Of a stretch of 32,000 nucleotides of DNA, positions 1 to 32,000 are shown in pieces. Within the stretch, counting starts at the first letter, position 1. Each line of letters starts with the position of its first letter. The notes under the pieces are model-generated. The model worked only from the letters and a program-made list of their open reading frames with translations, was not told the origin of the DNA and made no database searches. Source of the stretch: Microcystis aeruginosa NIES-843 (GTDB taxonomy: Bacteria > Cyanobacteriota > Cyanobacteriia > Cyanobacteriales > Microcystaceae); contig NC_010296.1 in NCBI RefSeq assembly GCF_000010625.1, positions 840,001-872,000 of the forward strand. The letters run 5' to 3'. The translations under genes were made by a program, and so were the position numbers.

Positions 1-162
1 CTGGGAATGTTTACCATTCTGGTGAAACCAATGGTAAATCCCTTGACGGGGGGGGCAGCTTATCCAATCCACGATTTTGAGGTGTGGATATCACAAATTC
101 TCGGCGTTTCCCTGCATCCGCAGCATTACTTAATAAAACCTGACCAATCCTCACAAAAGTAA
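1..162 (+). CDS. Possible 3' end of an unidentified CDS entering from the left edge
   Basis: Frame 1 is open from base 1 to TAA at 160-162 (53 codons, ...NPLTGGAAYPIHDFEVWISQILGVSLHPQHYLIK...). Composition is ordinary. No family recognised. Too short for the ORF track. Confidence 0.25.
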   Translation: MGMFTILVKPMVNPLTGGAAYPIHDFEVWISQILGVSLHPQHYLIKPDQSSQK

Positions 163-281
163 ATATTAAAAAATAATTAAGTATAGAGGAAAGGAGGGAA
201 AAGTAGAAAATACTATAGATAATTTGAAATGAGGTCAGCCGAGATAAAGACCTTAAATATAACAAGGTCAATAGATGGACG

Positions 282-318
282 GTGCCAGTTTTTGCGGATA
301 TACGCCAAAAGCTGGCAC
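282..318 (+). terminator. Candidate intrinsic terminator hairpin
   Basis: GTGCCAGTTTTTGCG-gatata-CGC(C)AAAAGCTGGCAC forms a ~15-bp stem with one bulge and one G.U pair, followed by TACTGTTTT. It lies downstream of the putative edge CDS. Confidence 0.35.
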
Positions 319-340
319 TACTGTTTTAACGAAAACTTCC

Positions 341-349
341 TGCTATAAT
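341..349 (+). promoter_or_regulatory. Extended -10 promoter element TGcTATAAT upstream of the methyltransferase gene
   Basis: Exact TGnTATAAT lies 66 nt upstream of the ATG at 415. The same 9-mer recurs upstream of two other + strand genes (8922, 20759). Confidence 0.4.
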
Positions 350-414
350 TTGGCCAGATTGTGAGATAATAGGGAACGATTTTTTAGTTAATTCTCCCTG
401 GCTTCACTCTATAT

Positions 415-1170
415 ATGAATCGAGATTCTTCCCTGCTATCATCCTCCTCGGTTGCGGAATTCAAGCGCAATTCCTTTGATTTGGAGTCACACCTACAAAA
501 CTTTTTACAATTAGACCAAGAAATTCTACAAGCAAAATTAGCGATAGCAAAAGATTCCTTAGCGGCCTTAGCCCATCAAGAATTTTCTTGGACAAATCCA
601 GATTATTTCTATCAGGAACAAGTCAAAGAAAACTATTTATTTGAATTATCTGCTTGGCATTTATCCAGTCAAGAATATATCGGGGAAACCCTGAGATTAA
701 TTGATGATCACGGTAGCGGAAAAGTCTTAGATTTTGGTGGCGGAATCGGTACTCATGCCCTGGCTGCCGCAATGAATTCTGGGGTTGAACAGGTGATCTA
801 TTGCGATCTTAATCCCCTACATCATGAATTTGTTCGCTTTCGTGCCGAGCAATTAAATCTCGATACTAATAAGCTCTCATTCTATACGGAAATTCCCGAA
901 CGGCTAAAATTTGACACGATTATCTGTTTGGATGTCATCGAGCATTTGCCCTCACCTACAGCCCAACTTAAAAAGTTTTATGACTGGTTAAACCCAGGAG
1001 GAAAGCTAATTATTAACTGGTATTTTTTCAAAGGATTTAATCAAGAATATCCCTTTCATATCGACGATCCCAAAATTATTGAGAGCTTTTTTCAAACCCT
1101 ACAAAAAGATTTCCTAGAGATTTTTCATCCCTATCACATTACCGTGCGCTGTTATCGAAAAAATCAATAA
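415..1170 (+). CDS. Class I SAM-dependent methyltransferase
   Basis: 251-aa ORF with the glycine-rich SAM motif I VLDFGGGIGTHA, an acidic residue after strand 2 (IYCDLN), DVIEHL and a NPGGKLII post-motif. Substrate unknown. Confidence 0.8.
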   Translation: MNRDSSLLSSSSVAEFKRNSFDLESHLQNFLQLDQEILQAKLAIAKDSLAALAHQEFSWTNPDYFYQEQVKENYLFELSAWHLSSQEYIGETLRLIDDHGSGKVLDFGGGIGTHALAAAMNSGVEQVIYCDLNPLHHEFVRFRAEQLNLDTNKLSFYTEIPERLKFDTIICLDVIEHLPSPTAQLKKFYDWLNPGGKLIINWYFFKGFNQEYPFHIDDPKIIESFFQTLQKDFLEIFHPYHITVRCYRKNQ

Positions 1171-1228
1171 TTGCCGGAAGAAGAGCAAACCAGAGGATGA
1201 TAGAAAAGTTAGAATTACCCTTGCAACT

Positions 1229-2017
1229 ATGACCCTAGATATTATCCCCGAAGGCGAAGAACGCAAAGTGGAAGCTGTCAGTAGTGCCGCCATTGATGGT
1301 GCGCCGATCGCCTATATTGTCGTCTTAGCCGCCATTGTCACTACCCTTTCTTTTATTCCCTTCTCCATTGTCCTCGCTTCTGGCGGTAGTATGCCCCTCA
1401 GTCAAGCGGTTTTTCCCCTCTTGGGTTGGTTACTCGGCCCGATCGCTGGGGCGATCGCTAGTGGCATTGGGTCCTTAATTGGGGCTTTCCTTGCCCCCTA
1501 CACGGCAGGAATTCCCGCTATTTCAGTCTTTGGGGCAATTATAGCCAGTTTTGTGGCGGGAACGATGGTTTTAGGCAAAAAACGCCGTTATTGGTGGTTA
1601 GGATTAACGTTAATTTTTCTGATTCCCCTGTTTATCTACGCTAACCGGGCGATCGGACTGAACGGCATTTCGCCACGAATCTTTATTGCCGGGGCTTTCG
1701 TCGATTGGTCAGCTTTGGTATTATTTATCCTACCAACCCGGACTCTTTTTACCCATTGGATCAAAGGTAGCAATTTGGCCCTAGTAGCGGCGGGAATTTT
1801 TGGAGGTACCTGGACTGCCAGCGGCCTCTCCCATTTAGGGGTCGTCGCCATTACCTACTCGATTTTTAACTGGCCCGAAGAAGTCTGGATCGCTTTAATT
1901 CCGATCATTCCTGTAGAAAATCTGATTCGTTCCTTCGTCGGTATGGTGATCGGTTGTGGTGTGATTGCCGGTTTACGGGCGATCGGTCTGGTTAAATCAC
2001 GGGAGGCGATCTACTAG
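1229..2017 (+). CDS. Polytopic integral membrane protein, function unknown (possibly ECF-transporter S-component-like)
   Basis: 262-aa ORF with about 6-7 hydrophobic Gly/Ala-rich segments (GPIAGAIASGIGSLIGAF). It lies 58 nt downstream of the methyltransferase on the same strand. Confidence 0.65.
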   Translation: MTLDIIPEGEERKVEAVSSAAIDGAPIAYIVVLAAIVTTLSFIPFSIVLASGGSMPLSQAVFPLLGWLLGPIAGAIASGIGSLIGAFLAPYTAGIPAISVFGAIIASFVAGTMVLGKKRRYWWLGLTLIFLIPLFIYANRAIGLNGISPRIFIAGAFVDWSALVLFILPTRTLFTHWIKGSNLALVAAGIFGGTWTASGLSHLGVVAITYSIFNWPEEVWIALIPIIPVENLIRSFVGMVIGCGVIAGLRAIGLVKSREAIY

Positions 2018-2018
2018 G

Positions 2019-2084
2019 TAGGAGCTGCTGAAAAAGTTTTTCCTGGGGACAGGGTGTGGGGTGTGGGGTGTGGGGTGTAGGGGC
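2019..2084. repeat. Fragment of the TAGGG-ended MITE/IS family plus a GGTGTGG heptamer run
   Basis: TAGGAGCTGCTGAAAAAGTTTTTCCTGGGG-CAGGGTGTGGGGTGTGGGGTGTGGGGTGTAGGGG matches the left ends of the elements at 25712 and 25932. It starts 2 nt after the stop of the preceding gene. Confidence 0.55.
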
Positions 2085-2141
2085 GGACTCAACAGCAAGA
2101 ATTGCCAGGTTGCGTCCAACCCTCCACCGAAAAAAAGAGAA

Positions 2142-3146
<1,005 letters not shown>

Positions 3147-3645
3147 TTAACTTCTTTTGTCACTGTGCAAACTCCTAATTATACGGGAAAATCACGCCCG
3201 TCAGAAGCATTTGATCGCCGGTTTCCTGGAGTCACGAAAAAATAGTGTCTAGAAAAATTGAAATTTTCTCTAGATAATTGGGTATTCTAACTAGGCTTGG
3301 CTGGCTTGATCTAGTGGAGCAGAAAAAAAAAGGGGGGGGTAATGGCCAATTTTTAGCTTGGACTTGGTTCTTTCACCAAAATTGAGTACAATATCACTAT
3401 CATTAAGCACTTCCTCTCCTCTCACCTAGTTAAGATTAACCTCGATCTGAACACAGATAATCGGGTTAGTATTTAGTGCCGAAATAGCTTCTCTCCTTCT
3501 CGATTTTTACCTTTTCTGGGTAATTTACCCAGTCAGGATCGTTTATAGACTGATTTACTGCCTTGATCGACCCTAGATAAAATCAGGTCAAAAAATTATT
3601 GGCTTTGTTAATCACTAATTCTCTTAGAGCTGCCCAAGAAAATCT

Positions 3646-4761
3646 ATGGTAAGTTTTTTTAAAAAGCTATTGACAAAAAAACCTCAAGGTGTTGGGTTAG
3701 AGATCACCCCAGAGCGTATTAACATAGCTCAGATCGCCAAACAGGGACAAAATTATAAATTAGTTAAATGTTGTTCGTCGGATATCCCGGAAGGCATCTT
3801 TGAGGAGGGAAAAATCGTCGATTCCCCCGCTTTAGCGGAATTAATCCAAGAAGTCCTCAAGGAAAATAAAATTAACAGCAAACGAGTCGCTACTGCTGTG
3901 CCGATGCGCGAGTCAATTATCCGGATTATCCCCATTCCCTCGGAATTGGACGATCAGGAATTGCGAAATCTGGTCTTAAATCATGAGGCTAGTTTATACC
4001 TTCCCTATCCTCGCGAGGAAGTGGATCTCGACTACCAGAAACTAGGCTACTTTCAGGATGAAGACGGGATCGAAAAAGTACAAGTATTATTAGTTGCGAC
4101 TCGTCGGGAGATTACCGATGCCTATATGGAAACCTTCCAACAGGCAGGATTACAGGTAGATGTGCTAGAAATTAATAGTTTTGCCCTAATTCGGACGATT
4201 CGCGAGCATTTGCGACAGTTTAGTTCCAATGAAGCCGCCGTTATTGTTGATATAGAATTTGATAACACGGAAATTGCCATCGTGGTTGACGGCGTTCCCC
4301 AATTTTCCCGCACTGTCCCCATCGGCACTTTCCAGCTACAAAATGCCCTCTCCAGGGCGATGAATTTGCCCACCTCCCGCAGTCCTGAGATTCTTTTGGG
4401 GATGACAATTCCGATTACTGCCTTTGATAGTCTTAGCAGCAATACCGGCACTTCCGGGGCCCCTACTAACGCCGGGATGACGGCACTGATGCGCGTTTTA
4501 GGGGAATTAACCGATGAGTTACGGCGATCGATTAATTTCTATCTTAACCAAAGTGATGAACTGGAAATCGTCCAGTTACTTTTAGCCGGTCCCGGGGGCG
4601 GTTTAGCGCAACTAGACGAATACTTTACTCAACGTCTCAGCGTCCCCACCATGGCAATCGATCCGATCACATCACTGAACTTGGATACAACTCAAGAGAT
4701 TCCTAATACCGAAAGACCCGGATTAGGAACAGTTCTCGGTTTAGGATTACGGGAGGTATAG
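3646..4761 (+). CDS. pilM: Type IV pilus assembly protein PilM (actin-like ATPase fold)
   Basis: 371 aa, first gene of a tightly packed four-gene set. The N-terminal GLEITPERINIAQI motif and ELEIVQLLLAGPGGGL are typical of PilM. Confidence 0.9.
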   Translation: MVSFFKKLLTKKPQGVGLEITPERINIAQIAKQGQNYKLVKCCSSDIPEGIFEEGKIVDSPALAELIQEVLKENKINSKRVATAVPMRESIIRIIPIPSELDDQELRNLVLNHEASLYLPYPREEVDLDYQKLGYFQDEDGIEKVQVLLVATRREITDAYMETFQQAGLQVDVLEINSFALIRTIREHLRQFSSNEAAVIVDIEFDNTEIAIVVDGVPQFSRTVPIGTFQLQNALSRAMNLPTSRSPEILLGMTIPITAFDSLSSNTGTSGAPTNAGMTALMRVLGELTDELRRSINFYLNQSDELEIVQLLLAGPGGGLAQLDEYFTQRLSVPTMAIDPITSLNLDTTQEIPNTERPGLGTVLGLGLREV

Positions 4762-4770
4762 ACAAAAATT

Positions 4771-5541
4771 GTGTATAGTCTTGACGTTAATTTTCTTAAG
4801 GATCGCCATCTTAACCAAACGGGCAAAGGAACCCCCGCGGCCAAGATTTCCACCGGTATTAACCTGCGTAAACAAACACCCCTGTTGATCGGTGTGGGAG
4901 TCGGGGCCGGATTATTGACACTGACGGGATTACTCGGTTTAATCCTCGGTGTGCAAACCAGCGAAACTCAGGCCAAAATTCAGCAACTGGACGCGGAATT
5001 AGGTCAACTGCAAGCCCAAAGCAAAAAGCTAGAAGACCTGAGAGCGCAATTAACGGCAGTAGAAGGAGAAAATCAATCTCTGGTAACTGTATTCAATCAG
5101 ATTAGGCCTTGGTCAGCCATTCTTCAAGAAATTCGCCAACAAACTCCCCCTAGCGTCCAGCTAACCAGTGTGCAGCAGGTGGAGGTTCCCGCCGCCCCAG
5201 ATCAAGGGCAACCGAATCCAGCTACTCAGTTAAAAATCAGTGGTTTTGCCAGTAGTTACGAAGCAGTAAATGATTATCTCTTAACCCTGCAAGCTTCTCC
5301 TTTTTTACAGGGCAAGAAAACCGCGATCGAAAGTGCTGCCCTAGCCGATTTACCCGTACAGGTGGACAATAAGTACAAAAATATTAATGTTACTTTCCCC
5401 CAAGCGGTTCAATTTGTGATCACCGCCCAATTAAGTGATACTCCCGCTACTCAACAACTGCTCAATCTGACCCGCAATGGAGCACTCGGAGTTGTCACTA
5501 GGATTAATACTCTCAAACGCCAAGGAGCCATTCAACCATGA
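4771..5541 (+). CDS. pilN: Type IV pilus assembly protein PilN
   Basis: GTG start 10 nt after the pilM stop. N-terminal DVNFLKDR, a single TM segment and a coiled-coil Q-rich region. Position between pilM and pilO. Confidence 0.85.
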   Translation: MYSLDVNFLKDRHLNQTGKGTPAAKISTGINLRKQTPLLIGVGVGAGLLTLTGLLGLILGVQTSETQAKIQQLDAELGQLQAQSKKLEDLRAQLTAVEGENQSLVTVFNQIRPWSAILQEIRQQTPPSVQLTSVQQVEVPAAPDQGQPNPATQLKISGFASSYEAVNDYLLTLQASPFLQGKKTAIESAALADLPVQVDNKYKNINVTFPQAVQFVITAQLSDTPATQQLLNLTRNGALGVVTRINTLKRQGAIQP

Positions 5542-6329
5542 CCTTTACCGAAGAATTTGAAGATCGGGAATTAGAGGAATTTGACGAGTATCCTATCGCT
5601 TTCGGGATAACTTTTACTCCCCGCAATAGTGGCATCGCTGCCGCTGTGCTAGGTTTACTTGGCTCTTTCTATCTGCTTTTTAACTGGGTGATGCCCGCTT
5701 ATAATACCTTGCAACAGTTGCAAAACGATGCAGCTGGCAAACAACAACAGGTAGATCAACAAAAAAGCGGTCTCGGAGCCGCAGAATTCCCCAAAATCGA
5801 GAGTCAGTTGCAACAAGAAAAAGCTATTAAACAGCAAATACTCTCGCTTTTTGCGAAAGAAAAGGACTTAAGCACTATTCTCTTAGATATTAGTAATATC
5901 TTTAAGTCTCGCAATGTTAAGCTGATTAGTTTCCAACCCCAAGGACTAGAACCAGTGGTGGTTTCCGATGGTTCCCTCGGTAGCGCGGTTAATAATAAGC
6001 TCAAACGTCAAACTCTTAACGTCAAGATCGAAGGGAACTATGCTAACACTCAAGAGGTGATTCGGGATTTAGAAAGATTACAGCCGCTCATTTTGCTAAA
6101 CAGTCTCAATACCCAGATGGAAAAGGAAGGATCGGCGGTTAAAGTAGTTAGTACCGGCAACAATAAAGCCACTATCGTTCCCCAAGGCGATAAACCCGTT
6201 ACTACCACCTTTATTCTCAATGTGATTATTCCTCTCAGTGCTGAAGAATTGGCGAAATTAGCACCGCCACCCCCCGCCGAAGGTCAACCCCCCGCCGAAG
6301 GTCAACCCCCCGCTAGTCCGCCCCAATAA
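5538..6329 (+). CDS. pilO: Type IV pilus assembly protein PilO, with a Pro-rich tandem PPAEGQ C-terminus
   Basis: ATGA overlap with pilN (5538-5541). One TM segment plus coiled coil. The C-terminal 18-nt tandem repeat encodes PPAEGQPPAEGQPP. Called by synteny. Confidence 0.8.
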   Translation: MTFTEEFEDRELEEFDEYPIAFGITFTPRNSGIAAAVLGLLGSFYLLFNWVMPAYNTLQQLQNDAAGKQQQVDQQKSGLGAAEFPKIESQLQQEKAIKQQILSLFAKEKDLSTILLDISNIFKSRNVKLISFQPQGLEPVVVSDGSLGSAVNNKLKRQTLNVKIEGNYANTQEVIRDLERLQPLILLNSLNTQMEKEGSAVKVVSTGNNKATIVPQGDKPVTTTFILNVIIPLSAEELAKLAPPPPAEGQPPAEGQPPASPPQ

Positions 6330-6391
6330 TAGTCTTCAATCCAGTGTGAGTATTGCGTTTTTTGTCCGTTGAATCCCGTAATCGTTGAGGA

Positions 6392-8497
6392 GTGAATAAA
6401 GTGAATCCGTCCCGCTATGCCCTGTTTATCCCCCAAATTGCCTCGTTTTTATTGATGGCTCCCCTGAGCGCTTTGGCCGAAACCCCCATTTCCTTCCATG
6501 GTTCAGAGTTAAAATCCCATACATTAAAAGTTGAATTTTGGCAAGAGTTTAGTAAAGAAAATTTACAAAAGTCGCAAAATCAGCTTGTCCCTTCAACCGC
6601 AGCCGTACAAAAGGAAATCAGCGATCGCATTTTAGCCAGTGAAAAACTGCTCGCCCAAAGTGCGCCCCTTGTCCCCAACCCCGAAATTATCATTCAAGGC
6701 GCACCCCAAGCCCCCAGTGTTCCCACCCTACCCCGGGCCGTCGCCCCACCGGTGGGAGATATTGCCATCTCTAACATCGATGCTAGTGCCGAAAAGGTCA
6801 AATTCGATCGCAATATGACTGTACCTCGTGTTTTACTCCGGGAAGCTTCCGCTAGAGAAGTGTTAATGACCCTTGCAAATATTGCCGGTTATAACGTCGT
6901 TTTCACCAGCGTCCAGGGGGAAACTAACGCCACTTCTCAGACAGTTTCCTTGGAATTTACTAACGAATCGGTGGAAAACATTTTTAACGCCGTCTTGTTA
7001 ATTTCTGGACTCCAAGCTAACCGTCAGGGTAAAACCATCTTTGTCGGGGCGCAATTACCCCAAGGGGCTCGTAATCTGATTAGCCGCACCCTGCGTCTCA
7101 ATCAAGTTAAAGCTGTCGCCGCCGCCATTTTCCTCGCCACCCAAGGGGCAGAATACCAGCGTTTAGTTACCCAAACCGAGGATATCGTCGATCCCCTCAC
7201 CGGACGAGTAATCGGTCGCCGGGATGTTGCTCCTACCCTAGAGCCACTGACCCCCCAAAACACAGAAGGATCAAAAGCTGCCCTACTTTTAACCGGTTTA
7301 AGAATTGCCGCCGATGATCGCCTTAATTCTATCAATTTAATCGGCGAACCCCGACAAGTCCAGATCGCCACATCCTTATTAACCCAACTGGATGCCCGTC
7401 GCCGTCAGGTGGTGGTTAATGTCAAAGTTATCGATGTCAACCTGCTCAATACAGACCGCTTTAACAGTAGTTTTTCCTTCGGTTTTAACGATGGTTTCTT
7501 CGTTCAAGATAACGGGGCAGCAGTGCTGAACTTTGGTAATATGAACCCACCAGGTGCCGGAACGGCAAGCAGACCGGGGGCTTTTGCACAACCAATTGTG
7601 CCGATTTTCGATATCATATCGGGTACGGGGACAGCAGAAATTCAACCTTTTCTTGACATTCAGAATGGCGCTCCCTTTGGCCGTGTCAACCAGGGACCGA
7701 ATGACTTTGTAGGTAGCACAACACCCTATGCTCGTCCTAGTTTTGGTCGCACTGTTAACCCCTTTCAACCCGGTTTGAGTGATATTAATATTGACCCAGA
7801 GACGGGAATAATAGAGTATGAATACGAACCCCCGACCCTATTCCAATATCCCCAAAAATTCCTGATGACCCTGCAAGCCTCAATTCAGACAGGAAATGCC
7901 AAGATTCTCACCGATCCCTCACTGGTGGTGCAGGAAGGTCAACAGGCCACCGTTAAGCTAACTCAGAAAGTTTTAGAAAGTGTACAGACGGAAGTGGATC
8001 CGCTCAGTGGGGTGCGGACTATCACTCCTGTGTTGGCTGATGCGGGCTTAACTTTAGCGGTAAACGTCGATCAGGTGGATGATAACGGCTTTATTTCCCT
8101 CTCCGTTAGCCCTACCGTGGCTTCTCCTGGTACGCCAATTGAATTTAATAGTGGTGGTATCAACTCTGGTAACACCCTTACCCCTCTGATTCGTCGGGAA
8201 TTAACTTCTGGTTTAGTTCGTCTGCGGGATGGACAGAGTTTAATTCTTTCTGGGATTATCCAAGAAACACAACAAAGTTCTGAGACAAAAGTGCCGATTT
8301 TAGGGGATATTCCCATTTTAGGGGCTTTATTCCGCAGTCGAACCAATCAGAATAATCGCAGTGAGGTGATTATTCTCCTCACTCCCAAAATCATCGAAGA
8401 TACGGCCACCTCTACCCTCGGTATCAACTATCAACCAGGCCAAGATGCGGCGGAAATGCTTCAGCGTCAAGGTTTCCCCGTACAACCGCGACAGTAA
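6392..8497 (+). CDS. pilQ: Type IV pilus secretin PilQ
   Basis: 701 aa with a signal peptide (LLMAPLSALA). The C-terminal secretin domain carries VPILGDIPILGALFRS and EVIILLTPKII. Confidence 0.92.
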   Translation: MNKVNPSRYALFIPQIASFLLMAPLSALAETPISFHGSELKSHTLKVEFWQEFSKENLQKSQNQLVPSTAAVQKEISDRILASEKLLAQSAPLVPNPEIIIQGAPQAPSVPTLPRAVAPPVGDIAISNIDASAEKVKFDRNMTVPRVLLREASAREVLMTLANIAGYNVVFTSVQGETNATSQTVSLEFTNESVENIFNAVLLISGLQANRQGKTIFVGAQLPQGARNLISRTLRLNQVKAVAAAIFLATQGAEYQRLVTQTEDIVDPLTGRVIGRRDVAPTLEPLTPQNTEGSKAALLLTGLRIAADDRLNSINLIGEPRQVQIATSLLTQLDARRRQVVVNVKVIDVNLLNTDRFNSSFSFGFNDGFFVQDNGAAVLNFGNMNPPGAGTASRPGAFAQPIVPIFDIISGTGTAEIQPFLDIQNGAPFGRVNQGPNDFVGSTTPYARPSFGRTVNPFQPGLSDINIDPETGIIEYEYEPPTLFQYPQKFLMTLQASIQTGNAKILTDPSLVVQEGQQATVKLTQKVLESVQTEVDPLSGVRTITPVLADAGLTLAVNVDQVDDNGFISLSVSPTVASPGTPIEFNSGGINSGNTLTPLIRRELTSGLVRLRDGQSLILSGIIQETQQSSETKVPILGDIPILGALFRSRTNQNNRSEVIILLTPKIIEDTATSTLGINYQPGQDAAEMLQRQGFPVQPRQ

Positions 8498-8513
8498 TCA
8501 GTAATCAGTTATA

Positions 8514-8724
8514 TAGGGCTGGCTGAATAAATCTAAAAACCTTATCCAACAAGGTTTTTAGACCTTTTGGAAATCAAAAAGTACCGGATGTGGGAGTGAT
8601 CAGGGGGCAAATTCAGGGACTTTTTCCCTGAAAATTGGGTAATTGACCCCCTCAAAATCAGTAAAACCCTACACCCTACACCCTACACCCTGCCCCCAGG
8701 AAAAACTTTTTGCCGCAAACCCTA
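8514..8724 (+). mobile_element. MITE, 211 bp, with ends TAGGGCTGGCTGAATAA ... TTTTTGCCGCAAACCCTA and an internal CCCTACA heptamer run
   Basis: Imperfect terminal inverted repeats. Full or partial copies occur at 14573, 14798, 25712 and 29118. The ends match the IS at 25932-27628. Confidence 0.7.
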
Positions 8725-8921
8725 ATTATCCTCTTTTGGTTAGCCCGAATTCAGGGATCGATCGATGCCCGTTGCAAGCTTGAATGTACCCTTAACTTGA
8801 TCTAGAGTGGAGCGATTCTGTACTTTTCTCCAGCCAGATAGTTATACCACTAAATAGTACAAAAGTCTAGAGATTCTGTTAAGTCCCTTGAATCGGGCGG
8901 CGTGGCAGCACCGAAGCTTAC

Positions 8922-8930
8922 TGCTATAAT
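8922..8930 (+). promoter_or_regulatory. Extended -10 promoter element TGcTATAAT
   Basis: Exact TGnTATAAT lies 32 nt upstream of the ATG at 8962. Confidence 0.4.
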
Positions 8931-8961
8931 TGCTTACGGACAAAGATAATAAACAAAATTT

Positions 8962-9159
8962 ATGGGCGACTTTTTTGATAACGTGAGCCGTTACCCCCGC
9001 TATCTGATTAGCTTTAGTTTAGGGATTTTCTTCGCCTTTTTCGGCTGGTTAGCCCCTTTATTAAAAAATCCCCTCACAGCGATCGCACTTGTGGGTTTTC
9101 TGGGGGGAACTTTCGCCTTTCTTTATTTCACCCTCAAAGCCATGCTCGGATTAGCTTGA
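8962..9159 (+). CDS. DUF751/Ycf33-like small membrane protein
   Basis: 65 aa. The N-terminal FFDNVSRYPRYLISFSLGIFF motif and two hydrophobic helices match the cyanobacterial/plastid ycf33 type, from memory of the family. Confidence 0.65.
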   Translation: MGDFFDNVSRYPRYLISFSLGIFFAFFGWLAPLLKNPLTAIALVGFLGGTFAFLYFTLKAMLGLA

Positions 9160-9200
9160 TACAATGGTAAGGGTTTCGCTGTTTTTAGGGGACAAAAATT

Positions 9201-9587
9201 ATGGCTAACGACCGTCGAGTATCTCGCGTCTCCTCGCTAATTAAGCGCGAGGTCAGCCAAATGTTATTAATGGAAATTAAAGATGATCGGGTCGGTGCCG
9301 GTATGGTTAGCGTTACCGATGTGGATCTCTCCCACGACCTGCAACACGCTAAAATTTTTGTGTCTATCTACGGCAACGAAGATGCAAAGGCCGAAACTAT
9401 GGCCGGTTTAAAAGCTTCCGCAGGATTCGTCCGGCGTGAACTCGGTCAACGCATCCGTCTCAGACGTACCCCCGAAGTGGTCTTCCTAGAAGATTCTTCC
9501 CTCGAACGCGGCGATCGAATGTTACATCTTCTTGATCATATTAAAACCGATCGACCCCCAGAAGATGACGATTCCGAAGAAGAATAG
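9201..9587 (+). CDS. rbfA: Ribosome-binding factor A
   Basis: 128 aa. [14 protein letters not shown]...[18 protein letters not shown]...LRRTPEVVF are RbfA hallmarks. Acidic C-terminal tail. Confidence 0.93.
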
Positions 9588-9680
9588 AACTATTAGCCGT
9601 CTTTTTTCTCCCTGTCTCCTGTCTCGGAGTCTCCTGACTTGAAAGAGGGTGTAGGGTGTGGGGTGATGGGGAAGTGGGGG

Positions 9681-9802
9681 AATTATGAATTATGAATTAT
9701 GAATTATGAATTGGGGTATGGGGAGAACAAATAAAAATAATCTCCTGTCTCCTGTCTCCTGTCTCCTGATAACTGATAACTGATAACTGATAACTGATAA
9801 CT
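9681..9802. repeat. Three abutting heptamer tandem arrays: (AATTATG)x4, (TCTCCTG)x4, (GATAACT)x5
   Basis: Direct reading: 9681-9708, 9741-9768 and 9768-9802. The last unit ends 5 nt before the GTG at 9808. Confidence 0.95.
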
Positions 9803-9807
9803 GAATA

Positions 9808-11388
9808 GTGAGCGATCGCATTTTATCCCTAAAAGAACGTATTGGTCAGATGATAGTAGTCCGCGCTTCCGGCTATCTCTTTGACCAACAAATCCGCTAT
9901 CCCGTCTGGGAACCTGTCAACGCCACCCTCAAACACTGGTTAGAAACCCTCCACCTCGGTGGGGTGATTCTATTAGGAGGCAGCGCCGCCGAAATCGCTT
10001 TCCGTAGCCAACAATTACAAAGTTGGTCCGGCGATAATCCTCTCCTCATTGCCGCCGATATCGAGGAGGGAGTCGGCCAAAGGTTTTCTGGCGCCACTTG
10101 GTTCCCCCCCCCGATGGCTTTAGGAAAAATAGCCGAAAAAAGCTTGACAAAAGCCACAGAATATGCTAGGGAAATGGGAGCAATTACCGCTAAGGAAGCC
10201 CTAGCGATCGGGATTAACTGGATTTTAGCCCCAATTGTCGATGTGAACAATAATCCCGACAATCCTGTTATCAATATTCGTTCCTTCGCTGAAACTCCCG
10301 AAATCGTCGCTAATCTAGCTCAAGCTTTTATTTTAGGGGCGGATTCCTATCCAGTTTTGACCACGGCCAAACATTTTCCCGGCCACGGTGACACCAGCAA
10401 TGACTCCCATCTCGATCTTCCCATCATCAACCACGATCATCATCGCCTAGAAGCGCTCGAATTGCCGCCCTTTCAAGCAGCGATCGAGTCCGGGGTTGAT
10501 AGTATTATGTCAGGCCATCTGTTAATTCCCGCTTGGGATGCCGAATTTCCCGCCACTCTTTCCTCAAAAATTCTCGGGGAAAAACTGCGCCAAAATCTCG
10601 GTTTTCAGGGTTTAATCGTCACTGATGCCCTGATTATGGGAGGAGTAACCAAAATTGCCAGCGCTGCCGCCATAGCAGTGAGGGCGGTACAGGCGGGGGC
10701 CGATATACTGTTAATGCCACCCGATCCGATCGAAGCGATCGAAGCGGTGTATAGTGCCGTGCAAGCGGGTACAATTAGCGAAGCGAGAATTAATGATTCT
10801 TGGCAACGTATTCAACGAGCAAAAGAGAAATTGGGGCAAAGACAGCCATCCTTAGAATCCTTAAGCAGTTTAGCGGCACCGCAAGCTCTAGAGATTGTCA
10901 GGGATATTTTAAAAGATTCCCAAACAGTTAGCGCTAATTTACCGATTAAAGCCACTCAAGGCCGCAATTTAATCATTGTCGATGATTTGCTCAACTGTGA
11001 CTTTCTCGATCGCTCTTGTCCGGCGGTGACAATGCCCCGACAATGGGGTTATCAAACCCAAATAATCGACCGTAGCACCTTTAATCAGTCCCTCGTCTCC
11101 CCAGAAACGACTCTCCTACAAGTATTTATCCGTGGTAATCCTTTTCGGGGTAGTGCCGGATTAGGGGAGGAAACGAAAGCTATCTATCAAGCTTTGCTGA
11201 AAACTGGACAAATTCAAGCATTGATTATTTATGGTAGTCCCTACGTTTTCCAGTGGTTTCGTCAACAAAGCGCAGAAATTCCCTATCTTTTCAGCTACGG
11301 ACAACAACCAAGCGCCCAAAAAATTGCCCTAGAAACTATTTTTGAGTGGCCAACTAGCGGCGAAAATCGGACTGATACTTTTCTTTAA
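9808..11388 (+). CDS. Glycoside hydrolase family 3 protein (NagZ-like beta-N-acetylhexosaminidase/beta-glucosidase-related)
   Basis: 526 aa with the GH3 N-domain motifs NWILAPIVDV, KHFPGHGDTSNDSHLDLP and GLIVTDAL. Confidence 0.85.
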   Translation: MSDRILSLKERIGQMIVVRASGYLFDQQIRYPVWEPVNATLKHWLETLHLGGVILLGGSAAEIAFRSQQLQSWSGDNPLLIAADIEEGVGQRFSGATWFPPPMALGKIAEKSLTKATEYAREMGAITAKEALAIGINWILAPIVDVNNNPDNPVINIRSFAETPEIVANLAQAFILGADSYPVLTTAKHFPGHGDTSNDSHLDLPIINHDHHRLEALELPPFQAAIESGVDSIMSGHLLIPAWDAEFPATLSSKILGEKLRQNLGFQGLIVTDALIMGGVTKIASAAAIAVRAVQAGADILLMPPDPIEAIEAVYSAVQAGTISEARINDSWQRIQRAKEKLGQRQPSLESLSSLAAPQALEIVRDILKDSQTVSANLPIKATQGRNLIIVDDLLNCDFLDRSCPAVTMPRQWGYQTQIIDRSTFNQSLVSPETTLLQVFIRGNPFRGSAGLGEETKAIYQALLKTGQIQALIIYGSPYVFQWFRQQSAEIPYLFSYGQQPSAQKIALETIFEWPTSGENRTDTFL

Positions 11389-12584
11389 GGGCAAAAATTG
11401 CCTAGTAACCATTGGGCAATGCGATCGGAAGCCCCAGCTGCCCCCATTCTCTGACGACCATTAACGGCGATTTCTTGCCACTTTGGGGGATTTTGTAATA
11501 AATATTCTAACTTGTCCGCCACTGACTCGGCACTATCGCCCAAGAGAATTGAACAGCCTAATAAACGCTGTTGCAGTGTGGCAAAATGAGCAGTAAACTG
11601 TGGTCCGGATCCCGCAATTGTGATCGCCGGTTTACCCAAACCGACGAACTGTTCCGTGGCAGTTCCCGCCATGGCGATGGCCAGATGGCAGCGGCCTAAA
11701 TATTCGGCGTAATCCGTTTGAGAAATAGTTATAAATACTTCTTGACAAATAAACTTATTTGTGCTATGTTCTCCCCAACCCTGGGAAATTAAAGCAGCCG
11801 TAAAAGATTCTAGGGGGAGAGAAGGAGCGATCGCCGCCAAAAATTCCAGCTTATAATCGGGAAAACGTCCGATAATGGCGGCCACAGCCTCGATAATTTG
11901 CTGCCAATTGTGGAGAGATTCGGGAAAGCGCGAACCGGGTAGCAGCAGAATATTTAGGCAATCTTGGGGAAAATCGCCCGTTATCGAGGGTAAAAGGTCA
12001 TCCATCATCGGATTACCCCCATCGACAACGGGAATTGACCACTGTTGTAAAATTTTGCTAGTTAAACTATCCCGGGGAAAAACCCCCCGACAGCGAGGAT
12101 GAGCCATTAACCAGCGTTCCCAAGGATAATAATAGGAACCCCAGAGGCGATCGATCATCGAGCTACTATCTAACCATCCCTGCTCATCCCGGAGATAGTA
12201 TTCCGATTTAGCCGTTCCCACAAAAGTATAATCCCTCTCGCTCAACCAAGCAAGGGCAAGGGGTAAGATATCTCCCACCGCGACAATTTTTCCCCCTTCT
12301 TGGCCCCAATTTCTGACCAGACGGTATTGACGAGAGGTTAATCCTAATAATCCCTCCCGTAGATCTCGCCATAATTGTTTCGCATCCCTGGTGATAAAAC
12401 CCCCAGAGGGCATTTTTTGACCTCGATCGAGAAGGGGAATCCCCAGACGAGTATAAGCATAACCGTTACCCACTAGGGGTAAAGCAGTAATACCAGGACA
12501 GTGGGGAGATGATTGCAGTCTTTTAATAATCCGGATCGCGATCTCGTCTTCACCGTGGCCATTACTCAAAAATAATAATTTCAC
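11385..12584 (-). CDS. Lipid-A-disaccharide synthase-related glycosyltransferase (LpxB-like family)
   Basis: The ORF track opens at TTG 12671. The conserved family N-terminus (V)KLLFLSNGHGEDEIA begins at an in-frame GTG at 12584, which I prefer. GT-B-like C-terminus GTATEQFVGLGKP. Confidence 0.7.
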   Translation of the reverse strand: MKLLFLSNGHGEDEIAIRIIKRLQSSPHCPGITALPLVGNGYAYTRLGIPLLDRGQKMPSGGFITRDAKQLWRDLREGLLGLTSRQYRLVRNWGQEGGKIVAVGDILPLALAWLSERDYTFVGTAKSEYYLRDEQGWLDSSSMIDRLWGSYYYPWERWLMAHPRCRGVFPRDSLTSKILQQWSIPVVDGGNPMMDDLLPSITGDFPQDCLNILLLPGSRFPESLHNWQQIIEAVAAIIGRFPDYKLEFLAAIAPSLPLESFTAALISQGWGEHSTNKFICQEVFITISQTDYAEYLGRCHLAIAMAGTATEQFVGLGKPAITIAGSGPQFTAHFATLQQRLLGCSILLGDSAESVADKLEYLLQNPPKWQEIAVNGRQRMGAAGASDRIAQWLLGNFCP

Positions 12585-12923
12585 TTTTTTTCTTAACTTC
12601 TGGCTTAAAGTCCTAAACTTCGGTTGTTTTATTCCCCTCGACCCTAGACAATGCTGATGGTTAGGGAACAATCAATTTTATAAAAGCAGTTAACCAACTC
12701 CCATTTAGTCTAATCTACCAGAAGGTTTCGCCGATCGCTTATCTCTGCCCTGATAGCGACCATTTGACCAAAGGTTAAGACTAAGAGATAAGAGATGAGT
12801 TTAACTGCTTCTATTTTTCTCGATCATAAAGACCAAATTTGGCCCCCCAGAGCCAAGGATGTCAGAAACCTGCTCTGATCGCTATATTAGAATCAGTGAT
12901 TAATTGGCATCCTAGCGGAAAAA

Positions 12924-13394
12924 ATGATTATCGACTTACCCGATCGAGAAGCTACTGTCAATTTAGGCGAAAAACTGGGGCAAACCTTGGCCTCTGGCAG
13001 TGTAATTTTATTAAAAGGCGATTTGGGAGCGGGAAAAACCACCTTAGTACAGGGAATTGGCCTAGGATTGGGCATTCAAGAGCCTATAGCTAGTCCTACC
13101 TTCACCCTCGTTAACGAATATAACGAAGGCCGCCTTCCTTTGTATCATTTGGATTTGTATCGTTTGCAGGGTCAAGATATCGAGGCGCTGTACCTAGAAA
13201 ATTATTGGCAGGGAATCGAGGTGGATTTAGGGATAGTGGCGATCGAATGGTCAGAACGTTTAACTTTTTTGCCAGAAAATTATCTAGAGATTACTTTACT
13301 CGATCGAGGCGAGCAAGGACGACGAGCGCTGCTCAATTTTGTCGGTGGGGACGAAAAAAATAGCGACCCCACAGGAATCGCTATCAGCACTTGA
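12924..13394 (+). CDS. tsaE: tRNA t6A37 biosynthesis ATPase TsaE (YjeE)
   Basis: 156 aa with P-loop GDLGAGKTTLVQGI, SPTFTLVNEY and HLDLYRL motifs. Confidence 0.9.
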   Translation: MIIDLPDREATVNLGEKLGQTLASGSVILLKGDLGAGKTTLVQGIGLGLGIQEPIASPTFTLVNEYNEGRLPLYHLDLYRLQGQDIEALYLENYWQGIEVDLGIVAIEWSERLTFLPENYLEITLLDRGEQGRRALLNFVGGDEKNSDPTGIAIST

Positions 13395-13431
13395 CTTTTG
13401 AAGCAATCAAACTTTAGCGGTAACTTTCCAC

Positions 13432-14282
13432 TTATTCTCTAACTCGTCTTTCTTCTAAAGTTTCTTCAAAGAAACTATTGTAGAGGAAACCCGCCGCCAC
13501 GGCCCCAACAATGGGAGCAATCCAGAATAACCATAATTGACCAACGAGAGCCATATTACCGCATAAAAGAGCAACACCAGTACTACGAGCGGGGTTAACG
13601 GAGGTATTGGTCACGGGAATACTAATTAAGTGAATTAAGGTCAATCCTAAACCAATAGCGATGGGAGCAAAACCGGCCGGAGCGCGTCGATCGGTAGAGC
13701 CTAAAATGATGATTAAGAACATGAAGGTCAAGACCACTTCCGTGACCAAAGCGGCGAATAAACTGTAACCACCGGGAGAATGTTCTCCGTAACCATTGGT
13801 GGCCAGAGGGTTACTGCCTCCCAGAGCGAAACTGGGTTGACCACTAGCAATAATGTAGATAATTACTGCCGCTAAAATCGCCCCTAAAACTTGAGCGATG
13901 ATGTAGGGAAGTAGTTCCGAGCCGGGGAAGCGTTTACCTGCCCAGAGACCGAAGGAAACGGCGGGATTAAAATGTCCCCCCGAAATATGCCCTAAAGCGT
14001 AGGCAAGAGTGAGGACGGTTAAACCGAAGGCGAGGGACACACCCACAAAAGAAATCCCCAGATGGATATTAAAATCAGCACCATCTACGACACTCTTGGC
14101 TTTACCCACAAATACTGCCGCTAAAACAGCACTAAGCTTAGACGCATTTAAGTTTCCTACTCGTATCCCTATCTACAAGGCGTTCCAGGATATTAAAGTG
14201 CAATGTAAGTGCGTCTAAGCTTACCGCAACCGCCGAGAACGAGCCAAAACGTCCCGATGAACTCTGCTAGATACTTTTTCAT
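13432..14282 (-). pseudogene. aqpZ: Aquaporin Z gene interrupted after codon 20 by an 87-bp MITE
   Basis: ATG at 14282 encodes [20 protein letters not shown], then runs into the insert and reaches TAA after 9 codons. Removing 14135-14221 plus one TA restores [17 protein letters not shown] in frame with the 225-aa ORF, which has both NPA boxes (HFNPAVS, VNPARS). Confidence 0.88.
14135..14221. mobile_element. 87-bp MITE with 12-bp perfect terminal inverted repeats and a TA target duplication (IS630/Tc1-mariner type)
   Basis: AGCTTAGACGCA...TGCGTCTAAGCT is flanked by TA at 14133-14134 and 14222-14223. Its ends resemble those of the IS630-family element at 16683-17912. Confidence 0.85.
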
Positions 14283-14572
14283 CTCTATATCAAGGTTGAA
14301 TGATTTTGCTTTTAGGTTATCTCCCATCAGACCAGATTAAACTGTTATAAGATATTAAAAAATAGTTATTTTTTACCTTCAATTTGCCGTTCTCACGGGG
14401 AAAATATCCGCTTTTCAGAGATATAATACTAAAAAAATCGGCAATTTCTGCTAATTTCACACTTTCTTTAGATTTATCTTCTATCTTGATGTCTGATCGG
14501 TTTTGGCAGTGGTTGACCCTTTCCCCTACTAGGGAATTGTGGAAAGAAAAAAAGTAGCGATCGAGTGCTAAT

Positions 14573-14766
14573 TAGGGCTGGCTGAATAATGGTAAAACCC
14601 TTGTTGGTTAAGACTTTTAGAGTTTTTGTAAATCAAAAAGTACCAGATATGGGAGTGATCGGGGGGAAAATTCAGGGACTTTTTCCCTGAAAATTAGGTA
14701 ATTGACCCCTTCAAAATCGGTAAAACCCTACACCCCACACCCCACACCCCATACCCTGCTCTAGGA
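14573..14766 (+). mobile_element. MITE copy of the same family as 8514, 3'-truncated
   Basis: Collinear with 8514-8700 (TAGGGCTGGCTGAATAA...AAATTCAGGGACTTTTTCCCTGAAAATT...heptamers) and diverges after CCCTGCTCTAGGA. Confidence 0.65.
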
Positions 14767-14797
14767 ATGCAAAGATTTATTAAAATGTAACATAAGA

Positions 14798-15021
14798 TAG
14801 GGCTGGCTGAATAATGGTAAAACCCTTTTAAAATAAGGCTTTTGACCTGTTAAAATCCGATGTTCATGCTGCGAAAATAGGATTAAGACCTTCAAAAACC
14901 TTGCATTATCCTTCTTTTAGTACAAAACTGGTACGAAAAAAGAGGACAACAAAGCCTGAAACGACCGGCTACTGACTCCTGACTCCTAACCCCACCAACA
15001 AACTTTTTGCCGCAAACCCTA
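14798..15021 (+). mobile_element. MITE variant with the same termini (TAGGGCTGGCTGAATAA ... TTTTTGCCGCAAACCCTA) but a different interior
   Basis: Both ends match the family. The internal sequence is unrelated to copy 8514. Confidence 0.6.
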
Positions 15022-15053
15022 AATAATCAGTCTTTAATAACCAGATTTAGTAT

Positions 15054-15148
15054 AAATCCACCGAAAAAGAAACCACAAAAATAGGATAAATTGCCTCTAA
15101 AAATACCATAAATGCCCCTTCAATCAATCTTGAGGGGGTTGATTTTTT
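15054..15148 (+). repeat. R repeat copy 1 (core form)
   Basis: AAATCCACCGAAAAAGAAACCACAAAAATAGGATAAATTGCCTCTAAAAATACCATAAATGCCCCTTCAATCAATCTTGAGGGGGTTGATTTTTT, that is hairpin CCCCTTCAA/TTGAGGGGG plus a T-run. Confidence 0.9.
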
Positions 15149-15330
15149 CCTTTCGCTTATTAAACAACTATCACCTCGTTGCTAGGGTCTCCCTGGCAAC
15201 GCATTTCCAGAGGTTCTACCTTGGAACGAGACAAAGCATTGATGATCACACAAGGTCGAGAAGAGCCAAATAGCCAATTTAGTGCCACAATTAGGAGTAG
15301 TTTATTTATTCTTCTCTCCCAGTTAAAAAT

Positions 15331-15546
15331 ATGCAAGTTAAAGAGCTAACCGTTGAAGAACTCAAACTCCTCATTCAAGAAACTGTTGCCGAAACTATCC
15401 AATCTATCTTACTCGATCCTGACCAAGACAAAGAAGTGAAACCTGAAGTTAAGCAACAAGTTCTTGACTCTCTAAGACGGACTGAAATAGGAGAAAAGGG
15501 GGTTTCAGCCGAGGAAGTAGCCAAAAAATTAGGATTAAACTGGTAA
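15331..15546 (+). CDS. Putative antitoxin partner of the RelE/ParE toxin
   Basis: 71-aa acidic ORF. Its stop overlaps the toxin start (TAATG at 15544-15548). Family not recognised with certainty. Confidence 0.6.
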   Translation: MQVKELTVEELKLLIQETVAETIQSILLDPDQDKEVKPEVKQQVLDSLRRTEIGEKGVSAEEVAKKLGLNW

Positions 15547-15806
15547 TGGCTTACTTTGTAGAATTTAGCTGCGAAGCAATCGCTGATTTAGAAGCACTCG
15601 CTCCTATCATTCAAGAGCGAATTTTGCGGAAAGTTCGCTGGTTGTCGGATAATTTTGAAAATGTTAGTCTTCAAGCTTTAAGTGCTAATTTGAGTGGTCT
15701 TTTCAAGCTTCGAGTCGGTGACTATAGAATTATCTATTCTTTTGCACCCGAAGCAGAACGCATTACCATCCACAAGGTTGGACATCGCCGAGATATCTAC
15801 AGTTGA
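15546..15806 (+). CDS. Type II toxin, RelE/ParE superfamily
   Basis: 86 aa. LFKLRVGDYRIIYSF...ITIHKVGHRRDIY is the RelE/ParE core signature. Confidence 0.85.
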   Translation: MAYFVEFSCEAIADLEALAPIIQERILRKVRWLSDNFENVSLQALSANLSGLFKLRVGDYRIIYSFAPEAERITIHKVGHRRDIYS

Positions 15807-16083
15807 TAAAATACTGTGTTTGAGAGTAGGTGGTTTCTTTGCTTAACATGATTTTTAGGGGAGACTTGTACAACCTTATTGTACAATTTCAAGCTCTTGA
15901 ACTCCCCAAAAACCCACAAATCTGAAGGGATAGGAATGCAAATATTTATTAAATTGTAGCTTTTGATACATTTGTGGGGGGGGAGTGTGTATTGTTCTAC
16001 TATCCGCCTTTGGTGTTGGGTTGGGTTGTTGCTTCACCTAGCTGCGAGGGGGCGAACACTTATGTACTGAGTAGCGAATGGTG

Positions 16084-16512
16084 ATGAAAAAAGGATTTTT
16101 CAGATGGCTACCAATTTTAGCCTTAACTATAGCTTTATCTTCTAACTTCTATTAGAATCACGATGATATTGCTCAAGCCCGTAATTTGAGACGTGTAAGC
16201 AATGGTTTTGCTTTCGAGATTCAGAATTGTAATAAAGACAATAATTCTGTAGTTTGTACTTTTATGGTTGCAAACTTAGGGGAAGTCAGAGATCTTTATT
16301 TTTATCCCCAAGACTCTATCATCATTGATTCTACCGGCAAGCAATTGAAGGGATCGGAGGGCCGTATTGGAGGAATAGGTCGTGATATGGTATGGGTAAG
16401 AGATATGCCTTCTAGAGTCCCCATTAACGGAAAAATTCTCTTTAAAGGAAATTTGCCTGGAAGAATCGTTTATCTGCGATTAGTAGGTAATTTCTCAGTT
16501 GAATGGAGGTAA
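16084..16512 (+). pseudogene. Small secreted protein gene with an in-frame TAG at codon 24
   Basis: ATG 16084 gives MKKGFFRWLPILALTIALSSNFY, then TAG (16153-16155), then NHDDIAQARNL... in the same frame as track ORF 16186-16512. A signal peptide is thus separated from its mature part by one stop. Confidence 0.5.
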
Positions 16513-16723
16513 TATATTACCTCGTTCTCAGGTTCTACCTGAAGATTTTTCCTGTGGCAGCAGCATTGAGATTCGTAGGTTGGGTTGACGCAAGGAAACC
16601 CAACAACTTCCTGGAATATTTTCACAATGTTTGTTGGGTTTCGCCTTTTGAGCCGATGGGTAATACCAGAGCAATAATGATAAGCTAAAACGCACTTAAA
16701 CCACCTAAAATAGAAATAGTAAC

Positions 16724-17899
16724 TTGAGAAAAATCCTACTTATGCCAGCCAAAGATTTCCTAGACTTAGAAGAAAAGAAAAACTTACAAAAAGCTCTTAA
16801 AGAAGAAGAAAGAGCAGAGGTTAGGGAAAGAATTTTAATGTTTCTCTTGCTAAACGACGGAAAAACTCAACGAGAAATAGCTGAGTTTATTGGCTGTTCA
16901 CTCAAAACAGTCGCCCCTTGGTGTGTTCATGGCGATCCTAACAATATAGAAAGTCTAGAAGATGGTAGAAAAAATGGAAATCATAAAAAAGCCACAGAGG
17001 AATATATTAATTTACTATTGAAAATAGTTGATGAAGACCCGAAGGAATTGGGATATGAATTCGGGAGATGGACAGCGGCAAGATTAGCAGAGCATCTAGA
17101 AAAGGAAACAGGAATTAAACTGAGTGGCTCGCAAGTGAGAAGAATATTGAGAAGAAAAAAGTATGTGTATATCTGGGCAAAATATAGTCTAGAAGATAAG
17201 CAAGACAAGAAATTAAGAAAAGCATTTAAAGAAAAATTAGATGAATATTTAAAGTTAGCGAAAGAAAAGCCAGAGTCAATCCAGGTATGGTTTTGGGACG
17301 GGGCTTTCAAGGTGGCGACGCAGGTTCGCCACACAGCCCCTCATGAGTGTGGATTTAGTTTGAGAGTAATAAGAAGGAGAGCTTGGACAAAAAAAGGAAA
17401 GCGAAAAAAAGTGAATGGGCAAAGAAAAAGAGGAAGGGTGAATGTGATGGGAGCCTTAAGATATAATGATAAAAAAAGAGTCTGTTTTATGATCAAAAAA
17501 GGAAATTCAGAAACTTTCCATGAACAATTAAAGAAACTTCATGAAGAGATTCGTCAAGAATGGATAAACTTGGGAAATCTGCCCGAAGATTTTCGAGAAA
17601 AGGGGCCGAAGATTATCATTATATTAGACAATGCTAGTTATCACAAAAAGAAAGATGTTATTGAGCAGGTGGAAAAAGAGTTGCCCAATATTAGGCTAGA
17701 GTTTTTACCAGCTTATAGTCCAGATTACAACCTAATAGAATTAGTGTGGCATTCCGCTAAAGAATACATAGCTAATCGAGAATTTGAAAATAAAGAAGAA
17801 CTGGAAAAAGTAGTCAATCAGCTTTTAAATGAAGGGGGATTGATTATTAAATGGAGTAGAAAACTTAAAAATAAGGGTAATGCTGTCAATGTAACTTAA
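16724..17899 (+). CDS. IS630-family DDE transposase carrying a 15-aa in-frame insertion
   Basis: HTH N-terminus, then WFWD[GAFKVATQVRHTAPH]ECGFSL, IIILDNASYHKK and YSPDYNLIELVW motifs. ATG at 16742 is an alternative start. Confidence 0.85.
   Translation: MRKILLMPAKDFLDLEEKKNLQKALKEEERAEVRERILMFLLLNDGKTQREIAEFIGCSLKTVAPWCVHGDPNNIESLEDGRKNGNHKKATEEYINLLLKIVDEDPKELGYEFGRWTAARLAEHLEKETGIKLSGSQVRRILRRKKYVYIWAKYSLEDKQDKKLRKAFKEKLDEYLKLAKEKPESIQVWFWDGAFKVATQVRHTAPHECGFSLRVIRRRAWTKKGKRKKVNGQRKRGRVNVMGALRYNDKKRVCFMIKKGNSETFHEQLKKLHEEIRQEWINLGNLPEDFREKGPKIIIILDNASYHKKKDVIEQVEKELPNIRLEFLPAYSPDYNLIELVWHSAKEYIANREFENKEELEKVVNQLLNEGGLIIKWSRKLKNKGNAVNVT
17300..17344 (+). other. 45-nt hairpin-forming in-frame insertion inside the transposase gene
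   Basis: GGGGCT..GTGGCGA-cgcaggt-TCGCCAC..AGCCCC splits the D-E of the first catalytic motif. The neighbouring IS630 transposase has an uninterrupted FIDESG. Confidence 0.6.
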
Positions 17900-17968
17900 A
17901 TGCGTAAAAGCTTAGCTCAACCCAACCTACGGCTCGATTAATTAATAAACTTATAGCAATTCTCTGAC

Positions 17969-18520
17969 TTATGAGGTACAGTAGCAACAGTGAGTAAACC
18001 AATTGCGAATATCTTTTTGAGTAACTTCTAACATAGCCAATTCAATCCCTTCTATTAAGTCTTTGTAAGTTCTCGCCTTCAGTTTTCTTAACGTCGCTTT
18101 CACTTTTGACCAAAAGTTTTCAATAGGAGAGAATTCGGGAGAATAAGGAGGTAAATAGATGAGTCTAGCTTTTTCTTGTTCGATTATTTCTCTGACCATT
18201 TCTCCGAGATGAATCTTGGCGTTATCCATGATCAGACAGTCTCCTTCTTTAATTTTTGGCAGCACTTCCTTTAGAATAAATCCTTCAAATGTTACCGCAT
18301 CCACTGCACCGTATATGTTGACTGATGCGACAACTTTTTCTAAGCTTATAGCACTAATTATTGAAATATTTCTCCCTCTTTTTTGTGGTTTTCTTCCCCG
18401 AGCTCTTCGGCCAATTAAGGCTCTAGCATAGAGTCTCAAAAGGGCTAAATTTACCCCCGATTCATCGATGAAAATTAGTTTTGATGCCTCAATTTCCCGA
18501 ACTTCTGACCAGTATTCCAC
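17969..18520 (-). CDS. IS630-family transposase orfB (DDE catalytic part)
   Basis: LIFIDESG, LIMDNAKIH and YSPEFSPIENFW motifs. The frame is open upstream to the A9 run in the -1 frame relative to orfA. Confidence 0.85.
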   Translation of the reverse strand: MEYWSEVREIEASKLIFIDESGVNLALLRLYARALIGRRARGRKPQKRGRNISIISAISLEKVVASVNIYGAVDAVTFEGFILKEVLPKIKEGDCLIMDNAKIHLGEMVREIIEQEKARLIYLPPYSPEFSPIENFWSKVKATLRKLKARTYKDLIEGIELAMLEVTQKDIRNWFTHCCYCTS

Positions 18521-18531
18521 TCTTTTTTGCT

Positions 18532-18918
18532 CTACCCTGTCACTTTCTTTTTCCGCCGCGTGTAGTGTTTTTTTTTGAAACTGTAATTGAGTTTTTGCGT
18601 AAGCCGCCCCAGGGTGGCTCTACTGACTTTCACCTGTGTCTTTTCATACAGTAAGTCCGATAATTCTTCGAGAGTTGCATCATTGTTAGCTTCGATGATT
18701 TCTATTAAAATTATCAGTTGTTCACTATTTAACTTGGTTGGCGGACTTCCCCCTTGCGGACGAGGACGGATATCTCCTGTTTCTTTATGTTGCTTCAATA
18801 ACTTCTGAATAAAGCTTTTAGCCACGTCAAATCTCTGGGCTAGTCCTCGAATGGAAATTTTTTCTTTCTTCCAGACATCGATAATTTTTTGGCGAAAATC
18901 TACGGAATAGGGTCTCAT
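18532..18918 (-). CDS. IS630-family transposase orfA (HTH part), ending just after an A9 slippery run
   Basis: 128 aa: MRPYSVDFRQKIIDVWKKEKISIRGLAQRF... The A-run is at 18568-18576. Confidence 0.85.
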   Translation of the reverse strand: MRPYSVDFRQKIIDVWKKEKISIRGLAQRFDVAKSFIQKLLKQHKETGDIRPRPQGGSPPTKLNSEQLIILIEIIEANNDATLEELSDLLYEKTQVKVSRATLGRLTQKLNYSFKKKHYTRRKKKVTG

Positions 18919-18996
18919 AGGAAGCTGGTAAGTTCTATTATTTGTCTATTTACTTTCTATTGTACCTCATAGCTCCAAGAATTGCTATATTCAGGA

Positions 18997-19359
18997 ATGA
19001 TAGTTATGGCAATCAGAATCAAACTTTGGGCAGATTATGGAAGTTACCCACTTTGGGGAGTAGATGAAATTGATAACATTGCTCCTGAAGAATTACCATT
19101 AAGTCAAGCAACCATTCAACGTTTAAACGCATGGCAGGATACTTACGATAAGACTTTAAATCAAGACTATCCACCTTTATCAGATTTTCCTAATCAGCAA
19201 GCTGAAATGGATTTTAAACAAGAAGGAATTAGTTTATGGAAACAGTTACGTCTTGAACTAGCCCCGGAGTATGAAGTTTTCTACCAAAATGAAGGTCAAT
19301 TGTTCAGACATCCTAAGGAAATAACCAAAAAATCTACAGTACAAAAAATAACAGTTTGA
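18997..19359 (+). CDS. Hypothetical protein
   Basis: The track ORF starts at TTG 18982 inside the IS end. The first ATGs are at 18997 and 19006. 118-121 aa, no family recognised. Its last 13 nt belong to the long form of the R repeat. Confidence 0.5.
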   Translation: MIVMAIRIKLWADYGSYPLWGVDEIDNIAPEELPLSQATIQRLNAWQDTYDKTLNQDYPPLSDFPNQQAEMDFKQEGISLWKQLRLELAPEYEVFYQNEGQLFRHPKEITKKSTVQKITV

Positions 19360-19515
19360 GTATCATCACCTTCGGCTCCGGCGCAGCTTCAACCCTCAAG
19401 CGCCAACTAAAACCATCCAAATCCACCGAAAAAGAAACCACAAAAGTAGGCTAAATTGCTTCTAAAAATACCATAAATGCCCCTTCAATCAATCTTGAGG
19501 GGGTTTTGTTTTTTT
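19349..19515 (+). repeat. R repeat copy 2 (long form)
   Basis: Starts at ATAACAGTTTGAG and shares a ~75-nt 5' extension with copy 5. Core hairpin at 19480-19503 followed by TTTTGTTTTTTT. Confidence 0.9.
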
Positions 19516-19517
19516 AT

Positions 19518-20740
19518 ATAGAACTCTTGCAAATTAATTATATGTTATAATGATGGCTTAACTAATTTTCCCCAAAAAATTAGTTAACCAGTACATTCGT
19601 CCTGAATGAAAACTTGAAGTTTAACTTTTAACTCAAAACTCTTTAGATATGCTTTAATTTGGTTATCAAAACCTCTTTATTTAAGCGGCACAAACTATCT
19701 CAATTTTTATAATTGAGAATAAATTCTCCTTGACTTGATTAATCTTTAGGCAACTTTTAAGAAGCTGCTATACCTATCCCTAACTCACCGTTATAAATAG
19801 CCGCCAACAAGTTAACTCTTAAACTATATCTTCGACGACGATTCCGATATTTACAGGATAAGATTTTAAAGATTTTGAGTTTCCTATTTATAGGTTCAAT
19901 GATAATCCTTTCTTTGGCTAAAGCCTTGTTATACTCTTTTTCTAACTCTGTTAATTTTCTATTTTTCGATTTCTTTTTCGGTGTATAACTATTACTATGG
20001 TATGCAGCTATTCCCTGATAACCACTGTCTTCTATGCTGGTAGTTAAAGGATGAAAACGAACTCGACTTTTTTTAAATAAACTAAAATCATGACCTCTAC
20101 CTTTCCCACAAAAGACACAGATAATTTCCTCGGTAGTTTGATCAGCTACTAATTGGGATTTTAAAGTATGATAACCTCTTTTACCCCCCAAAAAATCTTT
20201 CTGTTTCTTTTTGGGGCGTTCAATGGGAGTTTCCGTTACATCCATTACCGTTACGACCGGTATCTCTGCTTGATTTAGTAGAGCTTTTTTTCCTTTTAAA
20301 CGGAAGTTTCCCGATTGTAAAAGCATTTTTTCCGTCTTATTTACAATCCGACATATAGTTGATTCTGATAGTTCCCAGCTTGTACCAATGTGAAAATATG
20401 TTCTATATTCTCGCCAATATTCTAACGTTACTAAAACTTGTTCTTCTATAGATAGTTTAGGTTTCGGTCCCCTTTTAGATGGTGAATTAGAGTCGGCTTC
20501 AACACTTTTTACTGATTCTACCATCTTTCTATAGGTTTGTTTATACACACCGAAACGGCGTTTGAATTGTTCATCTGATAAGTTTTGATAATCCATAATT
20601 TTGCTAATAAACATAGCAAAATTATAGATGATTTCCTGACCTAAGATCACATTTTATTCTTTTTTCCACTTCAATCTAAGAATTGAGAAAAAAGCAAAAC
20701 CCTATATTATACCATAAAAAAATTATGCAAGAGGTCTTAT
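19518..20740 (-). mobile_element. IS5-like insertion sequence (~1.2 kb), boundaries approximate
   Basis: Inverted ends are (ATA)GAACTCTTGCA at 19518-19531 and TGCAAGAGGTC(TTAT) at 20726-20740. A possible TTAT duplication lies at 19514-19517 and 20737-20740. One transposase ORF. Confidence 0.6.
19757..20596 (-). CDS. DDE transposase (IS5-family-like, HTH plus DDE)
   Basis: Preferred ATG is at 20596 (MDYQNLSDEQFKRRFGV). Motifs MDVTE, HTLKSQ, EDSGYQG and RIIIEPINRKLKIF. The track start GTG 20650 adds 18 hydrophobic residues. Confidence 0.7.
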   Translation of the reverse strand: MDYQNLSDEQFKRRFGVYKQTYRKMVESVKSVEADSNSPSKRGPKPKLSIEEQVLVTLEYWREYRTYFHIGTSWELSESTICRIVNKTEKMLLQSGNFRLKGKKALLNQAEIPVVTVMDVTETPIERPKKKQKDFLGGKRGYHTLKSQLVADQTTEEIICVFCGKGRGHDFSLFKKSRVRFHPLTTSIEDSGYQGIAAYHSNSYTPKKKSKNRKLTELEKEYNKALAKERIIIEPINRKLKIFKILSCKYRNRRRRYSLRVNLLAAIYNGELGIGIAAS

Positions 20741-20758
20741 CTCTTTTTTGGCAATAGA

Positions 20759-20767
20759 TGCTATAAT
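20759..20767 (+). promoter_or_regulatory. Extended -10 promoter element TGcTATAAT
   Basis: Exact TGnTATAAT lies 34 nt upstream of the GTG at 20801. Confidence 0.4.
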
Positions 20768-20800
20768 GAAAGGCCACTCTTGAAGATTGCTTGATCGATC

Positions 20801-21037
20801 GTGGACTTTGAGATTATCAGCGATATTACGAATATCGAGATTATTGCCACAGGAACAGGAATTCGTAATCGGGAACGGTTGCAAAAACAGTATGGCAAAG
20901 GTAAATGGAGAAAATTAAAGGGCATAGCCCAAGTTCAGCTTCCCAATGGTATAGTAAGGTTAGCCGAAGTCCATTGGTATGAAGCTCATGGCATCGGCAA
21001 AAAAGAATTTAAGCTCAAGCTACCGTTTCTCGATTGA
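20801..21037 (+). CDS. Uncharacterised small protein, first gene of a two-gene module
   Basis: 78 aa, basic: ...RLQKQYGKGKWRKLKGIAQVQLPNGIVRLAEVHWYEAHGIGKKEFKLK. No named family recalled. Confidence 0.6.
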   Translation: MDFEIISDITNIEIIATGTGIRNRERLQKQYGKGKWRKLKGIAQVQLPNGIVRLAEVHWYEAHGIGKKEFKLKLPFLD

Positions 21038-21039
21038 CC

Positions 21040-21279
21040 ATGAACATAGAGTCATCTCCAACAAATAAGTTCGCAGTTTGTCTCAATAATGAAGGCTACG
21101 AAGCTTCACTAGAGGTGGGCAAAATATACCGCGTTATCCCTGATGAGACAACAGAAATAAACAGTCTAATTCGGGTTATTGATGAAAGTGGTGAAGATTA
21201 CGCTTTTTCTGTGAATCGGTTTCATGCTATTGAGTTACCAAAGCCAATAGAAGAAGCTTTATTATCAGTTGCCAACTAA
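21040..21279 (+). CDS. Uncharacterised small acidic protein, second gene of the module
   Basis: ATG lies 3 nt after the upstream stop (TTG 21034 would overlap it). ...YRVIPDETTEINSLIRVIDESGEDYAFSVNRFHAIELP. The stop codon lies in R repeat copy 3. Confidence 0.6.
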   Translation: MNIESSPTNKFAVCLNNEGYEASLEVGKIYRVIPDETTEINSLIRVIDESGEDYAFSVNRFHAIELPKPIEEALLSVAN

Positions 21280-21381
21280 AACCCCCTAAATCCACTGAAA
21301 AAGAAACCACAAAAGTAGGCTAAATTGCCTCTAAAAATACCATCGATGTCCCTTCATTCAATCTTGAGAGGGTTTATTTTT
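21273..21381 (+). repeat. R repeat copy 3
   Basis: CAACTAAAACCCCCTAAATCCACTGAAAAAGAAACCAC...CATCGATGTCCCTTCATTCAATCTTGAGAGGGTTTATTTTT. The 3' half is identical to copy 5. Confidence 0.9.
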
Positions 21382-21398
21382 GGCATCTATTAATACTT

Positions 21399-21752
21399 CT
21401 AAAAATTGTCAAACTTATTAATGATGTCTTGAATTTGCTGCGCTGTGATGTCTGTTTGGTTAGATTTGGCATAGATGAGGAGCATCAAAACACAACCATT
21501 GTCTTTAAGTTGATAGATAACACGATAGCCGCTACTTTTGCCCTTTTGAATATCGCTGTTTTTGAGGCGAACTTTAAAGACAGTGTAGCCTATTCCTGGT
21601 ATTTGATCGCCGATGAATTTGCCTATCTGAAGGTCATCAATTAGAGGTTGTAGGTCAGTACGAATGCTCCGATAGCGTTTGGCGAGGGTGCGAAGTCGAT
21701 CCTTGAATTCATCAGAGAAAAGGAGCTTAATAGAGGGAATTTCTTCAGTCAT
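21399..21752 (-). CDS. Type II toxin, RelE/ParE superfamily (copy 1)
   Basis: 117 aa. FKVRLKNSDIQKGKSSGYRVIYQL...LMLLIYAKSNQTDI signature. Overlaps the upstream antitoxin gene by 8 nt. Confidence 0.8.
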   Translation of the reverse strand: MTEEIPSIKLLFSDEFKDRLRTLAKRYRSIRTDLQPLIDDLQIGKFIGDQIPGIGYTVFKVRLKNSDIQKGKSSGYRVIYQLKDNGCVLMLLIYAKSNQTDITAQQIQDIINKFDNF

Positions 21753-22083
21753 CTATGCCATCCCAGAGTTCAGAGATGGGATGTACTTTGCCTTCTTTAG
21801 CTTGCTGAAGAGAAATACAAAGACTGGTGAGGATGAGTTCTTTTGGTTCGTCGTCAGGGTCAGTGGGTGGAGTGAGGATATTACGCGATACTAGCAATTG
21901 GTAGAAATCATCGAGTGCCATTCCCGTTAGTTCGGCTGCTTGTTCAAATTGAAGGCGTTGCTGCTGATAGAGCATGATAGCGATTTCCGTGAGCATTTGA
22001 GCTTCAGTCATTTGTACTGTTTGCAGAAGTTTAGAGGGAAGGATGAGGTTCATAGAGGTTTCATTAAGTGGCAGTAACTTCAT
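21745..22083 (-). CDS. UPF0175-like antitoxin (copy 1)
   Basis: Preferred ATG is at 22083 (MKLLPLNE...). The track start at 22110 lies inside the R repeat. EAQMLTEIAIMLYQQQRLQFEQAAELTGMALDDFYQLL resembles UPF0175. Confidence 0.7.
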   Translation of the reverse strand: MKLLPLNETSMNLILPSKLLQTVQMTEAQMLTEIAIMLYQQQRLQFEQAAELTGMALDDFYQLLVSRNILTPPTDPDDEPKELILTSLCISLQQAKEGKVHPISELWDGIDD

Positions 22084-22090
22084 TGTATCG

Positions 22091-22181
22091 CCATGAAAAG
22101 GAAACCACAAAAGTAGGCTAAATTGTTTCTAAAAATACCATAAATACCCCTTCAATCAATCTTGAAGGGGTTTATTTTTTT
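22091..22181 (+). repeat. R repeat copy 4 (short form)
   Basis: CCATGAAAAGGAAACCACAAAAGTAGGCTAAATTGTTTCTAAAAATACCATAAATACCCCTTCAATCAATCTTGAAGGGGTTTATTTTTTT. The brnA stop (22172-22174) lies in the T-run. Confidence 0.9.
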
Positions 22182-22474
22182 GCCCGTGTTTCTACATATT
22201 CTCGCAGGGCGCGATTAATACTGGTCTGATACCCCTCCTCTTGTGTGGCCTGGGTTTTGAACCAGTCTATCAGGTCAGCATCAAGGCTTAGGGTGATCTG
22301 CTGTTTGAGCGGACGATAAAATACACCACGCTGCGCCCTGCTCCAATCTCCCGTAGCCTCCGGGATCAGATCTGTGCGGATAAGCTCTTGTGACGTGGCT
22401 AGAGCGTCAATTTCAGCCTGTATCTCTGGCGGTACTGGATTAGAATCTCCCTTCTTCATAAGCCCTCCTTTCAT
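22172..22474 (-). CDS. brnA: BrnA-type antitoxin
   Basis: C-terminal ITLSLDADLIDWFKTQATQEEGYQTSINRALREYV matches the BrnA/RHH type. Downstream of and overlapping brnT. ATG 22459 is an alternative start. Confidence 0.8.
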   Translation of the reverse strand: MKGGLMKKGDSNPVPPEIQAEIDALATSQELIRTDLIPEATGDWSRAQRGVFYRPLKQQITLSLDADLIDWFKTQATQEEGYQTSINRALREYVETRAKK

Positions 22475-22730
22475 GGGCTGTTGCCCTGCGTGCGCTAATA
22501 ATTCGTCCCGTTTCCTCTCCTGTCACTGAATCAGACTCCGGCCAAGTATGCACCACAAACACAGTCAATTTACCGATCAGTCCGATAGTCTGCCAGCGTT
22601 CTTCCTCTGGGTATGGATCAGGACGGCTGACAGCGAGAGGATCGGCAAAAACATATTGAGCGGCTTCAAAGCTCAAGCCGTGATCGCGCTTGTTTGTCCG
22701 ATTTTTGTTGTCGTCCCATGTCCACTTCAA
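22440..22730 (-). CDS. brnT: BrnT-type ribonuclease toxin
   Basis: 96 aa. WTWDDNKNRTNKRDHGLSFEAAQYVFADPLAV...RIISARRATAHERRAYEE is the BrnT signature. Toxin-first gene order is as described for BrnTA. Confidence 0.85.
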   Translation of the reverse strand: MKWTWDDNKNRTNKRDHGLSFEAAQYVFADPLAVSRPDPYPEEERWQTIGLIGKLTVFVVHTWPESDSVTGEETGRIISARRATAHERRAYEEGRF

Positions 22731-22915
22731 TTCTACTCTCCAAATGTAGCTATATTATGGTTACTACATTAATTTTTATCAACATTGTATTTGCGCTAAC
22801 GCAATCGCAATAAAATTTACCCCTGTCGGGAGCATAACATTATCCAGATATAATGCCAGTATCACTACCGATTTAGCAGCAAGAGCAAGCTAAACAAATT
22901 AGTCATCATCAAATG

Positions 22916-23095
22916 ATAACAGTTTGAGCGGTATGTGTTAATTATCATCCCTTTCGGCTTCGGCGCAGCTTCAAACCTCAAAAGCAAACTAAAACCCTCC
23001 CAATCTACCGAAAAAGAAACCACAAAAATAGGCTAAATTGTTTAGTAAAAATACCATCGATGTCCCTTCATTCAATCTTGAGAGGGTTTATTTTT
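22916..23095 (+). repeat. R repeat copy 5 (long form)
   Basis: Starts at ATAACAGTTTGAG. The 5' part is homologous to copy 2. From 23047 onward it is identical to copy 3. Confidence 0.9.
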
Positions 23096-23112
23096 GGCAT
23101 CTATTAATACTT

Positions 23113-23466
23113 CTAAAAATTGTCAAACTTATTAATGATGTCTTGAATTTGCTGCGCTGTGATGTCTGTTTGGTCAGATTTGGCATAGATGAGGAGCATC
23201 AAAACACAACCATTGTCTTTAAGTTGATAGATAACACGATAGCCGCTACTTTTGCCCTTTTGAATATCGCTGTTTTTGAGGCGAACTTTAAAGACAGTGT
23301 AGCCTATTCCTGGTATTTGATCGCCGATGAATTTGCCTATCTGAAGGTCATCAATTAGAGGTTGTAGGTCAGTACGAATGCTCCGATAGCGTTTGGCGAG
23401 GGTGCGAAGTCGATCCTTGAATTCATCAGAGAAAAGGAGCTTAATAGAGGGAATTTCTTCAGTCAT
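23113..23466 (-). CDS. Type II toxin, RelE/ParE superfamily (copy 2)
   Basis: Identical to 21399-21752 except for one nucleotide (N98D). Confidence 0.8.
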   Translation of the reverse strand: MTEEIPSIKLLFSDEFKDRLRTLAKRYRSIRTDLQPLIDDLQIGKFIGDQIPGIGYTVFKVRLKNSDIQKGKSSGYRVIYQLKDNGCVLMLLIYAKSDQTDITAQQIQDIINKFDNF

Positions 23467-23797
23467 CTATGCCATCCCAGAGTTCAGAGATGGGATGTAC
23501 TTTGCCTTCTTTAGCTTGCTGAAGAGAAATACAAAGACTGGTGAGGATGAGTTCTTTTGGTTCGTCGTCAGGGTCAGTGGGTGGAGTGAGGATATTACGC
23601 GATACTAGCAATTGGTAGAAATCATCGAGTGCCATTCCCGTTAGTTCGGCTGCTTGTTCAAATTGAAGGCGTTGCTGCTGATAAAGCATGACAGCGATTT
23701 CCGTGAGCATTTGAGCTTCAGTCATTTGTACTGTTTGCAGAAGTTTAGAGGGAAGGATGAGGTTCATAGAGGTTTCATTAAGTGGCAGTAACTTCAT
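23459..23797 (-). CDS. UPF0175-like antitoxin (copy 2)
   Basis: Identical to 21745-22083 except for two nucleotides (one silent, one I to V). ATG at 23797. Confidence 0.7.
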   Translation of the reverse strand: MKLLPLNETSMNLILPSKLLQTVQMTEAQMLTEIAVMLYQQQRLQFEQAAELTGMALDDFYQLLVSRNILTPPTDPDDEPKELILTSLCISLQQAKEGKVHPISELWDGIDD

Positions 23798-23804
23798 TGT
23801 ATCG

Positions 23805-23866
23805 CCATGAAAAGGAAACCACAAAAGTAGGCTAAATTGCCTCTAAAAATACCATAAATGCCCCTT
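23805..23866 (+). repeat. R repeat copy 6 (short form, truncated within the hairpin)
   Basis: CCATGAAAAGGAAACCACAAAAGTAGGCTAAATTGCCTCTAAAAATACCATAAATGCCCCTTAA, then unrelated sequence. Confidence 0.85.
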
Positions 23867-23975
23867 AATTCAGTTAGTTTAGAGTGCGAAACGCAGGAAC
23901 AGCAGCCAGCCGTCGAGAAATGATGTCAAATCCCGTCATACTTTATCTTTATTTCTGACCGGCTGCCTGGACAAA

Positions 23976-25538
23976 TCAGAAAGTAAAAGTCGTTCGGATA
24001 GTACCGATAACTAAGGTGGAATTGTTGTTATTTGAGTTGGGAGAAGTAATCACGATTACCCCCGGAGTAAGGGCAATATTATCGGTGAGTTTCCACTCAT
24101 AAAATCCTTCGATATGAAAGGAAGTATCGGGATCATTAGTGGAACTACCATCATTTAATCTAATACTAGAACTAGACACCCAGGGCTGCATACCAACAAT
24201 AATACCAGCGGTATTTCCTTCCTTAAATAAATCAGGAAAAGCCAAAGTTACCGCCCAATTCCAGATATCTAAATCCCCGCGTTCTAGTTGTCCATCTAAG
24301 GTGCTAAGGGTGATAGCTTTTGTGTAACCCCCCCAACCACCGAGGACAAAACCATCGACAATTCGCCAACTAAATTGTAAACCCAAACTATTATTAATTG
24401 TCGGGACAGCCTCCCCGAATAGTTCTTCGGTGAAAAATTGGAAATTCGAGCGCTGACTTCCCGTCCCCGTGTCTAATTGGTTATAACCATGAAAGTAGGA
24501 TAAAGCAATGCCAAAATTATCGTTTGGAACATAACCCAGCTGCCCTAGGGCAGTATAGGAGCCGTTAAATAAACCCCCTCCCGGGTTAGGATCGTTAGCA
24601 TCTCCGGCAAGATAACCGGCACTGAACTGGAAAGACCCATAATTACCCTGTAAACCGAGTCCAGTTTGTCCGGGGGCAAAATAAAGGGGATTGCGGGTAC
24701 CAAAAGCGGAAAGTGCCCCACTAGCACCATCTCCATCCAAAAAGTTGAGGGTATTGGTAAAGTCATCTTTAGCACCTCCCGTCGCTTCTAACCAGAGGTG
24801 GATATTTTCCGTTACGGGGAAACTGTAGTTTAAAACTTCTAGCAATAAATCATTGCCGTCGGGTTGGGTAAAGGCTAAGGTACTTTGAAAAGTTCCGGTG
24901 GTATCGGCTAAATCGGCAATATTTCCCGTTGCTAGACGGGTATAGAGTAAATCTTTGCCTGTGAAGCTAGTATTTAATTCTAAACGGGCCCGATAACCAA
25001 AAGCTGGTACTTGGGGAATCCCTTCATCACCGTTTTTTTCTCCTGTGGCTACCCCATATAATGCCATCACCACTTCCCCAGTTAATTTAGTAGTGGTGGA
25101 AAATTGATTATTTTCCAGAAAAGCGACTCGATTTTCTAAGTTATTAACCCTAGCCCCTAAGGCCGCTAATTCTGTCTCGAATTCCCTGACTAATCGCTTG
25201 ATTCTGTCTAGATCTTCTTTTAATACCGCTACTCCTTCTTGAATCAATCTTTCTAGGGTATTTAAGCAGGAATTCAACCCCGCGGCAAATTCCCAACGAG
25301 TTAAAGCGCGTTCACCGCGAAAAGTACGGTCAGGATAACCTACTATACAACCATACCTCTCCACGAGACTTCTTAAGGCCTCAAAAGCCCAGGCGGTGGG
25401 AGAAACATCCCGCAATTGATTGACACTTGTTACCTGTGCCATGGGGTTACTAGAGAGGTTTTCGAGACTATTAGCCAGTACAGGACTAGAAAAACCCAGT
25501 AATATCACTGCTGTTAGGAAATTTTGCTTGATTTTCAT
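23976..25538 (-). CDS. Outer-membrane porin with N-terminal SLH domain and OprB-type beta-barrel
   Basis: Preferred ATG is at 25538 (MKIKQNFLTAVILLGFSSPVLA signal peptide). SLH motif WAFEALRSLVERYGCIVGYPDRTFRG, a coiled coil, and an aromatic-terminated barrel (...RTTFTF). Confidence 0.88.
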   Translation of the reverse strand: MKIKQNFLTAVILLGFSSPVLANSLENLSSNPMAQVTSVNQLRDVSPTAWAFEALRSLVERYGCIVGYPDRTFRGERALTRWEFAAGLNSCLNTLERLIQEGVAVLKEDLDRIKRLVREFETELAALGARVNNLENRVAFLENNQFSTTTKLTGEVVMALYGVATGEKNGDEGIPQVPAFGYRARLELNTSFTGKDLLYTRLATGNIADLADTTGTFQSTLAFTQPDGNDLLLEVLNYSFPVTENIHLWLEATGGAKDDFTNTLNFLDGDGASGALSAFGTRNPLYFAPGQTGLGLQGNYGSFQFSAGYLAGDANDPNPGGGLFNGSYTALGQLGYVPNDNFGIALSYFHGYNQLDTGTGSQRSNFQFFTEELFGEAVPTINNSLGLQFSWRIVDGFVLGGWGGYTKAITLSTLDGQLERGDLDIWNWAVTLAFPDLFKEGNTAGIIVGMQPWVSSSSIRLNDGSSTNDPDTSFHIEGFYEWKLTDNIALTPGVIVITSPNSNNNNSTLVIGTIRTTFTF

Positions 25539-25711
25539 TGCTGTCTCCCACACCTACAAGAATGATTATTGTTCTCAGTATAATCAGGTTAGCAAACTTT
25601 TTTCAGTCTGGCACTATTGCAAATATTTTTCAAATATTACTCCAGATAAAATCTGAATTGCCTAGCATTTATTGGTTAACATAAATCTTAAATGATAATA
25701 AAAGCAATAAG

Positions 25712-25929
25712 TAGGGTTTGCGGCAAAAAGTTTTTCCTGGGGGCAGGGTGTGGGGTGTAGGGTGTAGGGTGTAGGGTTTTAGCGATTTTGAGGGGGTCAA
25801 TTACCTAATTTTCAGGGAAAAAGTCCCGGAATTTTCCACCCGATCACTCCGGGATCTGGCACTTTTTGGTTTCCAAAAAGTCTAAAAGTCTTAGCCAACA
25901 AGGTTTTTAGATTTATTCAGCAGACCCTA
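25712..25929 (-). mobile_element. MITE copy (218 bp, reverse orientation), abutting the IS at 25932
   Basis: TAGGGTTTGCGGCAAAAAG...GGTGTAG heptamers...TTTATTCAGCAGACCCTA is the reverse complement of the 8514 type. Confidence 0.7.
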
Positions 25930-25931
25930 AG

Positions 25932-27628
25932 TAGGGTTTGCTGAAAAAGTCATTGAAAAGTACAGGTCTCTTAATCAATGATTTCACTTAGCTACAAGCA
26001 TAAGCTTTAGTTGTTGATTAATTTTTAAATTATAACTTATCCTAATCATTGACCGAGAAAAAGTGCTGTTTTTCCATTTCAGACATAAAAAAGCCCAAAA
26101 AACCTGCCTCAACAGGTTAGAAAGATTCATGACTAAAAAAGTAATAGCAATCGCTGAAAAGGAAGTATGAGGAAGTTTAGCCATCACTTTACCTAAGCTA
26201 AATCTTCTTTTCCCCTGTCCAAATTTGCCCTCTATACAATTCCGAATCCTCTCATCATCAGTAGCTTGTTTCTTTTGTTCTTTACTAACATTTTTGGCTG
26301 GTCTTCCTAATGGGGGACCACTGATTCTGATTCCCCTTTCTTTACACCAAGCTCGGTTTTCTCTGGTTCGATAAATTTTGTCCACATGAACTGATTCTGG
26401 ATAGTATCCTGTATAGTCATAATAAGCTTCTATTTGTGCTTTTAAATCTCCTGATTCATTAAAGTTATCCCAACTAATTCGGTCTAAAAATATGTAACCA
26501 TCTATACAGCTTGCTGAGAATTTAGCCCCAAATTCTACGGGTTTTCCAGCTTTTCCTCTGACTATCGGACGGATGTGGGGTTGAGTTAAGCTGACAATTC
26601 TGTCTTCAATACTCTGTTTGTTATTTTGGTACATCCAGAGTTGTTGACGATAAACTTCTGTGACTACTAACAACAGTTTATAGTCTCTTTTTTTCAAGCT
26701 TTGTAGAGAGGCTCCTTCTGCTAAAAGTTGTTCAATATGGTCGAGATTTCTTTTCAGATATTGCAGCTGTTTTTTCAGGGCTTTTCGTCTTTGTTTGACG
26801 GTAGGTTTTCTTTTTTTCGCTACTTCTAAATAACTTTTTCTGGCTAGAAGACGATAGGTTCTCGGTTTTTGAACAAGTTTTCCTTTTCAAGTTTCCTAGA
26901 GAATATCAATAATTTTTTCGGTTTGTTTTCTTCCTTGATTTAACAGGTTTAAATCCGTAGGATAACTAATATCTGCGGGCGCACAACTGGCATCTAAAAT
27001 TAATTTACCTCGATTTTCTGGTTGACTTTGGGTTTCGCTCTCTAACTTTTTTTCGGTGTTTTCTTCTTCTTTTATTTCTCTCGAATTTTTGACCATAAAG
27101 CGATTCACTTTATTAATTAGTTCCCGAGTGATTCTTTCTCGAAAGTGAACCAACATTGACGCTTCAAACCGGGGTTCATTGCTGTAGGATGAAAACCCCA
27201 AGAAGTATTGTAAATAAGGATTTTCTTTGATTTGTTCTACCGTTTCTCTATCGCTTGTTCCTAATTTTTCTTTAATAATTAATGCTCCGAGTGCTGTCCT
27301 GAATGTTTTGGCGGGTGTGCCCATTTCTTCTGAAAAAAGTGATGCGTATTCCGCTTCAAATTCTGACCAGGGAATGAGGTTGGCCATAATTACCCAACGA
27401 TTGTCTTGGGATAATTTCCCCTCAAAGGGCAGCTCGAAGTTTTCTGGTGGGGTTGAGGGTAACTCGCTTTTACGGTACATTAGCACTAATTAGAGAAGAT
27501 GCAAGGGTGATGCAAGGGTGATGCAAGGGTTTTAAGAGATTCTAGCAGATTTAAGTGCATTTGGGAAGCTCTCAATCAAGCTAAAAGCCCTTTCCTGTAA
27601 GGTTTTTAGATTTATTCAGCCAACCCTA
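25932..27628 (-). mobile_element. IS1182/IS5-superfamily insertion sequence (1697 bp), inactivated
   Basis: Ends TAGGGTTTGCTGAAAAAG... and ...TTTAGATTTATTCAGCCAACCCTA match the ends of the MITE family. It contains one ~500-codon transposase frame. Confidence 0.75.
25984..27486 (-). pseudogene. IS1182/IS5-type transposase with two in-frame stop codons
   Basis: Track ORFs 26896-27486 and 25984-26697 are in the same frame. The junction reads ...IIDIL-TAG-E-T-TGA-KGKLVQKPRTYRLLARKSYLEV... (TAG 26896-26898, TGA 26887-26889). N-terminal DUF772-like domain and C-terminal DDE domain. Confidence 0.8.
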
Positions 27629-27657
27629 AATAATTTTATTGTTCCTAAAAACAAGAT

Positions 27658-27681
27658 AGAGACGCTGCTGACAGCATCTCT
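27658..27681 (-). terminator. Candidate intrinsic terminator of the thioredoxin-fold gene
   Basis: AGAGA(C)GCTG-ctga-CAGC(A)TCTCT hairpin, followed on the minus strand by ATCTTGTTTTT. It lies 43 nt downstream of the stop. Confidence 0.45.
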
Positions 27682-27723
27682 AAATGATTATTTTTGGTTC
27701 AATTGAGGATAAAAAAGAGGTAA

Positions 27724-28287
27724 CTAGCGCAATTCAGCGTTAAACTCGTTAAAAGAGCGTCTTTTTAACTCTACCGATTCTGATCGAGGCAGAAGCTCAA
27801 AAACCTTTCTTAAGACATCATCCACATCTTCATATTTAACATTGCCCAAACCATCATAAACCACTTTACCTTGTTGGTCTAAAACCACCGTTTGGGGAAC
27901 CCCACCGCGATAATAGTAACCCGGTTCATCGGGACGATAGGAAGACTTTAAGGGGATAGAATCGACAGTAACGGGGATAATACTGGCGGCGCGACCGTAA
28001 AACTCTTGAAAACGGGAGACAATCGCCGCAAATTGCTTACAATCACTACTATCATCCAGATAATAGACAATAATAGCCGGAATTTTCCGTTGAAAAGTTT
28101 CCGCTAAATTTAAACGCGGTGGTACGAGGGAACCATTACCCGCATAGACCACAAAAATATTACCATCAAGGCGATCATCATCGATCCCCGCATAGGCGCC
28201 AGGGGTTAGCCAAGGAGACAAACTCGTCAGAGCAACAATAAGAAAGACAAGACAGATCTGAAGACGCAGCCGATAACGAGATTTCAT
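27724..28287 (-). CDS. Thioredoxin-fold protein of the cyanobacterial 'thylakoid membrane photosystem I accumulation factor' type
   Basis: Preferred ATG is at 28287 (MKSRYRLRLQICLVFLIV..., signal/anchor). GIDDDRLDGNIFVVYAGNGSLVPPR and YYLDDSSDCKQF motifs recalled from this family. The track start 28362 would overlap the divergent gene. Confidence 0.6.
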   Translation of the reverse strand: MKSRYRLRLQICLVFLIVALTSLSPWLTPGAYAGIDDDRLDGNIFVVYAGNGSLVPPRLNLAETFQRKIPAIIVYYLDDSSDCKQFAAIVSRFQEFYGRAASIIPVTVDSIPLKSSYRPDEPGYYYRGGVPQTVVLDQQGKVVYDGLGNVKYEDVDDVLRKVFELLPRSESVELKRRSFNEFNAELR

Positions 28288-28335
28288 GATCAACAGGGTT
28301 AAAATATTAAGACAATTTTTAGTGTAAAAAATCTT

Positions 28336-28830
28336 GTGACCTTCGAGCGCGATAATTCCCAAACCACCTCGCGAGTCATTGCCGCTAACTCGCGCTTTGC
28401 CGATACTTATTATGCCATTCTAGGACTACATCCGAGTGCCTCGGTGATCGAAGTGCGACGCGCCTATCGAGAACTAAGTAAACGATACCACCCCGATACT
28501 ACCGAACTCAGCCCCGAAGTGGCAACGGTTAAATTCCAGCGTCTTAACGAAGCTTATGCCACCCTGAGTAATCCCGATCGCCGTTCCCTGTATGATTTAC
28601 AGATAGGTTACTCGCGCTGGAATGTCATCCAAACTATCCCGGATAGCGATGAACCCATAGCTAATCGTAGCGCCTATCTCGATCCGACCGATCGTCCCCT
28701 ATCTTCGGGAGAGATTTTTGCTTTGTTTATCTTGGCACTCACCCTGCTCGGCTGCTTGTTAGTAGCGGTGATTATTGCTATGCTTCGAGGAGAGAATGCC
28801 GTCACTGTAGCCCAATTATTTTTGATTTAG
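28336..28830 (+). CDS. J-domain (DnaJ-like) protein with a C-terminal transmembrane anchor
   Basis: YYAILGLHPSASVIEVRRAYRELSKRYHPDTT contains the HPD motif. Hydrophobic C-terminus IFALFILALTLLGCLLVAVIIAML. GTG start. Confidence 0.8.
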   Translation: MTFERDNSQTTSRVIAANSRFADTYYAILGLHPSASVIEVRRAYRELSKRYHPDTTELSPEVATVKFQRLNEAYATLSNPDRRSLYDLQIGYSRWNVIQTIPDSDEPIANRSAYLDPTDRPLSSGEIFALFILALTLLGCLLVAVIIAMLRGENAVTVAQLFLI

Positions 28831-28835
28831 ATGCG

Positions 28836-29108
28836 ATGAAGATTCCCACTGCTGATACTCCCCTCTATAATCATCCCTTACCGGCGATCGAAGCATGGCT
28901 AGTTAAATTAGGTTGTCGGAAAAATACCGAGAATATCCACTGTTGGATCGTCGAAAAACCAACATGGAAAGCGGAAATCTGCCTCGATATCGAAGAAATC
29001 ACCGTTCGTTACTTTCGGGCAGCCAATGACGGCAGTGACATCAATCGCGCTTTTAAATACTCCCTTAGTCGCCAAGATATAGAATCGGCGGTTTTTTCTG
29101 GTCCCTAA
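28836..29108 (+). CDS. DUF3143-family protein
   Basis: 90 aa. PLYNHPLPAIEAWL...W..EKPTWKAEICLDIEEITVRY matches my recollection of this conserved cyanobacterial/plastid-lineage family. Confidence 0.65.
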   Translation: MKIPTADTPLYNHPLPAIEAWLVKLGCRKNTENIHCWIVEKPTWKAEICLDIEEITVRYFRAANDGSDINRAFKYSLSRQDIESAVFSGP

Positions 29109-29117
29109 TCATTAGTC

Positions 29118-29230
29118 CAACTTTTGACTAAAAAGTGCCAGCGATTGGAGCGATCGGGGGGAGAATTCAGGGACTTTTTCCCTGAAAATTGGCTAATTGA
29201 CCCCCTCAAAATCGGTCAAACCCCACACCC
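29118..29230 (+). repeat. MITE remnant (central part of the 8514 family), host site of the group II intron
   Basis: AAAAAGTGCCAGCG...GAATTCAGGGACTTTTTCCCTGAAAATTGGCTAATTGACCCCCTCAAAATCGG...CCCCACACCC. The heptamer run resumes at 30016-30036 after the intron. Confidence 0.65.
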
Positions 29231-30015
29231 GTTACAGTAGAGCAGGAAGTCGCCTTCCCACCCCCTGCTTCAAAACCGGACTTACGACTTTCGCCGTATC
29301 CGGCTCCTGAGTAACTAGGCTACTGTCATTAGTAGAATAATAATGGGAATTATTATTTCCTTGTCTATTCAACCCTCTTGGCTGTATCCCCACCAGACAA
29401 GATTGTTGGTTTTAGGGCGTATATGACCGTTGATTGTTGCTTAGACTTCCTAGTTACCCGTCCTTTGTCAGCATATCTTTGATATTACTCAAAGCCTTGG
29501 CTTTTAAGGACATCCTCTCCCTCTATTGACTTGCGGATGGTTTCCTACTGCCCCGAACGGGCAGAGTCAATCAGGGTTACTTCGTTCCCTATAACCATTG
29601 GTTGAACCCTTAGGATGATACTGTCCACAACAGAGTAACGGGAATGCCTTACTGATAGTGGTATGAGCTATCAGCCCCAACTCTGTTAACTTTTGTTTCG
29701 AGCCTGTCAGCCTTTTGGCTCGTGGGTGTTGACGATGGTTAATTCGTATCTTCGCCCCAGGGCTATCCATAGGTTCTGGCTCAACGGGTTTCTGATTTAG
29801 GCTATCAGATACCGCTTTTTTTTCCTCGCTCACTACCTCAGATGTACCAAGTCTAAAGCAGCAGGAAATGCCGTCACTCTAGGCATCTAGAGGACAGGAC
29901 TAAGGTTATTACTAACCCGCACCTGTAGGGTTATAAAGTTATCAAGGTACTACATTTACCAAGCGGCTAATCCTCTAAACGTCTTACTGTCTAGTTTCTA
30001 GCCAACGAATCGCAC
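29231..30015 (-). mobile_element. ORF-less group II intron (785 nt)
   Basis: On the minus strand the 5' end is GTGCG (30015-30011). Domain V is GAGCCGGATACGGCGAAAGTCGTAAGTCCGGTTT (29306-29273), with the AGC triad, a GAAA loop and a 2-nt bulge. A domain VI-like hairpin has a GCGA loop and an unpaired A 8 nt from the ...GTAAC 3' end. Only a short AT hairpin occupies the domain IV position and there is no RT ORF. Confidence 0.8.
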
Positions 30016-30127
30016 CACACCCTACACCCTACCCCGTTAAGACAGCGCCGGAGTTGGCGGCAGGGAGAGCTAGTCCGAGCATTTGTACTAAATTTTCCAA
30101 GACACGCTGTCAATCCAGTACACTTGT

Positions 30128-31105
30128 TCAGCTTGAAATCAAAGCTCCTCCACAACTGGAACCGCTGCCAGCAGTGCAACCGTAGCAATAGGAAGCGGTT
30201 TGTACCTCTGCAATTAGCTCTAAAGTACCCGCTTGTAATAAATCCGGCAGGGTTAATTTTTGGCCTTGACTGGTGCAAGCGGCCCGATCCTCCATCTGAT
30301 TAAAATCGCAGTCATAGATATTACCCAAATAATCAATGGAAAGCTGATTACGACACATCAAATGCTCGATAGTATCGCCATTAAAATAGTCTTCGAGGAA
30401 TTGAAGATAGGGTTGATAGAGTTGCCGGTGTTCCAGATGGAAGCGTGTCCTTCCGACGGGTAGGTTAGTGATAGTAAATAGATTGTTAAAAGAAATATTA
30501 AAATGTTCTTGCAAGAACTTTTTGTAATCCCGTGTTAGGGATAGTTGATCCGGTGTGAGAGAAAAATTATCTGACTTAGGAATCTGGGGATTATAGACTA
30601 AATCCACAATCAAATTCGGCTCTTGAGCGTAGCCGAGACGGTTTAACCATTGTAAAGCGGCGATTGATCGGTCATAGACTCCCAGACCGCGCATTTTATC
30701 CACATTATCGGCAAGATAACAGGGTAAAGAAGCCACCACCCGCAACTGATGGCCAGCGCAATATTCAGGAATATCAGTAAATCCTTTCTCGAAATAAATA
30801 GTTAAATTCGAGCGCACAATTACCTGTTTCCCAGCTTTTCTAGAGATTTCCACAATCGGCTTAAAACCGTAGAGCATTTCCGGGGCACCGCCGGTCAGAT
30901 CGACGGTTTTAATTTGGGGAAATCTTTCGATCAGTTCGATAATTTGTTCGCACACTTCTGGAGTCATTTCTTCGGAACGACCTGGACTAGCTTCCACATG
31001 ACAATGGCTACAGGCAAGGTTACATCTTTTCCCCAAATTAATTTGCAGAACCGAGATTTTTTGCTTAGTTAAAGGAGTTTTTAGTTTCTCAACAAAAGGA
31101 GTCAT
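30128..31105 (-). CDS. arsS: Arsenosugar-biosynthesis radical SAM protein ArsS
   Basis: 325 aa. Radical SAM cluster motif CNLACSHC near the N-terminus and a Cys-rich C-terminus CYGCTAGSGSSCGG. Adjacent to arsM. Confidence 0.8.
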   Translation of the reverse strand: MTPFVEKLKTPLTKQKISVLQINLGKRCNLACSHCHVEASPGRSEEMTPEVCEQIIELIERFPQIKTVDLTGGAPEMLYGFKPIVEISRKAGKQVIVRSNLTIYFEKGFTDIPEYCAGHQLRVVASLPCYLADNVDKMRGLGVYDRSIAALQWLNRLGYAQEPNLIVDLVYNPQIPKSDNFSLTPDQLSLTRDYKKFLQEHFNISFNNLFTITNLPVGRTRFHLEHRQLYQPYLQFLEDYFNGDTIEHLMCRNQLSIDYLGNIYDCDFNQMEDRAACTSQGQKLTLPDLLQAGTLELIAEVQTASYCYGCTAGSGSSCGGALISS

Positions 31106-31110
31106 GGGAG

Positions 31111-31229
31111 AGTAAACAGTAATCAGTAAACAGTAATCAGTAAACAGTAATCAGTAAACAGTAATCAGTGAACGGTAAACATTGAACAGTAAACGGTAAA
31201 CAGTAATTAGTAAACAGTAAACAGTGACC
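31111..31229. repeat. Heptamer array, 17 units of AGTAAAC/AGTAATC type
   Basis: Direct reading. Alternating units form a 14-nt super-repeat in the first 8 units and are degenerate afterwards. It starts 6 nt upstream of the arsS ATG. Confidence 0.95.
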
Positions 31230-31243
31230 AATAACTAATCAAT

Positions 31244-31390
31244 GATAACTGATAACTGATAACTGATAACTGATAACTGATAACTGATAACTGATAACTG
31301 ATAACTGGTAACTGATAACTGATAACTGGTAACTGGTAACTGATAACTGATAACTGGTAACTGATAACTGGTAACTGGTAACTGATAACT
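31244..31390. repeat. Heptamer array, 21 units (14 GATAACT plus 7 GGTAACT)
   Basis: Direct reading, perfectly phased. It uses the same GATAACT unit as the array at 9768-9802. Confidence 0.97.
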
Positions 31391-31421
31391 GAGGGATCGA
31401 ACTTGTCTCGACGCTGCTTTT

Positions 31422-32000
31422 TTAACAGCAACCGCCCCCGTTATAGTGCCAAGTGGACTCGGTGATGAGGATATCTTGGGGAGAGGAGCGAGCTAAGTTG
31501 CCCGCAGTTTTATCACAGACGGCCACCGGCAATCCTTTGGCTAAAATATGCCCGGCACCATCATCGAAAATTGCCTCCGTACCAGTATAAATAGCAGTTT
31601 TGCCCGTAAAAATACAGGCCCCATCTTCGGGAATAGCTAGTTTAAAAGCAACGGAATCCAAACTTTCTAATAGGAGCGGATCGGCTAAATTATAACTCTG
31701 ACAGTCCAGTAAACGATAGGGACGACGGGCCCGAATTTCTACCTGACCAAAACCAGCATCGAGCAACTGTTTAATATAATCATCGTAGGTCAAGGCCCCC
31801 GATAGACACATAGCTCGTAAACGCTGATCTTCTTGCAAATGTTCGGGGATTGGACGAGTGGCGATCGGATCGCTCATCAGTAAACGTCCTCCCGGTTTTA
31901 AGACGCGAAAAGCTTCCCGTAAAGCTAACTGTAAGTCGGCTGGTTTAAAGATATTAAAAAGACAATTCTGCGCCACTACATCGACGGAGGCATCCTCCAC
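31422..32000 (-). CDS. arsM: Arsenite S-adenosylmethionine methyltransferase ArsM, C-terminal part (5' end beyond the window)
   Basis: VDVVAQNCLFNIF...FRVLKPGGRLLMSD methyltransferase core, a ...RLRAMCLSGAL... region, and a Cys-pair C-terminus GGGCC. Called on remembered ArsM features and adjacency to arsS. Confidence 0.72.
   Translation of the reverse strand: MEDASVDVVAQNCLFNIFKPADLQLALREAFRVLKPGGRLLMSDPIATRPIPEHLQEDQRLRAMCLSGALTYDDYIKQLLDAGFGQVEIRARRPYRLLDCQSYNLADPLLLESLDSVAFKLAIPEDGACIFTGKTAIYTGTEAIFDDGAGHILAKGLPVAVCDKTAGNLARSSPQDILITESTWHYNGGGCC

Follow-up and report, generated by a model that had tools for sequence, protein, structure and literature searches.

Why do six copies of one repeat, all in a single orientation, alternate with small toxin-antitoxin (TA) modules in the genome of Microcystis aeruginosa NIES-843, and what arranges these modules? 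A preliminary description of the window (the whole stretch of DNA analysed, 32,000 nucleotides) had reported six co-oriented copies of a repeat, R, with a recurring core, a hairpin followed by a T-run, and a 5' extension common to copies 2 and 5, and all of these proved real. The core, AAACCACAAAANTAGGNTAAATTG, lies on the + strand at 15070, 19435, 21304, 22102, 23017 and 23816, whereas 100 dinucleotide shuffles gave no match, and copy coordinates taken from a profile built from full-length relatives agree with the earlier ones within a few bases. The extension of R2 and R5 begins ATAACAGTTTGAG, and most pairs of window copies have exact tracts of at least 25 nt in common (up to 58 nt), a length at which homologous recombination between them would be feasible.

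R is the 3' end of PEP-CTERM genes

R proved to be the closing part of PEP-CTERM sorting-domain genes, comprising C-terminal codons, a stop codon, a 3'UTR and a terminator. The earlier account had regarded it as an undescribed element and had treated it without coding content, and neither view held. In frame, R reads ...LGAASTLKRKLKPSxSTEKETTKVG* and so encodes the last part of the transmembrane, basic and tail segment; the stop codon is followed by an A-rich 3'UTR of ~25 nt and then by a predicted intrinsic (rho-independent) terminator. In-frame translation of 59 pattern-matched copies gave the PEP motif, hydrophobic stretch, KRK and tail, and about half of the relatives (25 of 53 non-window copies) lie at the end of intact genes, whose open frames run to roughly 170-420 aa and begin with unrelated N-termini. 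These intact genes do show PEP-CTERM features, namely the PEP motif, a transmembrane stretch and a basic cluster, with scores of 24.9 and 24.5 bits against TIGR02595 PEP_CTERM (cutoff 16). Third codon positions within R are less conserved (0.57) than first (0.76) and second (0.90) positions, as expected of coding sequence. The sorting domain (TIGR02595) belongs to the exosortase system of Haft et al. 2006 (cited in PMC7498433). One complete Microcystis genome has been reported to hold 62 PEP-CTERM gene clusters, which makes R a dispersed stretch of common sequence, ~100-200 bp long.

The window copies themselves are not intact PEP-CTERM genes. All six are 5'-truncated orphan ends on the + strand, with no PEP motif in any of their open frames (12, 45, 29, 17, 38 and 17 codons) and no usable ORF, and the R2 peptide matched nothing in NCBIfam. 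The repeat unit also differs from the sorting domain in taking in the 3'UTR and terminator. The locus is laid out as follows.

15052..15153, + strand: R1, orphan PEP-CTERM gene 3' end (profile columns 113-216), with the last 12 codons, stop TAA at 15087, 3'UTR and terminator
15331..15806, + strand: cassette H, a 71-aa putative antitoxin (15331-15546) and a ParE-family toxin (15546-15806; PF05016 ParE_toxin, E=1.1e-9)
15821..16682, unstranded: degraded stretch; a further dispersed repeat lies at 15821-16059, and an ORF of no assigned function (108 aa) at 16186-16512
16724..18918, unstranded: two IS630-family elements with DDE_3 and HTH matches, at 16724-17899 (+) and, as a frameshifted copy, at 17969-18918 (-)
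18982..19359, + strand: cassette G, a 125-aa ORF of no assigned function
19356..19519, + strand: R2, orphan PEP-CTERM 3' end (profile 49-217) with the 45-codon open frame
19520..20737, - strand: IS4/IS5-like insertion sequence at the R2 T-run, transposase ORF 19757-20650 (PF13359 (DDE_Tnp_4), PF13613, PF01609 (DDE_Tnp_1))
20801..21279, + strand: cassette A, two overlapping ORFs (78 aa and 81 aa) with no family match
21271..21389, + strand: R3 (profile 98-218), left junction cassette A-specific
21399..22110, - strand: cassette B, copy 1, a RelE-like toxin (21399-21752) and a UPF0175 antitoxin (21745-22083/22110); PF06296, PF05016 weak; PF03683, E=1.8e-12
22095..22189, + strand: R4 (profile 124-220), left junction cassette B-specific
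22172..22730, - strand: cassette E, BrnA (22172-22474, PF14384; its stop codon falls within the R4 T-run) and BrnT (22440-22730, PF04365)
22951..23103, + strand: R5, a three-part mosaic (profile 62-218), with its extension from 22916
23113..23824, - strand: cassette B, copy 2, a recent copy of copy 1
23809..23884, + strand: R6 (profile 124-199), a B-type left junction and a locus-resident terminal R
23976..25553, - strand: iron-uptake porin gene (NF033921, E=5.7e-169), the conserved right-hand anchor of the array

The gene content first reported stood for the ParE_toxin, the two IS630-type DDE_3 elements, the overlapping pair of no known family, the RelE-like/UPF0175 pair found twice, and BrnT/BrnA, but it omitted the third insertion sequence, which sits right where R2 meets the following module. 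The hairpin of copy 6 is not interrupted, as had been stated, but decayed (CCCCTTAATTCAGTTAGTTTAGAGTG), likewise in the orthologous terminal copy of L007, L009, L026 and L028, and in the metagenome loci L048-L052, which also carry this terminal R, the copy stops at R6's profile position. An ORF-less group II intron also lies within the window.

The terminal 10-bp, G+C-rich hairpin is the sole palindrome found on folding R, and with its T-run it scores as an intrinsic terminator on the + strand; a scan for a G+C-rich stem of at least 5 pairs followed by a T-run called R1, R2 and R4. Could R be kept mainly as a bidirectional terminator for each module, perhaps with an outward minus-strand promoter (TGGTATTTT, which resembles an extended -10), recombination being a side effect? 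Besides the canonical + strand terminator, R4 scores terminator-like on the - strand too, the 3'UTR and hairpin are conserved about as well as coding positions (0.69-0.75), and the minus-strand modules B, C, D and E start some 12-220 nt from the next R. The promoter scan, however, called no site within R, and although 84% of stem cells are paired among 23 diverse copies, these show no compensatory changes or covariation in its support. Such a regulatory role, compatible with recombination between R copies and not exclusive of it, is improbable as the main reason for the pattern. Sought as a known RNA or as a tRNA/tmRNA 3' end, R matched nothing in Rfam at the gathering score, with chance-level hits only (E of 1.2 or higher), and no tRNA or tmRNA gene was found. 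A MITE or IS-derived repeat was also rejected, as the termini of R do not pair and its left end varies with the module type.

TA arrays at the porin locus and in other genomes

A search of other genomes brought the total to 102 copies of R (47 loci plus the window), mainly in Microcystis with a few from Crocosphaera or strain SU3; R was absent from collections of viral contigs, phages and plasmids. The loci were picked by exact core match, leaving out PEP-CTERM genes with diverged ends and maybe without cassettes, and they are tiles of ~8 kb, with many arrays running past the tile ends. Arrays of at least two copies occurred in 26 of the 48 sequences, none with mixed strands, and all 54 neighbouring pairs were co-oriented at a median spacing of 705 bp. 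One recognised type II TA pair occupied 35 of the 54 intervals and a small unknown pair or ORF another 11, and a TA module came directly after 22 of the 30 evaluable full-length copies. The array often starts with an intact PEP-CTERM gene. Single small selfish modules in orientation-fixed arrays delimited by R are thus a general pattern in Microcystis. The delimiting role had been proposed from the window. In Microcystis, orphan PEP-CTERM gene ends separate TA modules in arrays that differ in content among strains, and literature searches found no prior description.

At the right of R, modules of at least 8 types lie about 0-20 nt from the terminator T-run, and in some lineages similarity runs 5-15 nt past it. 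The left junctions are module-type-specific and range from profile column 48 to 163, at about ten truncation points, each tied to, and inherited with, one module type. A constant 3' end at the terminator U-tract (the mRNA 3' end) with variable 5' truncation could suggest that a reverse transcriptase, such as are present in Microcystis genomes, made 5'-truncated cDNAs of PEP-CTERM mRNA 3' ends, which were then inserted beside TA modules as the orphan copies, and the group II intron of the window might be counted in favour of this. The few truncation points, each bound to one module type, and the similarity beyond the T-run argue against this origin, which gives no reason for TA adjacency or co-orientation, and paralogue similarity ending at the terminator explains the constant 3' end equally well. 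We regard it as highly improbable.

The comparison of strains that the preliminary description had proposed revealed differences bounded by R copies. The porin-flanked locus of the window was found in ten strains or metagenome contigs with differing cassette series, the differences being whole cassettes, and the order, number and identity of cassettes vary among these ten orthologous arrays, including the swapped orders B-C and C-B. The porin anchor shows about 95.6% nucleotide identity with L007, L009, L026 and L028. In L016 the counterpart of R1 spans profile 22-215, almost its full length, and the ParE cassette comes after it there too. The degraded stretch of the window corresponds to extra TA modules in L016 and L010, and neither IS630-family element is in L010, L016 or L018; the IS4/IS5-like insertion is absent from L010, L018 and L020. 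The cassette G ORF is preceded in L008, L020 and L051 by a weakly PBECR1-like ORF that the window lacks, and the cassette A pair recurs in 7 loci, its right-hand R beginning mostly at profile column 98 (92 in L022). Variation between L020 and L022 was also seen at another locus, which lies downstream of a housekeeping gene (asnS by eye). The porin locus and this one both have cassettes A, B, E and G, and the same module with the same junction was found at these two chromosomal sites.

Crossovers within R and the search for dedicated machinery

The two cassette B copies (21332-22125 and 23046-23839) show 3 differences in about 794 nt (99.6% identity), and both boundaries of the copied module lie inside R, near profile columns 147-152; the copying of this 794-nt module was recent. 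R3 and R5 are identical from 21332 rightwards, and this right-hand part accompanies cassette B on their right. In the alignment R5 has an E-type left, an L026-type middle and an R3-type right, the type switching near column 80-86 and again near column 152. Hairpin variants are not strictly linked to the right-hand module, and cassette D occurs with two hairpin types, which implies either exchanges very near the T-run or two separate origins.

We favour the reading that R copies are PEP-CTERM gene 3' ends delimiting TA arrays and that general homologous recombination between them shuffles the cassettes, with a probability of roughly 0.6. The sequences show what R is, how its arrays are built, that strains differ and that R is mosaic; the reshuffling is inferred from them. 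Type II TA modules sit directly after PEP-CTERM gene terminators, each module type carrying a 5'-truncated R on its right with its own left junction, which yields arrays that are co-oriented and built as [PEP-CTERM gene-R]-[TA]-[R]-[TA]-[R]... Each type probably had one origin by an illegitimate junction and later spread by homology. Cassettes may move by unequal crossing-over between R copies, by looping out of a putative circle (one module plus one hybrid R) with Campbell-type re-entry at any R, or by replacement following DNA uptake; any of these three homologous routes would automatically leave the R repeats in direct orientation. The predicted terminator may insulate adjacent modules, and TA addiction may be why modules persist.

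The arrays might also be passive relics: runs of tandem PEP-CTERM genes that decayed, with chance TA insertions and deleted gene bodies, R having no continuing role. There are examples both of tandem PEP-CTERM genes and of PEP-CTERM genes that alternate with TA modules (L011, L040), every orphan R is a 5'-truncated gene end, as deletion would leave, and cassettes diverge between strains by about 4-6%, similar to the flanks. Decay alone, however, does not reorder or duplicate modules, and it leaves unexplained the ten differing orthologous arrays, the shared module and junction at two loci, the near-identical cassette B copy with boundaries inside R and the R5 mosaic. We therefore consider it unlikely.

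Dedicated machinery was also sought. No attC boxes (RYYYAAC / GTTRRRY) were present on either strand in the six copies with 30-nt flanks, and Pfam scans covering every window ORF of 110 aa or more, together with the 9 nearest large ORF clusters in the flanks, found no tyrosine or serine recombinase and no IntI, only DDE transposases, Uma2-family proteins and housekeeping genes, in line with what had first been noted for the window. Nor was an integrase seen in arrays within the sampled loci. An integron was accordingly rejected on the lack of IntI among the scanned ORFs and of attC in the six copies, although one co-oriented repeat per cassette is present. Tandem integrative elements at a gene 3' end were rejected on the missing integrase in sampled loci and the junctions at columns 48 to 163, and Xer/pdif modules on the direct, not alternating, orientation of R in every locus.

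An unlinked recombinase or nuclease acting on the stop-codon core (GAAAAAGAAACCACAAAAGTAGGCTAAATTG) or the hairpin could still insert and excise TA cassettes as in integrons or Xer-dependent modules. The uniform, single-module cassettes of strictly fixed orientation, the close abutment to the T-run in at least 8 module types, the cassette B boundaries just 3' of the core and Uma2-family nuclease genes at the far end of three arrays would fit such a system. Against it stand the lack of attC boxes, the terminator as the only palindrome, the missing recombinase in the window and nearest flanking ORFs tested, the R5 crossovers at two different positions and the left junctions that vary by module type. 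Moreover, the core looks invariant partly through the way in which copies were searched for, since those that the search pattern did not pick out vary there, and single-crossover boundaries coincide under any mechanism. The resolvable events are few, so a preferred crossover site may exist, yet a dedicated system seems to us quite unlikely. Among the three roles first suggested for R, a homologous-recombination hotspot fits best, R5 having crossovers at two different positions; the earlier interpretation is supported in its delimited arrays, its undescribed element and cut copy 6 being set aside.

Comparison with known systems

In M. aeruginosa PCC 7806 a ParE/ParD module beside the orthocaspase MaOC1 is fenced by direct repeats (PMC7935541). 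As in the R arrays, a Microcystis TA pair lies between identical direct repeats, the unit being kept in a few strains, but that repeat is 152 bp with an inverted repeat (GGGCGAAGCATTCGGA), is not described as PEP-CTERM-derived, and bounds a single module and not an array (PMC7935541). Integron cassette arrays, above all those of sedentary chromosomal integrons with TA cassettes (PMC3856429, PMC8876359), resemble R arrays in having one co-oriented repeat per small cassette, common TA modules and strain-variable content. R arrays differ in having neither an intI gene nor attC structure or boxes, in holding two-gene operons on either strand, and in crossovers at variable positions within a repeat that is a gene fragment.

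Acinetobacter plasmids carry pdif modules, small Xer-dependent units with short recombination sites and many TA pairs, BrnT/BrnA included; their sites are 28-bp XerC/XerD sites of alternating orientation. Both systems involve small discrete modules, often TA, bounded by sites in varied contexts, whereas R is 60-200 bp, always direct, chromosomal and not palindromic. Tandem accretion of integrative or cis-mobilisable elements occurs at gene 3' ends, and there too direct repeats of the target gene 3' end flank each tandem unit; R-array units are only 0.5-0.8 kb, show no integrase in the sampled loci and have repeat boundaries that vary by module type.

Orphan toxin-immunity arrays lie downstream of cdiA, rhs and mafB genes. 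As with R, the array follows a parent gene and a fragment of its family accompanies each module, which makes homologous recombination possible. In those arrays, however, an alternative C-terminal toxin domain comes after the fragment, and the parent protein is altered by recombination, whereas R is the extreme 3' end with its terminator, and the modules are independent operons.

The repeat R and its identity

The preliminary description had reported six co-oriented copies of R, and all six were recovered. A 24-nt core, AAACCACAAAANTAGGNTAAATTG, matches the + strand of the window six times and 100 dinucleotide-preserving shuffles not once, a repeat finder groups the same six sites into one family, and their alignment shows a conserved block of ~85 nt.

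Copies of R in the window
15052-15153, +, R1 (core at 15070)
19356-19519, +, R2 (core at 19435)
21271-21389, +, R3 (core at 21304)
22095-22189, +, R4 (core at 22102)
22951-23103, +, R5 (core at 23017)
23809-23884, +, R6 (core at 23816)

The gene content described between the copies was confirmed by Pfam (a ParE toxin, two IS630-type transposases, an overlapping pair of no known family, RelE-like/UPF0175 twice and BrnA/BrnT), and a third insertion sequence, at ~19520-20737, has to be added to it. The element is of IS4/IS5-like type and its terminal inverted repeats are imperfect; it sits exactly between the R2 T-run and the overlapping pair (cassette A), and is absent from the other-genome loci L010, L018 and L020.

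At the right-hand end of every window copy a T-run follows a G+C-rich hairpin of 10 bp; on the + strand a scan called this an intrinsic terminator (at R1, R2 and R4; the R4 hairpin also has a terminator-like score on the minus strand), while folding finds the A-rich remainder to be without structure. Covariation was considered as support for the hairpin and rejected: RNAalifold put the stem in the wrong register owing to loop indels, and the stem then specified by hand had 84% of cells paired, did not exceed shuffles and showed no compensatory changes, so the terminator call is made on canonical features alone. R6, previously thought to be cut inside its hairpin, is instead a terminal copy; the same decayed hairpin is found in the terminal copies of four genome loci, and those of the metagenome loci L048-L052 end at the same profile position, so R6 is not cut.

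R is the 3' end of PEP-CTERM genes, comprising the final codons, the stop codon, ~25 nt of 3'UTR and the terminator. A core scan of one genome per species gave 47 loci, a sample that required an exact core match and leaves diverged PEP-CTERM ends outside it; nearly all are from Microcystis, the others being two Crocosphaera MAGs, two small MAG contigs that carry the labels of other taxa, and "unicellular cyanobacterium SU3". In most loci conservation also covers the 60 nt that precede the core. The identity of R follows from several observations. The upstream region reads in frame as ...VPEPSSILSLLALGTLGAASTLKRKLKPSQSTEKETTKVG, stopping at the TAA of GTAGGCTAAATTG; 25 of the 53 non-window copies close open frames of ~170-420 aa with unrelated N-terminal parts; the tails score 24.9 bits against TIGR02595, the PEP-CTERM sorting domain (curated cutoff 16); and conservation is 0.57 at third codon positions versus 0.76 at first and 0.90 at second, with 0.69-0.75 in the 3'UTR and hairpin. 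The six window copies are all orphans, with open frames of 12-45 codons and the PEP motif in none. What had been taken for an unrecognised element is therefore explained as a PEP-CTERM gene-end remnant. For one complete Microcystis genome, 62 clusters of PEP-CTERM genes have been reported (PMC7498433).

Other identities were tried and rejected. Rfam gave no RNA family or sRNA at gathering score, only chance-level matches (E at least 1.2), and the window has no tRNA gene whose 3' end, or that of a tmRNA, could have served as an integration target. A promoter scan called no sigma-70 promoter in R; the minus-strand motif TGGTATTTT, seen by eye only, resembles an extended -10 and is non-discriminating, since most copies carry it whatever their neighbours. 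Nor is the core a specially conserved protein-binding site: copies not selected by pattern vary there, and its apparent invariance arises because the search pattern selected on it.

Single-module arrays and their junctions

Searched with a profile of the full gene end, the 47 loci and the window (48 sequences; locus tiles of ~8 kb, past whose ends many arrays run) yielded 102 copies. Two or more copies occur in 26 of the 48 sequences, never on mixed strands; neighbouring copies are separated by 54 intervals, whose median length is 705 bp (interquartile range 551-757 bp). One recognised type II toxin-antitoxin (TA) pair fills 35 of these intervals, 11 contain an unknown small pair or ORF, five are short remnants and three are long stretches to the next PEP-CTERM gene; the TA families represented are PIN_3, PIN, DUF3368/UPF0175, RelE-like/UPF0175, BrnT/BrnA, MazF, MNT/HepT, ParE/Unstab_antitox, Phd/YoeB and ParE. 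An intact PEP-CTERM gene starts the array in several loci (e.g. L020, L022, L024, L026 and L052), and immediately 3' of the 30 evaluable full-length gene ends lie a TA module in 22 cases and unknown pairs in two. Both Crocosphaera MAGs have a convergent PIN/antitoxin pair directly after R; SU3 has only an antitoxin-like ORF beside it. The cassette-array reading of the window is largely upheld, single modules between co-oriented copies being general in the loci; its treatment of R as an undescribed element is not.

In one Crocosphaera MAG (L005, 6733-7077, R oriented +), the window's 125-aa ORF has a homologue that is 86.7% identical in nucleotides and lies a few hundred bp 3' of both a PIN/antitoxin module and the end of a PEP-CTERM gene. 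This suggests either intergeneric exchange or a mis-binned contig.

Each module type bears a truncated R on its right, with a left junction characteristic of that type.

Left junction of R by preceding module (profile column)
Pair A: 98 (92 in one locus)
RelE/UPF0175: 124-127
PIN_3: 59-61
DUF3368: 160-163
BrnTA: 62-75
VapBC-like pair: 87
125-aa ORF: 48-49 in most loci

The BrnTA-linked R includes ATAACAGTTTGAG, the last nucleotides of the 125-aa ORF, and so derives from that ORF's cassette junction. Hairpin variants are not strictly tied to the right-hand module. Within-genome concerted evolution of R was rejected, by inspection only: variants of one module type, not those of one genome, cluster together, and homogenisation is accordingly not strong. 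A short repeat (window 14930-15025 and 2031-2082 / 25725-25776) ending in AAAAAGTTTTTCC (here the reverse complement, ...AAACTTTTTGCCGCAAACCC) adjoins the truncated left end of R1, as a similar one adjoins an R in L024, and may have caused the R1 truncation.

Strain differences and crossovers

The window array is flanked on its right by an iron-uptake porin gene (23976-25553, -) with ~95.6% identity to those of L007, L009, L026 and L028. Scanning metagenomes for the terminal junction brought in L048-L052, which makes ten porin-flanked arrays in all.

Arrays at the porin locus (A, overlapping 78/81-aa pair; B, RelE-like/UPF0175; E, BrnT/BrnA; G, 125-aa ORF; Rt, terminal copy; R.R, short R remnant closely before a second R)
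Window: ...G-R-[IS]A-R-B-R-E-R-B-Rt-porin
L007: G-R-B-R-C-Rt-porin
L009: ...R.R-C-Rt-porin
L026: PEPgene-R-C-R-B-Rt-porin
L028: PEPgene-R-A-R-D-R.R-C-Rt-porin
L048: ...R-B-Rt-porin
L049: R-E-R-C-Rt-porin
L050: ...E-R-C-Rt-porin
L051: R-(PBECR1-like+G)-R-B-R-E-R-C-Rt-porin
L052: PEPgene-R-D-R.R-C-Rt-porin

The proposed strain comparison for cassette gain or loss came out in support: the ten arrays differ by whole cassettes gained, lost, duplicated or reordered, with R copies at the edges of the differences. Another chromosomal locus, 3' of a housekeeping gene (by eye, putative asnS), varies likewise between L020 and L022, and cassettes A, B, E and G are common to both loci.

Within the window, the two RelE/UPF0175 cassettes are a recent intragenomic copy, with 3 differences in ~794 nt versus ~4-6% to the copies of other strains. 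Their near-identity runs from column ~152 of R3/R5 to column ~147 of R4/R6, the pattern expected if the module and one hybrid R had been copied via a single exchange inside R. R5 is moreover a three-part mosaic (alignment A3), matching the BrnTA-linked R of L036 on its left, the R preceding the RelE module of L026 in its middle, and the window's own R3 from column ~152; exchanges therefore took place at two or more different positions, although only a few events could be resolved. Window copies share exact tracts of up to 58 nt (at least 25 nt in most pairs), and tracts of 25-58 nt are within the range of the minimal RecA-dependent exchange substrate in E. coli.

The window also holds other mobile or repeated sequences. 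A second dispersed repeat (window 15821-16059; L016 952-1130 and 2691-2870) flanks, with its two L016 copies, extra modules (Phd/YoeB and an unknown pair) missing from the window, which suggests a window deletion between two copies and a second repeat family with an R-like role. An insertion sequence of ~1.9 kb (25714-27626; DDE_Tnp_1_2 ORF 25984-26697, DUF772 ORF 26896-27486) is absent from L007, L026 and L028, where its flanks are contiguous. An insertion of ~980 bp (29131-30112), absent from the orthologous L009, L015 and L028, looks like an ORF-less group II intron because Rfam matches domain V/VI at 29231-29308 (-) and there is no ORF of at least 110 aa. Finally, a ~180-bp dispersed repeat (repeat-finder families D5-D7) lies at 8514-8690, 14573-14843, 25709-25937 and 29068-29244 and also in L013, L024 and L026, and tandem arrays of 7-nt units (GATAACT and GTAAACA types) at 9720-9831 and 31087-31419.

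Recombination model and known systems

Among the roles first proposed for R, homologous recombination is the likely engine, given the R5 mosaic and the R-bounded cassette differences, and we put the probability that R acts as portable homology at about 0.6. Exchange between direct copies would delete, duplicate or loop out one module with one hybrid R; a looped-out module could re-enter at any other R, or replacement could follow DNA uptake, moving modules within and between arrays. These routes would necessarily yield the direct orientation of the copies. A single illegitimate event probably gave each module type its truncated R, the BrnTA-linked R being one example; the R terminator probably insulates modules, and TA addiction would account for their accumulation. 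The window carries a type IV pilus assembly cluster (3646-8497; PilM, PilN and secretin by Pfam, with one gene between them lacking a match); this apparatus serves DNA uptake in other cyanobacteria, which bears on cassette replacement by transformation.

Site-specific machinery was sought as well. No attC boxes lie in or near any window copy, as first described, and R has no extended palindrome, the terminator hairpin being its sole secondary structure, so that integron attC was rejected. The reported lack of a recombinase gene also held: no tyrosine or serine recombinase is encoded by any window ORF of 110 aa or more or by the nine nearest large flanking ORF clusters, all of which encode housekeeping functions, DDE transposases or Uma2-family proteins. 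Carriage of R by phages or plasmids was rejected after zero matches in viral contigs, INPHARED phages and PLSDB plasmids. Three R arrays have a putative endonuclease gene of the Uma2 family (PF05685) at their far end, within ~100-220 bp of the last R (L010 6699-7373, L017 7129-7704 and L041 1547-2287, R oriented +). It is improbable that the arrays are a Chroococcales gene-capture platform, integron-like without an integron, in which an unlinked recombinase or nuclease would use the stop-codon core and terminator hairpin as attachment site to load and reorder TA/immunity cassettes behind PEP-CTERM genes.

Microcystis forms blooms, its genome is highly plastic, and it carries TA genes in very large numbers. 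Many of its TA modules follow a structural rule: they sit immediately after the terminators of PEP-CTERM genes, with orphan gene ends between them. Exchange between 100-200-bp remnants of a ~60-gene family is a plausible route for their gain, loss, copying and movement. The case suggests that a shared 3' end could turn any large paralogous family into a scaffold for recombination. Turnover of genes for surface proteins, genes that have been associated with colony formation, may be linked to selfish-module dynamics. In practice, the arrays offer hypervariable markers of strains at loci that are themselves conserved, and orphan R copies will appear in annotation pipelines as partial PEP-CTERM pseudogenes.

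The literature searched held no paper tying PEP-CTERM 3' ends to TA cassettes or describing them as delimiters; the repeat-fenced TA module of M. aeruginosa PCC 7806 involves a different, 152-bp repeat (PMC7935541). In layout the arrays resemble integron arrays and Xer-dependent pdif modules, and likewise the orphan toxin-immunity arrays that follow polymorphic toxin genes and the integrative elements in tandem at gene 3' ends, but they fail the defining tests of each; they exemplify how cassette-array organisation can arise without integron machinery.

Follow-up and report, generated by a model that had tools for sequence, protein, structure and literature searches.

The tract of GGGTGTR heptamers next to arsS in Microcystis aeruginosa NIES-843 is interrupted by 785 nt of DNA that encodes no reverse transcriptase, which raises the question of what this insertion is and how it came to lie there. 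We analyzed it within a window, that is, the whole stretch of 32,000 nt at positions 840,001 to 872,000 of contig NC_010296.1, and confirm that window 29231–30015 (minus strand) is a complete, non-autonomous ORF-less group II intron of 785 nt. Our full reading, to which we assign a probability of roughly 0.85, is that it is structurally complete, belongs to the chloroplast-like/IIB lineage, and is one of a small Microcystis family retrohoming into (GGGTGTR)n heptamer tracts.

Boundaries and Genomic Context

An ORF-less group II intron at 29231–30015 had been proposed in the initial annotation and is borne out by an Rfam match, by natural empty alleles, and by a covarying fold. On the minus strand, the 5' boundary at 30015 reads ...GGGTGTAGGGTGTG|GTGCGATTCG... 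and the 3' boundary at 29231 reads ...CUACUGUAAC|GGGTGTGGGGTTTG; intron position p equals 30016 minus the window coordinate. The termini, GUGCG at 30015 (GTGCG in the DNA, as previously read) and ...AAC at 29231, both agree with the GUGYG/AY consensus and fall exactly at the insertion boundaries. Seven Microcystis contigs (L001 and L003–L008) carry the empty site as ...GGGTGTAGGGTGTGGGGTGTGGGGTTTG..., exactly 785 nt shorter and lacking a target-site duplication. These alleles leave a boundary ambiguity of 1 nt (one shared G) and show in nature the unbroken heptamer run that removal of 29231–30015 had been predicted to restore. L010 is also empty at the arsS-locus tract, but with one heptamer fewer.

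RF00029, which models domains V and VI, matches 29231–29308 with 55 bits against a gathering score of 40 (E 2e-8 over the whole window). The match fully covers model positions 1–77, and its end coincides exactly with 29231. The minimum free energy (MFE) of the whole intron has a z score of -5.1, and the unconstrained MFE structure recovers domains II to VI.

The upstream gene (30128–31105, minus strand) is a true arsS, scoring 408 bits with TIGR04167 against a cut-off of 300, so the neighboring gene had been correctly named. Its stop codon lies 112 nt before the 5' end of the intron on the same strand. Neither a terminator-like nor a promoter-like site was found in the arsS–intron spacer, which is compatible with read-through rather than proof of it.

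Secondary Structure

An Rfam search and a fold of the entire element had been suggested as checks. The search placed RF00029 above its gathering score, while the group-II-D1D4-2 model gave a partial match in domain I (29802–29869, 26.7 bits) under its own, and folding yielded a six-domain IIB-type structure supported by covariation. In an alignment of seven sequences, including five ORF-carrying relatives, 88% of cells are paired, versus 36–46% in slid controls, and 52 of the 126 pairs examined have changes on both sides, versus 6–22 in slid controls for the domain I–III structure. None of 500 shuffles reached the observed domain I–III pairing values.

Domain I (29580–30015; intron 1–436) is delimited by this covariation. 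Its helices, in intron numbering, are I(i) 7–12/430–435, Ia 13–18/46–51 with 22–26/37–41, Ib, the Ic stems, Id(i) 240–244/408–412, d2 294–299/312–317, and d3 333–340/374–383. The alpha strand UAUAACC (29929–29935; intron 81–87) pairs with alpha' GGUUAUA (29590–29596; intron 420–426); compensatory changes occur in 4/7 of these pairs, and pairing is kept in 98% of cells. The zeta element, an 11-nt GAAA-tetraloop receptor read from the sequence, consists of the 5' strand UAUGG (29767–29771; intron 245–249) and the 3' strand CCUAAG (29609–29614; intron 402–407). It is canonical, its adjoining helices covary, and the loop of domain V is GAAA. In some copies (the L135 type), a zeta receptor strand is non-canonical, and these may be inactive. 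The position of delta-delta' could not be fixed in the fold.

Domain II (29519–29576; intron 440–497) was recovered by the unconstrained MFE; its basal helix is partly conserved among relatives, and its distal part is Microcystis-specific. Domain III (29460–29511; intron 505–556) is supported by covariation, with changes on both sides in 6/6 pairs of the basal helix and 4/6 of the distal helix. The 34-nt domain V (29273–29306; RF00029, 55 bits; RF04356, 41.7 bits) has the AGC triad, the 2-nt bulge, and the GAAA loop with which it was originally described, all confirmed by the RF00029 alignment. The same alignment places domain VI at 29233–29270, where the reported GCGA-looped hairpin is present; its bulged A at intron 778 (29238), 8 nt from the 3' splice site, is the putative branch point. 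Every ribozyme element for splicing and reverse splicing is retained in the predicted fold.

Exon-Binding Sites and the 16-Nucleotide Target

The absence of detectable EBS–IBS complementarity had been put forward as a refuting result. As a test this is powerless: essentially all dinucleotide shuffles of the intron hold 6-mers able to pair with the exon, and complementarity alone is uninformative. The EBS assignments below therefore rest on loop position and covariation.

EBS1 is CAUACC (29660–29665; intron 351–356), located in the 9-nt terminal loop of hairpin 341–348/358–365, and pairs with IBS1 GGUGUG at exon positions -6 to -1. The pairing includes one G-U, and one occupied site (L138) is mismatched at -1. 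In relatives, the homologous loop covaries with the exon (loop/exon CAAGCAU/GUGCUUG in L142, GCAGU/ACUGU in L136, and UUCUG/CAGAA in L144).

EBS2a and EBS2 together occupy 29724–29731, a region unpaired between two covarying stems. EBS2, ACACC(C) at intron 287–292 (29724–29729), pairs through ACACC with IBS2 GGUGU (-13 to -9), and EBS2a, C285 (29731), pairs with IBS2a G(-14). The homologous positions of L142, L144, L136, and L146 match the exons of those introns, and the EBS2a-IBS2a pair is Watson-Crick in all five (C285-G(-14) here; C-G, A-U, U-A, and C-G in the relatives, in that order). This pair is a signature of IIB1/IIB2 introns, reportedly needed for DNA integration and not for splicing, and the same study is the source of the positional rule by which we located EBS2a (PMC8643678).

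Other placements were rejected. ACCCUAC at intron 85–91, the complement of GUAGGGU, is not EBS2: part of it lies in alpha and in a stem, copies differ at position 88 (C, T, or A), and homology places EBS2 at 287–291. Likewise, ACACCC as an EBS1 pairing with -7 to -2 was discarded, as this sequence is really EBS2.

The first 3'-exon nucleotide, G at 29230, is a candidate IBS3. The 3' exon begins with G in every intact Microcystis copy read, and with GGG where the sequence is long enough. Opposite G(+1) stands U274 of the coordination-loop strand GAAUUAA (271–277), a tentative EBS3, given that few relatives differ at +1.

The 5'-exon target spans 30016–30031 and comprises IBS1 (30016–30021; -1 to -6), IBS2 (30024–30028; -9 to -13), IBS2a (30029; -14), and an A(-15) and T(-16) at 30030–30031 that are invariant in all 10 occupied contexts. 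The motif common to 10/10 of these is TAGGGTGT-R-GGGTGT-R|. T(-16)A(-15) is found in 10/10 occupied sites, compared to 15/91 empty IBS-compatible sites (p = 1.7e-7). The suggestion that every copy of the tract or repeat is a potential target was thus too broad; only registers with T(-16)A(-15) are occupied.

Loss of the ORF and the Source of a Possible Helper Protein

Domain IV (29311–29457; intron 559–705) was initially seen as only a short AT hairpin. The absence of an ORF holds: no ORF with reverse transcriptase similarity is found inside the element, and tblastn with the intron-encoded protein (IEP) of relatives gave no match. Its extent was underestimated, as it is in fact a 147-nt domain with a covarying 9-bp closing stem (559–567/697–705), GUAACUAGG/CCUAGUUAC in the window element, GUGAUAAGG/CCUUAUUAC in L141, and AUGAUUUGG/CCAAAUCAU in L142. 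Within it are a DIVa-like 5' part, a start-codon remnant changed from AUG to AUA near intron 592–596, the AT hairpin at 29335–29360, and a remnant of the stop-codon region. L141, L142, and L144 align with the element across the DIVa region, the site of the AUG-to-AUA change, and the stop-region remnant. The element derives from an ORF-carrying ancestor by deletion of nearly the entire IEP gene in domain IV.

The closest ORF-carrying relatives, from filamentous cyanobacteria, are only 55–60% identical in domains I–III, so a cognate intron is not in hand. Their IEPs contain RVT_N, RVT_1, GIIM, and HNH domains and are nearest to the solved T.el4h reverse transcriptase of T. elongatus (397 bits, versus 129 for LtrA). 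By sequence similarity they appear to match this CL1 protein best, a comparison that does not separate CL1 from CL2.

We searched for an IEP gene of this lineage in Microcystis itself. None was detected by tblastn in approximately 0.41 Mb of (redundant) sampled Microcystis DNA, some 60 kb of it from the NIES-102 chromosome, a sample well under 10% of a genome. No Microcystis-labelled entry occurs among the best 120 IEP homologues, and none was found among cluster names, in plasmids, or, by pattern and by alignment, in viral contigs; the multi-contig IEP clusters P0083, P0075, and P0082 are all from other organisms. A plasmid search with the intron returned only short 5'-end matches, in Nostocales. 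The domain V core pattern is common to contigs across phyla (at least 120 matches), with no Microcystis contig among the matches listed. In a metagenome scan with the exact 5' 25-mer, the copies on Microcystis contigs were all ORF-less.

These observations would fit a family for which Microcystis holds no cognate IEP-encoding intron, and which self-splices unaided or uses a heterologous "driver" or free-standing reverse transcriptase; the 55–60% identity to ORF-carrying ribozymes of filamentous cyanobacteria points the same way. Such a family would resemble C.te.I1 of Clostridium tetani, but with mobility. We consider this unlikely, though it is the best of the alternatives. The sampled fraction of a genome is small, M. 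aeruginosa NIES-843 encodes seven group II reverse transcriptases, six with an McrA/HNH domain (PMC8934634), and in bacteria an ORF-less intron is nearly always accompanied by related introns that encode an IEP (PMC4424553). The NIES-843 proteins are candidate helpers within the genus, and in T. elongatus ORF-less CL/IIB1 introns have been shown to be mobilized in trans (PMC2882425).

An equally doubtful version holds that the lineage has lost its IEP and lives on in Microcystis solely by parasitizing a heterologous "driver" reverse transcriptase, its survival depending on specialization on a heptanucleotide repeat. Slippage would then renew the tandem repeat and provide several in-register homing sites per tract, leading to tandem multi-insertions, and the apparent spacer-less L165 dimer (described below) would hint at a target-independent route such as cDNA from circular intron RNA.

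Insertion Sites, Host Repeat, and Probable Mobility

A search for further copies in heptamer tracts, also proposed initially, found them always in the same GGGTGTR register. There are at least 10 distinct Microcystis insertion contexts at no fewer than nine unrelated loci, all in one register, which upholds the idea that the tract is the homing site. In M. viridis NIES-102 (AP019314.1), two copies lie 21 nt apart within a single tract, an arrangement seen again in an independent metagenome. Presence or absence of the intron is polymorphic between near-identical strains. The Microcystis copies are 98.6–100% identical to each other; we therefore infer that they retrohomed recently, with a reverse transcriptase provided in trans.

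Several other features of the copies were recorded. Many are in decay, disrupted by deletions or by inserted IS or MITE sequences. L165 (ERZ28668926) is, as assembled, an apparent head-to-tail dimer without a spacer, with the junction CTACTGTAAC|GTGCGATTCG. The window strain and AP019314.1 are 99.3% identical, and in the latter the element is unannotated, with spurious "hypothetical proteins" called over it.

The 3' flank of the intron (29130–29230, minus strand) is the downstream part of a dispersed repeat that, together with the heptamers at 30016–30035, forms one module of about 125 bp. Copies approximately 90% identical occur at window 8593–8696, 14635–14749, and 25753–25850, and on many other Microcystis contigs. 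The module is short, non-coding, and multi-copy (4 in the window; 52 BLAST matches in the sampled Microcystis DNA). It had been taken for a MITE remnant. No terminal inverted repeats were found at its ends, only an internal 13-nt inverted repeat (AAAAAGTCCCGGA/TCTGGCACTTTTT), and no target-site duplication is evident around the aligned copies; "MITE" is therefore not established, and the module is complete rather than a remnant. A ~20-nt direct repeat, AAGTAGGGTTTGC.G.AAAAAGT, delimits the longer copies. The host is a dispersed, modular intergenic repeat, and because its MITE status is not established, neither is the picture of one mobile element parasitic on another.

The abundance of this repeat, the presence of the same module on the 3' side of several copies (arsS, L135, and L165/L167), and the decay of many copies could be explained if the intron were an immobile fossil, its copies spread passively with the moving or duplicated host repeat or by recombination between tracts. 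We regard this as quite improbable. In seven strains the arsS locus has the host module but not the intron, which therefore came later. Moreover, the 3' exons differ (GGGAGATTAAAT in L131, GGGTGTGGGGTGTGGGGTGTGGGGAG in L166, and ...GGGAAGAATAAAC in L164B), the upstream flanks are unrelated, and, for most copies, the sequences on either side of the intron largely have nothing in common from copy to copy apart from the 16-nt motif. The two copies separated by 21 nt within a single tract, and the one register set by the EBS pairings and TA, are likewise difficult to reconcile with passive spread. Least credible is a chance domain V-like hairpin in a 785-bp insertion of some unrelated kind, for instance a MITE or IS fragment, a reading that can appeal to the fact that domains V–VI alone reach the Rfam gathering score while the domain I match is sub-threshold, but which is effectively refuted by the RF00029 match, the empty alleles, and covariation (52 covarying pairs), with full-length architecture homologous to bona fide IEP-carrying introns, a canonical receptor and tetraloop, alpha-alpha', EBS loops, and consensus 5' and 3' ends all present and no terminal inverted repeats or target-site duplication.

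Returning to retrohoming, the element's likely transcription, splicing, and mobility can be arranged as follows. The intron would be transcribed by read-through from arsS and would splice with the aid of a group II reverse transcriptase/maturase encoded elsewhere. A lariat–protein particle would then enter a tract's top strand by reverse splicing, its RNA paired to positions -14 to -1 and probably +1, while the protein may contribute recognition of T(-16)A(-15). If that protein has an HNH domain like the IEPs of the relatives, a bottom-strand nick could prime cDNA synthesis. As the target is a tandem repeat also found in a dispersed repeat family, one specificity would give access to many sites, even several per tract.

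Comparison with Known Group II Introns

ORF-less, non-autonomous group II introns are a known general kind, of which the Microcystis element is a further case, and it leaves the understanding of group II intron mechanism unchanged. It does add a compact and clear-cut case from a bloom-forming bacterium of ecological importance, with natural empty, filled, doubly filled, and decayed alleles. Its short 16-nt target is fully specified and its EBS2a pair is intact, which should make it a good system in which to ask what leads non-autonomous retroelements to "safe" repetitive landing sites and how helper reverse transcriptases come to be shared. In practice, the element breaks short-read assemblies and supplies presence/absence markers between near-identical Microcystis strains.

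The closest precedent is TeI3 of Thermosynechococcus elongatus (CL/IIB1), which TeI4 "driver" IEPs mobilize (Mohr et al. 2010, PMC2882425). Like the Microcystis intron, TeI3 is a cyanobacterial ORF-less IIB intron whose domain IV ORF has been deleted to N- and C-terminal remnants; it is multi-copy and mostly intergenic, has good EBS/IBS pairing at each site, and keeps the EBS2a-IBS2a pair. However, TeI3 multiplied as its EBS sequences diverged into six families, which recognize different targets, whereas the Microcystis family has a single specificity aimed at a tandem heptamer repeated genome-wide. The helper IEPs of T. elongatus are known and reside in the same genome, while for the Microcystis family none was found in the ~0.41 Mb sampled, and its ribozyme is not close to the relatives compared (55–60% identity).

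Target recognition resembles that of EcI5 and Th.e.I3 (Monachello et al. 2021, PMC8643678), which share the layout of a 5-bp EBS2-IBS2 pairing plus an extra Watson-Crick pair between the exon base immediately preceding IBS2 and the base two nt 5' of EBS2. The Microcystis intron differs in its additional invariant T(-16)A(-15), for which no RNA partner was found, and in the absence of its own IEP.

RmInt1 of Sinorhizobium meliloti (PMC1802570) also has its natural homing site in a repeated element, ISRm2011-2, so that the number of targets scales with the copies of the host element. In contrast to the Microcystis intron, RmInt1 belongs to another intron type, carries the gene for its own En-minus IEP, and homes into a genuine IS, whereas the Microcystis host is a short non-coding repeat of unproven mobility in which tandem heptamers form the target. 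Class C (IIC) introns at intrinsic terminators or attC sites (PMC4424553) similarly use a generic, highly repeated intergenic landing motif, so genes are spared damage; they recognize a DNA stem-loop without EBS2, while the Microcystis intron pairs canonical IIB EBS1, EBS2, and EBS2a to a linear repeat. Finally, should no Microcystis IEP serve the family, the comparator would be C.te.I1, reported as unique among bacterial ORF-less introns in that its genome contains no IEP at all (PMC4424553), but C.te.I1 is single, non-proliferating, and alternatively spliced, whereas the Microcystis family shows recent multi-site insertion.

An ORF-less group II intron downstream of arsS and its empty alleles

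The sole above-gathering Rfam match in the entire 32-kb window is to RF00029 (group II intron domains V and VI; 29231–29308, minus strand, full model, 55 bits against a threshold of 40, E 2e-8), and it ends at 29231, exactly the last base of the intron in the initial annotation. At relaxed thresholds, Rfam also returns the plastid domain V model (41.7 bits) and a sub-threshold domain I model, group-II-D1D4-2 (29802–29869, 26.7 bits, E 0.005). On the minus strand the 5' junction at 30015 reads ...GGGTGTAGGGTGTG|GTGCGATTCG... and the 3' junction at 29231 reads ...GCUCUACUGUAAC|GGGTGTGGGGTTTG...; as had been proposed, no reverse-transcriptase-like ORF was found among the ORFs of the element.

Upstream on the same strand lies arsS (30128–31105, minus strand; NCBIfam TIGR04167, 408 bits against a cut-off of 300), itself preceded by arsM. 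The intron is in sense orientation, 112 nt past the arsS stop codon and between convergent genes. Because no terminator-like or promoter-like sites were found in the arsS–intron interval, read-through from arsM–arsS would be the simplest source of intron RNA. The arsM–arsS spacer (31111–31392) consists of long heptamer arrays of perfect period, AGTAAAC x16 and ATAACTG x23; the two generate a spurious "SYQLPVI" repeat ORF.

An exact-sequence look-up found identical ArsS proteins in AP019314.1 (M. viridis NIES-102), HE973781.1, and several bloom metagenomes. AP019314.1 carries a 100% identical intron in the same place; it is 99.3% identical, not identical, to the window, and collinearity extends only to about 21.1 kb (window 1–21105 versus contigs L002/L158), beyond which IS copies have other positions and orientations. 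The window therefore stems from a sister strain of NIES-102. A two-gene cassette (a UPF0175-family 112/121-aa ORF and a 117-aa ORF) occurs twice, at 21399–22110 and 23113–23824, with a spacing of about 1.7 kb; in AP019314.1 the interval between the two cassette copies contains a BrnT/BrnA toxin-antitoxin pair.

In seven further strains (contigs L001 and L003–L008) the arsS–DUF3143 spacer lacks exactly 785 nt, its sequence being ...GGGTGTAGGGTGTGGGGTGTGGGGTTTG..., so these natural empty alleles, with their intact repeat, confirm the earlier argument that removal of the intron restores the heptamer repeat. Comparison of the filled allele with these empty ones reveals no target-site duplication and leaves a boundary uncertainty of a single shared G only. 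Contig L010 is also intron-free, with a heptamer count one lower.

Ribozyme fold and relatives

Scanning metagenomes for the 5'-terminal 25 nt of the intron recovered Microcystis copies and ORF-carrying introns of other cyanobacteria. Complete ORF-carrying introns with the same 5' end and unrelated exons include L141 (2.50 kb), L142 (2.51 kb), and L136; further relatives, L144 (Fremyella) and L146, came from plasmid records and a look-up of the intron-encoded protein (IEP). The nearest ORF-carrying ribozymes, hosted by filamentous cyanobacteria, are just 55–60% identical to the element. A degenerate 1129-nt relative retaining RT-domain fragments occurs in the Nostoc sp. UHCC 0926 plasmid pn1 (NZ_CP117772.1; L143 3501–4629); its 5' exon (...GAGGAGCGGTGTGAGGTGAAAGT|) resembles domain V of a second group II intron, which makes a twintron likely.

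Domains I–III of seven sequences were aligned with MAFFT, and a helix set was derived by hand and then tested. With this set 88.1% of cells are paired, versus 36–46% with the 3' partners slid by 1–3 columns, a measure inflated by drawing the structure on one of the aligned sequences. The more robust measure, two-sided changes, gives 52 pairs versus 6–22 in the slid controls, and 0/500 shuffles matched the observed pairing values. In intron numbering (p = 30016 minus the window coordinate; all features on the minus strand), the set includes I(i) (7–12/430–435), tested by covariation, and alpha–alpha' (81–87/420–426), where 4/7 pairs are compensatory. A canonical 11-nt GAAA receptor (UAUGG 245–249 and CCUAAG 402–407) faces the GAAA loop of domain V (710–743). 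These are accompanied by the d2 stem (294–299/312–317), the d3 hairpin (341–348/358–365, with a 9-nt loop), domains II (440–497) and III (505–556), and domain VI (746–783, branch A778). The 9-bp closing stem of domain IV (559–567/697–705) is GUAACUAGG/CCUAGUUAC in the element, GUGAUAAGG/CCUUAUUAC in L141, and AUGAUUUGG/CCAAAUCAU in L142. The unconstrained minimum free energy fold of the whole 785 nt (z = -5.1) independently yields Ia, d2, the EBS1 hairpin, domains II and III, the domain IV stem, and domains V and VI.

Exon-binding sites

EBS–IBS complementarity, suggested in the initial annotation as a test, proved uninformative: essentially all dinucleotide shuffles of the intron hold 6-mers pairing with GGUGUG or GGGUGU, so complementarity by itself is no proof of an EBS–IBS interaction. 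Homology and covariation settle the predicted placement of both sites. EBS1 is CAUACC (351–356), in the loop of the d3 hairpin, with GGUGUG at -6 to -1 as its partner; homologous d3 loops pair with their own exons as CAAGCAU/GUGCUUG (L142), GCAGU/ACUGU (L136), and UUCUG/CAGAA (L144). EBS2 is ACACC (287–291), single-stranded between stem 278–283 and d2, with GGUGU at -13 to -9 as its partner and with counterparts GUCUA/UAGGC (L142), UGUCA/UGGCA (L136), and CCCGGA/UCCGGG (L146). The heptamer-complementary ACCCUAC stretch beside alpha, first taken for EBS2, was overruled by homology and covariation. Loop position 88 within it (window 29928) is C, T, or A among otherwise 99–100% identical copies.

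IIB1/IIB2 introns need a strictly Watson-Crick EBS2a–IBS2a pair for DNA integration, not for splicing, and an ORF-less intron is argued to retain it only while selected for mobility (Monachello et al., PMC8643678). By the positional rule of that study the pair is C285–G(-14) here, and C-G (L142), A-U (L144), U-A (L136), and C-G (L146) in the relatives. G(+1) may pair with U274 of the coordination loop as EBS3; no firm positions were obtained for EBS3 or delta–delta'.

Target specificity and history of the copies

Copies were collected from the metagenome scan and from look-ups of a spurious 88-aa ORF inside domain I (window 29567–29833, minus strand). This annotation artefact, listed as "hypothetical protein" on other copies (myaer102_47720 in NIES-102; EWV50_13150 in an M. 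aeruginosa MAG), thus serves as a handle for locating the intron. The ten distinct occupied contexts, which fall in nine or more loci whose upstream flanks are unrelated, all read TAGGGTGT-R-GGGTGT-R|GTGCG, and this single register bears out the suggestion that the heptamer tract is the homing site. The 3' exons read for intact copies all start with G, and with GGG wherever sequence suffices. Among all positions meeting the IBS2a/IBS2/IBS1 pairings in about 0.41 Mb (redundant) of Microcystis DNA, T(-16)A(-15) is present at 10/10 occupied versus 15/91 empty sites (Fisher one-sided p = 1.7e-7). No RNA partner for T(-16)A(-15) was found in the intron; we infer, as the conventional explanation, that a helper protein reads it.

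About 380 kb from arsS on the NIES-102 chromosome, two copies share one heptamer tract, with 21 nt (three heptamers) between them and the motif ahead of each (L164 9730–12838, AP019314.1 ~5.06 Mb). One is intact and 99.9% identical; the other, upstream, is disrupted by two insertions: at intron position 171, an 87-bp element whose terminal inverted repeats (AAGCTTAGACGCA/TGCGTCTAAGCTT) are perfect, and a DDE_Tnp_1 IS with intron 246–262 (17 nt) duplicated at its borders. The 21-nt two-copy arrangement recurs in an independent metagenome. An ISL3-type IS after position 140, or an IS630-like element of ~1.1 kb after position 115, splits further copies, both at arsS and at other sites (L009 3686–4040 with L132; L134 3411–4555 with L139), and the L170 copy has an internal deletion. 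IS insertions erode the intron family. Intact copies are 98.6–100% identical and form two sublineages, the L135 type having a non-canonical zeta receptor strand. Taken with the presence/absence polymorphism at arsS, these observations point to recent site-specific retrohoming and subsequent decay.

One contig (L165 106–1673, ena ERZ28668926 NODE_36548) carries two full copies head-to-tail with zero spacer (...CTACTGTAAC|GTGCGATTCG...); L167, from the same study, has the identical 5' flank and one copy only. As retrohoming requires an IBS, it cannot generate this dimer, which may be an assembly artefact (an assembly cycle), a cDNA of circular intron RNA, or a recombination product.

The host repeat

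The heptamer tract and ~100 bp downstream recur at window 8593–8696, 14635–14749, and 25753–25850 with ~90% identity, and copies of this modular family are present on many other contigs. At the arsS site the module runs from the first heptamer through ...CTGGCACTTTTT and has an internal 13-nt inverted repeat. Neither terminal inverted repeats nor target duplications were found for the module; its most fitting name is dispersed intergenic repeat, and its designation as a MITE remnant is unproven. The only unambiguous MITE seen is one inserted within an intron copy. The window contains many further heptamer arrays with other units, e.g., GAATTAT, CTGATAA, and TCTCCTG at 9680–9804.

ORF loss and a putative helper reverse transcriptase

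Retrohoming requires a reverse transcriptase. The IEPs of the relatives (~580–610 aa; RVT_N, RVT_1, GIIM, and HNH) start ~600–625 nt into the intron and score 397 bits to the solved T.el4h RT versus 129 (LtrA) and 125 (IIC RTs). The Microcystis element still aligns with the relatives over the DIVa region and the initial IEP codons, with the AUG start replaced by AUA, and the surroundings of the stop codon are recognizable directly before the 3' strand of the domain IV stem. Only ~90 nt, including a short AT hairpin, separate these remnants.

No IEP gene was found in the ~0.41 Mb (redundant) of Microcystis DNA sampled or in the plasmids and viral contigs searched, and no Microcystis label appears among the best 120 of more than 7,900 IEP homologues. 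M. aeruginosa NIES-843 has seven group II RTs, six of which share 97–99% identity and carry a fused McrA/HNH domain (PMC8934634), so a resident helper is plausible. Introns without an ORF are rare in bacteria and nearly always occur alongside related IEP-encoding introns, C.te.I1 being the sole exception (PMC4424553). Microcystis may harbor a related IEP intron or may represent a C.te.I1-like case.

Comparison with known introns

The element is TeI3-like in mechanism and structure, an ORF-less chloroplast-like/IIB intron with RT presumably supplied in trans; in its domain IV loss it matches the DIVb deletions of the TeI3 introns, of which T. elongatus has 17 (PMC2882425). A non-exhaustive literature search found no account of this intron family or of heptamer-tract homing. 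Homing into repeated or mobile DNA is already known, as for RmInt1 in ISRm2011-2 (PMC1802570) and IIC introns at terminators and attC sites (PMC4424553). Distinctive here is the niche: one specificity aimed at a tandem heptanucleotide that is also found in a dispersed repeat family, which offers numerous targets in each genome, and at times several within one tract, with EBS sequences undiverged.
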